NCBI GenBank assembly: GCA_041660165.1 | Contig: JBAZWW010000001.1 | Span: 169,035 to 233,034, forward strand | DNA length: 64,000 nt | DNA from: Patescibacteria group bacterium | Lineage (GTDB): Bacteria > Patescibacteriota > Patescibacteriia > UBA9934 | Direction of reading: 5' to 3' | Shown: in pieces, positions 1 through 64,000 of the stretch | Layout: every line of letters starts with the position of its first letter | How positions within the stretch are numbered: the stretch's first letter is position 1 | Made by a program: the position numbers and the translations under genes | Notes under the pieces: generated by a model | Seen by the model: only the letters and a program-made list of their open reading frames with translations | Databases searched by the model: none | Told to the model about the DNA's origin: nothing

Positions 1-1
1 C

Positions 2-1165
2 GCCTCGCAGAATTACGGCATCAGCCCGCGCTTCCTCCTGGTTCTCCTCCAAAAAGAACAAAGCCTCATTTCTGATAATGACCCCTCAAGCAAACAGTTG
101 GATTGGGCCACAGGCTACGCCATTTGCGATTCATGCGACCTTGCTGACCCCGCGTTCAGCCGGTGGCAAGGCTTTGGCAAGCAAGTGAATTCCGCCGCGC
201 TCCAGTTTATGGATGGCTACATGGCGGACATTACGCAGAAAGGCAGAACCGCCGGCAGTTACGGCCCCGGCGTTCCAGTTGTCGTGGACGGCACCACAAT
301 TATTCCCGCAAACGCGGCTACGGCATCCCTCTACGCCTACACCCCGCACCTTCATGGCAACAAAAACTTTTCGGCTATTTGGAATTCTTGGTTTGGCCGT
401 GATTATCCGGACGGAACGCTCATGCAAGTCCCTGGCGAAAAGGGCGTCTGGCTCTTACAGGATGGCTACCGCCGAGCAATTACGAGCCAAGCGGCCTTGC
501 GTTCGCGCTTCAATGCTTCGCTCGTCGTGAATGTATCGCATGACGTTCTTGATCGTTTTCCAGACGGCCACGCCATCAGCCTGCCAAACTACACCATCGT
601 CAAAGACGATAACGGCAAGATCTCGCTTCTTGTTGATGATGCCCTGCGCCATATTGACACCATGGAAACGTATCACGCAGTTGGCTTCTCTGAGGACGAA
701 ATAGTCGGGATCTCAAACGATGAAGCCGGGCAATATGAGGTGGGCGAGGAAATTACGTCAAAATCCCTCTACCCCCAGGGACGGTTGCTCCAGCTCAAAA
801 CAAATGGCGCTGTGTTCTATGTTGCAGACGGGACGCGCCACGCCATACTTGACAAATCCGTCATGACAGCGCGGTTTCCCGGCGCAACGCTTTTCCCAAT
901 CGCTCCAGTGGAGGTCGAGCAATTCAAAGAAGGCAAAGCCCTTGGCATGCCGGACGGCTCGCTCGTAAAAATTCCTGATGACCCAACGGTATACGTCATC
1001 ACGGACGGAATGAAGCGCGCCATCCCCACAGAATCCATCTTCACGTCATACGGTTACGCTTGGAAAAATATTGTTACCGTCACGCCCTCAGTCTTAAAAC
1101 TGCATCCCCCTGGCGATCCCCTTTCAACCTCAGCAGACGATCAAGTAAAGACCGCCAACAGATAA
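2..1165 (+). CDS. hypothetical protein, 5' truncated by the window edge
   Basis: The reading frame is open from position 2 with no upstream stop; the ORF track Met is at 98. No recognisable catalytic motifs. Confidence 0.45.
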   Translation, partial: ASQNYGISPRFLLVLLQKEQSLISDNDPSSKQLDWATGYAICDSCDLADPAFSRWQGFGKQVNSAALQFMDGYMADITQKGRTAGSYGPGVPVVVDGTTIIPANAATASLYAYTPHLHGNKNFSAIWNSWFGRDYPDGTLMQVPGEKGVWLLQDGYRRAITSQAALRSRFNASLVVNVSHDVLDRFPDGHAISLPNYTIVKDDNGKISLLVDDALRHIDTMETYHAVGFSEDEIVGISNDEAGQYEVGEEITSKSLYPQGRLLQLKTNGAVFYVADGTRHAILDKSVMTARFPGATLFPIAPVEVEQFKEGKALGMPDGSLVKIPDDPTVYVITDGMKRAIPTESIFTSYGYAWKNIVTVTPSVLKLHPPGDPLSTSADDQVKTANR

Positions 1166-1169
1166 TCCT

Positions 1170-1925
1170 ATGCTTGTCTTTGCCGGCTTCATCCCGCATT
1201 CTCCGCTCCTCATGGAGAGCGTAAACACAAAGCGCCTTCATGAGGCAGACAAAACGCTGTCCGCGCTTGATGCGTTTGCTGATGAACTCTTCACAGCGCG
1301 TCCCGATACCATTGTCATTCTGGCTGAAAGCCCCACCATGTATGAGGACGCTTTTTCTCTCAATGTTGCGGATCCATTCACGGCGGATCTCTCGGCGGTG
1401 GGAGATCTTGGCTATCACAAAACGTATCACCCAGACTTTGGCTTTATTGATAGCCTGCAAAGATTCGCCCGCCAAAATAACGTTCCCGTTTCGCTTTCTA
1501 CGGATGAGCATCTGCCGTTTCAGACAACCGTCCCCCTGCATTTTGCCACTCGTCATCTCAAAGATGTCCGGGTCGTCCCCATCGCTCCCTGCAGTCTGGA
1601 CGGTAAGGCGCATTTTGCGTTCGGTAACACGCTTAAGCATTTAGTCATGGATAGTAACAAACGAATCGCAGTCATCGCCTCCGGTGACATGTCCCATGTT
1701 GAAGATGCAGTTTTTGACGAGCGTCTGCTCACCATCCTCAGGGAACATAACGCCTCCGGACTACTCCAGCTTGATCCTGATCTGATTGCAGGCGCAATAG
1801 ACACGTCCTACCGGCAAATCGCCATGCTCTTTGGCGTGCTTGATGGCGTTGGTACCACAGCCGAAGTGCTCAGCTATGAAAAACCTTTCGGCGCTGGTTT
1901 TGCGGTCGTGAACTTTATCCTGTGA
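1170..1925 (+). CDS. LigB-family (class III extradiol dioxygenase / MEMO1-like) protein
   Basis: An ASGDMSH motif (SxDxSH, typical of the LigB/MEMO fold) and DEHLPFQTTVPLHF. No radical-SAM partner is nearby. Confidence 0.5.
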   Translation: MLVFAGFIPHSPLLMESVNTKRLHEADKTLSALDAFADELFTARPDTIVILAESPTMYEDAFSLNVADPFTADLSAVGDLGYHKTYHPDFGFIDSLQRFARQNNVPVSLSTDEHLPFQTTVPLHFATRHLKDVRVVPIAPCSLDGKAHFAFGNTLKHLVMDSNKRIAVIASGDMSHVEDAVFDERLLTILREHNASGLLQLDPDLIAGAIDTSYRQIAMLFGVLDGVGTTAEVLSYEKPFGAGFAVVNFIL

Positions 1926-3718
1926 TCGCTGAAGTGTTTCCTAATCTTCGCCTCCCCCGCCGTTTTTCTTTTTTCGATTACAAAATTCCTGATTCAATGA
2001 CGGTTGCTGTTGGCGACCTGGTGGCGATTCCATTCCGCGGGCGCGAAATCATTGGTCTGGTTGCGCACACAAAAGAAACGTCCGCCGAGCGCAAGCTTTC
2101 ACAACTCGCAAACGTAGTCCACCGAAGCTGGTGCGAACCTGAGGACATCGTCCGCCTAGAAACCATCGCTCGCGCCATCGTGCAATCCCCCGCCAGCCTG
2201 TTTCACGGAATTTTCGATGGGGTAGGAACAAGTGATGCAAAACAAAATTACATAAGACTCTTATATAATTCGCTATCCGTAAAAAAAATTGACGTAGAGC
2301 AAGTGGGCGAGATCTTAAAATCCCCCGATCGAGTCCAGACCGTTTTCGGCGACAAAGTCCTCGGGGCAGTACTCGCAAGCGCGCTCGTCAAAACAACAAC
2401 GGGACAGTGTCTGTTCCTCGTCCCCACTGAAAAGGACGCGAAGGATCTGCAAACGGCTATCAAGTCCTCGGTTGTCTATCACGGTCACATTAAACCGAGG
2501 GACCGAGCCAGCATCGCTCGCGCCTGGCATGAGGGCAAGATCCGCATCCTTGTCGGCACGCGCGGAGCCTCACTCATCCCCGCGCATGAGCTGTCCGCCG
2601 TTGTCGTGCTCGACTCTGCAAACGACGAGCATGCCAGCACTCGCCGTAACCCGCGGTTTGACGCCCGCGAAGCCGTTAAACTACTGGCCTCCCAGCACTC
2701 CGCTCGCCTCTTCTTCGTGGATCCCCTCCCCCGGCTCGAAGAGCTCGCTCCCAGTCTCCCCGCCGTACGGGCGAGGCTCGCCTCGCCCCCTTCATTCCAG
2801 ATCATCGATCTCCGCAACGCTCTCCTCAGATCCGATGATCCCCTCTTAACCGAGCCCCTGCTTGAAGGCATAGAATCCGCTTTACAGAGCGGAAAAAAAG
2901 TGCTACTTTTTCTCAATCGCAAGGGCGTAGCCAAGCGTCTCCAGTGCGGAGCCTGCGGGCACATTCCCCTCTGCGGAACCTGCGGGAACGTTCCCTCCGT
3001 CAGGCTCGATGACCTGGTCTGCGATAGATGCGGAACAGAAATGTGGATCCCTAAAAATTGTCCAGCATGCGGAAAAGCAAAACTGGCCATGAAGGGCATA
3101 GGCGGAGCCAAGATTGCCGAGATCTTGCGCACACGGTTTTCTGACGCCACCGTTGGGCAAATCGAGAAGGGAAAAATTGAAAATCCCTACGCTCCCATCG
3201 TCATTGTCACCGAGTATTTCTTCAGCTCATTCCTTGATCCTTTCAAACACCTGAATCTTGGCCTAGTGGCCGACCTGGCCGGAGACATGGGCATTCACGG
3301 CGCGGACTTTCGCGGGGCCGAGAAAACCGCGCGCAAGTTGCATCGGTTACTCGCCTTCGCCAAACGCGAGAACGCCAACTGCATCTTGCAGACCTGGCTT
3401 CCTGATGTTCTGACGCCCATGTTGAATCTCGATACATTCATCAAAGACGAGCTCGAACTCCGTCAGCGCTATCAGCTCCCGCCGTTCTCCTCAAGATACG
3501 TCCTCGAAGGCGCCAAGATTGGAGAGCTCCCCGAAGCCCTGCGATCAATCGCCCGCGAACATGATGAAACAGTTGAAATTCGACCCCTCGTCACCTCGGG
3601 GTGTGATCCAACCCCTTCTAACCCTTTATCACCCTCTCTAACCCTCCTCCCAGATTCAGTGAAAATCACCCTCGATGGCCCCTATGAAATCCCTCCCCGT
3701 TCTCCACAACCCGAATAA
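1922..3718 (+). CDS. priA: primosomal protein N' (PriA)-like, helicase motifs degenerate
   Basis: The N-terminal 3'-DNA-binding domain (FDYKIPDSMTVAVGDLVAIPFRGREIIGLV) and the PriA Cys4-Cys4 zinc motif (CGACGHIPLCGTCG...CDRCG...CPACG) are present. The Walker A position reads ALVKTT instead of GxGKT. GTG start overlapping the upstream stop (GTGA). Confidence 0.6.
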   Translation: MIAEVFPNLRLPRRFSFFDYKIPDSMTVAVGDLVAIPFRGREIIGLVAHTKETSAERKLSQLANVVHRSWCEPEDIVRLETIARAIVQSPASLFHGIFDGVGTSDAKQNYIRLLYNSLSVKKIDVEQVGEILKSPDRVQTVFGDKVLGAVLASALVKTTTGQCLFLVPTEKDAKDLQTAIKSSVVYHGHIKPRDRASIARAWHEGKIRILVGTRGASLIPAHELSAVVVLDSANDEHASTRRNPRFDAREAVKLLASQHSARLFFVDPLPRLEELAPSLPAVRARLASPPSFQIIDLRNALLRSDDPLLTEPLLEGIESALQSGKKVLLFLNRKGVAKRLQCGACGHIPLCGTCGNVPSVRLDDLVCDRCGTEMWIPKNCPACGKAKLAMKGIGGAKIAEILRTRFSDATVGQIEKGKIENPYAPIVIVTEYFFSSFLDPFKHLNLGLVADLAGDMGIHGADFRGAEKTARKLHRLLAFAKRENANCILQTWLPDVLTPMLNLDTFIKDELELRQRYQLPPFSSRYVLEGAKIGELPEALRSIAREHDETVEIRPLVTSGCDPTPSNPLSPSLTLLPDSVKITLDGPYEIPPRSPQPE

Positions 3719-4163
3719 AGAACTTCGCGTTGTCTCCACGCCGGTTGCTTTGGATAGGCTGGGCACGAAAGACTTCAAAACGTTGGTTGGAGAGCTCAAG
3801 GCCACCATGAAAGAAGAAAACGGCGTTGGCATTGCGGCTCCGCAGGTAGGCGTTCATGATCGGCTGATCATTGCAGAAACAAAAGCCGGCCCAACCGCCT
3901 TCATCAATCCAGAAATTGTCGAACGTTCCTTTAAGCTAGTGGAGGGTGAAGAAGGCTGTCTGTCCGTCCCTGGGGTGTGGGGCCTTGTCAAACGCCACCG
4001 TTCAGTTACCGTTAAGGCTATCCAAGAGGACGGCACGCCCATTGGTCTGAAAGCCACGGGCTTGCTCGCTATCATTTTCCAACATGAAATCGACCACCTT
4101 GACGGCATCCTTTTTATTGACCGTGCCACAGAGTTGCGAAAGACCGGTTCATCCCGGATCTAA
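3675..4163 (+). CDS. def: peptide deformylase
   Basis: GIAAPQVG, EGCLSVPG and HEIDHLDG motifs. Confidence 0.92.
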   Translation: MAPMKSLPVLHNPNKELRVVSTPVALDRLGTKDFKTLVGELKATMKEENGVGIAAPQVGVHDRLIIAETKAGPTAFINPEIVERSFKLVEGEEGCLSVPGVWGLVKRHRSVTVKAIQEDGTPIGLKATGLLAIIFQHEIDHLDGILFIDRATELRKTGSSRI

Positions 4164-4170
4164 GCTCCGC

Positions 4171-5013
4171 GTGGCCTTCTTTGGCACGCCTGACTTCTCT
4201 GCCCGGTTCCTCCAGGGTCTTATTGAGGACCCGTATTTCGAGGTTGTTGGCGTCATTACACAACCGGATGAACCCGTTGGCCGAAAAAAGATTTTGACCG
4301 CTCCGCCAACTAAAATCCTGGCACTTGAAAAGTGTATTCAGGTCTTCCAACCCGTTAAAATGAAGGATGAGGAATTCCTGAAGGCTGTCGAGTCCCTCAA
4401 GGCCGACGTCTTCATAATCGTCGCTTACGGTCGTATCCTTCCCCAGGCGCTTCTCGAACTCCCCAGGTTAGGCTGTATCAATGTTCACCCCTCGCTCCTC
4501 CCCAAGTGGCGCGGACCGTCCCCCATGCAGTCAGCCATCGTCGCCGGAGACAGCGAGACAGGCATCTCGGTGATGAAAATCGACGCCGAGATGGACCATG
4601 GTCCAATCCTCGCGCAAAAGGCCATTGCGCTACAGCCGAGTGAAACCGTCGAGTCGCTGACCAACACCGTGGTTCACGTTGGCGTCCCCCTTTTACTCGA
4701 AACTCTGAAAACCTATCACGCCGGGATGATCAAACCGGTCGAACAGGATCACTCACGGGCCACTTTCTGCAAATTGCTTACCCGAGAAGACGGTCAGATC
4801 AACCTCGTCGACGACCCGAAAATCCTCGACCAAAAAATCCGCGCCTACAACCCTTGGCCAGGCACCTGGACAATTCTAGAACGCGCCGGCAAGCCTTTGC
4901 GCGTAAAAATCCTCAAAGCAAAACTCGAGCAGGGTATGCTCGAGCTTACTCAGGTCCAGCCCGAAGGCGGAAAGCCCATGACCTGGGCGGACTTTGAACG
5001 TGGGCAACGATAG
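4171..5013 (+). CDS. fmt: methionyl-tRNA formyltransferase
   Basis: RVAFFGTPDF and NVHPSLLPKWRGPSPMQSAI motifs. The ORF-track Met at 4084 would overlap def by 80 nt, so a GTG at 4171 just after the def stop is the more likely start. Confidence 0.88.
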   Translation: MAFFGTPDFSARFLQGLIEDPYFEVVGVITQPDEPVGRKKILTAPPTKILALEKCIQVFQPVKMKDEEFLKAVESLKADVFIIVAYGRILPQALLELPRLGCINVHPSLLPKWRGPSPMQSAIVAGDSETGISVMKIDAEMDHGPILAQKAIALQPSETVESLTNTVVHVGVPLLLETLKTYHAGMIKPVEQDHSRATFCKLLTREDGQINLVDDPKILDQKIRAYNPWPGTWTILERAGKPLRVKILKAKLEQGMLELTQVQPEGGKPMTWADFERGQR

Positions 5014-5016
5014 CTC

Positions 5017-5535
5017 TTAGAGTGGCAGAGCCGAAATTGTGTACGTCCCGGCACAGACCTCCTTTTCGGCGGCATCAGCGCAGGTGAGCGTGGCGGTGTC
5101 TGCACCGTAGGGCACCATCATTTTGCAATCTACATTCTTTCCGTCCACGGTTTTTCCCTTGAAGAGCATGCTTCCTGTGTTGGAGGATGAACGGTCATCA
5201 ATAACCGCACCCTTATCCATCATCATGAAATTATTTCCAGGAGCTGGCGGGGAATATGTAAGCGTGGAGTATGGAAGCTTCGTGACACAGGTGCCAGCAG
5301 GATTTGAAAACGTGAGCGCGCTGTACTTTCCAATGATGCCGAAAAGATCTGACTTCACTTCGGAAAACTTCACTGGGCCTTTTGGCGCTTCCGCAACAGG
5401 TGCCGGGACCTCGGCGGGAACGTTTGCTGTTGGAGCAACATTTGACGAAGGTGAAGGAGCCTGACCTGCACAGCCCGCGCCCGTAAGCGCCACAGCTACC
5501 ACCGCAACTCCGAGAAACTTCCGGTAATCCATCAT
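5017..5535 (-). CDS. hypothetical secreted protein / putative lipoprotein
   Basis: N-terminal signal peptide with an LTGAGC lipobox-like segment, followed by a Pro/Ala-rich region. Confidence 0.4.
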   Translation of the reverse strand: MMDYRKFLGVAVVAVALTGAGCAGQAPSPSSNVAPTANVPAEVPAPVAEAPKGPVKFSEVKSDLFGIIGKYSALTFSNPAGTCVTKLPYSTLTYSPPAPGNNFMMMDKGAVIDDRSSSNTGSMLFKGKTVDGKNVDCKMMVPYGADTATLTCADAAEKEVCAGTYTISALPL

Positions 5536-7118
5536 AAACCATTCTTAAAGAATTTCCTGAAGTATACCAGGGCCGGCTTAAGGGGTGAATACTCGTGATC
5601 AACAGCCTTCACTGTGACTATTTTTCCGCTCGCCCAGCTGTAGAAAATTACTGGTAAAAGGATAAGGCTGAGGCCAAGAGGGTGATTCAAATAAGGGGTG
5701 AAGATATGCGTCACCAGCACAAAAATAATCATCGAAATCATCCCGACAGGGATCCATCTGTCAGCAGATCCTTTTTGTAAAAGATACATTGTAGCGTTAG
5801 CAAAAGAGACGGCAATCGCAAGAACACCCAGAAGGCCGAACACACCCATTTTCAACCAAAGATCCTGATAGCCCCACTCGAATCTGTAGGTAGTCCACTC
5901 TCCAGTTCCATTAATAGCTCTCACTCTCGGATCATCAGATACGAACGTCACTTCTTTCCCAAACCCCGCTCCAATAATTGGCGACTTCATGATCTCGACC
6001 ATCATTGGCGGTAACAAATTCCAACGGCTCGACACAGCTAGTTCGCGCGCTCCCCCATCATCTCCTTTATAAAAGGGGCTGGCCGTAAAGTCAGGCCGAA
6101 TCGGCAACGGGAAAACAACAATGAGCCATAACAACCCTATGGCCGAGCATTGCATGAGACCGAGCACAAATGATCGCAGAACAATCGTCTTCAGCTTTGC
6201 TCGAGTAGCAACGAGCAAAATGATGAACACGAGCGCGCCAATGACCGCGCCGATCATAAAACTTCGGGACAAGCTCGCAGAAATGCCAGCAAGAAGAACG
6301 GCGTGAACAAGCCAAATGTTCTTCTCGATCTTCTCCGAAAAATACGTAGCCGAAGCAAAGATGAACTCAAAAGCAAGAACCACAATTTGGCTCTGCTCGA
6401 ATACTCGGAAGTACCAAGCACCCGTTGGGAATAAACCGGCGAGAGAACTCGGCGCTGTTAAGATGGTGATCTCGGCCAACCGCGCGTCCCGCACAAACGT
6501 GTAGAGATGCGAGAGGAACTTGCCGGGCAAATGCGTAAAGGCGAACAGAAGGCCGAGCGTTGACAAGGCAACCCAAACTGCCGAGACCGCCAGGGTCATC
6601 AGCATCAAGCGCTTCTTCTCACCGTCCCAAGCGATCGAGAGAATCGGCAAGATGTAGAGCACCAAGAGATACGAATTAAAATCGTCAAAGGCCTTGCCCG
6701 GTTCGTTCTGCAGAAAACCAACAATCCCGCCGAGCACAATCGCCGTACCGAATATAATCCACGGCACGTCTCGTCGAGGATTCAATCGCAGTGTCATCCT
6801 GAGCCCGTTCGACGGGCGAAGGATCTGAATTATCCATCCCAGCATCACCCCACCGAATATCACCATCCGAATGGACACCGGCAGACCAATCGACGACAGA
6901 TCAAACAAATGCCCGTGGCCACCAACGAATATCTCGAGGAATGCGAAGGCAAGTCCCCACTCAAGACGCTTAATTGAGAGACCGAGCGCCACCACGAACC
7001 CCGCGGATACGGGAATAATTGACCACCAAGAATGCTGGACAAGCACAGCCAAAAGATGCGCGCCTAGAAGACCGACGAGTACGTACAGTGATCGTTTGTC
7101 GAAGAATTGAGATAGCAT
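5532..7118 (-). CDS. O-antigen ligase (Wzy_C) family polytopic membrane protein
   Basis: About 12 TM helices and an SLSRSFMIGAVIG motif resembling the Wzy_C TxSRgaWlal signature. Start taken at Met22 of the ORF-track protein (MLSQFF) to avoid overlap with the DUF2207 gene. Contains an in-frame repeat-derived segment (see findings). Confidence 0.55.
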   Translation of the reverse strand: MLSQFFDKRSLYVLVGLLGAHLLAVLVQHSWWSIIPVSAGFVVALGLSIKRLEWGLAFAFLEIFVGGHGHLFDLSSIGLPVSIRMVIFGGVMLGWIIQILRPSNGLRMTLRLNPRRDVPWIIFGTAIVLGGIVGFLQNEPGKAFDDFNSYLLVLYILPILSIAWDGEKKRLMLMTLAVSAVWVALSTLGLLFAFTHLPGKFLSHLYTFVRDARLAEITILTAPSSLAGLFPTGAWYFRVFEQSQIVVLAFEFIFASATYFSEKIEKNIWLVHAVLLAGISASLSRSFMIGAVIGALVFIILLVATRAKLKTIVLRSFVLGLMQCSAIGLLWLIVVFPLPIRPDFTASPFYKGDDGGARELAVSSRWNLLPPMMVEIMKSPIIGAGFGKEVTFVSDDPRVRAINGTGEWTTYRFEWGYQDLWLKMGVFGLLGVLAIAVSFANATMYLLQKGSADRWIPVGMISMIIFVLVTHIFTPYLNHPLGLSLILLPVIFYSWASGKIVTVKAVDHEYSPLKPALVYFRKFFKNGL

Positions 7119-7119
7119 A

Positions 7120-8895
7120 TTACCAACTCCCTCCCCCGCCACCGCCCGAACCACCGCCCGACGAACCACCAGAAAACCCACTGCTCGAATGCGGAACCGA
7201 GCTTGTCACCACCTGGCTCCATGAATTATTCAACTGCGCCAGGTTATGCGTCAGCAACATACTTGAAAACGCTCCATGGTTGGCATCCTCATACCACGTT
7301 GGCGCGGTCTTATAGAGCCCCTCAAACTTCGTGGCCCACTGTTCCTCAGCCCCCAACACCATAGCGTACGGCAAGAACTTTTCAAACATTTCCGGCTCCA
7401 GCTTTGGCGCGTTCAAGAGCTTCAGCTTGTCCATCTCCGTCAGCTTCAAAAATTCCTGGAAGCCAGCAATCTTTGCTTGCGCGTCAGCTCCCTTTGGCGT
7501 CAATTGGTTTGTCAGCCGGCCGGAAATCATCATGCGAATAATCACAAACGCCACAATCGGGAACATGAGAAGAATGCCAAGCCCGGCGGTCAAGAAACTT
7601 ACAATGACCGTGCCCACAACCAGGACCGTTGAAATAATCGCCAGCTGTTTATTCATCTTGTCTGCCTTCTCCTTGGCGGAAATATCGAAATAACCCGCAG
7701 TCCGCAAATGCTCCTCTGTCTTGGCCGTAATGTCTTTAATCTGATCCTCGTAATCAAGAGCCTTCTCCATGAGATCACTGACGAGTATGCTCGAACGTTT
7801 GTCGAACAACATATCAAACAAAATCTTCTCACCAGGATGCTTCAACGATGAACCTTCCTTAAGTTTGACGAGCTCAAAATCTTTTTTATCAGGCCAAAAC
7901 GGAATCTCCTTTACGGTATAGCGAATTTTCAGGTAGCCTCGAACAGCGAGATCAAGGATGATCGATGAAACATCTTTCCTATCAACGGATCTATCGAGTA
8001 TTGTGCCCACATCAATCGGCGCCAAACCGTTCGGCGGTTCATACGCCACCACCACCGGCCCTTTGTATCCAGGCTTTGAGAAAATCCTTGAAATAGCAAA
8101 CACGATGAAGCCAATAAGAGAAATGATGAACAAAAGCGGAATTAACAGAAATAACCAATCAGTGCCGGACACCGTAATGTCCTGAATCGTGGAACGCAAT
8201 CCGTCGCTCGGAATAACAGTATCATTCACAATGCCAAGCGGAATGCCGAGTACAATTGTTAAGCCCTCGCCGGCCTCCAGCGGTTTGGTGGTGAAATAAA
8301 TCGCCTTCCCCGGGAAATCAGCCGGCGTGCATTGCTTGTCAGTGCTACCTGCCGGACCAGTAAAACAATCTACCTGCTCAGCCACTGCTGGACCAGGCAC
8401 AAAAACAGAAGCCGAGGCCTTTTTTATCCCTACCGGCCAACCGTTACCCGTCACATTCCAATACAGCTCGTCATGATCCTCAAATGGCCGAATGACATTC
8501 GTCACCGTGTAATCAATCACATACGTCTTCACTCCGCTCACTGTCTTGTTCGCCTCACCGATTTTAAGGTCGAGTATGCTGTTATTCGTTGACTCAACAT
8601 AATGGTACGGCTGGCCGTTTCCGTCTTTCACACTATTCACGCTGATGCCAATGTCAGGGCCGTCAACTGCGGTCAGCGGAATATCGCGAAAAATTCCGTG
8701 CTTCTGATTATCGCCAAAGTTATATTCAATGATCTCGGTCACCTGAATTGCGCCGTCCGCCTGGAGCACGATTGAGGAGGTAAAGTTATCAATCACCTCA
8801 TCACTCGCGTACGCGTTTGCATGAACCGCGAAAAATGCGAAAACGAAAACTCCAAGCGCGCACGCGATTCTGGCAATGCTTCGCTCAGGTTTCAT
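7120..8895 (-). CDS. DUF2207 domain membrane protein
   Basis: Signal peptide, extracellular domain, TM helices and a glycine-rich C-terminus (SGGSSGGGSGGGGGGSW). Lies downstream of LemA, as is typical. Confidence 0.75.
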   Translation of the reverse strand: MKPERSIARIACALGVFVFAFFAVHANAYASDEVIDNFTSSIVLQADGAIQVTEIIEYNFGDNQKHGIFRDIPLTAVDGPDIGISVNSVKDGNGQPYHYVESTNNSILDLKIGEANKTVSGVKTYVIDYTVTNVIRPFEDHDELYWNVTGNGWPVGIKKASASVFVPGPAVAEQVDCFTGPAGSTDKQCTPADFPGKAIYFTTKPLEAGEGLTIVLGIPLGIVNDTVIPSDGLRSTIQDITVSGTDWLFLLIPLLFIISLIGFIVFAISRIFSKPGYKGPVVVAYEPPNGLAPIDVGTILDRSVDRKDVSSIILDLAVRGYLKIRYTVKEIPFWPDKKDFELVKLKEGSSLKHPGEKILFDMLFDKRSSILVSDLMEKALDYEDQIKDITAKTEEHLRTAGYFDISAKEKADKMNKQLAIISTVLVVGTVIVSFLTAGLGILLMFPIVAFVIIRMMISGRLTNQLTPKGADAQAKIAGFQEFLKLTEMDKLKLLNAPKLEPEMFEKFLPYAMVLGAEEQWATKFEGLYKTAPTWYEDANHGAFSSMLLTHNLAQLNNSWSQVVTSSVPHSSSGFSGGSSGGGSGGGGGGSW

Positions 8896-8903
8896 AATCG
8901 TAT

Positions 8904-9467
8904 TTAGAAGGCTACGTTCACGTTCTGCTTTTCCTTCTCCTCGGCCCCAAAGAACTCGCCGGTCTTGAAACCGAGCAATGGAGCGATGATGTTCGAGGGG
9001 AAAACCTGCACCGCATTATTCATCTCACGCACCGTGGCATTGTAGTAACGACGAGCAGACTGAATGTCGTTTTCGAGAGAAGAGAGCTGTTCCTGAAGCT
9101 GTTTGAAATTTTCCGAGGCCTTGAGGTCAGGATAGCCCTCGGCCACTGCAAACAAGCTCTTGAGTGCGCCGGACAACATCGTTTCCGCTTGTGCTCGGCC
9201 AGCAATCGCTCCAGACGGAACGCTCATAGCGTTCGAGCGAGCCTTAGTCACTTCTTCGAGCACCGAGGACTCATGCGCTTTATAACCTTTTACGGTTTCG
9301 ACCAAGTTCGGCACAAGGTCATAACGTCGTTTTAACTGCACATCAATGTCTGACAGCGCGTTCTTCGTTCTGTTTCTGTAGCTCACAAGCTTGTTAAAGA
9401 TGAGCACAATCCAGCCAAGAATCAGCACCCCAACCACTAAAATAAGAATAGGCATATTGTCTGTCAT
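8904..9467 (-). CDS. lemA: LemA family protein
   Basis: N-terminal TM helix, then ALSDIDVQLKRRYDLVPNLVETVKGY, the conserved LemA core. Confidence 0.88.
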   Translation of the reverse strand: MTDNMPILILVVGVLILGWIVLIFNKLVSYRNRTKNALSDIDVQLKRRYDLVPNLVETVKGYKAHESSVLEEVTKARSNAMSVPSGAIAGRAQAETMLSGALKSLFAVAEGYPDLKASENFKQLQEQLSSLENDIQSARRYYNATVREMNNAVQVFPSNIIAPLLGFKTGEFFGAEEKEKQNVNVAF

Positions 9468-9545
9468 CTCGAGCGTAGCGAGAGATCTGATTGGCCGATG
9501 CCCCTGATTGCCAATTCAGATCCCTCCTTACGTCGGGATGACAAT
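9466..9545. repeat. palindromic dispersed repeat (GTCATCYYGAG...GAGAGATCTGATTGGCC family), hairpin-forming
   Basis: GTCATCTCGAGCGTAGCGAGAGATCTGATTGGCC pairs with GCCAATTCAGATCCCTCCTTACGTCGGGATGAC. Intergenic, between lemA and GT2. Confidence 0.7.
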
Positions 9546-9547
9546 AA

Positions 9548-10444
9548 TTAATTTCGTTTTAACCAAGCCGCTACATACGCCAGCACAATAAATTTTGGCG
9601 TGCAGGCCCAAAGTATAAGCCACGGAATAAGGCCGTGATGCTTTTTCATGTACTTGCGCAAACTCGTCCTAATCCATTTCTGCTTACGGAGCGTCGCTAC
9701 CTTGTTGAAGCTGTGGCCCTTGTGGTGGATGATCTCGCAATCGCCATAGGATCTAACTTTGAAGCCCGCATCAACCGCCACTTTGCAGTAGTCAACTTCC
9801 TCGAACCAAATGAAGTAACGCTCGTCGAGCAGGCCAACCTTGTCCATCAGTTCTCGGCGAATAAACATGAACGCGCCCATGATCGAATCAACATCTTGGG
9901 TTTTCAGAGGATCAACGTCGCGCATCATGTACCTGTCAACGGCCTTCAAGTGCTTGAACACGTGAGGTAGTTTGAACAGAATCTCAAGCTGATCGAGCAT
10001 CGTCGGGAACCGGCGAATACTCTCTTGATGCGAACCGTCGGGATATCTGATCACACAACTGCCAATACCCACCTCTTTATCTGCATCAAGGTGATCAATC
10101 ATCCGCTTCATCACTCCGGGCGGAACAATCGTATCCGGATTCAGCAGAAGCGCGTACCGTCCCGTGCATTGTCTCAACCCAACGTTGACCGCCGCTGCAA
10201 ACCCTCGATTCTCCGCGTTCACGATCACCTGCGCCTCCGGTAGGATTTCTCGAACAAACGCCGGCATCTTTTTGTCATTCGCATTATCAACCACCACGAC
10301 GTCAAAATTAACATCATGCGCCGCCGCTAGGCTCATAAAACACGCCCGCAAAACGTCCGGATCAGTTTTGTAGGTAACGATAACTATTGTTGTGTCTCTT
10401 AATTCGGCATTCATAGTGTTTGTCATTGTTGCATCATTCTCCAT
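9548..10444 (-). CDS. glycosyltransferase family 2
   Basis: IVIVTYKTD...VVVVDNAND and LLNPDT (DXD-like) motifs. Confidence 0.85.
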   Translation of the reverse strand: MENDATMTNTMNAELRDTTIVIVTYKTDPDVLRACFMSLAAAHDVNFDVVVVDNANDKKMPAFVREILPEAQVIVNAENRGFAAAVNVGLRQCTGRYALLLNPDTIVPPGVMKRMIDHLDADKEVGIGSCVIRYPDGSHQESIRRFPTMLDQLEILFKLPHVFKHLKAVDRYMMRDVDPLKTQDVDSIMGAFMFIRRELMDKVGLLDERYFIWFEEVDYCKVAVDAGFKVRSYGDCEIIHHKGHSFNKVATLRKQKWIRTSLRKYMKKHHGLIPWLILWACTPKFIVLAYVAAWLKRN

Positions 10445-10520
10445 CCTGAGCGAGAGCGAAGGATCCGCCTTTCCCAGCGGAGAGGGTCGGACCCTTCGGC
10501 CTAAGCCTCAGGGTGGGATG
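10439..10520. repeat. palindromic dispersed repeat, variant copy
   Basis: CATCCTGAGCGAGAGCGAAGGATCC ... GGACCCTTCGGCCTAAGCCTCAGGGTGGGATGG inverted repeat between the two GT2 genes. Confidence 0.6.
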
Positions 10521-10531
10521 GCTCTGCGCTG

Positions 10532-11239
10532 CTACAGACCGTGTTTCCTAGCAATAATCTCTCTCGCCTCAGTGTACTTCTTTATGCTCTTTGGTTGCCA
10601 GGGCGAGTATTGCCAAGGAATCCTGTAGGCGAGTTTTGGCAGCCAGGCCGAGCCGATCCTCGATACCCCGTCAATCCGCACGTGGAAGAGAACTCCCGGC
10701 ACGAGTATCCCTCGATGCCCCCGCTCAAGCATGGTCAACCACACGTCCCAGTCTTGCAGACGCTTGATCTGCTCGTCAAACCCCGGAAAATCTGCCCGCC
10801 GAATGAGCGAGGTGGTGTGGGCAAAGTTCATCTTCCGTATCTTCTCATCACTAAACGGCGTCCCCCAAAATGTCTTCCAGCCAAACGTAAAACCAGAATA
10901 GGCATAACTGGCCTGCGGATTTTGTATAAGACTCTTATGCATTTTTTCGAGCATCTCGTTCTCCATGACAATATCCGCATCGCAAAAAATGACATACTCG
11001 CCTCTACTCTCGGCGAACCCTCGGTTCCTTGCCGGATTCGAGCCTTTATTTTCTTGACGAACAACCTTAATCTTGCCGGCGTATTTTTCGAGTACTTTCA
11101 ATGTCTCATCCGTAGACCCGTCATCAACCACAATGATTTCGATCTCCTTATATGTTTGGTCGAGTACCGAATCAATACACCCCGGCAGTGAGCCCGCGTG
11201 CTGATACGTTGGAATGATGACTGAAATAAGTGGTTCCAT
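10532..11239 (-). CDS. glycosyltransferase family 2
   Basis: ISVIIPTYQHAGSL...IIVVDDGSTDET and FCDADI motifs. Confidence 0.85.
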   Translation of the reverse strand: MEPLISVIIPTYQHAGSLPGCIDSVLDQTYKEIEIIVVDDGSTDETLKVLEKYAGKIKVVRQENKGSNPARNRGFAESRGEYVIFCDADIVMENEMLEKMHKSLIQNPQASYAYSGFTFGWKTFWGTPFSDEKIRKMNFAHTTSLIRRADFPGFDEQIKRLQDWDVWLTMLERGHRGILVPGVLFHVRIDGVSRIGSAWLPKLAYRIPWQYSPWQPKSIKKYTEAREIIARKHGL

Positions 11240-11242
11240 AAC

Positions 11243-11272
11243 CTGTTATAACCCTCTATAACCCTCTATAAC
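11243..11272. repeat. tandem 10-bp repeat ATAACCCTCT x3
   Basis: Direct tandem copies between the GT2 start and the GT4 stop. The GT4 stop codon lies inside the repeat. Confidence 0.7.
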
Positions 11273-12462
11273 CCTCTCACCATGATGATCCCCCTCAGCT
11301 TACTCGTTTGCACTTCTCTTGTGAACTGCTCCAACACTCGTACCCGTCCGCGTGATCCGAGCTTTGATCGGAGTGCCGGATTTTCTACGAGTTTCCTAAT
11401 CGCCGCCTCGATCTCTTCGATGTGGTCATTCACAAGCAACCCCGTTTCTCCGTCGAGTACCGCTTCGACAACGCCCCCAATGTTCGTCGCCACCACCGGC
11501 AAACCGAACAAATTGGCTTCGAGGTACACGATTCCAAATCCTTCGCGATCAGTTTCAGACCGAGTAGTCGGCATCACAAAAATATCCGCTGATGCATAAA
11601 TCCCTGGCAGGTCTTCATCACTCGCGTTCAGAATCATTGTTACTCGATCACTCAATCCTCGGCGAGCAATCTCGGTTTCGAGCCTCTCACGCATCGGCCC
11701 ATCACCCACAATTGTATATTTAACGCCTGGCAAATGTTCCAGTATTTCAAGCACCTTCAGGTGCCCCTTTCTCTCAACCAGCCTCGCCACCGTCAACAGC
11801 ATTATCGTATAGTTATTTACCTTGTCATCTCGACCCATTCTGTCGTCTAGACCCATTCTGTCATCTCGACCCATTCTGTCATCTCGAGCAGAGCGAGAGA
11901 TCTGATTGGTCGACAGTGAGATGGGTACCCCAAGCGCCCCGCTGGCCAGCTTCAGCAACTCTTTCAGATCAACCAGCCCCACGCCCTTCCTCACGGATTT
12001 CGACGCCTCCACAAACACATCACTCACCGGCGGGTAGACCGTCAGGATGCGCCGTAAGGGTCGAGCCATGTCTCGACCCCGTACGAACCGCTCCACCTCG
12101 CCCCTCAAAGCCTCCGAATTCGTCACGATCAGGTCAGCACCTCGCAGAATCCTCCTGGACAACCATCTCTTCCACGCATTTCGTCTGGCGAGATCAAAAT
12201 CCATGCTATGCAGGAATATGCCGTACGGACGAGAAAATATCCACGCCACCGTTCCCACTGGCAAAATATGATTCACGAAATACAGATCTGCATCTTTTCG
12301 AGACTTCCAAAAAAATGAAAATAATTCCTTGTAGCCAGGTTTCTTGGACAGCTCAACCACTTTCACCTCGTGCGGGTATGTTTCAACAACCGCCGAAAGA
12401 TAGCGGGCCACGCCTCCTCGCTCTGAAAGCGCACCAAGCATTGGAGCAATCACGCGCCTCAT
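11266..12462 (-). CDS. glycosyltransferase family 4 with repeat-derived interdomain insertion
   Basis: The C-terminal domain has EGFGIVYLEANLFGLPVVATNIGG. The linker contains RDDRMGRDDRMGLDDRMGRDDK, encoded by the tandem/dispersed repeat at 11824-11925. Confidence 0.85.
   Translation of the reverse strand: MRRVIAPMLGALSERGGVARYLSAVVETYPHEVKVVELSKKPGYKELFSFFWKSRKDADLYFVNHILPVGTVAWIFSRPYGIFLHSMDFDLARRNAWKRWLSRRILRGADLIVTNSEALRGEVERFVRGRDMARPLRRILTVYPPVSDVFVEASKSVRKGVGLVDLKELLKLASGALGVPISLSTNQISRSARDDRMGRDDRMGLDDRMGRDDKVNNYTIMLLTVARLVERKGHLKVLEILEHLPGVKYTIVGDGPMRERLETEIARRGLSDRVTMILNASDEDLPGIYASADIFVMPTTRSETDREGFGIVYLEANLFGLPVVATNIGGVVEAVLDGETGLLVNDHIEEIEAAIRKLVENPALRSKLGSRGRVRVLEQFTREVQTSKLRGIIMVRGL
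11824..11925. repeat. tandem 18-bp repeat x3 plus dispersed palindromic repeat core, inside the GT4 CDS
   Basis: GTCATCTCGACCCATTCT / GTCGTCTAGACCCATTCT / GTCATCTCGACCCATTCT, then GTCATCTCGAGCAGAGCGAGAGATCTGATTGGTCGAC. In frame, the repeat length is a multiple of 3. Confidence 0.75.
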
Positions 12463-13952
12463 ACCGTTTCAGAAACTTCCTCGCGGATGCCGTTAGCTCG
12501 GAGCCGAGGAACGAGTTGCCACAGTGCGCGCAAATGGTCGAGCGTTATTGACCGCGTTGCAAAGGCCACGGCAAAAAAGACAACCGCCCCAATCGGCACC
12601 GTAATGATCCACGGCAAGAACATTTTCACGACGAGTACCACGCTGGCCATGACGGCCCCGGAAGCGAACGAACCGCCAACGGCAGTGATGAAGTCATACA
12701 TGGGAACCTTAATAATTTTAAATGAGAGGACGTAACCCGCAAAAAACATAAATGAGAAGCTGATCAGCGCTGAGACTGCTGCGCCCGGAATGCCGAGCCG
12801 AGGGATCAGCAGTAAGTTTGCCACGAGATTGATAACCATGGTCACACCCATGATGCCGGTCTTGAGCGCTTGACGACCACTAGCGTTAAGAAGTGCACCG
12901 ATGGGAAAATCAAGGAAGATAAAGAGCAGGGCAAAGACGAGGATTTGGAGCGTAGGCGCAGCTGCGGCAAACTTACTGCCGTAGAAAAACTGAATAATCT
13001 CAGGCGCTAGGGCAAACAAACCAAAGACAACGGGTGCCGCGAGCAGAGCAAGATACCACTCGGCTGAGAGGAATGTCTTCTTGAGCGCCTCGGGATCCTT
13101 CACCTGCGCGCTCATGGTTGGATACAAAGCGCCGATGAAAGCGAGGGGCAAAAACTGGAAAGAGTACGCCAGCTTGTAGGCCACAGCGTATACGCCCACT
13201 GCCCCGGCACCGAGCACCATGTTCAGCGTGAAGGAATCGACATAGGAATAGATTTTGACAAACACGGCCGCCACAAAAAACATGCTGGCCATCTTGAACG
13301 GCTTCCAGCCAAGTGAAAAACTCGGAACGAGCGCTTTTATTCCCAGACGTCGAACAACATGAAATAAGGCGAACAACGCATTCCAGCCACTACCGATAAT
13401 CAGAGCAACAATCAGCAACAACATGAGCATTAAACCGGCTACTGCGCCACCATTCGGCGGAAGTAAAAACAAAGCAGATAAACCAACAACCGTGGTGATC
13501 GCCTGTCCGACAAAAATCCCGATGGACTCGAACTTCAAATTCTGTTGACCCCTAAGCACGCCGTACATGGACAATGAGATGGTGTCGAGGAGCATCACAA
13601 ATACCGCCAGCTCCGTCAGCATAGTCGCCTCTACACTGAAACCCAGCAACCGAGGGGCCACGAAAGCCAGAACAACCGTCACCGGCATGAGCACGAGTTT
13701 GTTCGCCAAGACGTTTCTGGCGTATTCCAGCGCCTTCCCCGGCTCCTTAGCCACTTCTCGAACCAAGACCGAGGTCAGACCAACGTCATCAATCGCGCCA
13801 ATAGTCGTAGTCAGTGCCAGGGCCAAAAAGTAGGAACCCGTTGCATCTTCCCCAATCGTCCGCGCAATCACCGCAAAGTACAAAAACGCCACCGCTTTCT
13901 GCCCAATAGACGCCGCCGTCAAAAGGAACGTATTCCTGGCAAGTTGAGACAT
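12459..13952 (-). CDS. polysaccharide biosynthesis protein / oligosaccharide flippase (Wzx family)
   Basis: About 14 TM helices and a Wzx/MOP-like N-terminus (NTFLLTAASIGQKAVAFLYFAVIAR). Confidence 0.78.
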   Translation of the reverse strand: MSQLARNTFLLTAASIGQKAVAFLYFAVIARTIGEDATGSYFLALALTTTIGAIDDVGLTSVLVREVAKEPGKALEYARNVLANKLVLMPVTVVLAFVAPRLLGFSVEATMLTELAVFVMLLDTISLSMYGVLRGQQNLKFESIGIFVGQAITTVVGLSALFLLPPNGGAVAGLMLMLLLIVALIIGSGWNALFALFHVVRRLGIKALVPSFSLGWKPFKMASMFFVAAVFVKIYSYVDSFTLNMVLGAGAVGVYAVAYKLAYSFQFLPLAFIGALYPTMSAQVKDPEALKKTFLSAEWYLALLAAPVVFGLFALAPEIIQFFYGSKFAAAAPTLQILVFALLFIFLDFPIGALLNASGRQALKTGIMGVTMVINLVANLLLIPRLGIPGAAVSALISFSFMFFAGYVLSFKIIKVPMYDFITAVGGSFASGAVMASVVLVVKMFLPWIITVPIGAVVFFAVAFATRSITLDHLRALWQLVPRLRANGIREEVSETV

Positions 13953-14055
13953 ATTTACCCACTATACTACGCCAAAACCCCCAAAATAACAAAGAGCCCC
14001 GCGCCGTTCCCGGCAGGGCCCTTGAGGACGCTAAATCTTTGCGTCCAAGCCTGAA

Positions 14056-14544
14056 TCAGTCCTCCGCGGGATCTTCTTCGAGGATGAAGTAAGACTCCGC
14101 TTCTTCGATGTCAATCACGTGGGTACCCACGTAGTCAATTTCGGCCGTTTTGATGCTAACGCGCATCTCTACGCCGTCCACAAGTTCGCGGTCACCGTCT
14201 GCGTAGTGCCAGCTGAGCGCGAGTGTCGTAGCCGGGGCCATGATCTGGTCAAACACGAGCGACAGCAGAAGATCGCCGTCCCGGTCTTCGTCGTTCTCGA
14301 CGAAGAAGGAGTGCAGATCAATCAGCTGATCCTTGGCGACCAGTTGTGGCTGAATGCTGTTCTCGAACTCGTAGTTTTCCTCGCCCGAGGTCGCGTTGAC
14401 GTCGAGCGATACCCGAACCATGTCGTCCGCCGCGCTCAGAAAGGTGACGAGTGAAAAGGTCACGTCGTCCTTCACGGTGAGACCATCCTCACACTGTACA
14501 TTCTCCACCACCGCCCCATCTGCCTTCCACACAACGATCTTCAT
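14056..14544 (-). CDS. hypothetical acidic protein
   Basis: ORF with a strongly acidic composition; no motif recognised. Confidence 0.4.
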   Translation of the reverse strand: MKIVVWKADGAVVENVQCEDGLTVKDDVTFSLVTFLSAADDMVRVSLDVNATSGEENYEFENSIQPQLVAKDQLIDLHSFFVENDEDRDGDLLLSLVFDQIMAPATTLALSWHYADGDRELVDGVEMRVSIKTAEIDYVGTHVIDIEEAESYFILEEDPAED

Positions 14545-14679
14545 GGCATCCTCCCTTTCGTTGACCGCGTCAGGTTAGTCAAATCCGGCCTCCCTGTCAA
14601 AACAAAGAGCGCGTCCAACGGGTGGCGGTGTCAGACGACACTCTTTGTTTGCCACTCGCGAACGCGCGAGCCTTCCTTC

Positions 14680-15255
14680 CTATCGTGGTTCAAGCGCCAC
14701 AACATAATCCCCGTCGCTCACGCATCCTTCGAACGTGAGGACGACTCCCGTTGCCGTGCGATACGTCATCCGCACGAGTGTTGACGTGAGATCATCGCTG
14801 TCCGAATCGGGATCCGGCAACAGCTCAAACTCCGAGTACATAGCAATGATCTGCTCCGCAATCTCCTCCATGAGTTCTCCAGAATCTGGCGCGGAACCCC
14901 ACACTGCAGACAAACCGTCTACGAAGGATCGGCGATCAATTTCCCGGCCATTGAAGACGTCCGAAAACGAAATAGCGTCATCATCGGTGTCGAACAGTTC
15001 ACTCCTGCTTTCGTTGGTCGCGGAGAAATCGATGATGAATTGATCGGGCACTTCATCATCAAACTCCACCGAGATCATGAATCCGCCGCTCGATTTTACT
15101 CGCCACAGAGGCGACTCCTTGACCGGAATATTGCAACCCCGTCCTTCAGCGTAACGGATGACCTCGCCCATATTCACCTCCCGCCAGACAGAATGACAAC
15201 AAAACTCACTTTCGTCAAAAACAAAACACGGCCATTCGTATATGGCCATGCTCAT
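14680..15255 (-). CDS. hypothetical acidic protein
   Basis: ORF with Asp/Glu-rich patches (DPDSDSDD); no motif recognised. Confidence 0.4.
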   Translation of the reverse strand: MSMAIYEWPCFVFDESEFCCHSVWREVNMGEVIRYAEGRGCNIPVKESPLWRVKSSGGFMISVEFDDEVPDQFIIDFSATNESRSELFDTDDDAISFSDVFNGREIDRRSFVDGLSAVWGSAPDSGELMEEIAEQIIAMYSEFELLPDPDSDSDDLTSTLVRMTYRTATGVVLTFEGCVSDGDYVVALEPR

Positions 15256-15653
15256 CTCGATATATTATGTCACGTGACCATACACTTCCCGAGCCCATTC
15301 ATTTTTTACGTGGTTTTGTCCACGACAACTCAGGCAAGAGCTCAATATACGAATTGAGTTTTTCAGATCATTCGTCGCTTCCCCCGAATCGAGTGGGGAG
15401 TTATCGTCCCGGATGCCGACAAAAACATCGGCTTAGCAAGGCTTCTCCACGAATCTTTCCCTCCCTTTTGCGAGGAATGGTTCAAGCTTCACTTCGATTG
15501 GCCACGCTGCCTCAGTCCATAACGCCCGGGACGATCAAAATTGCTTTCATAGACTAAGTCTATTAAGAATTCATCGCCCCATTCGGGACAATCCGAGTAT
15601 ATACGAAACCGAACAGAACACAAACATGGATATACCCAAGACAAAAAATCAGA

Positions 15654-16304
15654 TCAAACGGTATGACTATCTTTTGCGACGTGCATATCAATATCCTTTG
15701 GATTAAAGCCAAGCTCTGGAAGAATGCGATCTCTCAAGTCAATTGCCGCGACAAAAAGAAGTGCAGGAATATCGGCGCCAACTTTAAATGCACCTTCCTT
15801 AAGTTTTTCTACAATGTCAGGACACGTGCGTTGTAAGTCTCCCATCACCTCATACAGAACCTGTTCAGCATCGAATGCATTTTTTGGTGCACGCTCTCGT
15901 ACCTTGGCAATAATGATTTCACGTTTACCGTCAATTATTTCTTTGATCCCGCTATTATTAAGTATCTCCTTGCCCAAGGTGTTCAGCTGTCTGGGTGAAT
16001 GGGCTGGCGCAACTCGGTCTCTCCATAATGTTTCGACCTTGGTTTCAACTGACATAAACCTCTCTCGTATGTCTTTAAGATCTGGCTCTATCCGATCCTT
16101 TAAAGTAGCCGCGACATTTGCAACTTGAGTCTTCAGTGTCCCCCAGGCAACTCCAACGCCAATCAGGATCACAGCCACTCCCAAAGCCGACTCGACCAAT
16201 CCAATCTGAATTACAGGCTGCTGAGTTTTTGCAGTTTCAGTCGTCGGAACGGCAGTGCCCACTGAAGGTTGGGCACTAAATGTTTGCAACATTGCGTTGG
16301 CCAT
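15654..16304 (-). CDS. hypothetical membrane-anchored protein
   Basis: Single N-terminal TM helix (LVESALGVAVILIGVGVAWG). Confidence 0.4.
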   Translation of the reverse strand: MANAMLQTFSAQPSVGTAVPTTETAKTQQPVIQIGLVESALGVAVILIGVGVAWGTLKTQVANVAATLKDRIEPDLKDIRERFMSVETKVETLWRDRVAPAHSPRQLNTLGKEILNNSGIKEIIDGKREIIIAKVRERAPKNAFDAEQVLYEVMGDLQRTCPDIVEKLKEGAFKVGADIPALLFVAAIDLRDRILPELGFNPKDIDMHVAKDSHTV

Positions 16305-16408
16305 ATCTAGTTTAATTATACTCTTACCCGCGCCATTTTTTTCGTCAAGAAGATTATACCCGTTTCAATGCAAAACCCCCCGATTGCTCGAGGAGTTTCT
16401 GTCAGGTA

Positions 16409-17455
16409 CTAGTGCTGAGGTTCCATCTTCTCGGTCACCATTTTAACGAACATGATGATGAAGATACCGGCCACTACGGTCACGGCTTGGTGGATGGAGT
16501 TAAACAAGAACATTTGCTGAACTGCCACAGCAGCCAGGGAGTCATTGATTCGTGGCAAGACTGAATTGCCCAGGTCCATGATCAGATCAAAAATATAGAA
16601 GCCGATAATAATTTTCTGACCCTTTGCGCGTTCATCCTCATGAACATGATGAGCAGTAGCTACCTCATTCCAAAAAGCTGGATAGGTTAGAATGGGGTGA
16701 ATCAGGTTATAAACAGGAATGATGTGCCCCCACACCAGCCATTCTGGTGATGACTTCATGTGGTGATGGTATGACAGATTCCGAGCAGCCCGGCCAAGCC
16801 AGAAAAGGTAGATGATGGCGGAGACAAAGTAGCCCAATCCAGCCAATCCACCGATTGCTGACCCAATAAAAGTACGTGGAGTGAAAAATGGGACGGTGGA
16901 ATAAACCTGAAAGTACTCGTACACTCCAAACACTGCACCAATAGCCGAACAGATGACCGCCAAACCAGCAAAAATCATGAAGGCTTTGTACAGACCTTGC
17001 AATGATTTAGGTTGACCGGCGTGATGAGCAGTCTCTTCAGATGAGGTGGTAGCAATGAGATAAAGACCAACGGGGGTTCCAATAACAATACCGAGAAGTG
17101 CCAGAACCCCAAGCAGGCCAAGGAACACCTGCATCAAACGGCCCACCGAAGAGGTAAGTGATCCATCATCGGACTGCGATGCACCATCCGCAGGCTGAAT
17201 GATATCGTCTGGGTTGTACATGAGGTCGCTCCTTGTGAGCGGCGCTGCATGAGCGGATGGGATGCCCAACAAAGTTTGTTCCGACCAGGTAGACGAGTCC
17301 AACCGTGCGCCGTTCAGCTGAGAGATGACGAATGATGAGATCGCATAAAGCGATAACGTGAAGATCAACGTCACCCATGGCACTACCAGGAGCAACACCC
17401 CAATCAGTCTTCTATTTTTCATAGTCAAAGTAAAATATTTGCTCAACAATAACAC
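16409..17455 (-). CDS. hypothetical polytopic membrane protein
   Basis: Multiple TM helices and a His-rich loop (HHHMKSS, AHHVHED). Confidence 0.45.
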   Translation of the reverse strand: MLLLSKYFTLTMKNRRLIGVLLLVVPWVTLIFTLSLYAISSFVISQLNGARLDSSTWSEQTLLGIPSAHAAPLTRSDLMYNPDDIIQPADGASQSDDGSLTSSVGRLMQVFLGLLGVLALLGIVIGTPVGLYLIATTSSEETAHHAGQPKSLQGLYKAFMIFAGLAVICSAIGAVFGVYEYFQVYSTVPFFTPRTFIGSAIGGLAGLGYFVSAIIYLFWLGRAARNLSYHHHMKSSPEWLVWGHIIPVYNLIHPILTYPAFWNEVATAHHVHEDERAKGQKIIIGFYIFDLIMDLGNSVLPRINDSLAAVAVQQMFLFNSIHQAVTVVAGIFIIMFVKMVTEKMEPQH

Positions 17456-17491
17456 AAAAGACGGAAAAGCTCCGTCTTTTGTAGTAACTGA

Positions 17492-17896
17492 TTATCGCTT
17501 TCTCCACTGTGGTGAGCGTCTTGCACCGTGTTTGCCTGGCTTCTTTCTCTCTTTCTTTCTTGGATCGCGGGTCAGCATGTGCTTAGCTTTGAGAGCTGGG
17601 CGCAAGGCGATGTCGAGTTTGAGCAAAGCGCGGGCAATAGCAAGACGCGTGGCGTCTGCCTGGCCAATCATGCCTCCGCCGGAGGTTTTGACTGACACGT
17701 CAACGGTTTCAGTCTTACCAACTTCTGCAAGCGGACGAAGCACCATGTAGCGGAGCGTAGCCGTAGTGAAGAAGTCTTCAAAGGCTTTGCCGTTCACGGT
17801 AATAGTCCCCTTGCCACCGGTAGTGATGCGGGCTTGGGCCACGGCCGTTTTTCGGCGTCCTAATGCTTGGAAATATTTGTCAGCCATATTATTCAA
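17492..17896 (-). CDS. rpsI: 30S ribosomal protein S9
   Basis: Ends ...KKPGKHGARRSPQWRKR, the typical S9 C-terminus. Confidence 0.95.
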   Translation of the reverse strand: MNNMADKYFQALGRRKTAVAQARITTGGKGTITVNGKAFEDFFTTATLRYMVLRPLAEVGKTETVDVSVKTSGGGMIGQADATRLAIARALLKLDIALRPALKAKHMLTRDPRKKERKKPGKHGARRSPQWRKR

Positions 17897-18245
17897 TGTT
17901 CAAGCGCATGAGTCTTGCTTTGCGGTGCTTGGTCTTTGGGAGCATACGGGACACCGCCATGCGAAGAACATCCGTAGGATCATTCGCCCACATCTGAGCC
18001 AATGACTTGGTGCGCAGACCACCCGGATGAGCGGTGTGGTGCTGGTACACTTTCTGATCCATTTTCTTGCCTGTCAAAATCATCTTGTCTGCGTTCGTTA
18101 CTTTGACGAATTCGCCGGAGTCAACGTTTGTCTCATATGATGGGCTGGTTTTGCCAATCAAGTGAGAAGCGATGTTGGACGCCAAACGACCGACAATTTT
18201 GCCGGAAGCGTCAAAGGTCACAGTTTTGCGTATAATGTTTGCCAT
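17889..18245 (-). CDS. rplM: 50S ribosomal protein L13
   Basis: MANIIRKTVTFDASGKIVGRLAS...; start set at the Met that matches L13 N-termini. Confidence 0.93.
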   Translation of the reverse strand: MANIIRKTVTFDASGKIVGRLASNIASHLIGKTSPSYETNVDSGEFVKVTNADKMILTGKKMDQKVYQHHTAHPGGLRTKSLAQMWANDPTDVLRMAVSRMLPKTKHRKARLMRLNIE

Positions 18246-18246
18246 A

Positions 18247-18597
18247 TTAGACAAGTTCAATCAGCGCGGTTTCGGCCCGGTCTCCCTGGCGTGTTCCAAG
18301 CTTGGTAATGCGAATGTATCCGCCATTTCTGTCCTTAAAGCGAGGTCCAAGCACATCCATCAGCTTTTCCACCGGCTGGTCCGTAAGGAAAAACGCCTTC
18401 AAAAAACGACGTGCAGAAAGATCACCCCGACGGCTGACGGTGATGAGCTTCTCAATAATGGGGCGAGCGTACTTTGCTCGGCCCAAACTGGTTTCAATTC
18501 GCTCGTGCGTAATGAGTGCCTGGGCCAAGTCCCGCATGAGGGCCTTTCTGGCTGACGGCTTACGTCCGAGGATTTTCTTCTTAGATCTATGGCGCAT
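18247..18597 (-). CDS. rplQ: 50S ribosomal protein L17
   Basis: MRHRSKKKILGRKPSARKALMRDLAQALITHERIETS. Confidence 0.95.
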   Translation of the reverse strand: MRHRSKKKILGRKPSARKALMRDLAQALITHERIETSLGRAKYARPIIEKLITVSRRGDLSARRFLKAFFLTDQPVEKLMDVLGPRFKDRNGGYIRITKLGTRQGDRAETALIELV

Positions 18598-18598
18598 A

Positions 18599-19348
18599 TT
18601 ACTCTTCCTTAGGCGCTTCCTCCGACGCGCGGGCGACTTGTTCTGTTAATTCAGCGTTGTTGAGCTGTCCCTGAATCCACGTGAAGTGGTTCAGGAGAAT
18701 CTTGGTAGCTTGTTCTACGGCTTCCTGCGGAGAGACCGTGCCATCAGTGGCAATGGTCATGAGGAGCTTGTCGTAGTTGGTAATCTCTCCCACGCGCGTG
18801 TTCTCTACCTTAAGTCCAACGGATCGAACCGGGCTGAACATGGCGTCTATGGCGATCACGCCAATTTCCGTTGGCGCTTCTTCCCGCTCTTCAGTGGGCA
18901 GATAGCCTCGGCCCTTGGAAACAGTGATTTCCATGTCGAGCGTAGCCTTCTCATCCGTGATCGTGGCTAGGACCAGGTCCTTGTTCAAAATCTCTACGTC
19001 GGCGTTGGCCGTAATGTCTGCACCAGTCACCGCTCCCCCGCCTGTTTTCACAAGCTTGAGAACCACCGGCTCATCAGAGTGACAGCGGAGGCGGAGCTTT
19101 TTCAAGTTCAGCATCACATCGAGCACGTCTTCCTTAACACCGCTAACGGCGGAAAACTCGTGTTGAACACCCTTGATCTTCATGGCGGTCACCGCACCTC
19201 CCGGAAGAGATGACAGAAGCACTCGGCGGAGAGCATTCCCTACCGTGGTGCCGTACCCGTGGTGAAGCGGCTCAATAGTGAGCACAGCCTCATGGTCATG
19301 AGCGCCTGGGGTGAAATACATCTTTGAAGGCAGGAAAATGGTCTCCAT
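18599..19348 (-). CDS. rpoA: DNA-directed RNA polymerase subunit alpha, N-terminal domain only
   Basis: Alpha-NTD motifs (GYGTTVGNALRRVLLSSLPGGAVTAMKIKGVQHEF). The 249 aa contain no C-terminal domain. Confidence 0.88.
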   Translation of the reverse strand: METIFLPSKMYFTPGAHDHEAVLTIEPLHHGYGTTVGNALRRVLLSSLPGGAVTAMKIKGVQHEFSAVSGVKEDVLDVMLNLKKLRLRCHSDEPVVLKLVKTGGGAVTGADITANADVEILNKDLVLATITDEKATLDMEITVSKGRGYLPTEEREEAPTEIGVIAIDAMFSPVRSVGLKVENTRVGEITNYDKLLMTIATDGTVSPQEAVEQATKILLNHFTWIQGQLNNAELTEQVARASEEAPKEE

Positions 19349-19377
19349 ACATCGTAATTAGGCGGTAAGCTCAGGGC

Positions 19378-20001
19378 TTAGCGCATTGAATAGAATTCAA
19401 CGATGAGTGTCGGGTCAAATACTTCCTTAAGGTCCTCGCCCATAGGGAGACTGACAACTTTCCCCTTCATAGTCTCCTCTCTATGAAGCCAACCCGGAAC
19501 TTTCTGCGTCTTCTGACGTTCAGCCAAGTCAGCAAACAATTTCTTGGCTTGCTTGTTGGTTCTGACTTCTACAATATCACCCACGTTCACCTGGTATGAC
19601 GGAATGTTCACTTTCTCACCGTTTACGAGGAACATGCAGTGGCTCACCATCTGTCTTGCCTGTGGGCGAGTGATAGCAAAACCCATGCGGAAAACCACGT
19701 TATCCAAACGTGTTTCCAAAGAACGGCTCAAATGCTCACCGGTATTTCCGGCCAGCTTCTTGGCTTTTTCAAAGTAATTGCGGAACTGGCGTTCCATGAC
19801 GCCGTAGAGGCGCTTAGCCTTCTGCTTCTCACGCAACTGAACGCCGTAGGCGCTCACCTTTGGCGGACGTCCGCCTGGTTTGCCGTGCACGCCAGGAGCG
19901 TAGGCGCGCTTCTGCATAACCTTAAGAACGCTGGCGCTGGCTGACAGCGCAACGCCTTCTCTTCGGCTCATCTTTCCTCTAGCTATTTGTGTTCTTCCCA
20001 T
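19378..20001 (-). CDS. rpsD: 30S ribosomal protein S4
   Basis: S4 domain RLDNVVFRMGFAITRPQARQMVSHCMFLVNGEKVNIPSYQV. Confidence 0.92.
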   Translation of the reverse strand: MGRTQIARGKMSRREGVALSASASVLKVMQKRAYAPGVHGKPGGRPPKVSAYGVQLREKQKAKRLYGVMERQFRNYFEKAKKLAGNTGEHLSRSLETRLDNVVFRMGFAITRPQARQMVSHCMFLVNGEKVNIPSYQVNVGDIVEVRTNKQAKKLFADLAERQKTQKVPGWLHREETMKGKVVSLPMGEDLKEVFDPTLIVEFYSMR

Positions 20002-20004
20002 ATT

Positions 20005-20478
20005 TTATACGCGACGAGCTCGGCGAGGCCGGCATCCGTTGTGAGGGATTGGCGTCAAGTCCTTAATAGAGAGCACGTTCAGACCGGCACCGTTCAGGGC
20101 GCGGAGCGCTCCGTCACGGCCGTTCCCGATTCCGGAAACGTAGACCTGCACATCACGCAATCCGTAAGGGGCAGCTTTGTCAGCAGCCTTTTTCACTACC
20201 ATGGAGGCAGCGTACGGCGTGGCCTTCTTAGGACCGCGGAAACCGCAATTTCCTGCAGATGCCCAAGCGAGCAAGTTTCCGTTCTGATCAGTCAGGGACA
20301 CGATCGTGTTGTTGTAGCTGGCATGAACGTAGGCCCGGCCGGCTGGGACTTGGCGCAAAGCGCGCTTCTTGCCCTTGGCGGTCATCACCTTGTCAGACTT
20401 TGCTTTTGAGGCAAGTTCCGCTTCCGTTACCATTGGTACTTCAACCGGAGCGTCAGTTTTGAGAATTTCGTCAGCCAT
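20005..20478 (-). CDS. rpsK: 30S ribosomal protein S11
   Basis: HASYNNTIVSLTDQNGNLLAWASAGNCGFRGPKKATPYAA. The real start may be the internal Met at 20385. Confidence 0.93.
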   Translation of the reverse strand: MADEILKTDAPVEVPMVTEAELASKAKSDKVMTAKGKKRALRQVPAGRAYVHASYNNTIVSLTDQNGNLLAWASAGNCGFRGPKKATPYAASMVVKKAADKAAPYGLRDVQVYVSGIGNGRDGALRALNGAGLNVLSIKDLTPIPHNGCRPRRARRV

Positions 20479-20484
20479 AGGAGA

Positions 20485-20871
20485 TTATGTCTTTGTAAGA
20501 ACACGTCGGCCGCTTCCTGCAGTCTTACGGACGTTTCCGCGAACGGTGCGGGAGTTGCTCTTTGTACGCTGACCTCTGACCGGCAAACCCTTGGCGTGGC
20601 GCTGGCCACGGCGGGCGCCAATGTCTTTCAGACGCTTAATATTCGAAAGAATCTCGCGTCTGAGTTCGCCCTCAACATGGAACTCCTTTTCCACAATAGT
20701 GCGGATAGCGTTCTCTTGATCCGCCGTCAAATCTTTGACGCGAATGCTCTCATCTACACCGGCCTTTTTAAGGACCTGGGCAGCACGCGTCTGGCCAACT
20801 CCAAAAATGTATTGGAGGGCAATGACAATGCGCTTCTGATTCGGAATGGTGACACCAGCGATACGTGCCAT
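20485..20871 (-). CDS. rpsM: 30S ribosomal protein S13
   Basis: [26 protein letters not shown]; start set at this Met rather than the longer ORF-track start. Confidence 0.93.
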
Positions 20872-20875
20872 AAGG

Positions 20876-20989
20876 TTAGCCTTGACGTTGCTTATGTTTC
20901 GGAATCTTGCAAATGACGCGAACACGTCCTTCCCTTCGGATGACGCGACAGTCACGGCAGATTGGTTTCACAGACGAGCGGACTTTCAT
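20876..20989 (-). CDS. rpmJ: 50S ribosomal protein L36
   Basis: Manual translation of the minus strand gives [37 protein letters not shown] (37 aa). This is below the ORF-track size cutoff and sits in the canonical infA-rpmJ-rpsM position. Confidence 0.85.
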
Positions 20990-21063
20990 AATATAAATGC
21001 GTTTCAGTACGCAAAATCATCCTAAAAAACGGATGATTCTGTAGAAGCTAGAGATGCCATCCG

Positions 21064-21279
21064 TTAAAAACGGAATGTGATTCTAGCCTTGGTGAGATCA
21101 TAAGGACTGATCTCACACTTGACGTCATCTCCCGGCATGACCCGGATGCGGTTCTTGCGCAGTTTGCCTGCCAAGTACCCAATGACTTCCATGTCGTTCT
21201 CTAAGGTAATGCGGAACGCACCACCTGGGAGCGCTTCCAACACCTCACCTCTCATCTCAAGAAAATCTTTTTCGGGCAT
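21064..21279 (-). CDS. infA: translation initiation factor IF-1
   Basis: [71 protein letters not shown]. Confidence 0.9.
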
Positions 21280-21474
21280 AGCCGAAGTAAATATACTAGA
21301 GATTGCAGGGGTTAGGCAAGCAAATGCTCCATAGGAAAGCGGGGGAAGTGTACTTGGCGCAGTAATTAGTGTCAAGAAAAGGCTGTGGAGGCTTACCAAA
21401 AGTGGACGAATCCGTTATTAAATGACAAACTTTGCCAGCCTTATTGGCGAGTAACCCTGAACCGTGAGGACATC

Positions 21475-22443
21475 ATGGGTACCAAGAAAGAAACCGACAC
21501 CACGATCCCCGTCGAGGAATACGTCAGGCAGTTCCGGGAACGGGGTTGGTGCCAGCTCGAAGATCGGGATGACGACGGAGACACCGCCGCCCGCAAGTGG
21601 TTCGATCGCATCTGCGATCCGAATCTGACCTATGAAGAGGCAACGCATCTCTTGGGCTTAGCGTTTCTCGGAGAACGCGATCGGAACAAATCCATCGTTC
21701 GTTTTCTTATGGGGATCGCCCGGTTCCCGGATATCGCCCATGGCGAGTACAACAACGCCGGCGATCTGAGCGGAAGCCTGCAGGAATGGGCGTACGGCGT
21801 ACTCGTCGACGCCGAATTCCTGTGGCAATCAAACGACAAGGAAAACGAAGACTGGTCCCTGGACCGCGAAATCATCGCGTTTCTCCGCACCAGGTTCGAT
21901 CGGCGCAGGGAAAAGGCCGTGCGCAAGGTCGTGCGCAGGTACCTCGAGTTCGACGCCGGGAATTCCGGTGACGAATCGGACGCACGCCGTTATGAGAACA
22001 TCACGACCATGGTTCCGAGCCTGCTCGTGCTCGCAGTCCTGAACGGCAAGCCGAAGAAAAGCGGGCTTTGGCCAGACGCGAAGTACATGAACTCCGAACG
22101 ATTCGGTCACATTTACGAGGCGCGCCAAACGGCAATCGTGAAAGCGCTCGAAGCCATTGTGTTCGGCAACGGCAGGGTGGTCCGCTCGCAGATCGCGACC
22201 GGCACGATCCCAAATGAATACACCTGGGCCGTTCAAGAGCTGATGCTCTACTATCCGCGACGGGCTAAGGAGATCAGGGAACGGCTCGATGGATTTGCGA
22301 ACGAGCTGAGCATGAACGCTCGCCAAGAATACAAGAACGGCAAGCCGTTGTCCGAGATCATCACGACACTGAAGGTCGGCGACAAAGAGATCAACCTCAA
22401 GGCGCTCGAAGACGAGCTGGCCCAGCTCCCCACCTTCCGCTAG
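21475..22443 (+). CDS. hypothetical protein (GC-rich, likely foreign origin)
   Basis: Start chosen at an ATG preceded by a GAGGA Shine-Dalgarno. High GC3 codon usage unlike the neighbours. Followed by a GACCCCGT...ATGGGGTC hairpin terminator. Confidence 0.5.
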   Translation: MGTKKETDTTIPVEEYVRQFRERGWCQLEDRDDDGDTAARKWFDRICDPNLTYEEATHLLGLAFLGERDRNKSIVRFLMGIARFPDIAHGEYNNAGDLSGSLQEWAYGVLVDAEFLWQSNDKENEDWSLDREIIAFLRTRFDRRREKAVRKVVRRYLEFDAGNSGDESDARRYENITTMVPSLLVLAVLNGKPKKSGLWPDAKYMNSERFGHIYEARQTAIVKALEAIVFGNGRVVRSQIATGTIPNEYTWAVQELMLYYPRRAKEIRERLDGFANELSMNARQEYKNGKPLSEIITTLKVGDKEINLKALEDELAQLPTFR

Positions 22444-22587
22444 GCCTCAACAACGTCAGCCACGTCTCCGTGAAGACCCCGTCCGCACCGCTGTGCAGAT
22501 GGGGTCAAATTGTTTCAAAATTGGACGGAATCTCACTTTTTCGCCATAATCCGCCGGCCGAATCAACCTACTCCCTTGGAGGATTCA

Positions 22588-23346
22588 ATGGCCCTGATGG
22601 GAACCGGTAACGAACCGGCCTTCAAACGTTCCGCGCTACTGTTGGCAAGCTTTGTCACCGACAAAGATAATGAACATTCCGTCTTGCTCGATCACCCGCA
22701 TAACATCATGCTCAACTGGCCGATGCGGAGTTGTGCGGACGTATGGAATGAAGGCGCCAAGGCTCGTCCAATGATTCTCTGCGAACTCATCGAGAGACTT
22801 GAGTGCGCAACCTCGTGGCCCGGTGAACGGAGCTCGAACGAAGAGGGATTCCTCCGGGAATGCTTCCAGAGAATTCGGCCGGAGACCCCGGACCTGATGG
22901 TGGCGATTGAGCACGCACTGCCCGCGCTCATCCGCCTGGTGTTCGAGCGTCATCCGGACGTTCACATCTGGAGGAAGGCCGACGAGGTGGCCACGGTGGC
23001 GGGGATCAAGCTCCGCGACGATTGGAATGAACTCGTCCTTGCAACGCTCGAAGATTACGTCCGCATGAATGAAAAGGTTCTGCGTAAAGATCTCATCGCC
23101 AGGCGAATCGATAAGATCGAGCGCCGGCGGGCCGTGGACGTGCTCATCGTAGCGTTCGTGCGCAAGAGGCACGATCTGCAAGTCAGGATTGACGCGATCA
23201 ACGCGCACCTGGCTGAGCTTGCACAAGACCTCTACTGGGAGAACGCAACGTCGAGAGAAGCGAAAGCGGCCAAACGCCCGTTCGTGAAGGAGCTGAATGA
23301 GCTGATGCTCGAACTCAACTCCCTTCCGCTCCTCGACAGACTCTAG
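22588..23346 (+). CDS. hypothetical protein (GC-rich, likely foreign origin)
   Basis: ATG preceded by a GGAGGA SD. The same terminator motif as the upstream gene lies at 23380-23430. Confidence 0.5.
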   Translation: MALMGTGNEPAFKRSALLLASFVTDKDNEHSVLLDHPHNIMLNWPMRSCADVWNEGAKARPMILCELIERLECATSWPGERSSNEEGFLRECFQRIRPETPDLMVAIEHALPALIRLVFERHPDVHIWRKADEVATVAGIKLRDDWNELVLATLEDYVRMNEKVLRKDLIARRIDKIERRRAVDVLIVAFVRKRHDLQVRIDAINAHLAELAQDLYWENATSREAKAAKRPFVKELNELMLELNSLPLLDRL

Positions 23347-23473
23347 CCGATCAAGAACGTTCGACTGCTCGTCAATTCTCGTGACCGAAGACCCCGTCCG
23401 CCCGCGCGCGAATGGGGTCGTACTGTTTTATATAAGACTCTTATTATATTAGATGCTTATATAATCCCCTCGG

Positions 23474-24334
23474 CTATATTTTATTACTGGATTCAAAATG
23501 ACGAACCGCATACTCGACAATCGCCTTGGCCACATCAATACCAGTAGTTTGTTCGAGTGTTTTGAAACCAGGATTCGCGTTTACCTCCATGATGAGCGGA
23601 CCGCAGTTTGAGCGCAAAATGTCTACGCCGGCAATGTCGAGGTTCATCACTCGTGTAGCTTTAATCGCGAGCTCGCGTTCCTCGGCGGTCAGCTCAACCG
23701 ACTGGCCAGTCCCGCCGGCATTGCTCCGCACATCCCCCGCCGGGGCGTCTAGTTGCATGGACGCAATAACCTCGTTGCCGATGACAAAGGCTCGGATGTC
23801 CGAGTGATTAGCCTCGGCAATAAACTCTTCGACAATAAATGGATTCTGGTCGCGCACCGATAAATAATCGGTGATTGGTTTCATCACTTCCTCGCTCGGC
23901 GCAAAAAACACACCCTTGCCTCTGGTACCGAATGGGACTTTTATCATCACCGGAAAACCCAGCTCTCGTGCACAACTCGTAGCCGTCCACGTATCCTGTA
24001 CTATCGCGCCTTTCGGCATCGGAATTCCGACATCGAGCAGGTCAAGCCTCTGCAATAATTTATTTTTCGTGCGCAACACTTGGCCGTTCACTAATCGAAT
24101 ACCGGACGCTCGCAGTCCGTCATAAATCGCCTGGTGGTGCGACGGTTCTTCCGTAAAATTTGGTCGAACAATAATGACGTCAAACCTCTTCAGCTCGTCT
24201 CTCGGCGGGATCGAAATCGAGCGCTCATATACTCGAACAGCTTCATGCCCCAAAGCCCGCACCGCTTCTTCAAGCCGTGATGCTCCAGAAAACTCTTCAA
24301 ATTGTTCATTAGAAACCAAAATCCCAACGCGCAT
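23474..24334 (-). CDS. rimK: RimK-family ATP-grasp ligase (alpha-L-glutamate ligase-like)
   Basis: ATP-grasp motifs (PVMIKVPFGTRGKGVF, IVEEFI, GVDILRS..GPLIMEVNANPGF). Confidence 0.75.
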   Translation of the reverse strand: MRVGILVSNEQFEEFSGASRLEEAVRALGHEAVRVYERSISIPPRDELKRFDVIIVRPNFTEEPSHHQAIYDGLRASGIRLVNGQVLRTKNKLLQRLDLLDVGIPMPKGAIVQDTWTATSCARELGFPVMIKVPFGTRGKGVFFAPSEEVMKPITDYLSVRDQNPFIVEEFIAEANHSDIRAFVIGNEVIASMQLDAPAGDVRSNAGGTGQSVELTAEERELAIKATRVMNLDIAGVDILRSNCGPLIMEVNANPGFKTLEQTTGIDVAKAIVEYAVRHFESSNKI

Positions 24335-24381
24335 ATGGTCTAACCGTAGCGCATCGGAATAATGATGGCAAACAACGCTCA

Positions 24382-25356
24382 CTATTGAGCAGGATGAAAA
24401 TCATCCTCCGTCTTCGTAATGTGCAGAGGAGAATAACAACCATGTACTACGTCACCGTCTGGTTGCTGTTTAAGCTCAACCCACATTTTTCCAGCCACAG
24501 CTGGATCAATACCTACTCCGGTCGGAATAGTCTCGCCAAGTGATACATGATAGGCACCATCCTTCATAGGGGTAACACTGGCCTCGTATGATTTTAATCC
24601 TTCGAGAATTTCCTTTGAGCCGCCATCAACGGCGAAAATATGGCATGTGCTAACTCCGGCAAAAGGACGGTCATCTCGAACCTCGGTTCCAATGTAACGC
24701 CCGGTAACATACCCGGCAGTTGGAGTGACGGCCAATCTGAGTGAATTTTTGACGAGCAACCAGTTCGGATCGTTGGCCTCGTTTGGTTTTTCGTACTCAT
24801 ATCTCACTTCATAGCCACCGATAAACAAAACCTCCTGATATCGCGGAATGAACACCGCATCGTCAGTGGCAGTCAAACGCAGGCGAGTTACTTTTTGCCC
24901 GTTAATAGTGATTTCGTCGGAAAGATATTCTTTGTACTGATCTCGTTCGTACGGCGCATAAATGGCCTCGCCCTCATCCTGGGCGTACACGCTGATTCCC
25001 CCACTCATTGTCGAACCCTCTGCCGGACTATGCATCTCAATTGGATTCGGGCTGATACGAGCTGTAAATTCCGGTAGAACGCGCTTTGGGTTATCGTAAA
25101 TGGCCGTAGTGAAGACATGCCAACCCTCAGGATATTGCAATGACAGTTTGCCAACAGCAAGCGTATGCGGTTCGCTTGAAGTAGATACCAGCGAGTTCGT
25201 GCTCGTCGAGATTACATTCGGAATCTGCGTTGCTACGAGGAGCGACCCGAATGCGAGGCCGACAACGGAGCCGAGCAGGATGCCCGGAATAAAATGGGCA
25301 AGAAAGAGAGATTTGGGTTGCATATGCGGGAAGTATACACGAATCCAATCCGCCAC
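24382..25356 (-). CDS. hypothetical secreted / membrane-anchored protein
   Basis: N-terminal TM/signal segment (FLAHFIPGILLGSVVGLAFGSLLVA); no known motif. Confidence 0.4.
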   Translation of the reverse strand: MADWIRVYFPHMQPKSLFLAHFIPGILLGSVVGLAFGSLLVATQIPNVISTSTNSLVSTSSEPHTLAVGKLSLQYPEGWHVFTTAIYDNPKRVLPEFTARISPNPIEMHSPAEGSTMSGGISVYAQDEGEAIYAPYERDQYKEYLSDEITINGQKVTRLRLTATDDAVFIPRYQEVLFIGGYEVRYEYEKPNEANDPNWLLVKNSLRLAVTPTAGYVTGRYIGTEVRDDRPFAGVSTCHIFAVDGGSKEILEGLKSYEASVTPMKDGAYHVSLGETIPTGVGIDPAVAGKMWVELKQQPDGDVVHGCYSPLHITKTEDDFHPAQ

Positions 25357-25413
25357 CTCTAGATCCTTCGCCTACGCTCAGGATCGAATACCACGCAACG
25401 CCACATACAAATA

Positions 25414-27189
25414 TTATCCGAGGATCGCCTTAATTCTCCGCACGCCCGATGACACTGCTTCTTCTTTTTGGATTTTGAATCCGCCAAGTTCGCCAGTATG
25501 TTGCACGTGGGGGCCGCCACAGATTTCTTTCGAGTAATCACCAATGGAGTAGACGTTTATCTTGCCTCCGATATTGGCGTACTTGTCCTCAAACAATCCG
25601 ATCGCACCACTAGCTTTCGCTTCTTCAACAGTCAACTGCTCAGCCTTCACGGGCATGTCTTTTTTGATCTGCTCGTTGACAATGGCCTCAACTTTTGCCA
25701 ACTCGTCCGGCGTCATCTTGGTGTTGTGCGAGAAGTCGAAACGCAAACGCTCGGCAGTAATGTTGCTGCCCTTCTGTTCAACATGGGGACCGAGAACGTC
25801 GCGCAGAGCTTGATGCAAAATGTGCGTCGCGGTGTGTAGGCGAGTTGTTTCGATGGAATGGTCAGCGAGACCACCGGCGAATTTCTTTTCGGCACCTTGG
25901 CGAGAAAGGTCCTGGTGCTTCTTGAACTCGGCAGCGAATGCTTCACGATCAACCTCTTGACCTTGTTCGTGCGCCAGCTCGTGTGTGACCTCGAGCGGAA
26001 AACCGTACGACTGGTAAAGGTTGAACGCATCCTCGCCGGAAATTGCCTTGTTGCGCTCGAACATCTTCTGGAATTCCCTCAGTCCTTGGGCGAGTGTCTT
26101 CTCAAATTTCTTCGCCTCAGTTTCTATGCCGAGAACTATCGCGTCTCGTTTTTCGATCAGCATTGGATACGCCTCGCCGAGGGACGCCACAACATCATCA
26201 ACAATCGGCGGAACGAGCTTGTCGGATTCGATGCCCAGCTTCTTCGCGTGACGGATCGCCCGGCGGATGAGACGACGCAGGATGTAACCCTGGTCCTTGT
26301 TTGATGGCTCGACACCATCCATAAACATGATCGAGGAAGCTCGAAGGTGATCGGCGATGATCCTCATTGACTTGGTTGTCTCCGGCGCTGCGCCATATTC
26401 CAAACCGGATAAATACATAAGAGTCTTATGTAATCCGGTGAACAATTCCGTCTCGTATACATTCGCGCGGTGTTGTAACGCAACGATCGTGCGTTCCATG
26501 CCCATACCGGTGTCCACACTGCCGTTTACAAGCGGGGTTAAAACCCCGCCTTCGTCCTTGTTGAATTGCATGAACACGTTGTTCCAAATTTCCATCCAGC
26601 GATTGTCTTTTGGATCGTAAACTGCTGGCGGTTCTTCAGCACTGGTCCAATAAAAAATCTCCGTGTCCGGTCCGCACGGACCAGTTTTCCCCGCTGGTCC
26701 CCACCAGTTGTCCTCGCGGCCGAGTTTTGCAATGCGCTCGACGGATACGCCAAGACGAATCCAATGATCGTATGCCTCTTGGTCAAATGGCGTGTTCGCG
26801 TCGCCTTCGAAAACTGTAAATGACAAATGCGATAACGGGATGTTGAGCCAATCCTTGCTCGTCAAAAACTCGAATGACCACTCGATAGATTCTTTTTTGA
26901 AATAGTCGCCGAGCGACCAGTTGCCGAGCATGGTGAAAAAAGTGAGGTGCGTGTTATCACCCACGTCATCAATGTCGCCGGTTCTGATACAGCGCTGGTA
27001 ATCAACCAAGCGCTTGCCCGCCGGGTGAGGCTCGCCGAGCAAATACGGGACGAGCGGATGCATGCCCGCCGTGGTAAAAAGCACAGTCGGATCATTCACC
27101 GGCACCACGGAGGCGGAGGGAATCTCCACGTGGCCCTTCGATTTGAAAAACTCAATGTACTTTTTGCGGAGCTCATTCGCGGTGATCAT
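25414..27189 (-). CDS. alaS: alanine--tRNA ligase, short form lacking the C-terminal C-Ala domain
   Basis: MITANELRKKYIEFFKSKGH, FTTAGMHP and GNWSLGDYFK in the catalytic core, and the editing-domain HTATHIL...CGGPHV. About 590 aa from the proper Met. Confidence 0.9.
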   Translation of the reverse strand: MITANELRKKYIEFFKSKGHVEIPSASVVPVNDPTVLFTTAGMHPLVPYLLGEPHPAGKRLVDYQRCIRTGDIDDVGDNTHLTFFTMLGNWSLGDYFKKESIEWSFEFLTSKDWLNIPLSHLSFTVFEGDANTPFDQEAYDHWIRLGVSVERIAKLGREDNWWGPAGKTGPCGPDTEIFYWTSAEEPPAVYDPKDNRWMEIWNNVFMQFNKDEGGVLTPLVNGSVDTGMGMERTIVALQHRANVYETELFTGLHKTLMYLSGLEYGAAPETTKSMRIIADHLRASSIMFMDGVEPSNKDQGYILRRLIRRAIRHAKKLGIESDKLVPPIVDDVVASLGEAYPMLIEKRDAIVLGIETEAKKFEKTLAQGLREFQKMFERNKAISGEDAFNLYQSYGFPLEVTHELAHEQGQEVDREAFAAEFKKHQDLSRQGAEKKFAGGLADHSIETTRLHTATHILHQALRDVLGPHVEQKGSNITAERLRFDFSHNTKMTPDELAKVEAIVNEQIKKDMPVKAEQLTVEEAKASGAIGLFEDKYANIGGKINVYSIGDYSKEICGGPHVQHTGELGGFKIQKEEAVSSGVRRIKAILG

Positions 27190-27595
27190 AGATGAGAAAA
27201 GAGTAGCGTAACTTGCAAACTTTCGCAATAAATACAAATGCCGTATGACCCGCGCCGTCTGTGGCAGGCCAAACGGCATCGCGCAAACGAGCGCGTTACT
27301 CCCTGAATCTTCCGACAGCCCAGACAAAGGCCGAAACGAAAGAAAGGAAACCGAGGAGGACGACGACGCCGAGCACCACGTCGCTCGGTGACGAATGGTA
27401 ATCGCCAGCCGGACTGTACGGCAAATCCGGAAACGCGTTCGCAACGGAAACGAAAAACTGGAGCACGGACACCTCCTGGAGCGATCTTAACAGACTCGCA
27501 AGTATTTTCAACTGTCCAAAAACACAACCGCGCCCGCAGTCGAACTCCCCGTTTGGGAATCCTGGCCACGAGCGCAGTACGCGCGGACGTACGAA

Positions 27596-28648
27596 CTACA
27601 GATCGTCAGTCATTCCGCGAAGCCTCTGAGTCGTCCCGAACCGATTCATGGTCAGGACAACGCTGACGCAGTGGGGCGCGTACCCCAGCGTCTTCCGCCA
27701 AGCGATAATGGCCGTCCGCAGTGCACCGCACATTGTCGTCTCGAACACCGTATCAACCTGATCCTTTGTCTTCCCGTCGTCGTCGTACTCGACGATGACG
27801 TTCAGAATCAGGCAGTGATCCACGGCGTGCTCGAACACCACTTTCGTAGCGGAGAGCGGGGCCGTCTTCAGCATGAGCTCCAGCGCCGGAAGCTGTTCGT
27901 CGAGAGTCGCCAACCGCTCAGTCATCAGCACCGCCATTTGTCGGGCAGACGCGGACGCGTTCGTGGCGCCGGTAGCCGTCAAAAACGGAGCGATCATTCG
28001 GAAGTCATAAACCGCGTCAGCAAGACTCCGATTCTTCGCCCAAGCAACAGCCAAGGCGTCAAACATCCACTGCGCACCGTTACAAAGAGACTGCTTGTTC
28101 GCCACCCTGCTCTCCGCCCACAGGTAGGTCGTCAAAATCCTCTTTGGACTAATCACGCCGAGCTTGAATTCCTCGCGAACGGCGTCCATGGTGATCCGAG
28201 CAATATCGCCGTCGATGCTAGCGATGCTCTGCCAAACGCAGGCAAAAAGACGCTCGGCCTCCGTGTCATCAGTGGTTTGTTTCCACCGCTGGATGATCCA
28301 CTTGACCAAAGCCTGTCTTGCCTTCGGAAGCGAGTGATTCAGTTGCCCGAGCGCCTCCGCATAAAGCCGAGTGAAGACGATGCTCAGCCGGGCATCTATT
28401 GCTCTCTGAACGTGGTCAGAAATACGCCAACCCTCAACGTCCATCACCCTATACTCCGTCTCCTGCCCAACCTTACGCACATAGCCCATGAGACGGAGCG
28501 CCAGCTCATCGTCGTTCGGACCCAACTCTCCGAAGAGCCAAACCAGTGCCTCAAGCGGGGTCCTATCGCCACCAGCCAGGCAACGAAATACGAAGTGGTC
28601 GCCGTTGTCCGTCATTATCTTTTGCAACAGCACAAACCGCTTATCCAT
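27596..28648 (-). CDS. hypothetical protein (GC-rich)
   Basis: ORF; it shares a loose LFGE...RLMGYVR-type motif with the 21475 protein. Confidence 0.45.
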   Translation of the reverse strand: MDKRFVLLQKIMTDNGDHFVFRCLAGGDRTPLEALVWLFGELGPNDDELALRLMGYVRKVGQETEYRVMDVEGWRISDHVQRAIDARLSIVFTRLYAEALGQLNHSLPKARQALVKWIIQRWKQTTDDTEAERLFACVWQSIASIDGDIARITMDAVREEFKLGVISPKRILTTYLWAESRVANKQSLCNGAQWMFDALAVAWAKNRSLADAVYDFRMIAPFLTATGATNASASARQMAVLMTERLATLDEQLPALELMLKTAPLSATKVVFEHAVDHCLILNVIVEYDDDGKTKDQVDTVFETTMCGALRTAIIAWRKTLGYAPHCVSVVLTMNRFGTTQRLRGMTDDL

Positions 28649-28762
28649 TTTCACTCCCTCCGGCCACAACCGGATATATGCCGGGGCCGCAACCCCGGTC
28701 TGGTTATGCCCTCCCGCAAGAGGACAGGTATTTTATAGCCCCGTTAAAAAAGTTTTGCAATT

Positions 28763-30385
28763 TTACGTCGTCACATTCCCCATGTCCCCCACCTCAGCGG
28801 GTCTCGCCGATTTCAAGAACTTACCCTGCAGGCCAGAAATAATACTACGCAGTTCCGGACTCTTCATGAAATAAGCTGAGAGCAAGTAGACGCCTCCGCC
28901 CAGGATGCTCGACAAAGAAAACTGGATAAAGACGTGGGCAAAGGTGTCGAGTTCGAACAGTTGCACTAAACCGTACTTCACGCCTTGAGTAACGAACGCA
29001 CACAAAATTCCAGCCAGAGAAAAAATGAACAGCGAGTAGGCAATTTTTCTTTCGTCGAGTCCGCCAAGTTTGCGGTGCAGTAACACCCAGAGAAAGGCGG
29101 TTTCGATCATTGAAGAAACCGAGAAACCGATCGCTAGGCCGAAAATTCCGTACGCATGTGAGAGCGGGAGGGCCAGGCCGGCGGTGAGTACGCAACCAAT
29201 GACCGCAAAGATGAAAGGCGTGGTTGAGTCCTCCATGGCGTAATACGCTCGAATCAAAATATACGTAGCGGACTGCGCAAAGAAACTGAGCGCAAAGATG
29301 GCGAGCGTATCCGCAATGATGGTGGTGCTCCCCCAATCAAGGCCTTCAGAACCGTAGACCACGCGCACAATTTGCGCTCGCAAAAGCAAAAAGAGAACGG
29401 TAGCAGGAATCATGAAAAACATAACCTGGCGCATGGTCAGCGAGAATGACGCGCGCATGCCGGCAATATCTTTCTCTGCCAGCCGTTCGCAAAAAGTGGG
29501 ATAGGCCGCAATCGCATACGACACCGCGATAATTCCGATCGGTACAAAATTGAGCGTGTAGGCGAGGGTTAAATTCGTGACAGAACCAGCCACGCCGAGC
29601 GTGGCGATCACGCTCATAATCAGAAACTCGGCTTGATTCACGGCCAGCCCCACCACGCGCGGAATGGTTTGCTTGGCCGTGACAAGGAGATCAGGATCCT
29701 TCAGTCTAATATACGGCTGATAGCGGTAGCCAATGGCAATTGCGCCAACCAGCTGAACGAGCATGTGAAGAGCAGAGCCGATGACCACGCCCCAGGCCAA
29801 GCCAATCGGCCCCATGACCGGCGTCAAAAACACCGCGCCAATAACAATGCCGGCGTTGTACACAATCGGCGCAAAGGCGGGCAGGAAAAATCGCTTCACG
29901 CCCTGGAGCACGGAACCAAAAACAATACTCGCCGCAAAGAATAATTGCCCCAAGAAAATAACGCGCGTCATGTTCACTAGCGCCGAAAGTTTATCGGCCG
30001 ACCAGGTTGGAGCAAGGAGAGGCGCAATCTGCGGAGCGAATAAAATAGCCACCGCCGATAGCACCGCAAACAAAACGATCACCACGTGAAGCACATTGTT
30101 CGTGTACTTCCAAGCCCTGGTCTTATCATCCGTTACCCACGCCTTAGTGAAGAGCGGGATAAAACTCGCCGACACCGCACCAACCACCAGCAATTGAAAA
30201 AACAAATCCGGCAAACGAAACGACTGATAGTAAATGTCCAAGGTACTCGAAAGATTAGGCGGAAAAACAGAGATGAGAATACGGTCGCGCAAAAGTCCCG
30301 CAAAGCGGGACAGGAGGGACATTGCGCCAACAATGAAGGCCGCGGACGCTACCGTGGTTGAGGACTGGAAAAGCCTGCGGATCAT
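28763..30385 (-). CDS. murJ: lipid II flippase MurJ
   Basis: The N-terminus (ASAAFIVGAMSLLSRFAGLLRDRILISVF) matches the MurJ/MviN signature; about 14 TM helices. Confidence 0.85.
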   Translation of the reverse strand: MIRRLFQSSTTVASAAFIVGAMSLLSRFAGLLRDRILISVFPPNLSSTLDIYYQSFRLPDLFFQLLVVGAVSASFIPLFTKAWVTDDKTRAWKYTNNVLHVVIVLFAVLSAVAILFAPQIAPLLAPTWSADKLSALVNMTRVIFLGQLFFAASIVFGSVLQGVKRFFLPAFAPIVYNAGIVIGAVFLTPVMGPIGLAWGVVIGSALHMLVQLVGAIAIGYRYQPYIRLKDPDLLVTAKQTIPRVVGLAVNQAEFLIMSVIATLGVAGSVTNLTLAYTLNFVPIGIIAVSYAIAAYPTFCERLAEKDIAGMRASFSLTMRQVMFFMIPATVLFLLLRAQIVRVVYGSEGLDWGSTTIIADTLAIFALSFFAQSATYILIRAYYAMEDSTTPFIFAVIGCVLTAGLALPLSHAYGIFGLAIGFSVSSMIETAFLWVLLHRKLGGLDERKIAYSLFIFSLAGILCAFVTQGVKYGLVQLFELDTFAHVFIQFSLSSILGGGVYLLSAYFMKSPELRSIISGLQGKFLKSARPAEVGDMGNVTT

Positions 30386-31620
30386 ACCCGTTCACGTCTG
30401 AGGCGGTAGAGGAAAAGAATCAAAGCGATGAGAATAAGAATGAGAAGCCCAATAGCCAAATCAACCAGCGGGTTCGACAAATGAAAGAATGAGATAGCAA
30501 TCAACTGCGTATCCGCGTACATCTTGCCATCATCCGTAGCTACCGCCAGCGTCACCTTATAATCCCCGGCGCGCGGAAAAACGTGCGTTACCTTGCTATC
30601 AGTACTCGTCGAGCCGTCGCCAAAATCCCAGGCAAACGCGCCCGCCACCTCACCCTGCGGTTTTGCGTCAAACTCGTATGTCCGCCAATCAATCTGCCGG
30701 TAAGTAAAGCGAGCGTCTGGCGAAAGCTTGAGATCGCCCAGCGTAAGGAGCGTGGGCTCGACGGAGAGGCTCGCCTCACCCGCACCTACCGAAGAATCCG
30801 CAAGCAATCTTGGGTTGCCGTCTCCAGCTCCCCCATTATCGGGCGTACTGGTCTCAACCGGTTCCGCCCCGCCCATAGCATCCGTCACACCCGCAACAGC
30901 CGGAACGGGATTCACGGGAGCTAGAGGGGCTTTTGACACAGTGGGCGCAATCGCCACCGTCACCGGCGGAGGGTTAGTCGAGCGAGTGGGATCAAGCGGG
31001 AACGCATCGCTTCCGTCAGGGCTTCCGTCTCCGTCAGTGTCCGCGTTTGTGGGCGAGGTTCCATTCTTCACTTCAGTGGTATCAGGAATGCCGTCATTGT
31101 CATCATCGGCGTCGCACGCATTACCAAGCCCATCGTGATTGGTATCGAGTTGATCCGCATTGCTCACGTCCACGCAGTTATCAACGTCATCGGCAATGCC
31201 GTCACGATCACCGTCTACAAGCACAGTGAACATGGCGGTGGTCGCCACGTCATTATCCGCATTCACATCCGGAGGCTGGGCGCCCTGAATGACCGCGCGA
31301 ATGTTAAATGACGCCTGAGGAACCGTGAAATCAACATACACGTCATCCCCATTACTACCGGCCACCACGGATACTACTTGAGATGTGCCAACCAGCCTGT
31401 CGCCCTGATAAAAGAAAACCTGTGCGGTGTCATCTACCTCGCCCATATTCTTTATGGTGGCGTAGATGCGAATGGTATCTCCGGCGTAAAGAACCGTTTT
31501 TGAAAGATGGATACTGCTGGCGCTGATGGACAGGTCAGGCGAAGCGGCAAACAAGGCAATTGGCGAAATGGCGAGACCAAGCACGGCGGACGCCACCGCG
31601 GAAATCATCATTGAGCGCAT
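30382..31620 (-). CDS. cell-surface protein with PKD domain and thrombospondin type-3 (Ca-binding) repeats, C-terminal TM anchor
   Basis: WDFGDGSTS (PKD), DTDGDGSPDGSD/DDDNDGIPD (TSP3-like) and a C-terminal hydrophobic helix. Start moved to the internal Met (MRSMMISAV signal peptide) to remove a 137-nt overlap with the upstream GT2. Confidence 0.55.
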   Translation of the reverse strand: MRSMMISAVASAVLGLAISPIALFAASPDLSISASSIHLSKTVLYAGDTIRIYATIKNMGEVDDTAQVFFYQGDRLVGTSQVVSVVAGSNGDDVYVDFTVPQASFNIRAVIQGAQPPDVNADNDVATTAMFTVLVDGDRDGIADDVDNCVDVSNADQLDTNHDGLGNACDADDDNDGIPDTTEVKNGTSPTNADTDGDGSPDGSDAFPLDPTRSTNPPPVTVAIAPTVSKAPLAPVNPVPAVAGVTDAMGGAEPVETSTPDNGGAGDGNPRLLADSSVGAGEASLSVEPTLLTLGDLKLSPDARFTYRQIDWRTYEFDAKPQGEVAGAFAWDFGDGSTSTDSKVTHVFPRAGDYKVTLAVATDDGKMYADTQLIAISFFHLSNPLVDLAIGLLILILIALILFLYRLRRERV

Positions 31621-31633
31621 ATAGACTATTGTA

Positions 31634-32359
31634 CTACGCCTTACCTTCGGCTTTGGCAGTGTAACCAAATTCGTACTTAAACCAGTTGTGCCTGATGGGA
31701 CCAAGGAATAAGATGTGCAATTCCGCCAACATATACTTAAAAACTGTAGTGAGCTCCCCGTCCCGTGCAAGCCGTCTGTTCGTCACAATAATTTTCACGC
31801 CATTGATGACGCCGAACTTCATCACTCTATTAGCCCGCTTCCCATAATCATTGTCCTCGCAAAAAAGAACCGTTGGGTCAAAACCCTTCACCGCTTCATG
31901 CACCCATCGGCGCACAAGAATGCATCCGCCCATAGCGTGCGAATTTTTCCCGCCCCAAAATCTGACATACGCGTTGTACACCTGGTGGCCAAAGTGCTGA
32001 GCAGGTGATCCTTTGTCTAGCTCAAGATCAAACGTTGCTACCCCGAGTTGTCTTCGCTCAAAATCCGCAATCGCTATTTCGAAAAATTTCGGATCAGCAA
32101 GTACGATGTCCGCGTCAATGAAAAAAATAAAATCGCTCTTTGTAGCTTGCGCCCCGGCGTTTCTCCCCGGCCCCGGCAATCCGCCTTCAACTACTCGGAC
32201 TCCCCCAGCTTCAGCAATCCTGGTCGTGGCATCAGTTGATCCAGCATCGGCCAGCACGATCTCAATTGGTTGCACCGTCTGCTTTTTGATCGAGGCCAAA
32301 AGCCCCGGCAAAAAATCCTCTTCATCCTTAGCAGGAATCACTACAACAAATGAGGGCAT
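31634..32359 (-). CDS. glycosyltransferase family 2
   Basis: FVVVIPAKDEEDFLP...ADAGSTDAT...FIDADI. Confidence 0.75.
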   Translation of the reverse strand: MPSFVVVIPAKDEEDFLPGLLASIKKQTVQPIEIVLADAGSTDATTRIAEAGGVRVVEGGLPGPGRNAGAQATKSDFIFFIDADIVLADPKFFEIAIADFERRQLGVATFDLELDKGSPAQHFGHQVYNAYVRFWGGKNSHAMGGCILVRRWVHEAVKGFDPTVLFCEDNDYGKRANRVMKFGVINGVKIIVTNRRLARDGELTTVFKYMLAELHILFLGPIRHNWFKYEFGYTAKAEGKA

Positions 32360-32412
32360 AGATAGCTATAGGATAGCAAAAACAAAAAACCGGCGCAATT
32401 GCCGGCTTTCTG

Positions 32413-32489
32413 TGGTGCGTCCAGCACGATTCGAACGTGCGGCCTCTTCCTTCGGAGGGAAGCGCTCTATCCATCTGAGCTATGAACGC
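32413..32489 (-). tRNA. tRNA-Arg (anticodon CCG)
   Basis: Hand-folded cloverleaf: acceptor GCGTTCA/TGGACGC, D-stem GCTC/GAGC, anticodon stem CTTCC/GGAAG with loop CTCCGAA, T-loop TTCGAAT, encoded CCA. Confidence 0.88.
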
Positions 32490-32905
32490 AAAATATACAT
32501 CGCAATACCAGAAGCGACTGAAACATTTAAGGACTGCTTCTTAGCCATCGGAATCGTTACCAGCCCGTCGAGTAGTCCGCGGGTGGCCTCGTCTATACCT
32601 TCTACCTCGTTGCCAAGGACCAGGGCGAGCTTGCCTGGTTCGATACGCTCGATAAGTTCTCCGCCCGTTTCCAAACCGAGCACACGATAGCCGTTTTGTT
32701 TCAAATCCGCAATGACATCATCAATATCGCCTACCTCCCAGTTGACGAGTTGCTCGGCCCCGAGTGCCACCTTAGCAATCTCTTTTCGCGGAGGCTTCTC
32801 AGTAAAGCCCGTCAGATAAAGCTTCTCAACACCAAACGCAGCGGCGTTGCGAAAAATCGAGCCAATGTTATGCAAACTGCGGATGTTATGGGCGATGACA
32901 ATCAT
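32480..32905 (-). CDS. SpoU/TrmH-family RNA 2'-O-methyltransferase
   Basis: IVIAHNIRSLHNIGSIFRNAAAFGV...LVLGNEVEGI...IPMAKKQSLNVSVA (SPOUT motifs). Confidence 0.75.
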   Translation of the reverse strand: MIVIAHNIRSLHNIGSIFRNAAAFGVEKLYLTGFTEKPPRKEIAKVALGAEQLVNWEVGDIDDVIADLKQNGYRVLGLETGGELIERIEPGKLALVLGNEVEGIDEATRGLLDGLVTIPMAKKQSLNVSVASGIAMYILRS

Positions 32906-32982
32906 AGGCAGACCAAAGTCTAACGAATTTCTTCACAACCCACAAATATTTGGTATATTTACCTTGGCCTAGGAGGGCCGCC

Positions 32983-33330
32983 ATGAATGGGTCACCACCG
33001 CCCGCCGACAGAGCGCAACTGCTCGCCGGCATGGACAGAGACATCGGCGCCGTAGCGTCCTTGGTCTGGAACAACCAGATCACTTGGGACACACTGATTG
33101 CGTTGCACGCCTCCGCACCACTCCCCGCAGGAAAGGGGTGGGCGCGGAAACAGCAAGAAGAGCGGTTGGCTCTGGCACTACGCAACCACCTGACCGAGCA
33201 GTTCGGCCAGGAAGCAACTTTTTCGAGCGTTGTCCTCGACACGCTCATCAATCACCTCTTCGACCGAGGACCCTTGATTGTGCTCGCGGAACTGAGAGCG
33301 GTCAGCGAGCCCAGCAAGATCCCGGCCTAG
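32983..33330 (+). CDS. hypothetical small protein
   Basis: GC-rich ORF in an otherwise gene-free gap. The opposite-strand ORF looks like low-complexity junk. Confidence 0.3.
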   Translation: MNGSPPPADRAQLLAGMDRDIGAVASLVWNNQITWDTLIALHASAPLPAGKGWARKQQEERLALALRNHLTEQFGQEATFSSVVLDTLINHLFDRGPLIVLAELRAVSEPSKIPA

Positions 33331-33441
33331 GATACAACCGTTGTTCTCCCGCCTCTCGTGTCCGCGGAGCCCCTCCCCGCGGACACTTCCCATTTAAATT
33401 GACGTTCGGCAGAATTTTCCGTATAGTTCGCCCAAATTTCT

Positions 33442-34656
33442 ATGCAATGCCCAAACCCTGAACGCTGTGGCTCCTGTGGCTGGTCCCACATCCCGTATGA
33501 AAAACAGCTCAAACAAAAGCTGTCAGACATAAACGGCTCTTTTGCCATCAAAAAACTTGATCTGCACGTGGATGAGATTTTGGCCTCGCCCATCACCCAC
33601 CACTACCGCAACCGCATGGATTTTGTAATTGACTGGCAGGGCAATGTTGGTCTGCGTGAAAAGGGCAAGTGGTGGAGCGTCATTGATAACCATCCGTGTT
33701 TCATTGCCGATCAGAAGATCGAGGACCATTTCTTCCTGGCTCGCCAGTGGGCCAAAACCTGCGGACTTTCTTTTTACGATCGCAAAGCAAACGTTGGCTT
33801 CTTGCGCTACGCGGTTATCCGCTCAACCTCGCTTGGTGAAACCATGGTCATTATTGTGACGAGTGCTCCAAAAGATGCTGATGAGGAAGCCAGCGCCAAG
33901 AAAGCGCTCGAGTCCCTCGCCGGAAGCTCGAAACCCACCACGCTCGTCTGGTCCATCAATCACACCATCAGCGACGTTTCTTTCGGCGACGAGCTGAGAG
34001 TAATTTCAGGTCCAGGCGTGATCGAGGAAACAATTGCCGGCTATCACTACAAGATTTCGCCCAACGCATTCTTCCAAACAAATCCGAAGGGCGCAGAAAT
34101 GTTGCTCGACACCGTGCGCGAATTTGCTACCACCACCCCCGGACCAGCATCAGACACAACCCTGCTCGATCTTTACTGCGGAACCGGCTTCTTTGCGGTT
34201 GCCCTCGCTCCATCCTTCAAACGAACAATCGGTGTTGAAATGGTGCCGGAAGCTATCAAAGACGCTCGCGTCAACGCTGAATTGAACGGGGCAACGGTCG
34301 AGTTCCACGATGCCAAAACTGAAGACTTCGACTGGAAATCCCTCGGCGCCGAAGTGGTAATTCTCGATCCTCCCCGTGGCGGAATGGTCGATAAGGCCCT
34401 CCAGGACGTCATCAAGGCGCGTCCGACAACAATCGTTTACGTCTCCTGCAACTACAAAAACTTTGCCCGCGAAATGGTCATTCTCCAGGCCTACTACTCC
34501 GTAGAAGCCATCAGGGCTATCGACATGTTCCCTCACACTCCCCACGTCGAGCTCGTCATAAAACTCGTCCGCCATCCCTCCGACCCCACCGCCCTCGACC
34601 CAGCGTCTGATACTGGCGAGCCGAGTGTCACGAAAAAGAAAGAGACGGCTGATTAA
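33442..34656 (+). CDS. RlmD/RumA-family 23S rRNA (uracil-C5)-methyltransferase
   Basis: N-terminal Cys cluster (CPNPERCGSCGW) and SAM-MTase motifs (LDLYCGTGFFAVALA, VILDPPRGG). Confidence 0.8.
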   Translation: MQCPNPERCGSCGWSHIPYEKQLKQKLSDINGSFAIKKLDLHVDEILASPITHHYRNRMDFVIDWQGNVGLREKGKWWSVIDNHPCFIADQKIEDHFFLARQWAKTCGLSFYDRKANVGFLRYAVIRSTSLGETMVIIVTSAPKDADEEASAKKALESLAGSSKPTTLVWSINHTISDVSFGDELRVISGPGVIEETIAGYHYKISPNAFFQTNPKGAEMLLDTVREFATTTPGPASDTTLLDLYCGTGFFAVALAPSFKRTIGVEMVPEAIKDARVNAELNGATVEFHDAKTEDFDWKSLGAEVVILDPPRGGMVDKALQDVIKARPTTIVYVSCNYKNFAREMVILQAYYSVEAIRAIDMFPHTPHVELVIKLVRHPSDPTALDPASDTGEPSVTKKKETAD

Positions 34657-34865
34657 GAACCCGTGCAAATAAAAAAAATTTCCGAAAAGCAAACAACCGG
34701 GCATAGGCCACGGTTGTGCGAAGTCCTCCGAAGAGGAACGTGGTGATGATTCGGTTGGGGATAGAACCCATATGCACTCGGCTTAAGCGCCTGATGCTCG
34801 AATCACCACCTGTTGCAGTTAAATGTGACCGCCTAGCACGGCCTTCAGGAAGCTGCGCGTTTTTC

Positions 34866-35305
34866 GGTTTTTTTTAATCCATCCCCCCAGCTAGGCCTTC
34901 GGTACGGGATGGTTTGCCTACTTTGTGGTCAATTACGACCACGTTCAGAGTTTCCTCGGTGGGCCCACCAAGTACGACTCTGTCACCAACAAATTCGTTC
35001 AGGCCGTTGGTGATTTTTTCCTTACCCCGGTTGTCACCCTCGAGCTCGGACACGCGTCAGGCACAGCCCGTCGCGCAATTGTAGCAGCGCTTCGATTATT
35101 GAGGGCCCCTTTACGGCTCCTCCTCGGCTCCGTTGACGACTCTTCGTCCGTTTGATGCTGGCGCGCTCAATTAGCCGCCATACCATCACCGGGCGTGACG
35201 TATGATCGATACCACCCATGATCTTGATGTCAGAGGGGCGATTCGACCATTTCAACTGACCGCTCAAACTCCGATAGCTTCGGGCAATCCCAGTACCATC
35301 GGACA
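34866..35305 (-). ncRNA. candidate structured noncoding RNA 1 (unidentified)
   Basis: Sigma70-like promoter on the minus strand (TTGACA, 17 nt, TATGCT at 35340-35312) inside the CCGGCTTGACAGAAGCCGG palindrome. No credible ORF or RBS; the 3' end is uncertain. Confidence 0.25.
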
Positions 35306-35410
35306 AAGAGTAGCATAGCAAAAATTCCGGCTTCTGTCAAGCCGGGGAAGCTGAAACGAGGCTATGACTAGCTATAAAGGAGCAATAGGCTATAAAGCCT
35401 AAAAACGAAT

Positions 35411-35896
35411 AATGACCGAGAAGCTTGCGCTACTCGGTCATTACGTTTTACGTGATTCGCACTGCGAGTACTCTATGGCTTTTGGCCAGAATGCTTCGCA
35501 GTCGAACTGTGAGATGTATGCGTCGGTCGCTTGACCGATACAGGCTGTGAAAGCCATACCCCCGTGAGGGCGCAATGCGGGGGCCTGTGGAACACCCCGG
35601 TTCGATTCGTTCACTCCCTAGTGTTTTCACATTCCCCCAAGCCATCTCAGCCGGGGATCCACAACACTTTGGAGCGAGTTCCCGATCACCCGAGCAGTCT
35701 TTTCGGTGCAGCGGTATCGGGCCCGCGCACCTATCCCTGTTTCGTGACGTGTTGTTGAGACACGTTTGTTACGCCGGGCAGTTCGCGCGACAATTGGCAT
35801 TTAACGTCTGTACCTGTCCGCAGAGCTTGTTACAGCTTGCTTCAGGACTGCCTAATGACAGACGGTCACGACATAGCTTTCGCTACTCCGAGACGA
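35411..35896 (-). ncRNA. candidate structured noncoding RNA 2 (unidentified)
   Basis: Minus-strand promoter (TTGACA, 17 nt, TAGATT at ~35930-35902) inside a second copy of the CCGGCTTGACAAAAGCCGG palindrome. Ends at the strong hairpin + U-run terminator AATGACCGAG...CTCGGTCATT at 35411-35450. Confidence 0.28.
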
Positions 35897-36023
35897 AAAG
35901 TAATCTACCAACAACTCCGGCTTTTGTCAAGCCGGAAAGGCCATAAATTGGCTAATATCCTTGACTTTATTAGAAAAGTCATATAGTCTTCCTAAGCGAG
36001 TTTCACGCTACCGGAGGACAAAA

Positions 36024-36710
36024 ATGATCAGTCTGACGTTCCTTTCCTTGAGTGCCCTGGCCGGCGGAGGCGGAATCAAGTGGGCGGATCTGGGCGATTC
36101 CTGCCTGGGCCCATCCCCCTTCACCCCGAACTCGGGCGCATGCTGTGAACCCATGCTCCGTGCGGACTTCATGTCTGCCCGTTGCGTGAATGTCCCTGCG
36201 CTCCTCTCGGACATTGAGGACAACGCGTTCATCCAGATGAACGTCGGGGGCAAGGTGCGAATCTACTGGGTGAAGGACGGCGAACGCCATCTCATCCCTG
36301 ACAAGAGCACCGCCGAGAGCTGGTTCTCGGACCGCGGGAACGAGCTGTGCGAGCAGGTCTACAGCGTCCCCGCCTTGCTCGGCGAAACCACTCCGGAAGG
36401 TAACCACGTCACGCTCCGGCCCGGCAGTGGGATCATCAAGATCTCGTCCGAAGCCAAGCTGTATGTGGTCGAAGAACCGTCAATCCTCCGACGGATCACC
36501 TACGCGCAGGCAGAGGACATCTACGGGCCGTCCTGGATCCTGTACGTCCGAACTGTGAACGACTTCACGTTCTTGGACTACTGCATCGGACCAGACCTCA
36601 TGGCCGGCGAGCCGTACGACTGGCAGACCGTGTCGGACGGCGCCATGCTCTCTGACGCCGTCGGAGTGCCGATCTGTCCGCGCGCTGACAGAAACGAATC
36701 GTTACCGTAG
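36024..36710 (+). CDS. hypothetical secreted cysteine-rich protein
   Basis: GGAGGA SD before the ATG, signal peptide MISLTFLSLSALAGGGG, and 10 Cys residues. Confidence 0.45.
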   Translation: MISLTFLSLSALAGGGGIKWADLGDSCLGPSPFTPNSGACCEPMLRADFMSARCVNVPALLSDIEDNAFIQMNVGGKVRIYWVKDGERHLIPDKSTAESWFSDRGNELCEQVYSVPALLGETTPEGNHVTLRPGSGIIKISSEAKLYVVEEPSILRRITYAQAEDIYGPSWILYVRTVNDFTFLDYCIGPDLMAGEPYDWQTVSDGAMLSDAVGVPICPRADRNESLP

Positions 36711-36736
36711 AACGGCCGCGCGCCGATCTTGCGAAT

Positions 36737-36770
36737 ATAAAACCCGAGACCTCCTGTCTCGGGTTTGCTG
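36737..36770. terminator. bidirectional intrinsic terminator
   Basis: AAACCCGAGAC-ctcct-GTCTCGGGTTT hairpin flanked by A/T runs, sitting between convergent genes. Confidence 0.6.
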
Positions 36771-36780
36771 TTTCTATAAA

Positions 36781-37641
36781 CTATTTCCCAAATCTTCTCT
36801 GTCTCGCCTGGAACGAACGCAACGCTCGCAGAAAATCAATTCGCCGAAAGGCCGGCCAATTCACGTCGAGAAAATAATACTCGCTGTACGCCGCCTGCCA
36901 AAGGAGGAAGCCGGAGAGACGAACCTCGCCGGACGTACGAATGATGAAATCGGGATCGGGGACATTGCAGGAATAAAGATTGGCCGAGAGTGACTCCTCG
37001 GTCAAACCATTAACCGCCTCGCCGAAAGACTTCCCTGACTGTTCAGCACTCGTCAGATACGCTTTGGCTGCATCCACGATCTCCTCGCGACCGCCGTACC
37101 CAAGAGCGAGCTGGACGAGCATGCCTTTTCTCTCGGCGGTAGTTGTTTCAAGTTCGGCAAGTGCTCGTTGTACTTCTTCGGGCATCTGCTCGGTCCGGCC
37201 AATCACCTTCACACGAATGTCGTGCTTCTTGAAATCCTCGTCCAACATCATGGCCTTGGCTTGCTCGACAATTATATCCATCAGCGCTTTCACCTCAGAC
37301 GGCTCGCGCGAAAAATTCTGCGTGCTGAAACCCCAGACAGTAACCACGGGAATCTTAAATTCGATACACCACGAAAAAAGCTGTTTCACTTTCTTCGCCC
37401 CGTATTTATGGCCCTCGACAATTGGCAGACCAAGAGACTTGGCGTATCGCCTGTTGCCGTCAAGAATTACGCCGAGATGCCGTGGCGCAGGACCAAGCAA
37501 CAATTTCTGTGCCAGCCGACGCTCGTACACCTCGTACAAGATTCTTTTAACAATTGCTTTGGGAATATTTTTCATAAATGCACCATAAACGCGAAAGGGT
37601 CGAGACATGGCTCGACCCCTACGCCAAACATCCTTACACAT
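36781..37641 (-). CDS. uppS: isoprenyl transferase (undecaprenyl diphosphate synthase)
   Basis: HLGVILDGNRRYAKSLG and IIRTSGEVRLSGFLLWQAAYSEYYF motifs. Confidence 0.85.
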   Translation of the reverse strand: MCKDVWRRGRAMSRPFRVYGAFMKNIPKAIVKRILYEVYERRLAQKLLLGPAPRHLGVILDGNRRYAKSLGLPIVEGHKYGAKKVKQLFSWCIEFKIPVVTVWGFSTQNFSREPSEVKALMDIIVEQAKAMMLDEDFKKHDIRVKVIGRTEQMPEEVQRALAELETTTAERKGMLVQLALGYGGREEIVDAAKAYLTSAEQSGKSFGEAVNGLTEESLSANLYSCNVPDPDFIIRTSGEVRLSGFLLWQAAYSEYYFLDVNWPAFRRIDFLRALRSFQARQRRFGK

Positions 37642-37647
37642 CGACTC

Positions 37648-38424
37648 TTACACCTTCAAGGCCTCTGGGCGCATGGCTGTCAGCTTGCGGTAAATGTATG
37701 CAAAGCCGAAGACATAAACCATCACAAAAGCACAGTATGCAACAATGCTGGCAATTCCGAGGAGAAGGAACAGGATGGTTCCAAGGATCGCCACAATCTT
37801 CGTGACGAACATAGCAACCGTTGCCAAGATCATCATCGCAACTCCCAAAGCCATGCCCAAGCCAACAACTGCCAGAAGGTACCAGAACATATTCATGCGG
37901 TTGCCTTCCGTCAAAGCCATGCTGGCTTTCATGGCATCAATTGGCGAGAGTTTCTTCTCAACAGCAACAAATGGCGCGTAGCCAAACATGAGGGCAGCAA
38001 TGATTCCTGGAACAACAAACAACACGGAGCCGATACCAACCACGATTGCAAGCAGGATCAAGATCGCCACCATGTATGCCACCTCCAGCCAGCTGGAAGT
38101 GAAAATAGCCTGGAGCGAAACTTCCTTCCCGTCAACCGCGTTCAACGAAAGGCGCACAATAGCAATCACGGCAATTCCCTCCCAAGCAAGGTTCAAAAGG
38201 AAAAAGACAAACTGGAAAATGGAACTGTGAATCGCCCCGCCAACGGCACTCAATAAACCACTGACAACGGCAATCCCAATAATGGCCAAAACATAGCTTA
38301 CCCAATACTTCTGCGTCACTTCCCAACCCTTATCAAGCACCTCTTTCACGGTAAACGCTTGCTTGGCACCTGCGGATGAATCCATAGTATGGGTTATGAT
38401 TATTGCCGGCATAGTATCATACAT
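37648..38424 (-). CDS. hypothetical polytopic membrane protein
   Basis: 6-7 TM helices; no motif recognised. Confidence 0.45.
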   Translation of the reverse strand: MYDTMPAIIITHTMDSSAGAKQAFTVKEVLDKGWEVTQKYWVSYVLAIIGIAVVSGLLSAVGGAIHSSIFQFVFFLLNLAWEGIAVIAIVRLSLNAVDGKEVSLQAIFTSSWLEVAYMVAILILLAIVVGIGSVLFVVPGIIAALMFGYAPFVAVEKKLSPIDAMKASMALTEGNRMNMFWYLLAVVGLGMALGVAMMILATVAMFVTKIVAILGTILFLLLGIASIVAYCAFVMVYVFGFAYIYRKLTAMRPEALKV

Positions 38425-38463
38425 TGACTAAAAGCCAAATGGCAGGCACACTTAACCCCTTCT

Positions 38464-39315
38464 ATGAAATCAGGATTCGTTGCCATCATCGGCCGGTCAA
38501 ACGTTGGGAAATCCACCCTCATGAACACCATGGTGGGCTCAAAAGTGGCTATCACTTCCCCAAAACCGCAAACCACCCGCCAGCCCGTCCAGGGCGTTAT
38601 TACGCGTCCCGAAGGCCAGATTGTCTTTGTGGATACCCCGGGTATCATGCAGAAATCCCGCGACCAGCTGACCTCTCGGCTTCTCCAGTACGCCAAGGAG
38701 TCGCTTAGGGAAGTTGATGCCATCATGTACGTGGTCGATCCGACTCGTGCAATCGGCGACGAAGAAAAACAGGCGTTCAAGTTGATTGAAAATATTCAAA
38801 AGCCAAAATTGCTGGTCATCAACAAGGTAGACGACAAATCTTCCCGCAATTTTATTGACTACTACCGGGACCTGGCCAAAAAGTTTGATGCCTACGCGGA
38901 GGTATCCGGCATGACCGGCAAAGACGTTGATACAATCGAGCGCTGGATTTTTACTATTCTCAAAGAGGGCGAGTACATGTATCCCGAGTTTCAGACCACC
39001 AACCTGTCAAATGAAGAATGGATGGCTGAACTAATCCGCGAAAAATTGTATCTCCGCCTGCGCGAGGAGGTTCCGTATTCAACTCATGTGGAAGTCGAGG
39101 AAATCGAAACCCGGAAAAACGGTAGCGTCTACGTGCGCGCCGTGATCTACACCAGCTCCGAACGTTACAAGCCCATGATCATTGGCCGGGGCGGACAAGG
39201 CATCAAGGAAATTGGCCAGTCAACGCGCAATGAGCTAGAAGCCGTCACTGGCCGGAAGCATTATCTGGAACTGGATGTTCAAGTGGATTCTCACTGGGTT
39301 GATAAACTGACGTAA
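38464..39315 (+). CDS. era: GTPase Era
   Basis: G1 motif GRSNVGKST, G3 DTPG, G4 NKVD and a C-terminal KH domain. Confidence 0.9.
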   Translation: MKSGFVAIIGRSNVGKSTLMNTMVGSKVAITSPKPQTTRQPVQGVITRPEGQIVFVDTPGIMQKSRDQLTSRLLQYAKESLREVDAIMYVVDPTRAIGDEEKQAFKLIENIQKPKLLVINKVDDKSSRNFIDYYRDLAKKFDAYAEVSGMTGKDVDTIERWIFTILKEGEYMYPEFQTTNLSNEEWMAELIREKLYLRLREEVPYSTHVEVEEIETRKNGSVYVRAVIYTSSERYKPMIIGRGGQGIKEIGQSTRNELEAVTGRKHYLELDVQVDSHWVDKLT

Positions 39316-40183
39316 TCGAATAGCCAAGAACCTCCTTCAGCTCGGTCAGCGAGAAGAACATTTGCGGGCCAAGGGCCCACGGCAACATGGTTACTTTGAG
39401 AATAATCGGATTATCCGGATTTGCAAGGATCGAGTAATGTGCAAACGCATTGCTGGCCTCGAGCGTCTTTACCTTTACATCTGTCCCATTCAATTGAATC
39501 ACCGCGCTCCCAAAATTTCCGGAGGCGGTGAGTTTTGTAAAATCTTTGTTCGAGGTCGGTTGCTCGGCAATCTTTCCTTGTAGTCTGTCGAGTGCCGATT
39601 TGGCCGAGTCAGAAAAATCAATCACCCCTTTCAGGGTTGAATCGAAGAGTCCGAGCTGAATGTGCGAAGCTCTGGTAGTAGCTAGCTCGTCATACTGCGC
39701 CTTTGAGAGCCACAATAAACTATTGCTCGATTCCGAGACGTCGATCTCCCCTTCCGGCCAATAGGTTGGCAAGAGAATTCTTTCGGCATTATCTAGCGAG
39801 TGTGAACTGACTACGCCTTTTTCCGACACGCCTTCAAGAACCGGTTCAGGAATTTTCACGTCCTCGCCCACGGGCGCATGCGTCATGGCATACTCCCGCG
39901 CACTCTTGCTGGCCTCCGTCTCTCGCTTCACATCCATAGCCCAGGACAACACCGCGTACTTGCCCGCCTGGTGCTCTTCAACCGTGACGTGCTTCACCAG
40001 AGGCGCACCGCCTATACCCCAAGCCGAAATTCCCTGTGACAGATCAAACGAACTACCAAGAGGCAGATCAAGCGCCTCGGCCTCATATTCAACCGCCTGT
40101 TTGCCAAACGGAAGCGCCACACAGCCGGCGCCGAGAAAAAGCAAGATCGAGACCGCCATGGCTATTCGGTGCTGTCCTGGCAT
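39245..40183 (-). CDS. hypothetical lipoprotein
   Basis: Signal peptide with LGAGC. The 3' end overlaps the era 3' end by about 70 nt. Confidence 0.4.
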   Translation of the reverse strand: MPGQHRIAMAVSILLFLGAGCVALPFGKQAVEYEAEALDLPLGSSFDLSQGISAWGIGGAPLVKHVTVEEHQAGKYAVLSWAMDVKRETEASKSAREYAMTHAPVGEDVKIPEPVLEGVSEKGVVSSHSLDNAERILLPTYWPEGEIDVSESSNSLLWLSKAQYDELATTRASHIQLGLFDSTLKGVIDFSDSAKSALDRLQGKIAEQPTSNKDFTKLTASGNFGSAVIQLNGTDVKVKTLEASNAFAHYSILANPDNPIILKVTMLPWALGPQMFFSLTELKEVLGYSITSVYQPSENPLEHPVPDNASGQ

Positions 40184-40189
40184 AGTGCG

Positions 40190-40459
40190 CTATGATCCCA
40201 CCTTCTCTCCCTTCGCCCACGCAATAAGTTTTGCTTTGCTGGCCGACCCGCACAAAAACTCATCTGTTTCTGTGTTATAGAAATATGGCACGCCTCCGCA
40301 CCGGCTCTTATCTACGTCTTCCATTTTTTTCAAATTTTCCTCATCATTCCAAACCTCAAATTTCTCAACGGTGACGCCGAGTTCTTTCTCAACCTCCGCT
40401 ACAAGCGGTTTCATAGTGATGCAATGCGGGCACGTTTCACCGAAATATTCTTGGAGCAT
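40190..40459 (-). CDS. thioredoxin/glutaredoxin-like small redox protein
   Basis: TCPHC active-site motif near the N-terminus; 89 aa. Confidence 0.7.
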   Translation of the reverse strand: MLQEYFGETCPHCITMKPLVAEVEKELGVTVEKFEVWNDEENLKKMEDVDKSRCGGVPYFYNTETDEFLCGSASKAKLIAWAKGEKVGS

Positions 40460-40465
40460 AGAGCA

Positions 40466-40551
40466 TTGTCATCTCGAGCTTAGCGAGAGATCTGAATTGG
40501 CCGACCAATCAGATCTCTCCTTACGTCGGGATGACACAATAATTATGACAA
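40466..40551. repeat. palindromic dispersed repeat copy
   Basis: GTCATCTCGAGCTTAGCGAGAGATCTGAATTGGCCGACCAATCAGATCTCTCCTTACGTCGGGATGAC, just upstream of the thioredoxin-like gene start. Confidence 0.7.
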
Positions 40552-40733
40552 CTCGATTTTACCACGCCTCACGGGAATAAACCCGTCATCCACAAGTCCG
40601 TCGAGGATTTCGTTTAATTGTTCGGGATCCGGAAGTGAAATTTCCTATTTAATGGTATTGCGTCGTAAAACGTTCACCGCCCTGACACCTGAAACCTGAC
40701 ACCTGATTTCCCTCGTGTTACGATCACAGACGT

Positions 40734-41297
40734 ATGCGTCGTTTCATCATCCCCGCCATCATCTTTGTCCTCAGCCTGGGGCTTTTAGTGTTTGCTCGAC
40801 TAAATGCTCCTGAACAAACAAGTGCTCGACTATTTAATATGACCGCCAATCATGGTTTGCTGGCGGTCGAAAATCCCTCACGCCGAGTCATTCACAGAGG
40901 TGAAGATCTCAAAACCGATACAAATGAATGGCGAGCATATAAGATCAGCGTAAACGGAGTCGATACTTTACTTTGGCTCGATGAAAACACGATTCTCACC
41001 TTAGAAGATTCGTCCGGTCCAATGCCAAAATTCGCCTTACGACAAGGACGAGTAGTCGTTCAAAATTCGGCGAGCATAATGGTTCGAAACACTGAAATAA
41101 AAAATTCCGGCACGGTTTCCCTGGTCTTTTATTCATGGCTCGACAAACTCGATGTTGCTTATCTCGAAACCAGCGAGAGCTACACACTCGACACCCTCCA
41201 TCCCGAAACTTCACACGTTGAAACGACATTCAATCCATTCGCGTCTTCTGCGAGTGATTTCTATAAATGGGCGCTCGGTACTCAGTTTCCTAACTAG
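40734..41297 (+). CDS. hypothetical membrane-anchored protein
   Basis: N-terminal TM helix (IIPAIIFVLSLGLLVFA). Confidence 0.4.
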   Translation: MRRFIIPAIIFVLSLGLLVFARLNAPEQTSARLFNMTANHGLLAVENPSRRVIHRGEDLKTDTNEWRAYKISVNGVDTLLWLDENTILTLEDSSGPMPKFALRQGRVVVQNSASIMVRNTEIKNSGTVSLVFYSWLDKLDVAYLETSESYTLDTLHPETSHVETTFNPFASSASDFYKWALGTQFPN

Positions 41298-42637
41298 AGC
41301 TCGAAAATTTCGTTCAGTCTCGGTACGATCACTTCTGCGTTTGAAGACTTGGCCAGGTATTCTTTGAACAATTCTTTCGCGTGCATTTCCCCGTGAACGA
41401 GGAATACTTTTTTAATCGTCCCGGATTTTGCCTGGAGCCAGCGCGCCAATTTCGCTCGGTCGCCATGAGCAGAAAAGGATTCAATCTCGCCAACTTCTGC
41501 GTGAACAGCAATTTCTTCGCCGTAGATTTTCACGCTCGGCACCTTTTCCATGATCTTTCGGCCGAGTGTTCCCGGCGCTTGAAAACCAATAACGAGCAAA
41601 CCCGATTTCTCATCAGGCAGGTATCGGCTCAAATGGTGAAGCACGCGCCCGCCCGTCATCATGCCGTTTCCCGCAATGATAATCTTCGGCCGGTGATCCT
41701 CGTTAATAGCCTTCGATTGATCAACGGCCAGAGTGGTCTTCAGTCCAGGAAAATGATAAAAATCCTTCCCCGCCATAGCGGGATGGTCGAGCAACAAGTA
41801 CTCCGGAAATTTTCGATAAATATCCGTGGCGCGAATGGCCAACGGACTATCCAGGTAGATCGGAACTTGCGGGATCTCCTTCGCCGTAATTAAATTGTCG
41901 AGCTCGTAAAGAAGCTCCTGCGTGCGCTCGACGGAAAAAGCAGGAATAATAAGCGTCCCTTGGCGCCCGATGATTTTCTTTACGAAGTCTGCCAAGTGCC
42001 CAGCTCGAGCTCGCGTGGGTTCATGGTCCCGATCTCCGTACGTGGTTTCACACACCACGTAATCAGCGTGGTGAAGCAACTCCGTCTCGCCAAGGATGGG
42101 CGTGTCATCATTGCCGATATCGCCCGAAAACACCGTGCGCTTTCCTTCGCAATCAACAGAAATAAAGGCCGAGCCAAGAATGTGACCGGCATCATGGAAC
42201 ATAACCGTCACCCCAGGCGCGGGAGAAAATTCCGTGTGGTATCCGATCCCCTGTACCAGCCCCATGGCCTTATCTTTGTCAATCTTCCCATACGGAACAG
42301 GGTCTCCACAGCGCTTGGCGTTCTCCGTCATGATGTTCAGCGAGTCATCAAGAATGATGTTCGCCAAATCTTTGGTGGGCGGAGTCATATAAATCGGACC
42401 ACCATACCCAAGATTCACGAGCTCAGGGAGACGGCCGACGTGATCAAAGTGCGCGTGCGTCACAAGCACGGCCGTGAGCGTCTTTGGCTCAAACGAAAAC
42501 GGATCCAGGCTCCGGAGCATGCACATGCGCTCCCCCTGTTTCATTCCGCAATCAATCAGGATTTTCGCCTCGCCCGTTTCCAGCAAGAAACATGACCCCG
42601 TCACTTCTTCTGTGGCGCCGTGAAAAGAAAGACGCAT
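41294..42637 (-). CDS. MBL-fold beta-CASP family ribonuclease (RNase J / CPSF-like)
   Basis: HAHFDHVG (the HxHxDH metallo-beta-lactamase motif) plus beta-CASP and RMMBL-like C-terminal regions. Confidence 0.75.
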   Translation of the reverse strand: MRLSFHGATEEVTGSCFLLETGEAKILIDCGMKQGERMCMLRSLDPFSFEPKTLTAVLVTHAHFDHVGRLPELVNLGYGGPIYMTPPTKDLANIILDDSLNIMTENAKRCGDPVPYGKIDKDKAMGLVQGIGYHTEFSPAPGVTVMFHDAGHILGSAFISVDCEGKRTVFSGDIGNDDTPILGETELLHHADYVVCETTYGDRDHEPTRARAGHLADFVKKIIGRQGTLIIPAFSVERTQELLYELDNLITAKEIPQVPIYLDSPLAIRATDIYRKFPEYLLLDHPAMAGKDFYHFPGLKTTLAVDQSKAINEDHRPKIIIAGNGMMTGGRVLHHLSRYLPDEKSGLLVIGFQAPGTLGRKIMEKVPSVKIYGEEIAVHAEVGEIESFSAHGDRAKLARWLQAKSGTIKKVFLVHGEMHAKELFKEYLAKSSNAEVIVPRLNEIFEL

Positions 42638-42640
42638 ACG

Positions 42641-42871
42641 CTAACCCTGCGCTTCCAGCCGTTTCATGTACTCGGCAAAACGCGCCTTCAGTACGTCAGC
42701 GTGTGCATCAAGCCCCTGATCATCATGAAGCTCACCGATTTCACGGTGTTCTTCAATCACCTCGTCAACAAGGTCAAAGTACGCCGACTCTTCATTGATC
42801 CCCTGCTCAACCCCGGCCGAAACAACTTCCTCAAACAAGTCCTCAAGTGAAAAGATGATATTTTCCGTCAT
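42641..42871 (-). CDS. hypothetical small acidic protein
   Basis: 76 aa and highly acidic; lies immediately upstream of the beta-CASP RNase with a 3-nt gap. Confidence 0.4.
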   Translation of the reverse strand: MTENIIFSLEDLFEEVVSAGVEQGINEESAYFDLVDEVIEEHREIGELHDDQGLDAHADVLKARFAEYMKRLEAQG

Positions 42872-42950
42872 AGATACGGAAAGTATATACTAGGACGCAT
42901 CAGAGAACGAGGACAGAGCGGGGATAGTCCTCTCGTTGACGCAGATGACC

Positions 42951-42990
42951 ATATTATATAAGATACTTATATAATAAGAGTCTTATATAT
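42951..42990. promoter_or_regulatory. AT-rich palindromic element containing ATAAGAGTCTTAT, upstream of the MarR gene
   Basis: TATATAAGATACTTATATAATAAGAGTCTTATATAT. A paralogous element lies at 47141-47183 upstream of dus, and a related one at 23428-23465. Confidence 0.45.
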
Positions 42991-43038
42991 TCCTCCCTCT
43001 AAGTATCTCCTTTCGTTATTCTCCTTATTCCCTTCTCT

Positions 43039-43476
43039 ATGGCTCCTCCCCTCGAACGATCAAAAGTTCTCGAACAACTCTTTGAGGACTTCGCCATCAT
43101 CAAGCGCAAGTTCTCACGCGAGAGTCCAACGCACGCCCATCTTCTCGCTCACTCGCAGTGGATTGCGCTCGGAATTATCTTCAAGCAAGGCCCGCTGACG
43201 ATTAAGGCGCTGACCAAAGAACTGAACGTCAGCCAAAGTGCCGCTACGCAGGTGGTAGATTCGCTGGTAGAGAAAAAATTGGTGACGCGAATTGAAAACA
43301 AGAAAGACCGCCGAAGCGTGAGTATCATCCTCGCGCCAAGTGCGCGGGCTATGGCCGTCAAGATGAAACAGCGCATCATCAAGAATCTCACGGAAGTTTT
43401 TTCTCCTCTCTCTGATGAGGAGTTCAAAACATACGCCAAGCTTCACCGAAGAATCGCCGAAAATATCAAACCGTAG
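43039..43476 (+). CDS. MarR family transcriptional regulator
   Basis: Winged-HTH region LTIKALTKELNVSQSAATQVVDSLVEKKLVTRIENKKDRRSV. Confidence 0.8.
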   Translation: MAPPLERSKVLEQLFEDFAIIKRKFSRESPTHAHLLAHSQWIALGIIFKQGPLTIKALTKELNVSQSAATQVVDSLVEKKLVTRIENKKDRRSVSIILAPSARAMAVKMKQRIIKNLTEVFSPLSDEEFKTYAKLHRRIAENIKP

Positions 43477-43479
43477 CGT

Positions 43480-45213
43480 ATGAAGTTTCCTCTTTCTAAG
43501 AAATGGATAATGTTCCTGACCGGCCTCGTCCTTGTCATTCTTGCTGTTGGATACTTTGCCACCCGCAGTTCCGGAAAAGAAATCTACGTTACAGACGCCG
43601 TCAAGCGCGCGGATATCAAAAAAACTGTTGACATTACCGGCTCCCTCTCTCCCCTCTCGCATGCAGATTTGAGTTTTCAGTCAAACGGCAACGTGGCCGG
43701 TATTTTTGTGTCCGTAGGCCAGCTAGTAAAAAGGGGCCAGCCGTTAGCCAGTCTGTCCGCTTCTGATCTCTCGGCCGACGCCAGACGCGCGCAGGCTGAC
43801 CTTGATCTTGCCCTGGCCAGTCCTAAACCGGAGGATATTGCCTCTGCAAAGGCGGACGTTACGAGCGCTGACGTAGCCGTACGCAATGCGGAGACTGCGC
43901 TTTCCATCACAAAGACAGTGAATACCGTAGACCTCAAAAATGCGGATGATGCCGTTATCAAAGCAAAAGAAGACCAGGCAACATCGCTTGCAGATACATT
44001 GCGTGCTGTCACGACCGCCCTCCAGACGGGAGTCATTCAAATCCGTACAGGGCTTTCAAAGGCAGACCAGTTGCTCGGTATTGAAAATACGCTATTCAAT
44101 GATGATTTTGAACGGGAATTCAGCGCGGAAAATCCCCAAGCACTTCAGAGCGCAAAGGATGCCTTCGCTAAAGCCGTGGTTGATCGGAATCTGGCGGAAA
44201 CCGCCGTGGTAGCGTCATCCAGCACTGCGATTGCGCTGACCACGCGCGCGCTGGAAGAAACGTCTGACACGCTCCTGTATACCCGGCAGGCGCTTGATGC
44301 CACGGCCGCAGACTCCCAAGCTCTCTCGCTCGACGATATCGTAGCCTATAAAACAACCATTGACACCGCGCGCACAAATGTAGAATCCGCCCGCTCGGCT
44401 CTCTCTACAGCTGTAGATGCACAAACTGCGGAGACAACCGCATCCGCCCACACGGTGCTCACCGCAGAATTAAACGCAGAGAGCGCGCAAGCAAATGCAA
44501 ACAAAGCCGAGGCGAGCGCCAACGCCAACGTGCTCACCACAAAAGCCGAGCTTCAGAAGGCCAACTCAGCCTATGAGAAGGTCATAGCTCCCCCGCGTAA
44601 CGTAGACATTGCTCCGTATCTTGCGTCCCGCGACGGCGCAACAGCCCGCTACCTGAAAACCGAAATCGTCTCGCCCATTGACGGAAAAATTGGCAAAGTG
44701 GATGTGAAGCTTGGCGAGGCCGTCACTACCGGCACCGCCGTCATCTCTGTTGAGCCAACGTCCGCTACCGCCTACGAAGTGGCGGTTGATGTTCCGGAAA
44801 GCGATGTGGCGCATCTGGCGCTTGGCGATACCGCAACTATTACCTTTGACGCCTTTGGCGCCGATGTAGTCTTCACCGGGTCTCTCTCATCGCTTGATCG
44901 TTCTGAAAAATTGATTGAAGGCGTGGTTTTTTATCAGGCAAAAATTGCCGTGACCGATGGCCCGCGCCTGAATGACCTCAGAAACGGCATGTCCGCGGAC
45001 GTCACGGTACTTACTGATTCAAAATCGAATGTCCTCACTGTCCCCACCAGATCAATCCTTGAAATCAACGGCCAAAAACTTGTTCGCATACTTGTCAACG
45101 ATGCAATTCAAGAGAAACCCGTTGTCGTTGGCTTGCGCGGAGATAACAGCATCTCGGAAATCCTCTCCGGCCTGGCGGAGGGAGACGTGGTGGTTGTCAG
45201 CATCAAAAAATAA
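43480..45213 (+). CDS. efflux periplasmic adaptor (HlyD/MacA family) with very long Ala-rich coiled coil
   Basis: N-terminal TM helix, beta-barrel/lipoyl-like ends and about 250 aa of coiled coil. Confidence 0.7.
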   Translation: MKFPLSKKWIMFLTGLVLVILAVGYFATRSSGKEIYVTDAVKRADIKKTVDITGSLSPLSHADLSFQSNGNVAGIFVSVGQLVKRGQPLASLSASDLSADARRAQADLDLALASPKPEDIASAKADVTSADVAVRNAETALSITKTVNTVDLKNADDAVIKAKEDQATSLADTLRAVTTALQTGVIQIRTGLSKADQLLGIENTLFNDDFEREFSAENPQALQSAKDAFAKAVVDRNLAETAVVASSSTAIALTTRALEETSDTLLYTRQALDATAADSQALSLDDIVAYKTTIDTARTNVESARSALSTAVDAQTAETTASAHTVLTAELNAESAQANANKAEASANANVLTTKAELQKANSAYEKVIAPPRNVDIAPYLASRDGATARYLKTEIVSPIDGKIGKVDVKLGEAVTTGTAVISVEPTSATAYEVAVDVPESDVAHLALGDTATITFDAFGADVVFTGSLSSLDRSEKLIEGVVFYQAKIAVTDGPRLNDLRNGMSADVTVLTDSKSNVLTVPTRSILEINGQKLVRILVNDAIQEKPVVVGLRGDNSISEILSGLAEGDVVVVSIKK

Positions 45214-45214
45214 T

Positions 45215-45904
45215 GTGGCCCCGCACCTCATTCAACTCAAAAACATTTCCAAGGAGTACGTGAACGGAGACGTGATCACGCCCGTCCTTCATAACATCAA
45301 CCTGCTCATCGAGCGGGGCGAATTTGTGGCGCTCATGGGGCCGTCCGGAAGCGGAAAATCCACACTCATGCATATTCTGGGATTTCTTGATCAGCCCACC
45401 ACGGGCAAATACGTGTTCAACGGAGAGAACGTGGCCGAAGCCGATGCACACGCCCTAGCCAAACGCCGACTCAAGGACGTGGGTTTCGTTTTTCAAGCCT
45501 TTCATCTCCTCCCCCATGCCACCGTCCTTGAGAATGTAATGTTGCCCCTGGTGTATCAAGGCGTGAGCAATGGCGAGCGCAAACGCGTGGCTATGAAAGC
45601 GCTTGAAGCCGTTGGGCTAGGCGATCGCGCGTCCCACTTGCCCAACCATATCAGCGGAGGCCAGCGCCAGCGCGTGGCGATTGCGCGCGCCCTTGTGAAT
45701 GATCCCTCGGTGATCTTTGCTGACGAGCCTACAGGAAACCTTGACTCAAAATCTTCCGAGCAAGTCATGGAAATCCTCGAAAAACTGCATAAGGATGGCC
45801 GAACAATTGTCATGGTTACCCATGAGCATGACGTGGCCGAACACGCGAAACGCATTCTCCAAATGAAAGACGGGGTCATTCTCAAGGACTCGAAACATCT
45901 ATGA
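45215..45904 (+). CDS. ABC transporter ATP-binding protein (MacB-type ATPase, separate polypeptide)
   Basis: Walker A GPSGSGKST, signature LSGGQRQR and Walker B IFADEPTGNLD. Probable GTG start at 45215 just after the adaptor stop. Confidence 0.85.
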   Translation: MAPHLIQLKNISKEYVNGDVITPVLHNINLLIERGEFVALMGPSGSGKSTLMHILGFLDQPTTGKYVFNGENVAEADAHALAKRRLKDVGFVFQAFHLLPHATVLENVMLPLVYQGVSNGERKRVAMKALEAVGLGDRASHLPNHISGGQRQRVAIARALVNDPSVIFADEPTGNLDSKSSEQVMEILEKLHKDGRTIVMVTHEHDVAEHAKRILQMKDGVILKDSKHL

Positions 45905-47133
45905 ACCTCCGCGATCTCACGGGTTCTGCCACCACGTCCCTCATCCAAAATAAGTCGAGGTCTGTTTTAACGATCCTTGGCATTGTCATTGGTATTGCCG
46001 CCGTCATCCTCATGCTCTCCATTGGCCAAGGCGCCCAAGCACTCATCTTGAACCAGGTGGCGAGTTTGGGATCAGACCAGATATTTATTGCCCCAGGCGC
46101 TAGCGAAACCTCTGGCGGTCCGCCAACCCCATTTGTAAAGCAGTCACTTAAATATAACGACGTCAAAGAGCTTCGCAAGCGAGGCCCGTTTAGCTTTGTG
46201 GCTGCCCAGCTCATTTCTACGGGGACGGTAGAAAGTGCGGATGCCAGCAAGGTGTCATCAATCGTTGGCGCTGATGAATTTCAACTCCTGGTGTTCCCGG
46301 CTGAGGTTGCGTCAGGGCGCTTCCTTGATAACACCGACGTAACAGACTACGCCAAGGTGGCGGTGATTGGCATAGACATTGCCTCAGATCTTTTTGGAGA
46401 CTCAGATCCCATCAACCAAAAAATTACGATCAACAAAGTAAACCTCCGCGTCATTGGCGTCATGGAAAGACAGGGTTCCCGGTTCTTCCAAAATGTGGAT
46501 GGCTATGTGTACCTGCCCGTCACCACCGCGCAACGCGACGTGCTGGGAGTGGACTACATTTCTTACATTGCCGCCCGCGCTACGGGAGACCTGGTGTACG
46601 CCAAAGAGGAGGCAACGATGATCATGCGGGACCAGCACGATATTAACAATCCCCAAAATGACCTCTCAAAAGATGACTTTCACATCCAGAGCCAGGAAGA
46701 CGCGGTGGCCACCATTGGCATAGTTGGGACCGCGCTCAGCGTGCTTTTGGCATCTATCGCTGCTATCTCGCTCTTGGTTGGCGGAATCGGCATCATGAAC
46801 ATCATGCTCGTGTCTGTAACTGAACGCACCAAAGAAATCGGTCTGCGAAAAGCTATTGGCGCAACCGAGCAAGAAATCCTCCGCCAGTTCCTGCTCGAAG
46901 CCGTCATCCTCACCTCATTCGGCGGAGTGGTGGGCGTCCTTCTTGGCGTGACAGCCTCCTATCTCATCGCTTTCGGCGCCTCGTACTTCGTAGCGGGCTG
47001 GCGCGTGATTATCCCGCCATCTGCGATTGTTGCCTCCGTCCTTGTCTCTACCGCCGTCGGCCTCGGCTTCGGCTACTATCCAGCGCGTCGAGCAGCTAAA
47101 CTGGATCCGATTGAGGCGCTCAGATATGAATAA
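45901..47133 (+). CDS. ABC transporter permease (FtsX/MacB family)
   Basis: N-terminal TM helix, large periplasmic domain and a C-terminal FtsX 3-TM bundle. ATGA start-stop overlap. Confidence 0.85.
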   Translation: MNLRDLTGSATTSLIQNKSRSVLTILGIVIGIAAVILMLSIGQGAQALILNQVASLGSDQIFIAPGASETSGGPPTPFVKQSLKYNDVKELRKRGPFSFVAAQLISTGTVESADASKVSSIVGADEFQLLVFPAEVASGRFLDNTDVTDYAKVAVIGIDIASDLFGDSDPINQKITINKVNLRVIGVMERQGSRFFQNVDGYVYLPVTTAQRDVLGVDYISYIAARATGDLVYAKEEATMIMRDQHDINNPQNDLSKDDFHIQSQEDAVATIGIVGTALSVLLASIAAISLLVGGIGIMNIMLVSVTERTKEIGLRKAIGATEQEILRQFLLEAVILTSFGGVVGVLLGVTASYLIAFGASYFVAGWRVIIPPSAIVASVLVSTAVGLGFGYYPARRAAKLDPIEALRYE

Positions 47134-47172
47134 TCTTCGAAATTTATATAAGTATCTAATATAATAAGAGAC

Positions 47173-48141
47173 TTGTCTATTATGGATCTCGATTGGAAAT
47201 CCCTCCCCCGCCCGATTATCGCCCTTTCCCCCATGGCTGACATGACGGACTCGGCTTTTTGCCGTTTGGTGAAAAAACTCAGTGGAGTTGACGCACCGGT
47301 TGTGTTTCGCGAGATGGTGTCGAGCGAGGCCGTAGTTCGCGGGAACGAAAAAACCCTCGGCATGACTGCCATTCATCCCGACGAGAGACCGCTCGTTCAA
47401 CAAATCTTCGGTTCAGATCCCTCAACGATGGCGGAAGCCGGTAGAATTATCGAGGCCGAGCATCACCCCGAAGGCTTTGATATCAACATGGGCTGTCCCG
47501 TGTACAAAATCGTCCACAATTTTAACGGCGCAGCGCTCATGAAGGATCCCGCCCTAGCCGGCCGAATTATCGAAGCAATGAAAAAGGCCATCACCGTTCC
47601 CCTCTCCGTGAAAATCCGCCTTGGCTGGTCAGACCCCCGCGAGTGCCTCGAGTTCGTAAAAGTACTCGAAGAAGCTGGCGCTGATCTCATCACCATTCAT
47701 GGTCGAACAAAAACCCAAGGTTACTCCGGCGTGGCTGACTGGGCCATGGTTGGCGAGGCAAAAAAACAAGTGAAGATTCCCGTGCTTTGTAACGGCGACG
47801 TTCATACCGCCGAACGGATCGTCGAGGCTCTTAAAGTGTCCGGCGCTGACGGCGTCCTAATCGCTCGTGGCGCCCTTGGCAACCCCTGGATCTTCCGCGA
47901 CTACGCCCTGCTGGCCAGGGGCGAGACTCCGCCCGTCATCACACTCGAAGAACGCATCAGAATAGTGAAACGGCACCTCGACCTACATCTCGAAGAGTAC
48001 GGCGACCACGGTGTCCACACCTTCCGCAAGCATCTCTCTTGGTACTTCAAAGGTCTTCCTGGCGCCAAGGCATATAGAGACCCCATGATGCGGGCTAATA
48101 CAAAGGACGAGCTGCTGAAAATATTAAATGAGGTAAAATAA
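47173..48141 (+). CDS. dus: tRNA-dihydrouridine synthase
   Basis: IALSPMADMTDSAFCRL and DINMGCP motifs. Confidence 0.85.
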   Translation: MSIMDLDWKSLPRPIIALSPMADMTDSAFCRLVKKLSGVDAPVVFREMVSSEAVVRGNEKTLGMTAIHPDERPLVQQIFGSDPSTMAEAGRIIEAEHHPEGFDINMGCPVYKIVHNFNGAALMKDPALAGRIIEAMKKAITVPLSVKIRLGWSDPRECLEFVKVLEEAGADLITIHGRTKTQGYSGVADWAMVGEAKKQVKIPVLCNGDVHTAERIVEALKVSGADGVLIARGALGNPWIFRDYALLARGETPPVITLEERIRIVKRHLDLHLEEYGDHGVHTFRKHLSWYFKGLPGAKAYRDPMMRANTKDELLKILNEVK

Positions 48142-48269
48142 GGTGGATTAACACAGATCGCGAAACGAGACAGATTTTACACAGATCAAAAGCGCAGGGA
48201 ATAATTCCCTGCGCTTTTCCATCTCATCTGTGTTAAATCTGTCCCGCACCTTGATCTGTGTAAATCCCC

Positions 48270-48422
48270 CTAAACAGTTTCGACTCCTTCTTCAGCCTCA
48301 TCTTCATCCTCGTCCTCATCCTCGTCTTCATCGTCACTATCGCCAACGGCGTCATCCTCTCCGTCCATAGTCACTGGGGCCAATACGATGAACTCAAGCT
48401 CCGTCACCTCTTGTGTGGGCAT
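48270..48422 (-). CDS. possible small DE-rich acidic protein (50 aa)
   Basis: Manual translation gives MPTQEVTELEFIVLAPVTMDGEDDAVGDSDDEDEDEDEDEDEAEEGVETV. Below the ORF-track cutoff; no strong RBS. Confidence 0.25.
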   Translation of the reverse strand: MPTQEVTELEFIVLAPVTMDGEDDAVGDSDDEDEDEDEDEDEAEEGVETV

Positions 48423-48548
48423 ACGTTATATGAAAATTAAGTGCCGACATAGTATAGCCTGTCCAATATTTTGCAAGGGGGTCACCCCCACCTAAAACTG
48501 TGGATATTTTTGGGCGAGTGTATACTAGGGACATAAAGCGCTTGAACT

Positions 48549-50801
48549 ATGTCTAAACGAGCACGAACCCCATTTGATTTTGGCTTTGACCCAGAGCCGG
48601 CCGAAGGCCCAAAAAGAACATTCTTTTATGAAGTTCTTGGCGCCCTGCCCACAGATAGTGACCGGGAAATTAGAACAAAATGGATTAAAACCTTGAAGAC
48701 CAGTCATCCTGATAAAGGAGGAAACACAAGATGGATGGGCATTATCAACAACGTCTACGAGACGTATTTTAAGGACAAAACTGCCCGTGCCGTGTATGAC
48801 GAAAATCACCCGCTTGATAGACAACGATGGGAGCAACAAGAACAAAATGTCAGAGAACAAATTGCGGAGGATGCCCGCCTGACGACAATAGAAAAGGAGG
48901 CTGCCGAGAAAAAAGCGGAGGCAGAAAAAATTCAAAAAGAAGCTGATGCCGAAAAAGAACGGCTCGCCAAAGAAACACGCGAGCGCGAACAAGCAAAAGT
49001 TGACGCTAGAAAGAAAGCGCAAGAAAAACGCCAAAGAGACGCAGTCGAAAAACAAGCAGCCACAGACGCTGCTCAGCTTGAGGCCGCTAAGCTGGAAGCA
49101 GAAAGACTGCAAAGAGAGGCGATAGAGAAAGCGCCGGCAGAAGCCAGAGACAAAGCCAACGACGACGCGCGTAAAAAAGCCGAGATAGATGCCGCTTGGG
49201 CCGCCCAGGAAGCACAGGGTAGAGTCGAAGCAGAGCAGGCGGCCAGAGATGAGGCAGACAAGATCAAACGGGAAGCGGAAGAAGAAACTGCCAGACTAAA
49301 GGCGGAGGCCGAAAGAATAGAGCGCGAGGCAAAGGAGGCGGAGACAATAGCCCAAGAAAAAGCTGAGCGAGTAGCGGCGGCTAAAAAAGACATGGTGCAG
49401 TTGAGACGAACGCTCGGCAGTACGGAATATTGGAAGGATCCCACGCCTTCAAGAGATGCGCTCCAGAGGGCGCTAGATAATTTGGAGATGGATTTTCCTG
49501 ATCTCAATGAAGCGCAAAAGGATACTCGAACAAAGATTGAAGAGCATCTGGAACCGGCAGAAAAAGCGGAGTTCCGCGAATTACTCGCGAAGTATTTTGA
49601 ACTCAAAAAAATTGCCGGGCTTCCCCCGCCAGAGAAACAGCCTGAGAAAACAAAAAGGGAAAAAAGGCTGGTGGAAATCCTCAAACAGCTGGATAACAAA
49701 GAATTCTGGAAAAAAGGAGACCCCGGCGTAGAATTTGCGGACGCGCTTGCACTCCTTGCGGGAGACCCTGCCATGGAGGCAAAATTCGGGCAGGAACTCC
49801 AGGCCAAGAAAAAATCCGTGGAAGGCTTCCTGAACCTCGGCTCATTCGACTCCCACCGGAAATTCACAAAACTTCTGGATGAATGGGAGGCCACAAAGAA
49901 TACCCCAGAAGACGCCCTGGAACGCTTCTCAGCAAACAAAGAGGCCATGAAAATGCAATGGGACCTGGATCAAATACTCGCTGAAAATGAAGAGAGTTCA
50001 GGATCGGGCCTCTACATCACGGGCGCAGAAACCGAGGCAGAATTTAGAAAGAACATACCGAAGGACAAGGTGGATGACGTCATGAGGATTGCCAATCACA
50101 TCAAAGAATTCTATGAAGGAGCCGAGTGGATGACGCCAGCAAAAAAAGCAGCCAAACTTGAGGAGGAGAAAAGGGCGGTTGATGAGGCTAAAAAAGCCCA
50201 AGACGCGTTAGCAGTCGAGCAAGCCGAAAAAGAAGCAAAACGGAAAAAGCTTGAAGACGAAGCGGCGGAAAGACAACGGCAGGCAGATGCTATAGACGCG
50301 GAAATCCTGGCCAAAGAAGCGGAAGAAGCAGCAAAAAAGAGCGCGGAGGCTAAAACTAAACTGTCTCCTCTCTTTGCGCACCTGGGAATTGAGCTGGCGG
50401 AACTGGTGGCCGGCCACAAACGAAACCTTGATGCATTTCTGGCGGAAAAGAGTGCGCTCATTGAGGCGGAAACTGAACTGCTGAGCGATGCGGAGAAGGC
50501 GTCCTACTTTGAACAGCTTGATCAAGCAGTTGCCCTAGCGAAAAAGAATAAATTCGAGATGATTGCAAAAGAATTTCATGACGGTATAACAAAAGAAATA
50601 GCTGAGCACTCACGTATACATCCGAACAGTAGAACCCGGATATCTAAAGAGCGCCTAACAGAAGTGAAAGACAATTTCATTTGGGAGTTACGCCAACTTC
50701 TTCCATTTGATGCCTGGCAAAAAGAATACAACGAGCTCTGTAAGGCACTCGGCGTAAAACAAGAAGAACTCAAACGAGAAAAATACGAAAAACACTCGTA
50801 A
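48549..50801 (+). CDS. J-domain protein with about 650-aa charged (E/K/A-rich) coiled-coil region
   Basis: N-terminal J domain (YEVLGALPTDSDREIRTKWIKTLKTSHPDKGG with the HPD tripeptide), then an extended repetitive EAxKxAE-type helix. Confidence 0.6.
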   Translation: MSKRARTPFDFGFDPEPAEGPKRTFFYEVLGALPTDSDREIRTKWIKTLKTSHPDKGGNTRWMGIINNVYETYFKDKTARAVYDENHPLDRQRWEQQEQNVREQIAEDARLTTIEKEAAEKKAEAEKIQKEADAEKERLAKETREREQAKVDARKKAQEKRQRDAVEKQAATDAAQLEAAKLEAERLQREAIEKAPAEARDKANDDARKKAEIDAAWAAQEAQGRVEAEQAARDEADKIKREAEEETARLKAEAERIEREAKEAETIAQEKAERVAAAKKDMVQLRRTLGSTEYWKDPTPSRDALQRALDNLEMDFPDLNEAQKDTRTKIEEHLEPAEKAEFRELLAKYFELKKIAGLPPPEKQPEKTKREKRLVEILKQLDNKEFWKKGDPGVEFADALALLAGDPAMEAKFGQELQAKKKSVEGFLNLGSFDSHRKFTKLLDEWEATKNTPEDALERFSANKEAMKMQWDLDQILAENEESSGSGLYITGAETEAEFRKNIPKDKVDDVMRIANHIKEFYEGAEWMTPAKKAAKLEEEKRAVDEAKKAQDALAVEQAEKEAKRKKLEDEAAERQRQADAIDAEILAKEAEEAAKKSAEAKTKLSPLFAHLGIELAELVAGHKRNLDAFLAEKSALIEAETELLSDAEKASYFEQLDQAVALAKKNKFEMIAKEFHDGITKEIAEHSRIHPNSRTRISKERLTEVKDNFIWELRQLLPFDAWQKEYNELCKALGVKQEELKREKYEKHS

Positions 50802-50822
50802 CCCAAATCTTTCGCTAAAAGA

Positions 50823-52082
50823 TCAAACAAAGAACCGCGTTACAAGCGCATCCGCGTACTCTGACGTCAGACCAACGGTGCTAAAATTCATCACCTCGCC
50901 GGCGTAGTAGGTATGGCGGGCGCCTTGAAGGGCCTCGACCTTATCGAAGTACCCGGCGCGGAATTCGTGAGGGGAAACATGTGGGAAATACTTCCAGCGT
51001 GAAACGCTATAGACCGTTTCAAGAGATCCGCCCATTTTACTTATGAGATTTGATGCCTCTTGAATGAGGTCTTTATCGGTTTGATGAAACTCGGCTAACG
51101 AGTAAAAGGTGTAAACATCCGCATCCGCATGGCGGTGATGCCAAAAGACCGGTTTGCCGGCGCGCTCAGGGCTGAAGTTGCCCGGCACGTAGCCGTCACC
51201 ATCGGGAAAATCCTTGATCGAGCAAGCGACAGTGCAGTAATTCACGTACTCAATTTTTGAAAATAGCGCCCGCTCTTCAGCCGTTGCGTCGAGATATTGG
51301 AGCGCCTCGTCAAGCGGTGAGGTGAGGATGAGCTCGTCAAACTCCTCCGTGCCCTGTTGCGTTGTTATCCGCACTAATTCGGCGCGTTCGATTTTCGTAA
51401 TCTCCGTATTCAATCTAACATCGAGCACTGAGGCAACGGCCGTCCACAAATGCTGGATGCCTTCGGGCAAGCGGTAAATCTTCCGCCTCATAAACGCCAT
51501 GAGCATTGGTCGCCGATAATACTTGAGCACGTAGACCGCAGGAATGCGCTCGAAATAATCGTAGCCGAAGCCCGTAAAAAAGAGCGCAAGTTCCTTGGCC
51601 AAATTCTCGATGTGATGCACGCGAGCAAACTCCGCAAACGGCGCCATGAGCGATTTGTTCGTTCGAGCAAGACCGGGCTTCCCCGCAGAGCCATATCGCC
51701 AAGAAAGCACATAATAGACCGCGAGCTCTTTCAAAAGGCGAACTGTCTGGCGCGCGGTTCGCTTTGGCATGGGCGCCCCCGTTTCACCGTTCACGTGTGT
51801 ACTGTGTCCAAACGGCACGCGCGCGAGCGGAACCCCAAATTCCTTGGCCAGCTTCAAAACTACCCGGTTGTCTTCTGAGACAATGCCGGCTCCAAGCTCG
51901 TAGTTCCGGCCCTCAATCTCTACCGTACAGCACTTCCCGCCCACGCGATCCGCCCGCTCGAAAACAACAACGTGCTTGTAGCCGAGTATCTTGAGCGCAT
52001 GACCAGCTGATAATCCAGCCGCCCCAGCGCCAATAATGGCAATCCGCCGGTTTAGCCCTTGATTGCTTTTTTGATGGTCCAT
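50823..52082 (-). CDS. FAD-dependent oxidoreductase (amine oxidase / protoporphyrinogen oxidase-like)
   Basis: Dinucleotide-binding IAIIGAGAAGLSAGHAL...VVFERADRVGGK. Confidence 0.7.
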   Translation of the reverse strand: MDHQKSNQGLNRRIAIIGAGAAGLSAGHALKILGYKHVVVFERADRVGGKCCTVEIEGRNYELGAGIVSEDNRVVLKLAKEFGVPLARVPFGHSTHVNGETGAPMPKRTARQTVRLLKELAVYYVLSWRYGSAGKPGLARTNKSLMAPFAEFARVHHIENLAKELALFFTGFGYDYFERIPAVYVLKYYRRPMLMAFMRRKIYRLPEGIQHLWTAVASVLDVRLNTEITKIERAELVRITTQQGTEEFDELILTSPLDEALQYLDATAEERALFSKIEYVNYCTVACSIKDFPDGDGYVPGNFSPERAGKPVFWHHRHADADVYTFYSLAEFHQTDKDLIQEASNLISKMGGSLETVYSVSRWKYFPHVSPHEFRAGYFDKVEALQGARHTYYAGEVMNFSTVGLTSEYADALVTRFFV

Positions 52083-53665
52083 ATCACGTTTTTCTTGAGG
52101 ATGGCGGAAGCGCAAAGCACGCCTCCCATAACCCCGCCGGAAATACTCGCAATCATGGCATCTTGGCCCGTCAAAAAAAGATTCTTTACAGGCGTGTACG
52201 GCTTCAAGAATTCCTGCCGGAAGCGCTTGGGCGTATGCGCGGTGCCATAAATCTCGCCCGAAGGATGAGCCACATAATGCTGAGCGGAAAGCGGAGATGA
52301 CACCTCGAAGTAATCTACTTTGCCACGAAGCTGAGGAGCCACGCGGTACAGAATCTCAAGCATCCTCTCCGCTGTCCGCGCCTTCATGGCTTCATAGTCT
52401 TCCCCGCGTCCGTGCTTTTTCGTTCCGTTCCACTCCGCAAACCACGTAAATGGCACGAGGATAATCACCTCGGCCGTAGAACGCCCGGGATGCGTCACCG
52501 GCGACTGCGGATCCTTAGCCGAAGGAAAAGAAGCGAAGGCCACCGGGATCGGCGCATCAATGCCCGTGGCCAATTTCTGATTCGCCACGTGGTCATACTC
52601 GTCGGGGAAAATCCAATAGTTACACCTTGGCAAATGGAGAGTCTCATTGCTCTCCTTAAAGCCCACATACAAACCCATGTGCGCCAAAGACGGGGTCAAA
52701 TTTTCAAGCATAGCCTCAAGCCCGTGCCTTCGACGAACGTTCTCAGATAAAAGCGAGTGAAACGTATTCACCACGCCCGCATCAGAAATAATCCGCTTCG
52801 CGCGAAGCACAGTTCCGTCTTCCATAAGTACCCCAACCGCCGTGTTCCCCTCGACAACGATCTCTTTCACCCGCGCAGAGGCCACCACCGCTCCCCCGGC
52901 CTCTTCAATCACCGGAATCACCGTCTCCGCAAACTTTGGCGCGCCTCCCACGGGATAACCCGCGCCTTCCATGTAATGGTTGGCTAAAACCGCATGCATG
53001 TAAAAACTACTCTCAGCAGGCTGAAGTCCGTAATCTCCGTACTGCGCCGTTAAAACGCCAATGAGCTGTTCGTTCCTCGTGATACTCCGCAATACCTCGA
53101 GTGTTGTCTTGTCCGAGTACGCCAGCACGCCTTTGCGCAACCATCCGCCAAAAATCTTCGCCAGGAACGGCGGAAGCACTTTTTCTACGTAGAAAGACGT
53201 CCCAAGAGCCGTTACTTGGTCGAGTAATGCAAAATACACATCAATGGACTGCCCGTCTTCCGCAGACGGAAAATAGCCCTTCAACGCCTTCAGCAAGTTG
53301 TTTCTCCCCCGCGGAAATTGATATTCCTTTTCACCAAACACTACGCGGTCATACACGTCATCAAGCGGAGCCCATTCAAGTTTTTCTTTGGTAATGTAAC
53401 GAAAAACCTTGTTCAAAAGCGTTCCGGCAATGTGTACCTGGCCAACATAGTGCAGGCCCACGTCCCACGCATATCCCTTGCGCTGGAAGGCGTGCGTATA
53501 CCCACCAATGACAAAATGCTGTTCAAGAACCAGCACCCTCTTCCCCGCCTGCGCCAGAAGCGAGGCCACGCTTAACCCGCCCGTTCCGGAACCAATGACA
53601 ATAGCGTCAAAAACATCCTTGCTCGCTTCTTGCCGTTTAAACAGCAAATATGATTGGCTAGGCAT
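52052..53665 (-). CDS. phytoene desaturase (CrtI) family FAD-dependent oxidoreductase
   Basis: DAIVIGSGTGGLSVASLLAQAGKRVLVLEQHFVIGGY, and the length fits CrtI-like proteins. Confidence 0.7.
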   Translation of the reverse strand: MPSQSYLLFKRQEASKDVFDAIVIGSGTGGLSVASLLAQAGKRVLVLEQHFVIGGYTHAFQRKGYAWDVGLHYVGQVHIAGTLLNKVFRYITKEKLEWAPLDDVYDRVVFGEKEYQFPRGRNNLLKALKGYFPSAEDGQSIDVYFALLDQVTALGTSFYVEKVLPPFLAKIFGGWLRKGVLAYSDKTTLEVLRSITRNEQLIGVLTAQYGDYGLQPAESSFYMHAVLANHYMEGAGYPVGGAPKFAETVIPVIEEAGGAVVASARVKEIVVEGNTAVGVLMEDGTVLRAKRIISDAGVVNTFHSLLSENVRRRHGLEAMLENLTPSLAHMGLYVGFKESNETLHLPRCNYWIFPDEYDHVANQKLATGIDAPIPVAFASFPSAKDPQSPVTHPGRSTAEVIILVPFTWFAEWNGTKKHGRGEDYEAMKARTAERMLEILYRVAPQLRGKVDYFEVSSPLSAQHYVAHPSGEIYGTAHTPKRFRQEFLKPYTPVKNLFLTGQDAMIASISGGVMGGVLCASAILKKNVIWTIKKAIKG

Positions 53666-53846
53666 GAAAGGGTAATAAGAGAATTACTAGGCCAAAGTCT
53701 ATCATATTCGGGGAAAAGTCAAAAAAACAAGCGCTCAACTACTTCACGGAATAAGGACCTGAGACAAAGGAATCAGTCTTGAAATATTCAAAAACCGTCC
53801 GGACCACATTCGCGGAAAACCGCGACACGATCCGAACGGCACGGCC

Positions 53847-54428
53847 TCAACCGAGTGATCTCACATAACCCTCATAGATCGCGAAGGCGACCCCAGGGAT
53901 CTTCCCTTCTTGGGAAACAAGGCTCATGTCACAAGCCTCGTCGAACTCACCCGACGAAAACCTTCGCAACTCCTCCACCGCGCTCTTCATCCGCCTACCG
54001 CCATGATCACGACCATCGCCAGCCAGGCGCGAGCGCAGGACATCGATCGATGGTGGTGCGACGTAAACGACGTACAGCTGTCGCGGAAAGGCTTGCGTCA
54101 TAACCGCCAGCCGATCAATCGGCCAGTCAAGCACCGGAAAGTCGCCTTTTTCCAGTGCGCCAACGATCGGAGCCGATGGCGTTCCGTAACGAATGCCACC
54201 GAACAGTTCGTTGACCACGAGAAGCTCACCCTGAAACGACATCTGATCAATCTGTTCGGCACTGATCGAAACCTTATTCCTCTCGCCCACACGAAGAGGC
54301 CTGGTCATGTAAGGCGAGATATAGGTGAACCGGCCGTCGAGACGCGTGAGCTCTTCAATGATCGTGCTCTTACCGACACCCGAAGGACCGAGTAGAAGCA
54401 GGAACTTACTCACGACTCCTCCTCGCAT
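53847..54428 (-). CDS. gmk: guanylate kinase
   Basis: P-loop GPSGVGKST, YMTRPLRVGE (NMP-binding) and RSRLAGDGRD (lid). Confidence 0.75.
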   Translation of the reverse strand: MRGGVVSKFLLLLGPSGVGKSTIIEELTRLDGRFTYISPYMTRPLRVGERNKVSISAEQIDQMSFQGELLVVNELFGGIRYGTPSAPIVGALEKGDFPVLDWPIDRLAVMTQAFPRQLYVVYVAPPSIDVLRSRLAGDGRDHGGRRMKSAVEELRRFSSGEFDEACDMSLVSQEGKIPGVAFAIYEGYVRSLG

Positions 54429-55218
54429 CGTTGAGAGTGTCCTTCATCTTGATGGTGGCGGTTTCAACCGCCGACCACCAGGAGGCATCACTCGTCGGGT
54501 ACAGAAGTCCGCGCGATGAATTGACTAAAACCCCGATACCCTCAGAGTTCAACAAATCGCGCAGGCAATCGGACTGGCCGCCCTGAGCACCAACGCCCGC
54601 GAGCAGGATTGGCATCGAGTCTGGAATCAGCGGACGAAGCTTGGCCATCGCCAGCCCCGCAGTCGACGAAAGCACGGGGATCATGTTGTCACCGCTGTTC
54701 CAGCGCGTAACCACGAGATCAAGCACGTGTTGCCAGAAAGGACGCCCATCCTGGAGCGTAACGTCTTGGACGATCCCGCCGGAAACATTACTCGTCTTCA
54801 CGAGCACGACGATCGCTTTATCCTGCAGCTTGCTCAAGGGCAAGATGACGTCGTCACCCATGTACGGGTTGACCACGACACCGTCCGCTTGAATCAGACC
54901 GAAGATATTTTCGATATAGGCATCCATCGTGTTCTCGATATCGCCGATCTTGCAGTCCACGATAACTGGTACCTCCGGCTGCGTATCGTGCACGTACCGA
55001 ACGATTTCCTGAAGCACAGCGTGCCCTGCAGGCAGTACGTCGAAGAATGCCTTCTGAGCCTTGTACGCACAGACATGCGATCCGGTCGCATCGACCACTC
55101 CACGAAGGAACCTGAGGATCTTCTCTTCATCCGATCCAAAGGCTTCGAGCAGTTCGACAGGTAGCTTCCGCAGGTCGGGATCAAGTCCCGCACAGAGAAG
55201 CGTCCCCGGCGAACGCAT
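54406..55218 (-). CDS. pyrF: orotidine 5'-phosphate decarboxylase
   Basis: LCAGLDPD...VIVDCKIGDIENTM; start set at the internal Met (MRSPGTLL). Confidence 0.75.
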   Translation of the reverse strand: MRSPGTLLCAGLDPDLRKLPVELLEAFGSDEEKILRFLRGVVDATGSHVCAYKAQKAFFDVLPAGHAVLQEIVRYVHDTQPEVPVIVDCKIGDIENTMDAYIENIFGLIQADGVVVNPYMGDDVILPLSKLQDKAIVVLVKTSNVSGGIVQDVTLQDGRPFWQHVLDLVVTRWNSGDNMIPVLSSTAGLAMAKLRPLIPDSMPILLAGVGAQGGQSDCLRDLLNSEGIGVLVNSSRGLLYPTSDASWWSAVETATIKMKDTLNDARRSRE

Positions 55219-55249
55219 CCGCTTCAGAATCTGATCCTTTGCTCGCACG

Positions 55250-55903
55250 TTATCCTCCACTCGCCTTCTTGGCGAGACCGTGATGGTTAAGAAACTCTCC
55301 CTTTGCGAGCAGATGCGCCGCAGTGTGTTCAGTCGGCTTGATGAGGATGGGTACGAGATCCTCCGCGACCGTATATCCATTCTCACCGAACACACCAACC
55401 TTCTCGGGATTGTTGGTAGCCAGGTTGACGGTACACGTCGACGGAATGCCGAAGAACTTCAGAACACAGACAACACCAGAGTACGTACGAACGTCGATGA
55501 CCCCACCGGGAGCCAAGAGGCTCGCCGACTCGACGGTGTGCACATTGAGCGTTTCCTGGAGCCACAGGGTTGCGAGCTTGAACGTCAACCCCATCCCACG
55601 ACCGTCCTGTCGTGGAATGTTGATGATCATTCCTTCGCCGATCTCCGCAAGCGTCCGCATGGCGAGCTTCAGCTGTCCGCAGCACTCGCAGGTCAAATCC
55701 CCGAAGACCTGACCGGTCTCGCACCCCGAATCGGTGCGCAAGACAAGCCGATCATCTCGACGAAAAACCGGACACAGAGTCTCAAGGTCGAGTTCGGCCT
55801 TGACGAGTACAGAATATTTTTCCCACGAATCATCGATGGCGAAATTGTACTGCCAGAACTTCCCGTATTCCGTCTGCAGCACACCGATACCCCTCCTTTC
55901 CAC
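55250..55903 (-). CDS. GTP cyclohydrolase II (RibA)-like protein
   Basis: The zinc-ligand pattern C-x10-C-x-C is conserved (DSGCETGQVFGDLTCEC) and the RQDGRGMGL motif is present. The canonical HSEC is replaced by DSGC. Confidence 0.6.
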   Translation of the reverse strand: MERRGIGVLQTEYGKFWQYNFAIDDSWEKYSVLVKAELDLETLCPVFRRDDRLVLRTDSGCETGQVFGDLTCECCGQLKLAMRTLAEIGEGMIINIPRQDGRGMGLTFKLATLWLQETLNVHTVESASLLAPGGVIDVRTYSGVVCVLKFFGIPSTCTVNLATNNPEKVGVFGENGYTVAEDLVPILIKPTEHTAAHLLAKGEFLNHHGLAKKASGG

Positions 55904-56072
55904 AGCATAGAACCGGTTGGTTCCCCCCTTCGACGACCGCGATGCGCTTCTGGAACGGTTCCATCGAACGCTTGACGAGTTCGAGGAAGGCCGCGACCTC
56001 CTCCGCAGACTTACCAGACTTCCGAATGATGCCGTCCATGTCGGGTGGCTTAACCGTAATAGACATATGCAC
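55830..56072 (-). CDS. hypothetical small protein
   Basis: ORF overlapping the RibA-like N-terminus by about 70 nt. It is uncertain which start is real. Confidence 0.25.
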   Translation of the reverse strand: MHMSITVKPPDMDGIIRKSGKSAEEVAAFLELVKRSMEPFQKRIAVVEGGNQPVLCCGKEGYRCAADGIREVLAVQFRHR

Positions 56073-56096
56073 CTCCCTTAGATCAAGATGGACTTT

Positions 56097-56525
56097 CTAA
56101 TCAGAGCGCGGATACGTTCCGTCGCTGATCTTCTTCGCAAAAGAACCGTGCACCATACGGAAGGCCAAACGGTTCTCAGGTGCGTAAACCATCGGGATAC
56201 CGATACGCGCGTGGCACTTCGGACACTCCAAATTCGGAACATCGCGGATGCTACAACACGTATACTGAAGAGTCGCAAGCGCGGACGGAGCGAAGACCCG
56301 ATCGAGGTACATCCGCAAGAGCGCTCCTGGACCATCCTTCTGATAGAGCGCGACGTGCTCCCCGCATGCGCTGCAAAACACGTCAAGAAAACGTGAATTA
56401 CCGCCACGCGCCCTCGAATAACGGTCCTTCTTGAAAGCGTGCTTGCTGTCAGGCTGTTCATTCGACATAGCCTCTCCTTTGTTCATTTCAACAAAATTGT
56501 CAATGAACTGACCAAAAACTAGCAT
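56097..56525 (-). CDS. zinc-ribbon protein (two CxxC pairs), unknown function
   Basis: CSACG...CPKCH; has a paralog immediately upstream. Confidence 0.5.
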   Translation of the reverse strand: MLVFGQFIDNFVEMNKGEAMSNEQPDSKHAFKKDRYSRARGGNSRFLDVFCSACGEHVALYQKDGPGALLRMYLDRVFAPSALATLQYTCCSIRDVPNLECPKCHARIGIPMVYAPENRLAFRMVHGSFAKKISDGTYPRSD

Positions 56526-56587
56526 TTTTTTTGTGAATTACGCAAGTATCAGTGTCCCTGAAAACATTGGCCTTAAGCAACGATTCT

Positions 56588-56920
56588 TTATCGCCGAGGC
56601 GACGGGTATACCCCAGTACCCACCCTTTTAACTACTGACCCCTGATAGAGACGAATAGCGGGACGCTTTTCTTTCTGGTAAATATAAAACGTCCCGATCA
56701 CTTTTTCGCACTATGGACATACGAATTCACCTTTTGAAGACCGCGAAATAGACGGGGCACAAATACGATCCAAATAAAGACGCCTTAATTCACCCGGCCC
56801 GTCCTTCTGATAAAGAACGAGGTATCCCCCACAACTTTCACAAAAAACATTTAAGAACCGCGAATAATGTCCTCTCTTTTCTCTATAAACGTCCTTCTTC
56901 AGGATAAATTGCTTAGGCAT
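56588..56920 (-). pseudogene. paralog of the 56097 zinc-ribbon gene carrying an in-frame TAG
   Basis: The two copies align along the full length (SRFLNVFCESCGGYLVLYQKDGPGELRRLYLDRICAPS ... CP*CEKVIGTFYIYQKEKRPAIRLYQGSVVKRVGTGVYPSPRR). The amber codon at 56711-56713 replaces the Lys of CPKC. Confidence 0.5.
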
Positions 56921-57137
56921 ATAACTGTTTGATTCTAGAATCTGATTCTACAGTAAATTGATAAACCAGTGAAGACACTCCCCAACGTTTCGCCAATCGA
57001 AAACCCGCCTTCATTGCTGGATGCGGACTTTCTTAGTCACCCCCTATTCCAGTCTGTAGAAACCACAAAGGTCCTTCGACTCGGCTGGGTAACCTCGTTC
57101 AGGACAAAATAATTCCACCGCTAGGGTGGAATTATTT

Positions 57138-57211
57138 TGGTTCCGAGACATGGATTCGAACCATGATTAGAGGATTCAGAGTCCTCTGTCCTGCCGTTAG
57201 ACGATCTCGGA
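57138..57211 (-). tRNA. tRNA-Gln (anticodon CUG)
   Basis: Hand-folded: acceptor TCCGAGA/TCTCGGA, anticodon stem GAGGA/TCCTC with loop CTCTGAA, T-loop TTCGAAT, CCA encoded. Upstream minus-strand TTGACA-17-TATTCT promoter and a downstream AATTCCACC...GGTGGAATT terminator. Confidence 0.85.
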
Positions 57212-57269
57212 ATAGACCTTTGTCGAGTGGTAGAATACGGGCTTTTGAGCGAGGTGTCAAAATGCTAGA

Positions 57270-58127
57270 ATGGATCAGACCTCTATGATGACCCTCTTTG
57301 CCGAATCAGCCAAACACCTCAAAAAGGGTAAAACTGCTCGTTACACGAAATACGCGTTTGCGAGCGGAGAAGTTGCCTGTACTTTGCAGGCGAATGTTCG
57401 AGGTAAGGGATCTCGAGTGATTGCAAACATTACTCCTGATCCCGCGTCATTTTTCGAGGTCCTAGCCCTGCATCAATTACTCAAGGATCGCGAAGCCTCG
57501 ACGATCACCCTCGTCCTCCCCTACTTGAGCTACGCGCGCGAAGACCGCTCTACGGATAACGCGCAGGCTTCGCTTGGCCTTATGGTGGCCGAGCATTTGA
57601 GAGCGACGGGGGCGAATATTTCGGTGCTCGACCTGCATAGCCAAAAAGTCCTCAAAGCGCTCGGCGGGCGAGCAACGGAAATCACCGCCATCCCTCTCTT
57701 GGCCAAAGAAGTTGGCAAACTCGGACCGGTGGATGTTGTGGTGGCCCCCGACAATGGCGCTGTTCATCGAGCAGGGCGATTTGCCAAAGAACTGCCCGGG
57801 TCTCCTCGAATAGCAACGATTATCAAAACTCGCCCAGCACCTGGCACAGCCAAAGCCGGAAAACTAACAGGCAAGGTAAAGGGCGCCCACTGTGTCATCG
57901 TAGACGACATGATTGATACCGGCGGAACTATTGCCGAGGCCGTTCGATTGCTCACGAAGCACGGCGCCAAAAGCATCCGCGTAGCCGTCACTCACGGCAT
58001 CTTCTCAAAGAATGCCAAGGCACGGCTTGCTTCCCTGCCGGTAACGGCCATTTTCGTCACCAACTCCCTCCCGCAAAAACCCCATAAGAAGTTCGTCATT
58101 GTTGATATAAGCGGACTTCTCACATAA
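57270..58127 (+). CDS. prs: ribose-phosphate pyrophosphokinase
   Basis: LPYLSYAREDR, DLHS and VIVDDMIDTGGT (PRPP-binding) motifs. Confidence 0.8.
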   Translation: MDQTSMMTLFAESAKHLKKGKTARYTKYAFASGEVACTLQANVRGKGSRVIANITPDPASFFEVLALHQLLKDREASTITLVLPYLSYAREDRSTDNAQASLGLMVAEHLRATGANISVLDLHSQKVLKALGGRATEITAIPLLAKEVGKLGPVDVVVAPDNGAVHRAGRFAKELPGSPRIATIIKTRPAPGTAKAGKLTGKVKGAHCVIVDDMIDTGGTIAEAVRLLTKHGAKSIRVAVTHGIFSKNAKARLASLPVTAIFVTNSLPQKPHKKFVIVDISGLLT

Positions 58128-58143
58128 AGGAAACCCTATACTT

Positions 58144-59856
58144 TTACAAAACCTGTCCGCCAAAAGCCTCAACCAAAGTATCAACGGGATTTGTTTCTTC
58201 TTTGCCTTTTTCAAGGACGCAGACAATGGCCTTGGGCATGGCTTGCATGACGTTGCCAATGGCTTCTTGGAGGAGACGGATGGCTTTGTGCTCTTCCATG
58301 GCCTTAACATGAAACATGTAGGATAGGCTGATGGTCAGTGTGTCTCCGTCAATCGCTACCGGCTTGGACGAGTTCAAGATCATCGGTAGGGACATGTTGC
58401 GCTCAGCCACGTAGGCACAGCAACGGCCCCATTTTTCTTGGAGGTCGGCGAGAGTGAAGGGGAGGGTTAGAGAAGGTGATAAAGGGTTAGAAAGGGTTTG
58501 ATCCACCCCGACGACAGGAGGGGTAGCCTTGGTGCTATCAATGGGAGATGGTGGAAGATCGAAATCGGACGTCTGGAAAGCGCTTGCCGGCTCTGGAATC
58601 GGTGGTCGAGAGACTGGGATTGAGGCGATAGGCATTGGCTCGTTTCCTCGCCCCGCTAGGGGAGCCTCGCCCGTAGGCTGCAGAGGGCTGCGGCCGAGGG
58701 AGGGCAGGAGAGGGGCTGGTGGGATGGGAGCGGATTGAACGGCGATAGGAGCTACGGGGGCGCTCGAACAGGTCTCGACAATTGCGATCTCCAGTGGCAA
58801 CTGCGGAATCGAGCTCAAACTTGGCCGAAATCTTGCCGACAACATTAAGTCGAGAAACCGGCGGTGATCACTCGCAGTTCCGAGCTTGGCTGTCTCGGCT
58901 AATCGCTTGAGCGTGCCGGGATCGTATTCCTCGTTGCTCGAGAACCCGAGAGACGCGAACATCATAGTCCGCACGTACTCAAGAATCTCATCGAGCAGAT
59001 GACGAACGGATCCGCCCTGCTCAACAAACTCGTCTAATATTCGCAACGCCTCCGGGGCGTCTTTTTTGGTAACAGCCTGAACCAACTCAACCACAATTTC
59101 TGTGTGCGTTGCCGGCAAAATAATCGAGGCCTCCTTCTCAGTCACGGTTTTCTCACCGAGCGCAAATAGCTGACCGAGCAAACTCTCAGCATCACGCAAA
59201 CAGCCTTCGGATAGTCGAGCAATAGAAACGAACACCGACGGCTCAACCGCCACGCCCTCAGCTTTCGAGATTGTTTCGAGTCTCTCGATCATCTCTTTCG
59301 GCGGAACTCGATGAAAATCAAACCGCTGGCAACGCGAAATAATGGTCGCCGGAATTTTGTGAAGCTCGGTGGTGGCGAGAATAAAAACTACGTGCGCCGG
59401 CGGTTCTTCAAGCGTTTTCAAGAGCGCGTTGAAACTTCCCGTCGAAAACATGTGCACCTCATCAATAATAAAAACCTTGAACTTCCCACGCGACGGGGCG
59501 GTCCGAACATTCTCGATGATGTTTTCTCTTGTTTCATCCACCTTCGTCTGGCTAGCGGCATCGATCTCAATGATGTCCATCATTCGTCCTTGTTTCGTTT
59601 CAAGACAAGACCAGCAGGTATTGCACGGCTCACTCTGTCCAGCTTGCCTAGTCTCGCAATTCAAAGCCTTGGCGAGCAATCTCGCAATGGTCGTCTTACC
59701 CACGCCTCGCGGACCCGCAAACAGATACGCATGCGCCACACTCCCCTGCGCCAGCTGGTTCGTTACGGTGCGCACCACATGTCCCTGTTCCGCCACCTCG
59801 GCAAAGGTATTAGGTCGGTATTTTCTATACAGTGCTTCGGCCATAGTATGTGTCAT
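58144..59856 (-). CDS. dnaX: DNA polymerase III subunit gamma/tau
   Basis: YRPNTFAEV, GPRGVGKTT, the Cys4 zinc module and domain III. The proline-rich linker includes the repeat-derived SNPLSPSLTLP. Confidence 0.9.
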   Translation of the reverse strand: MTHTMAEALYRKYRPNTFAEVAEQGHVVRTVTNQLAQGSVAHAYLFAGPRGVGKTTIARLLAKALNCETRQAGQSEPCNTCWSCLETKQGRMMDIIEIDAASQTKVDETRENIIENVRTAPSRGKFKVFIIDEVHMFSTGSFNALLKTLEEPPAHVVFILATTELHKIPATIISRCQRFDFHRVPPKEMIERLETISKAEGVAVEPSVFVSIARLSEGCLRDAESLLGQLFALGEKTVTEKEASIILPATHTEIVVELVQAVTKKDAPEALRILDEFVEQGGSVRHLLDEILEYVRTMMFASLGFSSNEEYDPGTLKRLAETAKLGTASDHRRFLDLMLSARFRPSLSSIPQLPLEIAIVETCSSAPVAPIAVQSAPIPPAPLLPSLGRSPLQPTGEAPLAGRGNEPMPIASIPVSRPPIPEPASAFQTSDFDLPPSPIDSTKATPPVVGVDQTLSNPLSPSLTLPFTLADLQEKWGRCCAYVAERNMSLPMILNSSKPVAIDGDTLTISLSYMFHVKAMEEHKAIRLLQEAIGNVMQAMPKAIVCVLEKGKEETNPVDTLVEAFGGQVL

Positions 59857-59861
59857 CCTGA

Positions 59862-60160
59862 GACCTATCTCTGTGTCATCTCGAGTCCCGTCCGACGGGA
59901 CGAGAGATCTAATTGGCCGTCAGTTTCTCCAGCATCTTATGTCGATCTAGCATAAAAGACAAACCACTCACCCCCACCCTTTTCCCCTCAATAAATGAAA
60001 ATCAGATCTCTCGGCCTTCAGACGGCCTCGAGATGACAAGAGCTGACCGATCCACCAATTCTACCCCTCCTATCGTCGGGGTAGGACAGCCTGAATCGGC
60101 CGATCAGATCCCTCGGGCGTAGCCCTACGGGCGAGCCTTCGTTAGCGCTCAGGATGACAC
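59862..60160. repeat. cluster of two or three palindromic dispersed repeat copies between dnaX and the VirD4-like gene
   Basis: GTCATCCTGAGACC..., GTCATCTCGAGTCCCGTCCGACGGGACGAGAGATCTAATTGGCCGTCAG, and the reverse-orientation copy ...GCGCTCAGGATGACAC at 60120-60160. Confidence 0.65.
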
Positions 60161-60197
60161 TGAAACTCGAAAAGACAGCAACAGTCACCCAAAGACT

Positions 60198-62795
60198 CTA
60201 GGCGACCGGTGGCGGGGGTGGGGCGGTGATCTTTTTGCCCTTAGGGCCAAGACCGGCGCGTTCTGTAATTTCGGCAGAGACCTCATCCTTATCACGGCCG
60301 TATTGGATACGCGAAATCTCCTTGAGGGCAGCACCCACCCTCTTATTGCCTACCTGTTTAGGAAACACCTTAATGTTAAACGGCTTGCCCTGTGAGCCAT
60401 CAATGATCAGCTTCACATTCCATGTCAACGCAGAGTTATTCATCAAATCATACCCGCTGAAGGTGGGCTCGAAAATCTTGGCAAGGACCTCAGTATCCTC
60501 CGGACCAACGCGCGAAACAAAGTATGAGCCAACGTTACCAAGCACCGCATCACGAATCTCTGTCTTTCCGTCCTTTACCAGCTGGCCCATGTACTGGTGA
60601 GCCATGATTAAGCTTAGTTTGTATTTTCTAGCTTCAGAAAGAATGGTGGCAATAGACGGCGTGATGAAGTTCTGGAACTCGTCAATATAGAGATAGAACG
60701 GCCGGCGCTTTTCCTCAGGCATGTCCGCGCGGGCAAAGGCGGCCATCTGCAATTTTGAAACTAGAATCAAACCGAGCAAGTTGGCATTCACGTCGCCCGT
60801 TTTTCCTTTCGACAAATTCACGAGCAGAATCTTGCCGTTATCCATGATATCGCGGAAATTGAAAGCTGACTTGGTCTGGCCAATGATATTGCGCATCATC
60901 TCGTTCTCAACAAACCTGCCAACCTTGGAAACAAGGTAGCCCATCATTTCACTCTTGTGATAATCGCTCGTTTTGGCCATTTCATCTTCCCAGAACGAAC
61001 GAACAACAGGGTCTTTCACCTTATCTACCCATTTCTTTTGGAACGCCTCATCCGCAATCATGCGCGGGATCTCAATCAGCGTGCCAGGGTTCTCAACATC
61101 AGCCATGAGCGTCAGCATGTAATTGCGCATGTTGTGCTCAAACATCGGGCCGATCATTTCCGGCGGGAAGAGCATATAAAACACACTGATCATTTCCTGC
61201 ACAGCAAAATCGCGCATCCCCTCATTTGGCGCCTCAAGCATGTTGAGTCCCATCGGCTTGTCCGTATCCGACGGATTGAAATAAATGACATCGTCAATCC
61301 TATCCTTTGGAATAAGTTCGAGTAATCCGTCAGCCAAGTCCCCGTGCGGATCAATGACCGCAATGCCCCGGCCCGCACGGATATCCTGCACTGCAAGATT
61401 CTTAATGAATTCAGATTTACCAGTACCCGTTTTACCAATGATGTACGTATGGCGAAGACGATCAGCCTCTTTGATGAAAATATCCGTCTTCTTTCCGCGA
61501 TATTCGTTGTAGCCGAGTAATAATCCCTCGGTAGGGATGTTGGTTGGCGGTGGGGCCGAACGGGCATGCATCCAGCGGATGTTAGGCGTTTCACTCGTAG
61601 GTAGCGGAAGATGCCAAAGACTCGTCAGCTCCTCAGTATTCAGAACAAGTTTGTAACCCTCAGAAAATGTGCGGAAAATAAACGCCTCAATCAGCGCCCG
61701 CTTTGATCCGGGGATGCTCTTCTCAAGCGAATTGCCGTACTCGTAAATGTTGTACTGGCCAAAAGCCTGAATGACGTTTGAAAGGGCCAGCTGAGCGGAT
61801 TCGGCCGTGGCAGAAGAAGCTACGATGCGAATATTGGATTCAAGTCCTGCTTTGCTGAGCTTATTTTCTATACCCTCAAGCATCTTTGTTTCAGCCGCAG
61901 ACATCTTGCGTTCGCGCAACTTTTCTTTCTCTTTCTCATGAGTCTTTTCAGAAAAGAACCAATCACGCCAGCCCTCGCCAGCGTTCCCCTTCAAAGCCTG
62001 CTCCAGCGTCATCCCTTTCTGCATGTTCTTCACAATCTTCATGCCCGGTTCCCGCCAAGAATGATGCGTAGGGCGAACAAGAAACTGAATAGCCACGCCA
62101 TCGCCATCAGGGACCTTTGACAAGGCATTCGTCAAAGCGTTCAGCGGATCAACTTCGATTTCTTTATAGGTCTTCAAAGGGAATGCACTCTTGCGTTTGA
62201 ACTTCAAATACCCGCCAAGTACCACGCCCGTTGGGGAAAACATGTTGTAGTCGCCGACGTCTTCCATTTCTGCATCTGGATACTGCGCGTGCATCTGCTC
62301 AGAAAAAAACTCTTGATACTTGAGCGGAATAGTCACGTAAAAACTGATGAGCTTCTCCATGGCCACAATCTCAAAAGAGAAAACGTCAGACTCGCCGTAC
62401 AGCCAGGCATGCAGACCGTGATCCGGCTTCAAACCGCCGAGCGCTGAAAAAATGGACTCGCCAACAGCCACTTTTTCCTTTGTGATCTGGGCCGTAGGAA
62501 TCTGCCTAGCTTCTTCCTCCGAACGAAACTTTGGCAAAATGATGCGAAGCGTCACCAGCCGGTCCTCTCCCCCGCGGGCATGCGCCTGCGCGTGGAGTTT
62601 TGCTCGCAAAATGTTAATACCGATAATGAAAATAACGGCAAGAACCACAGCGCCTATTAAAAACGGCAAGTACTGAGCAAAGCCCGAACTTTGCGCCGTG
62701 ACTATAATCTGGCCGGTGTCCGTAGACCCAAAAAGCGGATCTTGCCCAAGACCGGTATCAAGCTGGGCCAATAATGTTCCTCCAAGTAAAATCAC
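60198..62795 (-). CDS. VirD4/TraD-like (type IV coupling protein / HerA-FtsK superfamily) ATPase with N-terminal TM helices
   Basis: Walker A IGKTGTGKSEF, VIDPHGD, Walker B-like FYLYIDEFQNF and a C-terminal polyproline tail. Confidence 0.6.
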   Translation of the reverse strand: MILLGGTLLAQLDTGLGQDPLFGSTDTGQIIVTAQSSGFAQYLPFLIGAVVLAVIFIIGINILRAKLHAQAHARGGEDRLVTLRIILPKFRSEEEARQIPTAQITKEKVAVGESIFSALGGLKPDHGLHAWLYGESDVFSFEIVAMEKLISFYVTIPLKYQEFFSEQMHAQYPDAEMEDVGDYNMFSPTGVVLGGYLKFKRKSAFPLKTYKEIEVDPLNALTNALSKVPDGDGVAIQFLVRPTHHSWREPGMKIVKNMQKGMTLEQALKGNAGEGWRDWFFSEKTHEKEKEKLRERKMSAAETKMLEGIENKLSKAGLESNIRIVASSATAESAQLALSNVIQAFGQYNIYEYGNSLEKSIPGSKRALIEAFIFRTFSEGYKLVLNTEELTSLWHLPLPTSETPNIRWMHARSAPPPTNIPTEGLLLGYNEYRGKKTDIFIKEADRLRHTYIIGKTGTGKSEFIKNLAVQDIRAGRGIAVIDPHGDLADGLLELIPKDRIDDVIYFNPSDTDKPMGLNMLEAPNEGMRDFAVQEMISVFYMLFPPEMIGPMFEHNMRNYMLTLMADVENPGTLIEIPRMIADEAFQKKWVDKVKDPVVRSFWEDEMAKTSDYHKSEMMGYLVSKVGRFVENEMMRNIIGQTKSAFNFRDIMDNGKILLVNLSKGKTGDVNANLLGLILVSKLQMAAFARADMPEEKRRPFYLYIDEFQNFITPSIATILSEARKYKLSLIMAHQYMGQLVKDGKTEIRDAVLGNVGSYFVSRVGPEDTEVLAKIFEPTFSGYDLMNNSALTWNVKLIIDGSQGKPFNIKVFPKQVGNKRVGAALKEISRIQYGRDKDEVSAEITERAGLGPKGKKITAPPPPPVA

Positions 62796-63328
62796 ATGGT
62801 GTCTCGGCCAGCATGGGCCCGTTCCTCTACGAATTTAGCAAGCTCGGTCTCTTTGATTGAAGCTTCCTGTGTCTGGTAAGAACGCTCGACATTGGGGATA
62901 ATCCCAAGCCATTTTCTGACGCCCTTCAGCGCCTTATGGGGCCTGTAATGACCCGTACTGATGTCTTTCGCAAGCTCCGCCTCAAGCGTCTCCCCCTCTT
63001 CTTTCATCTTCTGTTGAATAGCGGGCGTCTGCGCCTCCCACAGCTTCATCATTTTTTTGTCTACCAGAATGCCATCTATTTTCTCGACCACCTGATCCTT
63101 CATGGCAGGAATCCGCACCACCGCTGGCGCCCTAGCAACCTCGACTGCCGGTGAAGGGACAACCGGCTCCGGGGGAGTCTCGACCGCTGGCATGACGGCC
63201 TCAGAGGCTGGAGCTGGCGCAAGCTCAACACCAGCCGGCTTTTCCGGTGTACCTTCAACCACGTTCTCTAGGGTATCCACCGGTTTAGCCGGCGCTACCT
63301 CCGGAATAGGGACAATCGGGAATTCCAT
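62792..63328 (-). CDS. hypothetical protein (Pro/Ala-rich N-terminus) co-transcribed with the coupling-ATPase-like gene
   Basis: ORF with a 4-nt overlap (ATGA) with the downstream ATPase. Confidence 0.4.
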   Translation of the reverse strand: MEFPIVPIPEVAPAKPVDTLENVVEGTPEKPAGVELAPAPASEAVMPAVETPPEPVVPSPAVEVARAPAVVRIPAMKDQVVEKIDGILVDKKMMKLWEAQTPAIQQKMKEEGETLEAELAKDISTGHYRPHKALKGVRKWLGIIPNVERSYQTQEASIKETELAKFVEERAHAGRDTM

Positions 63329-63350
63329 GGGGGTATTTTAACACGAGTCC

Positions 63351-63385
63351 GGGCAGGCATTGACAAAAACTCCCCTTTCTGGTAT
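63351..63385 (+). promoter_or_regulatory. near-consensus sigma70 promoter
   Basis: TTGACA aaaactcccctttctgg TATACT: consensus -35, a 17-nt spacer and a near-consensus -10. Confidence 0.5.
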
Positions 63386-63391
63386 ACTAAT

Positions 63392-63650
63392 CACTTCTTG
63401 AATACGTGACTTTTTCCAAAAAGCCAGTCGTTTCAGAGGTTTCTTCAGCGCTACAGCTTGTTACGCAGTAGAAAGGCACGCACCGGTATTCACTGCGCAA
63501 AGACTCACGTCCCGCGCGCAGGCATAAGCATACTATCTAAACCCCCATTCTCGCTTGAAACGTCTAGACGTTTCTTGTCTTGATCAGGGTTAAGTGCCAC
63601 ATCAAAAACCCGCCGTTGTCCCTTCATGGGCTCTGCGGGATTTTTGTTTC
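63392..63650 (+). ncRNA. candidate small noncoding RNA (~250 nt), unidentified
   Basis: Promoter at 63351-63385 and an intrinsic terminator CCCGC...GCGGGATTTTTGTTT at about 63600-63650. No ORF of any size with an RBS. Confidence 0.3.
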
Positions 63651-64000
63651 TATTCGAATTCTACAATCATTGGCAAGTGGTCGGAAATGGCCACCTTTGG
63701 TACCGCAAAACTCTTCACCGTTACGTCCGGCGAGACGAGCATGTAATCCGCAAAACGAAGCGGCTTCGTATAGAGCGCGCCACGAGTGTCAGTGATCCCA
63801 TACTTAGTGATGAGGTTCACCATACCCTCTTCAATAATCTTTAGGCTATCAGTACCTGGCAATAGATTAAAATCTCCCGCAAGAATCTTAGGCCCCTTAA
63901 TCTGATCAAGAAACTTCCGAATATTCGTAGATTGCAAAATGCGGTCAGGCGCATCACCTTTGCCTTGGCCGGTCCAAATCCCGTGAAAATTACAAACAGT
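63650..64000 (-). CDS. endonuclease/exonuclease/phosphatase (EEP) family protein, 5' part beyond the window
   Basis: C-terminal EEP motifs (LAGDFNLLPG, SDHLPMIVEF). Confidence 0.55.
   Translation of the reverse strand, partial: TVCNFHGIWTGQGKGDAPDRILQSTNIRKFLDQIKGPKILAGDFNLLPGTDSLKIIEEGMVNLITKYGITDTRGALYTKPLRFADYMLVSPDVTVKSFAVPKVAISDHLPMIVEFE

Follow-up and report, generated by a model that had tools for sequence, protein, structure and literature searches.

Why should two unrelated replication genes of a Patescibacteria genome, a priA-like gene and dnaX, carry and translate the same short stretch of DNA? The question arises from a window of 64,000 nucleotides (the whole stretch of DNA analysed here), which was considered together with its flanks, 78 kb in all. 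The window derives from an uncultured member of the Patescibacteria (CPR) near Uhrbacteria and has a GC content of 52% and a negative GC skew on the plus strand over its whole length. An initial annotation had reported near-identical sequences of about 36 nt in the two genes, lying in the same orientation relative to the coding strand and both encoding SNPLSPSLTL(L)P, and had proposed a DNA-level element in preference to protein homology. The shared stretch is a composite of two modules, a REP-like hairpin (REP, repetitive extragenic palindrome; module A) and a decamer array (module B).

Composite anatomy of the shared stretch

In window coordinates, the host genes, the two composite copies and the separate occurrences of each module are as follows.

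1922-3718, plus strand: priA-like gene, an ORF of 598 aa (Pfam PriA_3primeBD, E = 1.5e-9; orthologues named primosomal protein N'), host of copy 1
3583-3604, plus strand: module A of copy 1, a diverged hairpin, (CG)ACCCC-TCGTCACCTC-GGGGTGT, read P-L-V-T-S-G-C
3605-3647, plus strand: module B of copy 1, GAT followed by TCCAACCCCT/TCTAACCCTT/TATCACCCTC/TCTAACCCTC/C, read D-P-T-P-S-N-P-L-S-P-S-L-T-L; TRF period 10 at 3613-3646
11238-11277, no strand assigned: non-coding array that occupies the GT4-GT2 gap, with three perfect TATAACCCTC units and a degenerate one
58144-59856, minus strand: dnaX (DNA polymerase III gamma/tau), an ORF of 570 aa (Pfam DNA_pol3_delta2, AAA, lid and domain III), host of copy 2
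58461-58501, minus strand: module B of copy 2, T followed by CAAACCCTT/TCTAACCCTT/TATCACCTTC/TCTAACCCTC/C, read (D)-Q-T-L-S-N-P-L-S-P-S-L-T-L; TRF period 10 at 58463-58498
58502-58534, minus strand: module A of copy 2, a hairpin, CACCAAGG-CTACCCC-TCCTGTCGTC-GGGGTGG, read T-K-A-T-P-P-V-V-G-V; hairpin proper at 58505-58526
60053-60088, plus strand: intergenic module A alone, CACCAATT-CTACCCC-TCCTATCGTC-GGGGTAG-GACA; hairpin at 60061-60082

The near-identity first noticed is real: the 32-mer TTCTAACCCTTTATCACCYTCTCTAACCCTCC occurs exactly twice in the window, at 3616-3647 (plus) and 58461-58492 (minus), against an expectation of 0 from 100 shuffles. The presence of a shared stretch thus stands as reported, but its extent had been underestimated, the true length being about twice as great (65 nt) and the start lying some 20 nt further upstream. 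With gaps, the match between priA and dnaX covers 52 nt at 92%, and a longer alignment of 3583-3647 with 58461-58524 covers 65 nt at 88% (E = 8e-15), ranking second among the dispersed repeats of the window. The same pair constitutes the longest inverted repeat of the window (43 nt at 93%). Each copy is located on the coding strand of its own ORF, and both ORF translations contain the peptide ...SNPLSPSLTL(L)P, in agreement with the orientation and reading originally described. A 1-nt indel (TCGGGGTGTGAT versus TCGGGGTG-GAT) upstream of the array sets the two copies apart; around it the DNA is read S-G-C in PriA and V-G-V in DnaX, and the nucleotide similarity carries on past this point. Because the match crosses a frame-changing indel, the likeness resides in the DNA and does not reflect protein homology, as had been proposed; matches at synonymous codons and the absence of the stretch from most orthologues, both presented below, point the same way.

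Both coding copies are positioned outside Pfam-recognised domains, in segments whose local sequence and length vary among orthologues. The end of DnaX domain III falls at aa 366 in the Pfam match, and the repeat occupies aa 444-465, directly before the conserved PFTL (aa 466-469) with which the C-terminal region of the protein begins. The site is accordingly in the linker that joins domain III to the conserved C-terminal region, and this linker is unalignable across orthologues. Near the PriA C-terminus, the repeat is found between the conserved EIR and LLPDSVKITLDGPY motifs, directly ahead of the latter; PriA orthologues have other, shorter sequence between these motifs. An assembly artefact is excluded, because a second assembly is identical across 29.6 kb and because copies are present in independent samples (a priA copy at locus L013 and a dnaX copy at locus L003).

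Module A has a stem of 7 bp (CTACCCC / GGGGTRG; 9 bp in the intergenic copy) and a loop of 10 nt in all six copies. The family comprises four good copies and one diverged copy (that of priA, CGACCCC-N10-GGGGTGT) in the 78 kb and is mostly intergenic. On the bottom strand, the hairpin ends in GTAG (...GGGGTAG) in dnaX, in the intergenic copy and in both copies upstream of dnaJ, and is degenerate (GGGGTCG) in the two priA copies. The intergenic copy at 60053-60088 is situated within a cluster of other hairpin repeats, in a repeat-dense gap upstream of dnaX; its segment 60053-60082 is identical to the dnaX hairpin at 27/30 positions, and its fold is modestly stable (9-bp stem, -13.3 kcal/mol, z = -2.3). 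About 3.5 kb past the right edge of the window, CTACCCC-N10-GGGGTRG occurs twice upstream of dnaJ as an inverted pair, 45 nt apart, and these hairpins match the dnaX copy at 25/27 positions, including the trailing GGAT. The full composite of hairpin and array is present in only two copies in the 78 kb of window and flanks.

Module B consists of four degenerate 10-nt units of the form TCTAACCCTY (20-nt unit of the array, TCTAACCCTTTATCACCCTC), which are C/T-rich, arranged in direct tandem and non-palindromic. A perfect TCTAACCCTY array contains TAA in all reading frames; as priA and dnaX read the array, the third unit alone would place TAA in frame. The third-unit codon in the four coding copies (those of the window together with L013 priA and L003 dnaX) is TCA, TCA, TTG and TTA, the in-frame TAA being gone from every one. 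This loss is weak evidence of adaptation to coding, because similar middle-unit variants are also seen in non-coding arrays elsewhere. The motif GGATCAAACCCTTTCTAA resembles the 3' end of 16S rRNA; this resemblance is taken as coincidence, because the priA copy is without the motif.

Arrays and hairpins at other sites

In the gap between the GT4 and GT2 genes, TRF reports TATAACCCTC x3.1 at 11247-11277 with 100% matches. Both are minus-strand genes; GT4 ends at a TAG (the complement of 11266-11268) inside the array, and GT2 starts at 11239, 26 nt on. The earlier claim that a related threefold repeat supplies the GT4 stop therefore holds for the array and for the stop, and kinship with the priA/dnaX array is plausible, as suggested by a match to the priA array at 25/28 positions whose significance (E = 1e-3) is to be read as that of periodic sequence. 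Relative to transcription, the 11247 array is oriented opposite to the coding copies. MIRU-type repeats and other intergenic minisatellites at operon junctions have units of 40-100 nt; the 11247-11277 array resembles them in filling the gap of co-directional genes and in supplying the upstream stop codon, and differs in its 10-nt unit. The idea of an MraZ-type operator or a Shine-Dalgarno array at this site was dropped, no supporting gene context having been found.

Further repeats occur inside genes, which is a general habit of the clade. In the interdomain linker of GT4, a tandem repeat of 18 nt and a member of an intergenic hairpin family are both in frame, giving RDDRMGRDDRMGLDDRMG. Other in-frame perfect palindromes are found in orthologous dnaX and priA genes at different sites (e.g., CCCCCTCCTT-CGA-AAGGAGGGGG, read PLLRKEGE).

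Decamer arrays are also present in non-coding DNA of unrelated metagenome contigs. Those at L001 and L008 are palindromes of about 80 nt adjoining gene 3' ends, and one lying ahead of rpmB at L007 matches the dnaX copy at 29/31 positions, an observation that speaks against a purely local duplication and that a dispersed mobile module fits better. The array pattern is nonetheless rare: scans returned two matches in genomes (unrelated), five in metagenomes and none in viral sequence, the genome and metagenome collections being without the window's own genome. No common neighbour or replication initiator was found beside the non-coding arrays of other contigs.

Orthologues and grouping of the copies

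The comparison with orthologues that the initial annotation had put forward as a check finds the segment in no PriA orthologue outside the 90% cluster and in one of 11 DnaX orthologues, namely P0002 (69% identical; JGI contig, locus L003). At the same position P0002 reads TLSNPLLPSITL, and its near relatives P0003-P0006 differ from it there. Over its whole length, L003 dnaX shares 82% identity with L004 against 68% with the window gene; within the patch this relation is reversed, the window being the closer (88-90%) and L004 the more distant (22-39%). This patch extends as far as the flanking PFTL codons, and the synonymous choices are those of the window, not those of L004. Where the two patches encode the same amino acid, 12/14 codons are identical, compared with 49% gene-wide (P = 0.005). 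A common low-complexity proline linker, the alternative named at the outset, would have been expected to have different underlying nucleotides in relatives; L003 has the same ones. In sliding windows along dnaX, the array comes 6th of 540 when the window gene is compared with that of L003, on a par with the Walker A region; this conservation could instead mean constraint. The L003 segment thus has either a more recent common history than the surrounding gene or a constraint acting on it as DNA.

Protein searches lead away from a common linker as well. When a 30-aa slice of DnaX was searched exhaustively against 1.84 billion representative proteins, one other match came back, to a Calx-beta repeat protein, which is attributed to chance; with this as the sole match, the segment cannot be called a common proline linker. 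A 56-aa concatenate, compared with 5.8 billion proteins in a word-indexed search of low power, gave 66 word-sharing candidates, none with E <= 10. No other protein family with a SNPLSPSLTL-type peptide was found in the protein searches.

The L013 PriA (P0243), which comes from another sample and shares 90% aa and 84% nt identity with that of the window, has an element of the same length and reads TLSNPLLPSITL. Between window and L013 the priA element is 75-80% identical, below the gene mean of 84%, and strong sequence constraint on the priA copy is disfavoured because of this faster divergence between strains.

The relations among the copies were assessed in a four-copy alignment (window priA, window dnaX, L013 priA and L003 dnaX) with one outgroup per gene, and the two parts of the composite group differently. 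The hairpin part groups by gene (20/21 positions identical between window PriA and L013 PriA, 17/21 between PriA and DnaX). In the array part, copies of one genome go together: window PriA matches window DnaX at 39/42 positions and L013 PriA at 31/42, and window dnaX matches L003 dnaX at 36/42. Informative sites of the array number three for grouping by genome and none for grouping by gene. This pattern, based on three informative sites, suggests short-tract gene conversion between the priA and dnaX genes of the window genome. The word "element" in the initial annotation is best not taken as an active transposon, since gene conversion of two resident copies fits better.

We lean towards the view that a composite short repeat is tolerated in frame in variable, non-domain segments and is homogenised by short-tract gene conversion. 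The repeat would be translated merely as an extra spacer (...SNPLSPSLTL...) in PriA and DnaX, and the two copies may be kept alike via short-tract ectopic gene conversion. Such conversion was probably seeded at the shared hairpin, which would serve as one homology anchor, and may have closed at a CTCC(C/T)C microhomology. The array could have entered the dnaX of a distant relative (L003) by a similar exchange between lineages or by fresh acquisition. No role in replication would be required, and the DNA may be tolerated, selfish or neutral sequence. We infer gene conversion as the copying mechanism, together with its direction and neutrality.

Alternative readings and known repeat systems

Several specific candidates were rejected. 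An RNA structure or Rfam family was rejected on finding no fold of the composite better than that of shuffled sequence (z = -1.5 and +0.2) and, in an Rfam 15 scan of the window, two tRNAs only and no family match at the repeat. A promoter for def and a terminator were likewise rejected, no promoter-like or terminator-like site having been found at any of the three loci. In template/variable pairs of diversity-generating retroelements (DGRs), differences are confined to template adenines, a reverse transcriptase is nearby and the repeats are about 100 nt or more; the present pair, which was rejected as such, has the mismatches C/A, C/T and C/T plus one indel over 65 nt, and no reverse transcriptase is found among the Pfam matches of the scanned window ORFs or the annotated genes of the flanks. 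Slippage in dnaX (gamma/tau) calls for a slippery heptamer of the form X XXY YYZ, or else a run of A residues, in the zero frame and with a stable stem-loop behind it. A programmed frameshift was rejected here: the frame GAT CAA ACC CTT TCT AAC has no in-phase heptamer, and the dnaX hairpin, whose stability is unremarkable, is located upstream of the would-be slippage site when it should follow it. Nor is there any sign that the 55 kb separating the inverted copies have been flipped: relatives without the repeat show the same relative gene orientation.

Among the broader alternatives, the main one, though unlikely, is that the composite or the array alone is a mobile element (MITE, REP or RPE type), active and non-autonomous, and was inserted independently in priA, dnaX, the dnaX of the L003 lineage and intergenic DNA. 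It would account for the occurrence in two unrelated genes and for a discordant patch that turns up in a distant genome but not in that genome's near relatives; the hairpin module is multi-copy, with an inverted dimer upstream of dnaJ, near-identical non-coding arrays occur on other metagenome contigs (L007 among them), and further repeats of this genome also lie inside ORFs. Yet only two composite copies exist in the 78 kb, none is found elsewhere in 21.7 kb of L003, and the flanks of the copies show neither terminal inverted repeats nor target-site duplications. The dnaX copies of two genomes occupy exactly the same site, and the priA copy is older than the split from the 90%-identical strain, yet closer to its dnaX paralogue. 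No RAYT, Y1 transposase or other transposase was detected in the 78 kb (Pfam on the scanned window ORFs, a set that leaves out some shorter ones, and the annotated genes of the flanks), the pattern is as rare in genomes, metagenomes and viruses as the scans indicate, and the peptide occurs in no other protein family. A functional cis-element, in which the array would provide 10-bp-phased binding sites on one helix face or an RNA signal co-regulating priA, dnaX and the glycosyltransferase operon, is very improbable. The period of exactly 10 nt, the conservation of dnaX synonymous sites between genomes 68% identical overall, the perfect decamer array at the operon junction with others in intergenic regions of other genomes, and the fact that both hosts are replication genes would all suit it. 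Against this, the priA copy diverges faster between strains than the rest of the gene, the segment is absent from 10/11 DnaX orthologues and from all distant PriA orthologues, the composite has neither a significant fold nor an Rfam, promoter or terminator match, and the 11247 site is oriented oppositely with respect to transcription.

That the match arose at the level of protein, through a convergent or homologous low-complexity P/S/L linker with the nucleotide likeness as a by-product, is scarcely credible. Both segments are indeed variable, non-domain and rich in P, S, L and T, but this reading is refuted by nucleotide identity across the frame change; synonymous sites carry identical codons, and the peptide is absent from the representative proteins searched bar the chance Calx-beta match. 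A more speculative idea, which we regard as improbable, is that the decamer array (TAACCCT/TCACCCT, 10-bp phase) is portable, passing from one Patescibacteria genome to another and from coding to non-coding sites or back, for instance through DNA uptake and microhomology-guided patch recombination, and might be retained via a putative protein reading one helix face. In that case the two replication genes would have a regulatory or recombination signal built into them, and the array would not be junk.

The preferred reading, a tolerated repeat homogenised by conversion, may be set beside known systems. GTAG-type REPs have stems of 5-13 bp and loops of 2-20 nt (Di Nocera et al. 2013, Table 1, PMC3733652), and the hairpin module resembles them in its 7-bp stem, 10-nt loop and GTAG end and in some in-frame intragenic copies; its several, mostly intergenic copies in the 78 kb, with one inverted pair, would suit the dispersed and often dimeric REP families. 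Intragenic REPs are notably frequent in replication and repair genes, where they probably fall within flexible linkers, and REP ends can supply TAG stops (PMC3733652). The hosts in that survey, which did not cover Patescibacteria, include UvrABCD, RecBCD, Pol I and error-prone polymerases (PMC3733652). By analogy, these intragenic REPs would be the closest precedent for the priA/dnaX repeat. In contrast to the surveyed REPs, the hosts here are priA and dnaX and the phylum is Patescibacteria. A key correlate of REPs is a RAYT (REP-associated tyrosine transposase, IS200/IS605-like), and none is seen in the 78 kb; the decamer array is non-palindromic and belongs to no described REP, RPE or MITE. 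Rickettsia palindromic elements (RPEs) are selfish sequences lying in frame within unrelated housekeeping genes and encoding a peptide compatible with function (review PMC10969869). The composite likewise lies in frame in two unrelated genes, where it is probably tolerated, but RPEs run to about 100-150 bp, have a palindromic structure and number in the tens, whereas the composite has 65 nt, a hairpin in its first third only and two copies in the 78 kb. PARCELs offer a further likeness in that what is inherited as a unit is the DNA of the repeat and not the host gene, with a punctate phylogenetic distribution and shuffling within genomes; they differ in being 25-residue amphipathic units in long tandem tracts of membrane proteins of unknown function, whereas here one short tract is found in essential replication proteins.

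The priA/dnaX repeat is thus a real and fairly ordinary instance of short in-gene repeats, although to our knowledge in-gene short repeats of this kind have not previously been described in Patescibacteria. The small, streamlined genomes of this group still hold short selfish or neutral repeats, even translated inside essential replication genes, and the pair of 65-nt tracts offers a compact example of concerted evolution across unrelated genes. Patches of this kind make unrelated proteins look locally "homologous" when they are not and distort linker alignments and phylogenies, as in the L003 dnaX, and they may act as strain markers. With priA and dnaX, two more genes join the reported bias of intragenic REP-type repeats toward replication and repair genes.

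Repeats within coding sequence

The minus-strand glycosyltransferase gene GT4 (11266-12462) carries two adjoining repeats, both in frame, which together encode RDDRMGRDDRMGLDDRMGRDD in the linker joining the two glycosyltransferase domains.

11823-11913, within GT4, minus strand: 18-nt tandem repeat TGTCATCTCGACCCATTC (3.6 copies) and an adjoining hairpin-family copy
9460-9498, 40465-40503 and 59882-59920: other copies of this intergenic hairpin family
12053-12079 and 37597-37623: inverted repeat CGTAAGGGTCGAGCCATGTCTCGACCC (27 nt, 96% identity)

One copy of the inverted repeat lies in GT4 and the other in an ORF that carries no annotation (37168-38256), so that the window has a second repeat pair with both members inside genes. 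In relatives, the dnaX and priA orthologues contain other perfect palindromes in frame (L003 11105-11176; L012 3808-3879; L011 3811-3882), which occupy different variable sites; one, CCCCCTCCTT-CGA-AAGGAGGGGG, encodes PLLRKEGE, and another, CCTTCTTAC-GAAGAAGG, encodes PLLTKK.

Decamer arrays in unrelated contigs

Arrays of the TAACCCTC/TCACCCTC decamer are present in non-coding DNA of unrelated metagenome contigs, listed here by contig handle.

L001 6040-6123 and L008 1-90: palindromes of about 80 nt adjoining a gene's 3' end
L007 612-638: array between divergent genes, with rpmB on one side
L006 1200-1271: array of at least seven perfect units
L009 3860-3960: non-coding array

The L007 array is identical to the dnaX copy of the window at 29 of 31 positions.

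Repeats bordering genes

The 341-nt gap upstream of dnaX (59857-60197) is densely filled with several different hairpin repeats, of the families TGTCATCTCGAG...CGAGAGATCTGATTGG and TCAGATCYCTC...GATGACA, and resembles a REP/BIME cluster. Upstream of dnaJ, some 3.5 kb beyond the right edge of the window, the hairpin of the dnaX repeat copy occurs twice in inverted orientation (L015 2259-2364). The annotated dnaJ of this locus is 377 aa long, in contrast to 349-351 aa in relatives, and its extra N-terminus passes through a hairpin copy, reading ATPPHVGVD, which closely matches ATPPVVGVD in DnaX; probably the annotated start codon has been placed too far upstream. The ORF listed for def (peptide deformylase) overlaps the 3' end of priA by 44 nt (3675-3718), its start lying about 30 nt downstream of priA's repeat copy, and no obvious Shine-Dalgarno-like sequence accompanies it.

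A recurring AT-rich palindrome

The AT-rich palindrome TTATATAAGAGTCTTATATAA recurs in the window both between and within genes.

23428-23465, 42953-42991 and 47144-47181: intergenic copies
2246-2271, 10920-10938 and 26411-26436: three weaker copies inside ORFs

In the source organism, this palindrome may act as a promoter or operator motif.

Follow-up and report, generated by a model that had tools for sequence, protein, structure and literature searches.

Hairpin repeats in a Patescibacteria genome as probable members of the CGTC-tagged REP/NTS-SRM superfamily

Introduction

A 64,000-nucleotide stretch of a Patescibacteria contig, hereafter the window, carries a hairpin-forming sequence at several places, both between and within genes, which raises the question of what kind of element it is and which protein may act on it. 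An initial annotation, made from the sequence alone, named seven places and proposed either an active or recently active nonautonomous element or a REP-like structural motif specific to this lineage, with a REP-associated tyrosine transposase as one example of a cognate enzyme to look for. Our analysis shows that the repeats are new Patescibacteria copies of a known kind of element and not a new kind of element. They are probably a small hairpin DNA element of the pan-bacterial CGTC-tagged REP/NTS-SRM superfamily, with an Ssn-type GIY-YIG nuclease as the likely mechanism.

Results

Architecture of the unit and its copies in the window

The window contains 12 copies or fragments of one unit, which on its functional strand reads TGTC-AT-CYY-GA-(variable inner hairpin)-GA-RRG-AT-C-TGA, abbreviated TGTCATCTCGAG...GAGAGATCTGATTGGCC. 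The unit starts with an unpaired TGTC tag, followed by a stem whose first pairs are A-T and T-A; three pairs that covary come next, or two if a C-G pair, invariant like the first two, is counted apart. Within the stem, tandem G·A/A·G mismatches form an internal loop that leads to an inner hairpin of free length, most often a very stable GCGNAGC mini-hairpin, after which the 3′ side continues with AT, an invariant C and TGA. In the common form the GNA loop measures 3 nt, or 5 nt counting the closing C-G pair, and the stem reaches nine stacked positions once both G·A pairs and the inner stem of 2 bp are included. The inner hairpin ranges from 6 to 42 nt among the window units, taking 15–42 nt in five of them. 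The copies are as follows, with bits denoting covariance model scores.

6792–6829 (+): single unit TGTCATCCTGA-GCCCGTTCGACGGGC-GAAGGATCTGAA, which folds as predicted; in frame in the membrane-protein ORF 5532–7181(-), encoding IQILRPSNGLRMT; 38.1 bits.
9462–9496 (+): left unit of the doublet 9462–9543, TGTCATCTCGA-GCGTAGC-GAGAGATC plus tail TGATTGGCC; 52.9 bits, the best model match in the window.
9510–9543 (-): right unit of the doublet 9462–9543, TGTCATCCCGA-CGTAAG-GAGGGATC plus TGAATTGGC; 34.1 bits; ssDNA folding of this entry gives -21 and -22.3 kcal/mol, z -5.7 and -5.0.
10440–10521 (no strand assigned): degenerate doublet, left core CATCCTGAGCGAGAGCGAAGGATC intact, tag TCCA instead of TGTC, right end ...CCTCAGGGTGGGATGG; 19.9 bits over model positions 7–28 only; folding z -2.2.
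11823–11876 (+): three tandem 18-nt copies of the unit 5′ terminus plus 7 nt (TGTCATCTCGACCCATTC), read in frame within the GT4 gene as (RMGRDD)x3.
11877–11911 (+): full unit, placed in frame in the GT4 glycosyltransferase ORF 11266–12462(-), where it encodes ISRSARDD in the linker that joins the two domains; 49.4 bits.
25361–25384 (-): tagless unit ttcg-ATCCTGAGCGTAGGCGAAGGATC-tag, located in the spacer that follows the alanyl-tRNA synthetase gene; 22.3 bits at E 4e-4 over model positions 7–29.
40467–40503 (+): left unit of the second doublet, TGTCATCTCGA-GCTTAGC-GAGAGATC plus TGAATTGGCC; 48.8 bits.
40503–40536 (-): right unit of the second doublet, TGTCATCCCGA-CGTAAG-GAGAGATC, whose arms contain a single mismatch; 24.6 bits.
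59851–59865 (+): terminal fragment TGTCATCCTGAGACC, which begins with TGTC and is not a full unit.
59874–59918 (+): unit with a 17-nt inner hairpin, TGTCATCTCGA-GTCCCGTCCGACGGGAC-GAGAGATC plus TAATTGGCC; 32 bits.
60002–60038 (-): unit TGTCATCTCGA-GGCCGTCTGAAGGCC-GAGAGATCTGA; 35.8 bits.
60098–60159 (-): unit whose inner insert is branched and 42 nt long, TGTCATCCTGA-...-GAGGGATC plus TGATCGGCC, 39 nt past the stop codon of a TraG-like gene.

All seven places named in the initial annotation hold the repeat, and the dispersed hairpin family it described is real. Its copy list missed 25361–25384(-) and did not give the full unit 60002–60038(-) separately; 59851–59865 is a terminal fragment only, its copy at 11824–11925 resolves into the three 5′-terminus copies followed by one full unit, and its variant at 10439–10520 into a degenerate doublet with a damaged tag. 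The palindromes of 2 × 33 nt with a central GATCTGATTGGCC/GGCCAATCAGATC that it reported are found at 9462–9543 and 40467–40536. The name O-antigen ligase for ORF 5532–7181 lacks backing from Pfam, which gives no match.

TGTC precedes the stem in nine of 11 unit cores and is degenerate at 10440 (TCCA) and 25361 (TTCG). GTC, the A-T/T-A/C-G stem base and the C after the closing AT are present in all units of the strict definition given below, and also in units on which the search pattern did not force them, i.e., the doublet partners and the model matches 9514(-) and 40507(-).

Two pairs of units form palindromes of about 75–80 nt. The doublet 9462–9543 fills the spacer between the stop codon of a GT2 gene (9548) and the start codon of LemA (9455), and the doublet 40467–40536 separates two genes transcribed in opposite directions away from it, one of whose start codons is 8 nt away. 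Units 59874–59918(+) and 60002–60038(-) enclose an 83-nt spacer. The gene-boundary placement proposed at first applies to several copies, but two of the 12 lie inside genes, both in frame. Copies group at 6.8–11.9 kb, 25.4 kb, 40.5 kb and 59.85–60.16 kb, and the contig holds no further copy in the sequence bordering the window, 8.8 kb on the left and 9.3 kb on the right; because these flanks are empty, the repeat is clustered and not evenly spaced, contrary to the suggested density of one per 9 kb. The tail or spacer TGATTGGCC, which also occurs on contigs L131, L142, L176 and L181, is apparently local.

Enrichment, folding and covariation of the unit

We defined a strict unit as [CT]GTCA-TYYY-GA-N4-50-GA-RRRA-TC with complementary arms. 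This definition gives nine matches, corresponding to eight distinct units, in the window and none in 100 dinucleotide shuffles. With one mismatch allowed, GTCATCYYGAG has 17 matches in the window against 3.7 expected, and a covariance model run with filters off yields 10 window matches at E<0.01, leaving unit 60098–60159(-) unreported because of its long inner insert. The 13-nt tail motif, taken alone, is weakly enriched (six matches vs 2.2 expected), as would suit a chance similarity or a local duplication confined to the window. However, the empty shuffles, together with copies on the related contigs L001, L002, L131, L142, L176 and L181 and in many phyla and with the stem covariation described below, reduce that explanation to a negligible probability and settle the question, raised at the outset, of whether the repeat is dispersed.

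The doublets 9462–9543 and 40467–40536 fold as ssDNA at -20 to -22 kcal/mol, with z of -5.0 to -6.5 overall and -6.3 to -6.5 for the latter. Among the genome-collection matches listed, YY and RR are Watson-Crick complementary in 132 of 142 (93%), in a search whose pattern did not require this complementarity. Across 93 distinct units, 96.5% of cells pair, compensatory changes occur at all four variable pairs, and double-change cells number 90 vs 27.9 in shuffles, none of 500 shuffles reaching 90. Selection for the hairpin acts on the unit. Because G·T pairs are very rare, at 3 of 651 cells, and the GA·AG loop occurs on one strand only, the constraint looks like a DNA-level, one-strand constraint.

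Several copies separate genes that run in the same direction and come within a few nucleotides of a stop or start codon, as might be expected of an RNA-level element whose transcribed hairpins serve as mRNA stabilisers, processing sites, attenuators or terminators in operons, and such roles are argued for REPs generally by Di Nocera et al. (Di Nocera, De Gregorio & Rocco 2013, BMC Genomics 14:522, PMC3733652). Yet copies run both with and against transcription and are also found within genes and between divergent ones, their strand-specific conservation does not seem to follow the direction of transcription, G·U pairs are near-absent, and the GIY-YIG nuclease SsnA fails to bind its motif when this is RNA (Chenal 2025, Nat Commun 16:2388, PMC11893778). 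Rfam likewise reports only two tRNAs in the window at gathering thresholds and no match at E≤10 over 9380–9620. An RNA-level element is thus unlikely, and secondary RNA effects may accompany a DNA role. The tandem GA and the junction-like fold of the doublets also brought up ribozymes (hammerhead, twister and hairpin ribozyme), which were rejected since their conserved cores do not fit and Rfam is empty at E≤10. A kink-turn was rejected as well, as the 2-nt TC bulge stands four pairs from the G·A pairs.

Gain, loss and conservation among relatives

The GT2b–LemA junction, occupied here by the doublet 9462–9543, is empty in the related genomes L001 and L002, and the GT2a–GT2b junction holds nothing in L002, a canonical doublet in L001 and the degenerate doublet here. 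Copies have been gained or lost, because related genomes carry empty sites. Filled and empty sites are also what a MITE from a DDE insertion sequence would leave, with the TGTCATC...GATGACA ends as terminal inverted repeats, and the doublets do have inverted termini of about 33 bp within a length of 70–165 bp. However, single units equal doublets in frequency, the internal covariation of the arms would be superfluous in a terminal repeat bound by a transposase, and no parent element or transposase lies between units in 193 loci. The target-site duplication that the initial annotation proposed to look for is absent at the single resolvable filled/empty pair (GT2b–LemA), where the flanks are TTAT and GACA. 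Taken together, a MITE is highly improbable.

Both in-gene copies have conserved orthologous counterparts in a relative with 56–66% protein identity. The 39-nt block of unit 6792–6829 with two flanking nucleotides (6790–6830) is identical at 38 of 39 nt in the L002 ortholog, the proteins being 66% identical, and in the L002 ortholog of unit 11877–11911 a compensatory arm pair TCCT/AGGA replaces TCTC/GAGA. The in-gene copies are old and conserved, and that they are far better conserved than their flanks could be due to selection acting on the encoded peptide and not on the DNA. Given these copies, the suggestion of recent activity holds only in part. The insert of the GT4 gene (11877–11911) is absent from most homologues, and the 18-nt tandem repeat in this gene has three copies here, one in L001 and none in L002. 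Tandem duplications of the 5′ terminus are found upstream of 28 of 367 units (7.6%) vs downstream of one (0.3%), with a period of 16–44 nt and upstream breakpoints 5–11 nt 5′ of GTC. L200, a contig assembled from short reads of another sample, comes from the same strain; it breaks inside unit 60098–60159 and, ending within a unit, gave no empty site.

Distribution of the unit and its recurrent GIY-YIG neighbour

The 29-nt core is near-identical in Clostridia, Bacteroidota, Proteobacteria, Chloroflexota, Acidobacteriota, Patescibacteria and others. A single narrow pattern run over the genome collection has most bacterial phyla among the matches listed, and the GA·AG-type unit is found in at least twelve or so named bacterial lineages, ranked from phylum down to order, Patescibacteria included, the base 5′ of GTC in other genomes being mostly T and sometimes C. 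Hence the element is not specific to this lineage, as had been supposed; its tail or spacer alone seems local. A scan of viral contigs with the unit gave 12 stretches. Literal sequence strings searched in the literature returned primers only.

In a neighbour-gene survey of 193 loci fetched by the unit pattern alone, one gene family and no other is seen repeatedly next to units in unrelated loci, a single-domain GIY-YIG protein of 93–104 aa (PF01541); ORF clustering near units in the first 119 loci showed no family in more than four loci. The six GIY-YIG loci (L042, L116, L127, L129, L132 and L134) have units 3–50 nt from the ORF, on both sides in five of the six, and in L129 the ORF is cut by the contig end, with a unit on the one visible side. 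Genes of this kind are flanked on both sides by the unit type in other organisms, Patescibacteria included. The L132 protein, whose flanking units TGTCATCTCGAGCGAAGTCGAGAGATC differ from the window units in the inner hairpin only, has 6924 homologues at E≤1e-10, many of them named Moranbacteria or Patescibacteria, so that the family is encoded in Patescibacteria generally. The solved structure nearest to the flanked proteins is UPF0213 BH0048 (E 0.008). No GIY-YIG ORF (Ssn-like, second common Patescibacteria type, UPF0213) was found in the window and its 18 kb of flanks, i.e., 82 kb of the 229-kb contig.

This recurrence bears on whether the unit is a classical REP/REPIN moved by a RAYT, an HUH-Y1 enzyme that recognises a hairpin and a 5′ tetranucleotide on ssDNA. 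The REPIN-like inverted doublets, the ssDNA hairpin folding, the varying presence between relatives and the known in-frame gene insertions of REPs (Quentin 2018, PMC6006769) are all compatible with such an enzyme. In contrast, GIY-YIG is the sole recurring neighbour in the 193 loci, the unit has the tag TGTC and the foot TGTC-AT instead of GT[AG]G, and the Pfam-annotated gene calls over 82 kb include no transposase family. Every REP type of Quentin et al. either has GT[AG]G or counts as "atypical", the latter being confined to other taxa (PMC6006769), and Di Nocera et al. report that no transposase was found in association with CGTC-tagged REPs (PMC3733652). We consider movement by a RAYT improbable, and a REP-associated tyrosine transposase is probably the wrong partner; in kind, the proposed REP-like motif or nonautonomous element was right, as the covarying stems, inverted doublets and varied presence in relatives show.

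Discussion

Our preferred reading, a hairpin element of the CGTC-tagged REP/NTS-SRM superfamily, suggests the following mechanism. At an ssDNA stage, the GA-bearing strand would fold into a hairpin, and a single-domain GIY-YIG nuclease of the Ssn type, about 95 aa long, would bind the folded strand and nick it a few nucleotides 5′ of the tag. The nuclease, or repair of its nicks, would spread the units, and the 5′ tandem duplications would be by-products of its cutting. We infer that a gene for such a nuclease is, or once was, present in this genome beyond the visible 82 kb. Hints of one-strand cutting upstream of the motif are seen in the one-strand GA·AG loop and the 5′-polar terminal duplications. 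More tentatively, the GA·AG hairpin might be a distinct SRM class, possibly the most widespread and unseen by the published string, with the 5′ duplications as in vivo footprints of Ssn cutting and repair, in a system that also makes minisatellites and in-frame peptide modules in host genes, beyond restricting incoming ssDNA; we regard this extended proposal as possible and somewhat doubtful.

A conspicuous Patescibacteria repeat is thereby explained by the CGTC-REP/SRM superfamily without invoking a new element, and the likely protein partner of this superfamily, a nuclease of GIY-YIG type that acts on single strands, came to light only in 2025. Patescibacteria presumably rely on taking up DNA, which makes a single-strand restriction or editing system there worth testing. 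Since the published SRM string misses the GA·AG variant, censuses of Ssn systems are probably too low, and the 5′-polar terminal duplications may offer a cheap, testable genomic signature of the in vivo nuclease cut site. For genome analysis, units break short-read assemblies, and their GATGAC end creates false upstream ATG starts, as in the LemA, GT2 and dnaX ORFs: the conserved LemA start is 9455, and GATGAC of the fragment 59851–59865, on the opposite strand, supplies the upstream in-frame ATG of the longest dnaX ORF. Units also add short peptides to real proteins, and annotators of candidate-phyla genomes should mask them.

Comparison with known systems

Rickettsia palindromic elements (RPE-1 and relatives) resemble the units in being in-frame palindromic repeats within coding genes, where they add 10–30 residues in loops or linkers without destroying the gene; yet RPE-1 measures 100–150 bp and is lineage-restricted, whereas the units here measure 30–60 nt and are pan-bacterial. 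REPs and REPINs with their RAYTs (Nunvar 2010; Bertels & Rainey 2011; Ton-Hoang 2012; Quentin 2018, PMC6006769) share the short hairpin repeats, doublets that form long hairpins, an ssDNA active form, a domesticated single-copy enzyme with its own repeats on either side, and tolerance of in-frame linker insertions. They differ in the GT[AG]G tag and HUH-Y1 enzyme fold, as opposed to TGTC and GIY-YIG here, and in that REP sequences co-evolve with the RAYT and vary between genera, whereas the unit core is near-identical across phyla.

CGTC-tagged REPs, as described in the text of Di Nocera et al., have the tag CGTC or its variants TGTC and CCTC, an 8–9-bp stem whose first pairs are A-T and T-A, a 4–5-nt loop and a 3-nt unpaired tail of consensus CCA; the superfamily includes Rickettsia RPE-4 and RPE-6, the only two RPEs in it (PMC3733652). 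On this description, the unit agrees with them in the unpaired CGTC/TGTC tag, and the stem of 8–9 positions starting from A-T and T-A; a short loop with a short unpaired tail may be a further likeness. Also common to both are frequent inverted dimers with a structured spacer (here 9462–9543, 40467–40536 and the degenerate 10440–10521), and in-frame gene copies, replication genes included (here in ORF 5532–7181 and the GT4 ORF), with no adjacent transposase. The unit departs from them in the long inner hairpins of many copies (up to about 45 nt vs a 4–5-nt loop), in its tail CTG(A) instead of CCA, in a tandem G·A mismatch that the text of that paper leaves unmentioned, and in the GA variant occurring in many more phyla than the five listed there (PMC3733652).

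The NTS, published as CGTCATTCCCGCGMAVGCGGGAATCYRG, or "Ssn-related motif" (SRM) is bound as ssDNA by SsnA, which cuts just upstream, acts on one strand only and tolerates loop changes, and in Neisseria Ssn restricts transforming single-stranded DNA (PMC11893778). The Neisseria dRS3 repeat is listed with the NTS/SRM and SsnA system. Mutagenesis identified as SRM determinants the GTC upstream of the palindrome, the C right after it, the hairpin and a dispensable loop (PMC11893778), and strict units have them all: GTC, post-palindrome C, hairpin and a varying loop. The SRM search string HGTCWYN(0-2)YYVSBRHN(0-5)WNVSBRGN(0-2)RNCYNB (PMC11893778) has no match in the window (0.33 expected by chance) and none among 388 GA-type units, with all three NTS variant controls matching. 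It fails on the units because of the GA·AG internal loop, and since none of the 388 match it, membership in the SRM rests on architecture and gene association and not on the published definition.

The unit differs from the SRM in the tandem G·A/A·G internal loop and inner mini-hairpin in its stem, in its tail (TGA vs YRG) and in its in-gene share, which is 2 of 12 here vs about 2% reported for Neisseria (PMC11893778); Patescibacteria, the host phylum here, go unmentioned in the main text of Chenal 2025. What the two share is the (C/T)GTC tag, AT at both ends of the palindrome, the invariant C that directly follows the palindrome, a variable or extendable loop, an orientation in which one strand is meaningful, dispersal in clusters, and small single-domain GIY-YIG genes flanked on both sides by the motif.

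An oriented hairpin unit underlies the repeat

The 82-nt imperfect palindrome at 9462-9543, flagged as 9466-9545 in the initial annotation, is formed by two inverted copies of one unit, which on its own strand reads TGTC-AT-CYY-GA-[inner hairpin]-GA-RRG-AT-C-TGA; in this lineage TTGGCC then adjoins its TGA. The repeat is confirmed: the unit is present in all seven places at which copies had been listed, and under a strict definition 8 distinct units are found in the window versus 0 in 100 dinucleotide-preserving shuffles. A covariance model made from 93 units of this kind, taken from many genomes, detects 10 window places at E<0.01, among them a tag-less unit missed on the first reading. Adding a long-insert unit and a terminal fragment brings the window total to 12 units or fragments. 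They group into four stretches (6.8-11.9 kb, 25.4 kb, 40.5 kb and 59.85-60.16 kb), and no further units occur in the 18 kb of flanks. Folded as single-stranded DNA, the doublets reach about -21 kcal/mol (z -5.0 to -6.5).

Units and fragments in the window
6792-6829: unit in frame inside a gene (membrane-protein ORF)
9462-9543: units between co-directional genes
10440-10521: units between co-directional genes
11823-11911: units in frame inside a gene (glycosyltransferase ORF GT4)
25361-25384, minus strand: tag-less unit, covariance model
40467-40536: unit between divergent genes
59851-60159: units between co-directional genes, among them the two entries below
59851-59865: terminal fragment
60098-60159: long-insert unit

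The window corresponds to 26317-90316 of ena:ERZ27249449:k141_176793, a metagenome contig of 228,962 bp. Gene calls in the window and its 18 kb of flanks are ordinary housekeeping genes, and proteins homologous to GT4 carry Patescibacteria or Uhrbacteria names. The opposite strand of the unit terminus reads GATGAC and thereby supplies the LemA, GT2b and dnaX ORFs with upstream ATGs in frame (at 9455-9467, 10409-10444 and 59842-59856, just upstream of the conserved starts), so the longest-ORF and some gene-caller starts of these three are probably 4-12 codons too long; alignment with relatives places the true LemA start at the conserved ATG at 9455. In a short-read assembly from a second sample containing this strain (logan:SRR18595301), a 4639-nt contig ends at window position 60112, inside the unit 60098-60159; the repeat therefore breaks assemblies.

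Copies differ among relatives

Two syntenic contigs of relatives were found, L001 (GT4 83% identical) and L002 (GT4 56%). At the GT2b-LemA junction both carry 8-15 nt and no element, versus the 82-nt doublet in the window, and no target-site duplication is visible there. The GT2a-GT2b junction is empty in L002, holds a canonical doublet plus extra terminal fragments in L001, and holds a degenerate doublet in the window. The two junctions are filled differently in the three sequences, so copies are acquired and lost over the period of a genus-level divergence. The GT4 linker unit occupies the same position in all three, its arms showing a compensatory change (TCTC/GAGA versus TCCT/AGGA), and distant GT4 homologues are without the linker insert. 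In the membrane-protein ORF, the unit with 2 flanking nucleotides is identical at 38 of 39 nt between the window and L002, in proteins just 66% identical.

Other repeats in the window

A 22-nt near-perfect palindrome, GGGTCGAGNCATGNCTCGACCC, lies at 12058-12079 and 37597-37618 (2 versus 0.01 expected). At 12058-12079 it is read in frame within the GT4 N-terminal domain, encoding RGRDMARP, in a stretch gapped in most homologues; as GT4 also has the linker unit, two repeat families seem to have contributed inserts to it.

A 43-nt repeat, 93% identical, lies inverted inside two genes on opposite strands, at 3605-3647(+), the 3' end of a PriA-like ORF (1922-3718), and at 58461-58503(-), the dnaX (58144-59856) linker. 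The two host genes both belong to replication, and the repeat is read in the same sense in each, encoding ...NPLSPSLTL...; just before either copy stands a short sequence resembling a degenerate unit (…GTCRYC…GGGGTG(T)GATC). A 30-nt inverted repeat, 90% complementary (ACCCCGACGACAGGAGGGGTAGCCTTGGTG), links 58505-58534, in the dnaX linker adjoining the 43-nt repeat, with 60053-60082, which separates units 60002-60038 and 60098-60159 of the intergenic cluster. Finally, an AT-rich palindrome matches six times versus 0.01 expected, sometimes doubled into blocks of ~38 nt (repeat families D2, D5, I2 and I3); in this lineage it could serve as operator, promoter or terminator.

Window matches of TATAAGA(C/G)TCTTATA
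2251-2265
10925-10939
23431-23445
26416-26430
42957-42987
47144-47181

The unit is pan-bacterial and its stem covaries

Scanning a single genome for each species with GTCATCYYGAN{4,30}GARRGATCTGA, which imposes no complementarity, gave at least 119 stretches. The matches listed come from Clostridia, Bacteroidota, several proteobacterial classes, Chloroflexota, Acidobacteriota, Verrucomicrobiota, Planctomycetota, Armatimonadota, Gemmatimonadota, Nitrospirota, Omnitrophota and six Patescibacteria. The unit is thus pan-bacterial, and the initial suggestion of a lineage-specific motif fails, as many phyla among the matches listed carry the same unit. The same pattern gave 12 stretches in 2.9 million IMG/VR viral contigs versus the at least 119 in bacterial genomes, the two scans not being normalised.

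The YY and RR positions are Watson-Crick complementary in 132 of the 142 matches listed (chance expectation 25%). In a set of 93 distinct units whose inner hairpin is 7 nt long, 96.5% of cells are paired, all four variable pairs show compensatory changes, and double-change cells number 90 versus 27.9 in shuffles, none of 500 shuffles reaching 90; pairing collapses to 10-47% in slid controls. G·T pairs are almost absent from the stems and only one strand has the tandem G·A/A·G loop; both observations point to a constraint on DNA, and on one strand of it. The commonest inner hairpins, GCGAAGC, GCGTAGC and GCGCAGC, are the d(GCGNAGC) mini-hairpin, known for its unusual stability.

GIY-YIG genes recur beside units

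We surveyed neighbours in 193 listed loci fetched by unit pattern alone, 119 from genomes and 74 from metagenomes (pattern GTCATCTCGAGN{4,30}GAGAGATCTGA), clustering all ORFs within 300 nt of units. A single-domain GIY-YIG ORF (PF01541) of 93-104 aa occurs in 6 of these loci; units lie 3-50 nt from it on both sides in five, and for the sixth, L129, the contig stops within the ORF, leaving one side visible. Larger ORF clusters represent one orthologous locus sampled repeatedly. For one flanked protein, ACD_9C00313G0005, 6924 homologues reach E<=1e-10, many of them carrying a Moranbacteria or Patescibacteria name, and its flanking units (TGTCATCTCGAGCGAAGTCGAGAGATC) differ from window units solely in the inner hairpin. 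In two metagenome contigs (L183 4540-4839, L191 5823-6083) a second small GIY-YIG type (…RREKYLKS…) occurs, not next to units but 1-4 kb away; its similarity to the flanked type is only remote (E 1e-5 to 7e-4).

The initial view of the element as REP-like and nonautonomous stands. The REP-associated tyrosine transposase suggested with it is probably not the partner: gene calls in the window and flanks include no transposase, and among the 193 loci listed GIY-YIG is the only family recurring across unrelated loci. The units would act as folded single-stranded DNA, with an Ssn-type GIY-YIG nuclease as the likely protein partner; it would be encoded outside the window and its 18 kb of flanks, which, like their gene calls, contain no GIY-YIG ORF.

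Comparison with known systems

CGTC-tagged REPs, defined by Di Nocera et al. 2013, have an unpaired CGTC or TGTC tag, a stem of 8-9 bp beginning with A-T and T-A pairs, a short loop and a 3-nt tail; inverted dimers predominate, intragenic in-frame copies exist (e.g., Rickettsia RPE-4/-6, Neisseria dRS3), and the elements occur in five phyla without a dedicated transposase (PMC3733652). SsnA is a 94-aa single-domain GIY-YIG nuclease that binds only the single-stranded form, and one strand only, of the oriented Neisseria motif (NTS), CGTCATTCCCGCGMAVGCGGGAATCYRG, and cuts a few nucleotides upstream of it. Cutting is affected by the three nucleotides that precede the palindrome and binding by the C that follows it, the loop is dispensable and may be lengthened, and ssn genes are typically flanked by NTS-type motifs (Chenal et al. 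2025, PMC11893778). A structure search found no solved Ssn structure.

Among 367 full units from many phyla, 28 have same-orientation partial copies of their 5' terminus within 45 nt upstream, and 1 has them downstream. Most are tandem arrays that repeat every 16-23 nt (range 16-44); the 3 x 18-nt array of the window's GT4 gene is an example, with 3, 1 and 0 copies of the terminal repeat in the window, L001 and L002. SsnA likewise cuts on the upstream side, and the two may be linked.

The published degenerate string for Ssn-related motifs gives 0 window matches and matches 0 of 388 GA-type units, because their G·A/A·G internal loop violates it; NTS controls match. However, the window unit appears to share every determinant named for NTS, and the repeats are best explained as a Patescibacteria family of CGTC-tagged REP / Ssn-related hairpin motifs.

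Follow-up and report, generated by a model that had tools for sequence, protein, structure and literature searches.

Why does an intact glycosyltransferase gene from a Patescibacteria group bacterium carry a run of short repeats between its two domains, and is this run kept as protein or as nucleic acid? The gene lies at 11266..12462 on the minus strand of the window (the whole 64-kb stretch of DNA analyzed here) and encodes a 398-aa GT4 enzyme of the GT-B fold. This assignment was based on the open reading frame, on syntenic Patescibacteria orthologs, on Pfam (Glyco_transf_4 at aa 29-128 and Glycos_transf_1 at aa 219-373), on an AlphaFold2 model (mean pLDDT 83, pTM 0.80), and on Foldseek, whose best matches to the model were the solved GT4 enzymes BshA, PimB' and HepE. 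The repeat segment, 90 nt at 11824..11913, is antisense to the gene but is read in frame without breaking the ORF, and the translation there is ...LSTNQISRSARDDRMGRDDRMGLDDRMGRDDKVNNYTIMLLTVARLVERKGH... According to the codon table and the model, it encodes S184-D213, a 30-residue Arg/Asp-rich part of the loop between the two Rossmann domains, before the first strand of the C-terminal one (E220-225). Residues 176-214 have pLDDT values below 50, whereas both Rossmann domains were modeled confidently; the insert thus sits in an unstructured region and leaves the fold undisturbed. GT4 homologs of 330-370 aa lack it. The floppy interdomain loop of this GT4 is a translated hairpin repeat together with three stubs of its own 5′ end. 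The preliminary description of this DNA had proposed an interspersed DNA repeat read in frame in an interdomain linker, to be checked by a structure model; the codon table, the model and the 92% identity of the insert to positions 9460-9498 confirmed that proposal.

The repeat unit occupies 11877..11913 on the plus strand, and the 37-mer GTCATCTCGAGCAGAGCGAGAGATCTGATTGGTCGAC was located at 11878-11914. It was delimited by its identity to 9460-9498, by a hairpin scan, by covariation across the family and by the copies in two orthologous loci (L001 and L002). It begins with a TGTC tag (11877-11880), followed by an outer stem of ATCTC (11881-11885) paired with GAGAT (11897-11901), tandem G.A pairs (GA at 11886-87 with GA at 11895-96), an inner GC/GC stem (11888-89 with 11893-94), an AGA loop (11890-92) and the tail CTGATTGGTCGA (11902-11913). 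The unit codes for S184-D195 (STNQISRSARDD). Nearest-neighbor folding of the single unit gave -4.1 kcal/mol (z = +0.5), no better than shuffled sequences; therefore, our claim of a hairpin is based on covariation and not on energy. A gathering-threshold Rfam scan of the whole window returned only two tRNAs, and a permissive scan of 9300-12100 returned nothing relevant. A hammerhead or K-turn was considered for the GA...GA core and appears untenable from the sequence: CUGA is not conserved between the stem variants, and the 3-nt bulge is absent.

Further copies are dispersed through the window. The 17-mer core, with up to three mismatches, matched four times against 0.26 expected (0 of 100 shuffles reached four), and the 19-nt tail matched five times against 0.03 expected. 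Positions 9460-9498 are 92% identical to the GT4 unit over 39 nt, positions 40465-40503 are 79% identical, and 59882-59920 matches its 3′ half; the TGTC tag recurs at 9462, 40467, 59874 and 6792. The repeat comparison and the hairpin scan identified two intergenic inverted dimers with their tags outward. The first, at 9462..9543 between a GT2 gene and LemA, consists of units 9462-9498 (+) and 9506-9543 (-) and folds as a single long hairpin (-21 kcal/mol, z = -5.7); the second spans 40467..40536. A cluster of units lies between dnaX and a TraG/VirD4-like gene (59874..60159: 59874-59920 on the plus strand; 60006-60038, 60063-60082 and 60096-60159 on the minus strand), with a truncated unit head beside it at 59851-59862. 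The hairpin scan also found a pair of related units between two GT2 genes (10443..10514: 10443-10464 on the plus strand and 10491-10514 on the minus strand), which occupies a syntenic spot in three related loci (L001, L005 and L004), and a further member of the ATCCT/AGGAT type (25363..25384, minus strand). Other units are translated: one lies in frame on the plus strand at 6792..6835 in the gene for a 528-aa Wzy-like membrane protein (QILRPSNGLRMT), and the hairpin scan found a variant unit, ACCCC-GACGACAGGA-GGGGT, in frame within the tau linker of DnaX (58505..58524, plus strand). Translated repeats occur in at least four genes of the window (GT4, Wzy-like, PriA and DnaX), and 4-5 of the approximately 15 family members that the scan detected in the 64 kb are intragenic. 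Both stem types, TC/GA and CT/AG, are present, and some copies have long inner stem-loops. The intergenic copies anticipated by the preliminary description are real, although the family numbers about 15 members rather than four; similarly, the palindromic repeat that it placed in the GT4 gene exists, but as a monomer, a single arm of the intergenic inverted dimer that is itself a small hairpin.

Upstream of the unit lie three 18-bp segments on the plus strand (11823-40, 11841-58 and 11859-76; together 11823..11876). Tandem Repeats Finder reported them at 11823-11887 with a period of 18, 3.6 copies, 91% matches and a score of 116; the "0.6" copy corresponds to the beginning of the adjoining unit. 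Each segment consists of the first 11 nt of the unit, TGTCATCTCGA, and the 7-nt filler CCCATTC; the middle one (11841-11858) carries two substitutions, and together they encode (RMGRDD)-type hexapeptides, R196-D213. These segments had been taken for a tandem repeat in its own right. The repeat comparison, the ortholog in L001 and the rest of the family lead to a different reading: among 139 hairpins, upstream stubs lay 17-24 nt away in 19 positions, with a peak at that distance, and stubs within 45 nt were found upstream of 28 of the 139 hairpins compared with downstream of 2. The 18-bp units are truncated 5′ stubs, a family-wide trait, and not a separate tandem repeat. Their number does vary, as predicted, with three in the window compared with one in L001, whose GT4 is 83% identical. 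Since 18 is divisible by 3, the array is limited to length polymorphism: a change of copy number adds or removes six codons and alters only the length of the loop, and the on/off phase variation of a contingency locus, which had also been suggested, does not apply. A metagenome scan for alleles with other stub counts returned a single unrelated locus (L127), an intergenic one in which the filler CCCATTCT also occurs; it bears on the stubs but says nothing about variation within populations.

The unit belongs to a family that extends far beyond this phylum. A TGTC-tagged hairpin with the 26-nt consensus GTCATCYYGAGCNNNGCGARRGATCT was found in at least 120 stretches of DNA from more than 10 phyla. 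Among 143 members, retrieved with a pattern that permitted all 16 combinations, the varying stem positions were CT-AG in 110, CC-GG in 22, TC-GA in 2, TT-AA in 1 and off-diagonal in 8; the loop was GNA in 120. The presence of both stem types in our window weakens a simple co-evolution with one trans-acting factor, and a shift of such a factor's specificity toward TC/GA stems in this lineage was likewise weakened, as CT/AG copies persist beside them. A survey of 3,253 ORFs at the 120 loci returned two recurrent associations: two-component regulators, which we attribute to chance, and a small GIY-YIG family. At 6 of the 120 loci, all in other phyla, the pan-bacterial hairpin brackets a small single-domain GIY-YIG gene (PF01541, 93-100 aa) as two inverted units with their tags outward. 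Searches of the window and of approximately 190 kb of related CPR DNA by tblastn and with a custom HMM detected no Ssn-like GIY-YIG gene. The GIY-YIG family is huge (at least 8000 candidates passed the profile, 8000 of 8000), and among the best 120 matches, most of which carry no source name, no named one was labeled Patescibacteria. A full-text literature search with repeat and peptide strings (CHPERSEGS, LRFAQDD, GTCATCCTGAGC and similar) returned only chance matches to primers.

What kind of repeat is this? The CGTC/TGTC-tagged REP superfamily, which includes Rickettsia conorii RPE-4 and RPE-6 and Neisseria dRS3, is defined by an unpaired CGTC tag (TGTC or CCTC allowed), an 8-9 bp stem with complementary A-T at positions 1 and 2, a loop of 4-5 nt and a 3-nt unpaired tail with the consensus CCA; most members form HH dimers with the tags outside, and intragenic REPs are on record (Di Nocera et al. 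2013, PMC3733652). The hairpin unit appears to resemble this superfamily and largely fits its description, which makes the earlier analogy with Rickettsia palindromic elements an apt one. Its tag is TGTC, its stem (ATCTCGAGC/GCGAGAGAT) has nine positions and begins A-T, T-A, its tail is short and unpaired, both intergenic dimers are of the HH type, and no transposase was seen nearby. Moreover, intragenic copies in both cases yield short loop peptides, in some instances at one site shared by related species. The differences lie in the stem, which is broken by G.A and A.G at positions 6-7, with covariation backing the outer 5 bp; in the loop of 3 nt instead of 4-5; in the tail, which reads CTG(A)(T)TGG in the window (CTG(A) against CCA) and CT in the pan-bacterial set; in the host, since Patescibacteria lie outside the survey; and in the 5′ stub arrays, which are absent from its description (PMC3733652).

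A second likeness is to the NTS/Ssn-related motifs (SRM), which are cut by Ssn, small GIY-YIG ssDNA nucleases (Chenal et al. 2025, PMC11893778). In the NTS-ssnA-NTS layout, an inverted motif stands on either side of a gene for a single-domain GIY-YIG protein of approximately 94 aa (cd10448), and the enzyme binds ssDNA only, not RNA, and cleaves a few nucleotides upstream on one strand only (PMC11893778). Our family shares with NTS/SRM an oriented hairpin, a conserved upstream GTC(A/T)(C/T), a C following the palindrome, copy numbers in the hundreds per genome and clustering around envelope and surface genes; the six loci with a hairpin-flanked GIY-YIG gene, in which 26-nt hairpins enclose genes of approximately 95 aa, appear to reproduce the published architecture. 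However, the published degenerate string, HGTCWYN(0-2)YYVSBRHN(0-5)WNVSBRGN(0-2)RNCYNB, which matches Neisseria NTS as a positive control, had no match in the window, and both the GT4 unit and the pan-bacterial consensus fail it. The lack of an ssn gene in the CPR DNA searched is another difference, as is the intragenic share of the window units, compared with only 2% of NTS in N. meningitidis (PMC11893778).

REP/REPIN-RAYT systems likewise combine short hairpins and inverted dimers with a gene for a small single-strand-specific nuclease that has copies of the repeat on both sides, but their tag is GTAG, not TGTC, and their enzyme is an IS200/IS605-type tyrosine transposase, not a GIY-YIG nuclease. 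Ogata et al. reportedly found, in 2000, Rickettsia palindromic elements in frame within protein genes. RPE-1 is approximately 100-150 bp long and is not known to be related in sequence to the window repeat; unlike it, the GT4 insert is a 37-nt monomer plus stubs. The setting is comparable, a reduced-genome, host-dependent bacterium, and, as far as the REP survey relays them (PMC3733652), RPE-1 and its relatives likewise lie in frame in many unrelated genes, in surface loops of host proteins that stay intact. In-frame insertion of such repeats has precedents in Rickettsia and other bacteria, and the hairpin family itself is of a known kind; the Patescibacteria member is new.

Taking these data together, we consider it probable that 11823-11913 is an interspersed hairpin repeat copy with three 5′ stubs, kin to the Ssn-related motifs and kept as nucleic acid. 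The element comprises the TGTC tag, a 9-position stem with two G.A pairs, a 3-nt loop and the tail CTGATTGG. The strongest alternative, close to what was first proposed but unlikely, is that a mobile palindromic element (MITE- or RPE-like) transposed into the GT4 gene recently and in this lineage only. The element is multi-copy and dispersed, and three orthologs (L004, L005 and L006) carry different hairpin variants at the GT4 site; the loop of the L004 variant (GACGCCAGGA) matches an intergenic copy of its own genome, which suggests that the site has been turned over or occupied anew. Nevertheless, an orthologous copy stands at the identical place in the syntenic loci L001 (83% aa identity) and L002 (only 56%); the AGA loop common to the window and L002 occurs in only 2 of the 143 family members, and L001 has GGA. 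Judging from these alignments, the GT4 copy predates the split of lineages whose GT4s are now approximately 56-60% identical, and the insert is neither recent nor lineage-specific. Furthermore, the GT4 copy is only a monomer, and no target-site duplication, transposase gene or nuclease gene was seen nearby in the DNA examined. Two other orthologs lack the unit (L128 and L129) and one has a decayed unit (L130), so the hairpin is dispensable for the GT4 gene.

The retention of the copy as nucleic acid is argued by its conservation. In the comparison of the window with L002, which covers just 12-13 codons in each copy, the GT4 unit has 83% nucleotide identity (83% at third positions) compared with 63% (45.5%) for the remainder of the gene, and the unit in the Wzy-like gene has 94% (83%) compared with 63% (43%). 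By this measure, the in-gene copies are far more conserved at the nucleotide level than the codons around them. The GT4-copy stem varies among orthologs between CT/AG and TC/GA, compensatory changes that exchange S for L and R for Q. The preliminary description had reasoned that orthologs conserving the amino acids rather than the nucleotides would indicate an ordinary protein feature; orthologs do share the insert, but with the nucleotides better conserved. The high identity could alternatively come from gene conversion by other copies rather than from selection.

Could the relevant molecule be the mRNA, which carries the complement of the unit, with a structure that pauses translation between the domains or serves as a stability or RNase element? 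The covariation is neutral as to the strand, with five wobble-compatible exceptions on the tag strand and three on the opposite one, and REPs between co-directional genes have often been argued to act as RNA (PMC3733652). However, the monomer is predicted to fold only weakly, whichever strand is considered, there are orthologs without the hairpin, no Rfam family matched, and the characterized partner of the related motifs binds ssDNA only (PMC11893778); we regard an RNA role as improbable, clearly more so than recent transposition. Still less credible is an ordinary low-complexity linker or (RMGRDD)n peptide repeat selected for charge or flexibility, with an incidental likeness to the repeat. 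Many GT4 enzymes do have variable interdomain loops, and an extra helix conserved in the clade (KELLKLASGALG) lies just upstream of the insert. Such a linker is already contradicted by a non-coding copy that matches the insert at 92% over 39 nt, by the conserved third codon positions, by amino acid changes that keep the base pairing, and by the unrelated peptides at this site in orthologs, each of them hairpin-encoded. An assembly artifact or decaying pseudogene is hardly conceivable, although the sequence comes from a metagenome assembly, in which repeats are prone to mis-assembly. At 65 bp, the array is shorter than the assembler's k-mer as read from the contig name (k141); two substitutions set the middle stub apart; the same unit, with a single stub, occurs in an independent sample (L001, ERZ27247924); and the intact ORF keeps all of the 60-plus invariant family residues.

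If the insert is kept as nucleic acid, the peptide would merely be tolerated because the GT4 loop is disordered. The unit would be grouped functionally with NTS/dRS3, the CGTC-REPs and RPE-4/-6, and, by analogy, its plus strand may be bound as ssDNA by an Ssn-type nuclease and cut a few nucleotides 5′ of the tag. Stubs may be gained or lost through replication slippage or repair beside the hairpin, and the reading frame survives because their period is 18 nt. We speculate, with considerable doubt and by the same analogy, that the hairpins of the envelope-glycan locus, including those in the GT4 and Wzy-like genes, were selected as Ssn-type nuclease sites that limit or shape recombination with incoming DNA, with the stubs as scars of cutting and repair. 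If so, the nuclease would act, in a naturally competent CPR episymbiont, on genes for surface polysaccharides, the stubs (approximately 14-20% of family members, in several phyla) would be in vivo scars upstream of the motif, and a system of genome defense or recombination control would directly create protein length variation.

These data extend in-frame REP/RPE-type inserts to the Patescibacteria and link a pan-bacterial hairpin (GTCATCCTGAGCGNAGCGAAGGATCT; unit TGTCATCTCGAG) to the Ssn/SRM system, although the published SRM string misses it. The in-gene copy has kept its nucleotides over a deep divergence while compensatory changes in its stem altered the protein, which suggests selection or homogenization acting on DNA within a coding region. 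The family-wide 5′ stubs provide a testable footprint and could report processing of the motif in vivo. With at least four genes in 64 kb containing translated repeats, repeat-derived peptides will find their way into naively made annotations and alignments of CPR proteins.

The minus-strand ORF 11266..12462 (398 aa) encodes a GT4 glycosyltransferase and reads uninterrupted through the repeat insert (...STNQISRSARDDRMGRDDRMGLDDRMGRDDKV...); Pfam borders (N-domain aa 29-128, C-domain aa 219-373) place this in-frame insert between the two domains, as the preliminary description had claimed. Tandem Repeats Finder reported a period-18 array at 11823-11887 (3.6 copies, 91% matches, score 116) comprising three full units, at 11823-40, 11841-58 (two substitutions) and 11859-76, plus a fractional fourth copy, which corresponds to the opening 11 nt of the repeat unit next to it. 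The 37-mer core of that repeat is located at 11878-11914, with related copies at 9460-9498 (92% over 39 nt), 40465-40503 (79%) and 59882-59920; short repeat cores were observed 4 times against 0.26, and 5 times against 0.03, expected from shuffles. Array and copy comparison thus confirm the repeat sequence reported at 11823-11925. The insert is a DNA repeat, apparently of the CGTC-REP/SRM kind (SRM, Ssn-related motif), and is old rather than newly inserted. The earlier picture of a DNA repeat tolerated in a linker, as in-frame repeats are tolerated in Rickettsia proteins, therefore stands, without its recent insertion, separate tandem units and phase variation.

A hairpin scan of the window and direct reading of the sequence yielded ~15 family members in 64 kb and defined the parts of the unit. 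The 5′ end carries a (T)GTC tag followed by the outer stem of 5 nt (ATCTC, ATCCT, ATCCC or ACCCY) and GA; a variable inner stem-loop follows, GC-NNN-GC at its simplest and up to ~25 nt in others; and the 3′ end consists of GA, the complementary 5 nt and the tail CTGA(A)TTGG. Compact inverted dimers with tags outward, at 9462-9543 and 40467-40536, fold into a single long hairpin (z = -5.7). The GT4 gene holds one unit only, on the + strand and thus antisense to the gene. The predicted folding energy of the monomer is no improvement over shuffles (z = +0.5), so the hairpin claim rests on stem covariation. At 9467 and 59856 the GATGAC heads of units also supply upstream ATGs, adding 4 codons to the mechanical ORFs of LemA and DnaX; for LemA, the called gene begins at the downstream ATG instead.

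One genome per species was scanned with the pattern GTCATCYYGAGCNNNGCGARRGATCT, which permitted all 16 YY/RR combinations in the stem, and at least 120 stretches matched. Among the matches listed, the stem is complementary in 135/143 instances (CT-AG 110, CC-GG 22, TC-GA 2, TT-AA 1) and the loop is GNA in 120/143; the TC/GA stem, dominant in the window, is rare elsewhere. The hairpin family is pan-bacterial, the listed matches coming from Acidobacteriota, Chloroflexota, Gemmatimonadota, Omnitrophota, Bdellovibrionota, Planctomycetota, Bacteroidota, Bacillota, Cyanobacteria, Nitrospirota, several Proteobacteria, Saccharibacteria and Patescibacteria.

The CGTC-tagged REP superfamily defined by Di Nocera et al. 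permits TGTC as tag, has stems of 8-9 bp with A-T pairs first and a short tail, occurs mostly as inverted dimers with tags outward and without an associated transposase, includes known intragenic units, and takes in R. conorii RPE-4/-6 and Neisseria dRS3 (PMC3733652). Chenal et al. showed that Ssn, ~94-aa single-domain GIY-YIG nucleases, recognise the single-stranded DNA of NTS (CGTCATTCCCGCGMAVGCGGGAATCYRG), which contains dRS3, and of related SRM hairpins; they cleave a few nucleotides 5′ of the motif, and their genes typically have it on either side (PMC11893778). When we clustered all ORFs of the 120 hairpin loci listed, the sole neighbour that recurred specifically was a GIY-YIG protein of 93-100 aa (PF01541). 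In 6 of these loci (L012, L060, L084, L086, L119 and L121) its ~95-aa gene lies between two inverted copies of the same hairpin, tags outward, in a compact module of ~400-450 bp. Such modules were found in Bacteroidota, Chloroflexota, Terriglobia and others, and many of the nuclease's database relatives occupy very short contigs or are spread over many contigs, which fits a multi-copy element. Because of this hairpin architecture and the GIY-YIG bracketing in other phyla, the GT4 unit appears to have the SRM architecture and, in those phyla, the SRM gene association. Neither the GT4 unit nor the pan-bacterial consensus matches the degenerate SRM string as published, since G.A pairs interrupt the stem, and neither the window nor ~190 kb of related CPR (Patescibacteria) DNA yielded an Ssn-like gene. 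Among the 120 best database matches to a profile of the nuclease, most of which have no source name, those that are named include no Patescibacteria. Modestly new are the CPR host for an in-gene repeat of this type and the G.A-interrupted subfamily missed by the published motif.

The 18-bp units had been taken for a separate tandem repeat; they are instead 5′ stubs of the element, each its opening 11 nt plus a 7-nt filler. Among the matches listed across phyla, partial same-orientation heads lie within 45 nt upstream of 28/139 hairpins and downstream of 2/139, with spacings most often of 17-24 nt, less than the length of a complete unit; at some hairpins two stubs stand in series. An unrelated intergenic element in a JGI metagenome (L127, 8650-9000) combines an inverted dimer with two 23-nt stubs; the GT4 filler CCCATTCT recurs in one of them and may thus be part of the element, not of the flank. 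The syntenic locus L001, whose GT4 ortholog shares 83% aa identity, has a further stub beside an intergenic unit. Given this recurrence, the array is part of the element's typical anatomy, and family-wide stubs are likewise modestly new. The stubs could arise by slippage adjoining a stalled hairpin or by repair following a cut upstream of the motif. The GT4 gene has three in the window and one in L001, in line with the suggested length polymorphism; the period equals six codons, so gain or loss alters loop length with the frame intact, and phase variation falls away.

That the insert is an ordinary protein feature is very unlikely. Relatives of the gene belong to Patescibacteria, and we obtained syntenic loci for nine orthologs. 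The linker site of L001 (83% aa) holds the same unit, with loop GGA and one stub, and that of L002 (56% aa) has it with the same rare loop AGA and an ATCCT/AGGAT stem, without a stub; the insert is accordingly not the new, lineage-specific acquisition first proposed. At this site L004 carries a CCCC-GACGCCAGGA-GGGG hairpin whose loop is identical to that genome's own intergenic copy, L005 a CCCCCTCC-TTCGAAA-GGAGGGGG hairpin, L006 two units and L130 a decayed trace; no unit was recognisable there in L128 and L129, and homologs of ~330-340 aa lack the entire extended linker. Such various hairpins at one site point to turnover. In the comparison of the window with L002, nucleotide identity is 83% for the unit against 63% for the rest of the gene, and 83% against 45.5% at third codon positions. 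A second unit, at 6792-6835, lies in frame in a 528-aa Wzy-like membrane protein (QILRPSNGLRMT); it matches the L002 copy with an identical peptide and 94% DNA identity (rest of gene 63%) and is absent in L005. Stem differences (CT/AG vs TC/GA) keep pairing while changing Ser/Leu and Arg/Gln. This pattern is opposite to that of a protein-level feature and supports the DNA-repeat reading; it points either to constraint acting on the nucleic acid or to homogenisation among copies.

An AlphaFold2 model built with 23 homologs gave a confident GT-B fold (mean pLDDT 83, pTM 0.80) with Foldseek matches to BshA, PimB′, HepE and other GT4 enzymes. The pLDDT falls below 50 at residues 161-167 and 176-214; the repeat-encoded residues 184-213 lie wholly inside the latter, directly before the first C-domain strand, which agrees with an interdomain linker. 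The protein keeps all family-invariant residues, and the peptide is most simply read as a passenger that the flexible loop tolerates.

Six of the ~15 units fall in an 8.4-kb envelope-glycan locus (in gene order, Wzx-like flippase, GT4, GT2, GT2, LemA, DUF2207, Wzy-like), resembling, in small numbers, the clustering of Neisseria NTS around surface genes; some intergenic positions are also occupied in syntenic loci. Four to five units cluster densely at 59851-60160, between dnaX and an 865-aa TraG/VirD4-like coupling-protein gene (60198-62795). A 43-nt repeat at 3605-3647 and 58461-58503 (93% identical, inverted on the + strand) is read in frame, with the same peptide, in two oppositely oriented replication genes: the C-terminus of PriA (..DPTPSNPLSPSLTLLPDS), 6 aa longer than its orthologs, and the DnaX tau linker (..QTLSNPLSPSLTLPF..). 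The REP literature notes a preference of intragenic REPs for replication and repair genes. A perfect 10-bp tandem repeat at 11238-11277 (TATAACCCTC x3.1) overlaps both the stop codon of GT4 and the short spacer ahead of the next GT2 gene. AT-rich palindromes (TTATATAAGAGTCTTATATAA-like) form a second dispersed family in both orientations, at 2248, 23428, 26411, 42954 and 47144, and are possibly promoter or terminator elements. A CCGGCTT..AAGCCGG hairpin lies within a 63-nt direct repeat at 35302-35364 and 35892-35954 (71% identical), whose copies are 590 nt apart.

Follow-up and report, generated by a model that had tools for sequence, protein, structure and literature searches.

Uncharacterised protein families restricted to single clades are known from CPR/Patescibacteria genomes, and two adjacent genes found in a 64,000-nucleotide stretch of a Patescibacteria contig (hereafter the window) resemble such families in their small-genome host, their lack of any Pfam, NCBIfam or PDB match, and their confinement to a narrow clade. 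Unlike clade-specific CPR families in general, the genes are tied to one genomic slot, appear as tandem paralogues, and vary in copy number with mosaic alleles, and their non-coding ends are better conserved than their coding sequence. Another described system with related features is the orphan immunity-gene array of polymorphic toxin systems, which consists of tandem, fast-diverging paralogues at recombination hot spots. The locus may be considered analogous to these arrays in its tandem, diverged paralogues encoding small, soluble, helical proteins, its variable copy number and its exchange of segments, but no toxin, secretion-system gene or known immunity family was found nearby. A likeness to HEAT-like repeats (alphaRep/PBS-lyase) can also be drawn, as the proteins are predicted to be all-helical and the segment RID..ERRRAVD.LIVAYVR resembles the GDERAVEPLIKALKDED repeat; however, there is no Pfam HEAT or ARM match, and alphaRep, the best PDB sequence match of the family profile, is not significant (E 0.68, 12 bits).

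Both genes lie in the slot between infA and rimK. Gene 1 (21475..22443, plus strand) encodes a 322-aa protein of what we term the 'long' subfamily, ending in ...ELAQLPTFR, and gene 2 (22588..23346, plus strand) encodes a 252-aa protein of the 'short' subfamily, ending in ...ELNSLPLLDRL. To the left, infA (21064..21282, minus strand; Pfam eIF-1a, E 3.7e-19) is divergent from gene 1, and to the right a gene for a rimK-family ATP-grasp ligase (23474..24382, minus strand; Pfam RimK, E 1.1e-42) is convergent with gene 2. The ORF list thus bears out a first-pass annotation of the window, which had placed two genes at these coordinates on the strand opposite infA, the ribosomal genes and rimK. The slot is delimited on the left by an infA promoter-like site (TTGACA-N17-TACACT; 21347..21390, minus strand) with the conserved flank ctccacagcc, identified by a promoter scan. 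The Shine-Dalgarno sites that had been noted are also present, with GGAGG 5 nucleotides before the ATG of gene 2 and GAGGA in the case of gene 1. An alternative GTG start for gene 1 at 21385 would yield a protein of 352 aa, but the Shine-Dalgarno site and the N-termini of homologues favour the ATG at 21475. Three independent assemblies contain both genes, with identical sequence.

Each gene is followed by a hairpin, located by motif scan, folding and alignment at 22472..22506 after gene 1 (GAAGACCCCGTCCGC..ATGGGGTC, plus strand) and at 23387..23419 after gene 2 (plus strand), the latter between the convergent gene 2 and rimK. The common 3' motif reported by the first-pass annotation is real, with an exact GAAGACCCCGTCCGC at 22472-22486 and 23387-23401. 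The 64-kb window contains only two occurrences of the pattern GACCCCRT..AYGGGGTC, where shuffles would lead one to expect 0.01, and a 44-nt local alignment of the two motifs scores 42, compared with 16 +/- 2.3 for shuffles. Folding them within their context gives energies of about -20 kcal/mol or better. The T-rich stretch said to follow them is less evident, as both T-tracts in the window are weak and a simple terminator scan called neither; relatives have runs of 4-7 T after the hairpin, and these are degraded in both window copies. The same hairpin is found 3' of family genes in loci L004, L061 (twice), L062, L059, L068 and L069, and among relatives the stem contains one compensatory pair (C-G to U-A). 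The GC-rich stem, T-run and compensatory change identify the hairpins as predicted intrinsic (rho-independent) terminators. An Rfam search of 20800-23700 gave no match at the hairpins. A scan of metagenome contigs with the terminator motif gave 36 matches, of which only the L004 contig is related, and the other 35 were dismissed as chance or unrelated terminators in high-GC DNA.

The 5' ends of the two genes are also similar. Upstream of gene 1, alignment identifies a 5' box, CAAAAGTGGACGAATC (21397..21412, plus strand), that duplicates the family promoter's -35-like element and aligns to 22516-22532 with a score of 21, compared with 13 +/- 2.1 for shuffles. For gene 2, the promoter scan identifies the corresponding 5' box, CAAAATTGGACGGAATC, plus CATAAT as a promoter-like site (TGGACG-N17-CATAAT; 22516..22550, plus strand) that is kept in L004. 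The sequence TGGAC/TAGAC(R)AA follows the infA promoter region in L004, L059, L061, L062 and L063. The terminator is ~85% identical, while the identity of the paralogues is 15-28%.

At the protein level, the relationship between the genes is evident from profile comparison. Aligning the two proteins directly gives no significant match (E 0.011 to 0.06), whereas hhalign aligns the gene 1 and gene 2 families over 152 columns (probability 93.4%, E 2.6e-7), with the qualification that these profiles are small (3 and 4 sequences). In addition, one protein from a relative, L063_261, matches both subfamilies (E 4e-8 and 3e-7). Gene 1 is homologous to L061_329 (E 2e-7), and gene 2 is 49% identical to L062_201 (E 6e-32) and 81% identical to P0003. 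By these comparisons, genes 1 and 2 are diverged, distant paralogues of a single uncharacterised, fast-evolving, clade-specific family. The family is previously undescribed and has at least 8 members, collected in the alignment referred to here as A4. The first-pass annotation had further suggested that a third gene (27596-28648) loosely resembles gene 1, a link that is rejected, as the two are unrelated (BLASTP E 24; hhalign probability 0.3%).

The same annotation found no recognisable motif in either protein, and searches agree, with no known-family match for either in Pfam, NCBIfam, PDB, PHROGs or PADLOC. For instance, no PADLOC family reaches E <= 1 and no PHROGs entry falls below E 0.1 for gene 1 or gene 2, while neither the A4 profile against PDB sequences nor Pfam on all 8 members gave anything significant. 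No homologue of the two genes was found outside the clade in 5.8 billion proteins, and a phmmer search with gene 1 of 1.84 billion representatives returned only the self-match. The relatives are too diverged, or absent as representatives, to pass a whole-library E-value, and were located by synteny instead. Gene 2 carries the name 'hypothetical protein [Patescibacteria group bacterium]' in its source record, and a literature search found nothing relevant.

The arrangement of the slot in relatives changes how the locus is read. The first-pass annotation expected map-adk-secY upstream of infA and regarded the two genes as interrupting a conserved ribosomal/infA cluster. In fact, rimK precedes infA in 9/9 relatives with contigs that extend as far as infA (or the first ribosomal gene), and since this holds in every relative examined, no conserved cluster has been newly broken. 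Related Patescibacteria carry homologues in the same rimK/infA slot, on the same opposite strand, in 0, 1 or 2 copies: L061 has two, L062 and L063 one each, L059 a 110-aa remnant plus ddl, and L004 is likewise occupied. The pair is absent, with rimK abutting infA, at the L005, L006, L057/L058, P0013 and P0015 loci, and in two of these (L057, L005) the sequence homologous to the infA promoter-like site contains the last rimK codons and stop. Judged by the identities of ribosomal proteins, rpoA and alaS, the window is about as closely related to loci lacking the family as to loci carrying it. A search of the DNA examined with the A4 profile found members in the rimK/infA slot only, suggesting that the family resides, always on the opposite strand, in a single slot of Uhrbacteria-like Patescibacteria, a small CPR clade.

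The codon usage of the genes is indeed GC3-rich, as had been noted, at 0.75 for gene 1 and 0.71 for gene 2 relative to a window mean of 0.593 (sd 0.071, 59 ORFs), corresponding to z-scores of 2.3 and 1.7. Overall GC is raised only slightly (0.53-0.57 versus ~0.52), and GC1/GC2/GC3 values of 0.60/0.39/0.75 represent a normal coding pattern. Family members in relatives have GC3 of 0.70-0.79, the lone exception being L062_201 at 0.56, and genes neighbouring family members have values of 0.44-0.68. The relatives thus carry homologues at the same position, but with the high GC3 kept rather than typical codon usage. The excess persists in diverged homologues, so genes in the rimK/infA slot have a stably high GC3, which is no signal of recent import. 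Its cause could be GC-biased gene conversion associated with recombination.

Variation is also extensive between close strains. In the near-identical strain L004, gene 2 is present and the gene 1 unit is absent: by blastn, L004 1-434 corresponds to window 20956-21390 (95.9%) and L004 435-1323 to window 22522-23409 (84.7%), leaving a 1131-bp unit (21391..22521, plus strand) that comprises the 5' box, gene 1 and terminator. A simple deletion between the two 5' boxes was rejected as the origin of the L004 state, as the junction does not fit exactly and a 12-nt gcttaccaaaag is left over. In the gene 2 alleles, codons 1-160 have a dN/dS of 0.10, indicating purifying selection on this N-terminal part of the gene, whereas codons 161-240 form a hypervariable block of 240 nt with 39% nucleotide difference, a dS of 0.91 and a dN of 0.46. 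The comparison indicates that the gene 2 alleles are mosaic.

The proteins themselves offer few clues to function. Neither has a transmembrane segment, and the gene 1 protein is soluble and acidic (pI 5.6). AlphaFold2 models from single-sequence and two-sequence inputs are all-alpha with pLDDT of 42.7 and 47.4, and confident modelling is restricted to C-terminal helices or a hairpin in both proteins; Foldseek comparison of these unreliable models with the PDB gave no match below E 1. The A4 alignment of 8 members has only four invariant internal columns (A, E, L and P), is without any conserved stretch of 7-10 columns, and contains no conserved catalytic residues. They are predicted to be all-helical proteins of the cytoplasm whose C-terminal part comprises a helical hairpin and a short, conserved LP-x-hydrophobic tail. 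One might speculate that they are non-enzymatic binding or adaptor proteins with a quickly changing partner, as in genetic conflict.

The explanation that we consider probable is that genes 1 and 2 are old, diverged paralogues of one clade-specific family, forming a local, variable array of duplicated one-gene units in a fixed slot. Each copy would be self-contained, consisting of a -35-like box T(G/A)GAC(R), a Shine-Dalgarno site, an ORF and a GC-rich hairpin terminator, and because each copy looks like such a one-gene unit, the repeated box and terminator may represent ends inherited from duplication, and not the mark of a mobile cassette. Copy number (0, 1 or 2) would have changed by unequal or illegitimate recombination at the repeated junctions, and homologous recombination would have made the mosaic alleles. 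The patchy distribution could stem from repeated lateral exchange between relatives instead of inheritance and loss; the empty loci speak against simple loss, as rimK there has an intact end that overlaps the infA promoter.

The reading first proposed for the locus was recent horizontal acquisition, in which a donor of higher GC content supplied both genes at once as a module of defence, toxin or phage origin, and several observations would fit it: the GC3 excess amounts to about 2 sd, the genes are on the opposite strand, several relatives are without them, homologues outside the clade are missing from the protein collections searched (with both genes in the larger and with gene 1 only in the smaller), and varying copy number and mosaic alleles are common for conflict genes. 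However, the same slot in relatives holds homologues of 23-49% identity that show this GC3 excess too, which argues that there has been no drift toward host composition over that depth. The common 3' motif does reflect duplication, as had been deduced, but the presence of gene 2 without gene 1 in L004 speaks against the arrival of the genes as a pair. Similarly, they are indeed lineage-restricted additions between infA and rimK, as the idea of horizontally acquired accessory genes would have it, but import that is recent conflicts with homologues that share slot, strand, GC3 and mostly the same terminator. The suggested defence, toxin or phage origin finds no match in PADLOC, PHROGs, 50,697 phage records (tblastn) or IMG/VR viral contigs, no integrase or transposase Pfam match occurs among called genes within +/-10 kb, and no tRNA flanks the locus, the nearest being at 32413 and 57138. 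Nor is the hairpin a widespread cassette signal, as only 1/36 metagenome matches is related. Recent import is therefore regarded as improbable.

Less likely again is an integron-like, site-specific cassette system, in which the hairpin would be a recombination site and a recombinase would capture and shuffle the units. As with integron cassettes, there is one ORF per unit, a conserved imperfect inverted repeat together with the 5' box bounds units with differing coding parts, and one whole unit is gained or lost between strains; L068 and L069, moreover, have a different C-terminal coding end before the same hairpin. In contrast to integron cassettes, there are no attC core sites (GTTRRRY or RYYYAAC), the boundaries being ...GGGGTCaaattGTTTCAAaat|TGGACG and gtggag|GCTTACC, no integrase-like gene occurs in the 20 kb around the locus, and neither intI nor attI is found among the L001 genes (window 12588-33346). 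Each unit comes with its own promoter-like box and a Shine-Dalgarno site, the units are all mutually homologous with no unrelated genes among them and are arrayed at one locus only, and the hairpin is followed in relatives by a T-run, as in an ordinary intrinsic terminator. Diversity-generating retroelements (DGRs), a mechanism common in these bacteria, might be invoked for the hypervariable block of gene 2, which is sharply bounded, 240 nt long and near the 3' end of an otherwise conserved gene. Here, every kind of base change is represented (G>A 18, A>G 15, T>C 13, C>G 10, among others) with no restriction to adenines, and dS is raised along with dN, as expected for an imported divergent allele. 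No template-repeat copy occurs within 21000-29000 and no reverse transcriptase within +/-10 kb, making a DGR a highly implausible source of the block.

Reading the locus as an array of old, duplicated units in a fixed slot removes a false lead, namely that of an imported defence island disrupting a universal operon. A more adventurous extension, to which we give little credence, is that the family represents a novel module involved in conflict, for example an adaptor for phage sensing or host interaction in episymbiotic Patescibacteria, with the C-terminal hairpin as a specificity region swapped between strains and with units stacked or dropped via the promoter box and terminator as recombination handles. 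If true, this would constitute recombinase-free cassette shuffling at a fixed chromosomal slot beside translation genes. The wider significance is limited without a known function. What characterises the family is a fixed genomic address, very fast divergence, and variation in copy number together with mosaic alleles, even among closely related strains. Loci of this kind are candidate symbiont-host or phage conflict genes, and can serve to track recombination and the diversity of strains among uncultivated Patescibacteria.

The window derives from one contig of a metagenome-assembled genome belonging to the Patescibacteria (candidate phyla radiation). Between infA and rimK it carries two tandem members of a gene family that had not been described before, is restricted to one clade, diverges rapidly and occupies a fixed variable slot. 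ORF calls place gene 1 (322 aa, 21475-22443) and gene 2 (252 aa, 22588-23346) on the plus strand between minus-strand genes assigned from ORFs and Pfam, namely a block of rpsI, rplM, rplQ, rpoA, rpsD, rpsK, rpsM and infA reaching to 21282, and a rimK-family ligase at 23474-24382. In the source record, gene 2 is titled "hypothetical protein [Patescibacteria group bacterium]". The first-pass annotation had noted a GC3-rich, opposite-strand pair with a shared 3' motif, and the ORFs, GC3 values and hairpin counts agree with that observation. GC3 is 0.75 in gene 1 and 0.71 in gene 2, against a window mean of 0.593 (sd 0.071, 59 ORFs); total GC is hardly above background, and the GC1/GC2/GC3 pattern of both is that of genuine coding sequence. 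The strong GGAGG Shine-Dalgarno site ascribed to both genes does precede the ATG of gene 2, but the sequence at gene 1 is GAGGA. Further GC3-rich ORFs lie at 14056-14544 (minus strand, GC3 0.73) and 36024-36710 (plus strand, GC3 0.81), each with its own, different G+C-rich terminator hairpin. Neither has a match in PHROGs, PADLOC or NCBIfam, nor has 14056-14544 one in Pfam, and both may be additional lineage-specific genes.

The pair had been taken to interrupt a conserved ribosomal/infA cluster, with map-adk-secY expected upstream of infA. Relatives' loci were retrieved via the neighbouring rimK gene. All those with contigs extending to infA (in L067, to the first ribosomal gene) share one arrangement: murJ and alaS come first, then a membrane protein that varies, then rimK, infA, rpsM and the genes that follow. 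The usual neighbour upstream of infA in this clade is rimK, not map-adk-secY, and the premise of an interrupted cluster is therefore wrong. The slot is empty (about 90-180 bp) in L005, L006, L057/L058 and the P0013 and P0015 loci. L062 and L063-L065 each have a single opposite-strand gene there, L061 has two, and L059 has a 110-aa gene and ddl; sequence comparison identifies the relatives' slot genes as homologues of gene 1 and gene 2. The L059 D-Ala-D-Ala ligase gene (ddl; 6893-7858, minus strand, GC3 0.70), beside the 110-aa family remnant, indicates that the slot can also house unrelated genes. Family presence does not track relatedness: rpoA, alaS and ribosomal proteins place L005, L057 and L059 at the same distance from the window, yet of these only L059 has a family member, and L063, more distant, also has one.

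The history of rimK, or of the DNA surrounding the slot, seems incongruent. The rimK copies of the window (23474-24382, minus strand) and L005 (10001-10912) are 55% identical, whereas rpoA, alaS and infA of the same two contigs are 88%, 90% and 93% identical, which suggests recombination across the region. In empty loci (L057 6830-6880, L005 10890-10940) the last rimK codons and stop overlap the infA -35 element TTGACA. A similar ctccacagcc-ttttcTTGACA at 21355-21400 of the window, here non-coding, adjoins infA and may be left over from the site of the original insertion.

The 324-aa protein adjoining rimK (24382-25356, minus strand) is also fast-evolving on alignment and represents a second such family directly by the slot. 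Copies occur in L057 (4076-5962, two in tandem), L059 (5129-5956), L061 (776-1372) and L062 (214-1185). Residues 1 to 40-50, including a hydrophobic, membrane-anchor-like stretch, are 64-89% identical across relatives, the remainder being unalignable or very diverged in most; L057_343 aligns full-length at 51%. On the ribosomal side, a hairpin AATCATCC-N7-GGATGATT lies downstream of infA, and Rfam's Alpha operon ribosome-binding-site leader matches below threshold (E 0.016; 23 bits vs a gathering score of 38) at the rpsM start, 20839-20894 on the minus strand. No rpmJ (L36) ORF is evident in the infA-rpsM interval at 20872-21063; in L067 rpmJ lies between infA and rpsM, and in L057 rpsI is followed by a 38-aa ORF.

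In line with the first-pass annotation, which saw no recognisable motifs, neither protein matches a known family, with no hit for either in Pfam, PHROGs, PADLOC or NCBIfam. Word-seeded searching across 5.8 billion proteins returned only the self-match for gene 1 and one protein, P0003 (81% identical), for gene 2. Full phmmer with gene 1 against 1.84 billion representatives likewise found no match except gene 1, and tblastn against 50,697 phage records together with IMG/VR scans found none. Among slot proteins, gene 1 matches L061_329 (E 2e-7, 23% identity across 283 aa), which in turn matches L061_331 (E 4e-6); gene 2 matches L062_201 (E 6e-32, 49% across 117 aa) and, through its C-terminal part, L059_110 (E 8e-4); and L063_261 matches both L062_201 (E 4e-8) and L061_329 (E 3e-7). 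Direct pairwise comparison of gene 1 with gene 2 is suggestive only (E 0.011). Profile-profile comparison of the two group alignments gives a probability of 93.4% (E 2.6e-7, 152 columns), pairing gene 1 residues 125-275 with gene 2 residues 51-205. Because of this profile match, gene 1 and gene 2 are read as distant paralogues in a single family of eight aligned members, and a family profile search of all DNA examined confined members to the slot. A resemblance proposed between gene 1 and gene 3 (27596-28648, minus strand; 350 aa, GC3 0.71, no family match) did not hold, the two being unrelated in sequence comparisons. In L005, L057 and L059 gene 3 is absent from the murJ-alaS interval, which is a 311-bp gap or carries just one ORF of 42-56 aa.

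The two units also share their ends. A hairpin, GAAGACCCCGTCCGC-loop-ATGGGGTC, sits 28-40 nt past each stop codon, with an identical 15-mer in both copies; the pattern occurs twice in 64 kb vs 0.01 expected, and a 44-nt alignment of the 3' regions scores ~11 sd over shuffles. A shorter repeat lies ~70 nt 5' of each start codon (CAAAAGTGGACGAATC and CAAAATTGGACGGAATC), that of gene 2 within a promoter-like site, TGGACG-N17-CATAAT, found by promoter scan. In relatives, the hairpin CCCCGYCCGCG..CTGGYGGGG, generally followed by 4-7 T, is downstream of family genes in L004, L061 (2 copies), L062 and L059, and 3' of partial genes in L068 and L069; it is not present in empty loci, and one stem position runs C-G, U-G, U-A among family loci. 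Rfam has no match at the gene 1 and gene 2 hairpins, and a metagenome contig scan with the exact pattern gave 36 matches, one of them related (the L004 contig), so the hairpin is not a common metagenome element. Every occupied locus has a 5' box, T(G/A)GAC(R)AA, adjacent to the infA promoter region, and in several of them a plausible -10 element follows 17-18 nt further on. On the minus strand of L068 (1076-1254) and L069 (913-1045), short contigs whose rimK is closest (78-79%), a gene convergent on rimK ends in ...VEHAKPAKSVLTP or ...IEHAKRVEAPEPAPPPADEPPPP instead of LPxF, and is followed by the same hairpin, GAAG(A/G)CCCCGTCCGC; it may be a variant member of the family or another gene that uses this terminator.

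The locus also varies between close strains. The L004 contig, from another sample and with infA 96% identical, has the gene 2 orthologue directly next to infA; the stretch missing from it, window 21391-22521, coincides exactly with the gene 1 unit. Both genes are present, identical in sequence, in three independent assemblies, and the two-gene state is thus no assembly artefact. A clean deletion between the two 5' boxes does not fit the L004 junction, 12 nt (gcttaccaaaag) being left over. Gene 2 and its L004 allele form a mosaic: codons 1-160 differ by 6% of nucleotides (dN/dS 0.10, dS 0.23), codons 161-240 by 39% (dN 0.46, dS 0.91), and the final 12 codons and terminator are conserved again. 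The low dN/dS shows gene 2 to be a real gene under constraint. In the variable block dS is four times higher, which suggests that recombination brought in a divergent allele and that mutation alone was not responsible. A diversity-generating retroelement is argued against as the source, the changes not being adenine-specific.

The first-pass reading was of a horizontally acquired defence, toxin or phage-related pair, for which the raised GC3 and the shared 3' motif were among the signs. Given the slot homologues and the empty PADLOC, PHROGs and phage searches, it is largely unsupported. GC3 is indeed raised, but equally so in relatives, at 0.70-0.79 in family members (L062_201, at 0.56, excepted) and 0.44-0.68 in neighbouring genes, and the codon bias is thus a lasting property of genes in the slot and no sign of recent import. 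A recombination hot spot with GC-biased gene conversion could account for it. The shared motif does reflect duplicated units, but as promoter and terminator ends rather than an imported cassette: ordinary promoters and intrinsic terminators would travel with the units at duplication, which would explain the repeated motifs. The 5' box and hairpin are consistent with such inherited ends, and unit ends are ~85% identical across a family whose proteins fall to 15-28% identity.

The family proteins are hydrophilic, with a pI of 5.0-6.2 in most members and no transmembrane segment or signal-like stretch. Predicted models of both proteins are all-helical and of low confidence, a C-terminal helical hairpin being the sole confident part, and fold searches resting on such poor models carry no meaning; the best PDB sequence match, an artificial HEAT-like repeat protein, is non-significant (E 0.68). 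Besides the start methionine, only A, E, L and P residues are invariant in the eight members, and their alignment contains no conserved catalytic-type residue set. The best-conserved motifs are ALE.YV and AVD.LI.AYVR, and the chains end in LP(K/T)F, SLPLL or SLPTL. As a working hypothesis, the family would comprise non-enzymatic helical binding or adaptor proteins with a fast-evolving partner-binding end; a role in conflict, for instance in phage or host interaction, seems rather unlikely. Such loci are widespread in candidate phyla radiation genomes, and pending structure or function the present one is of modest interest.
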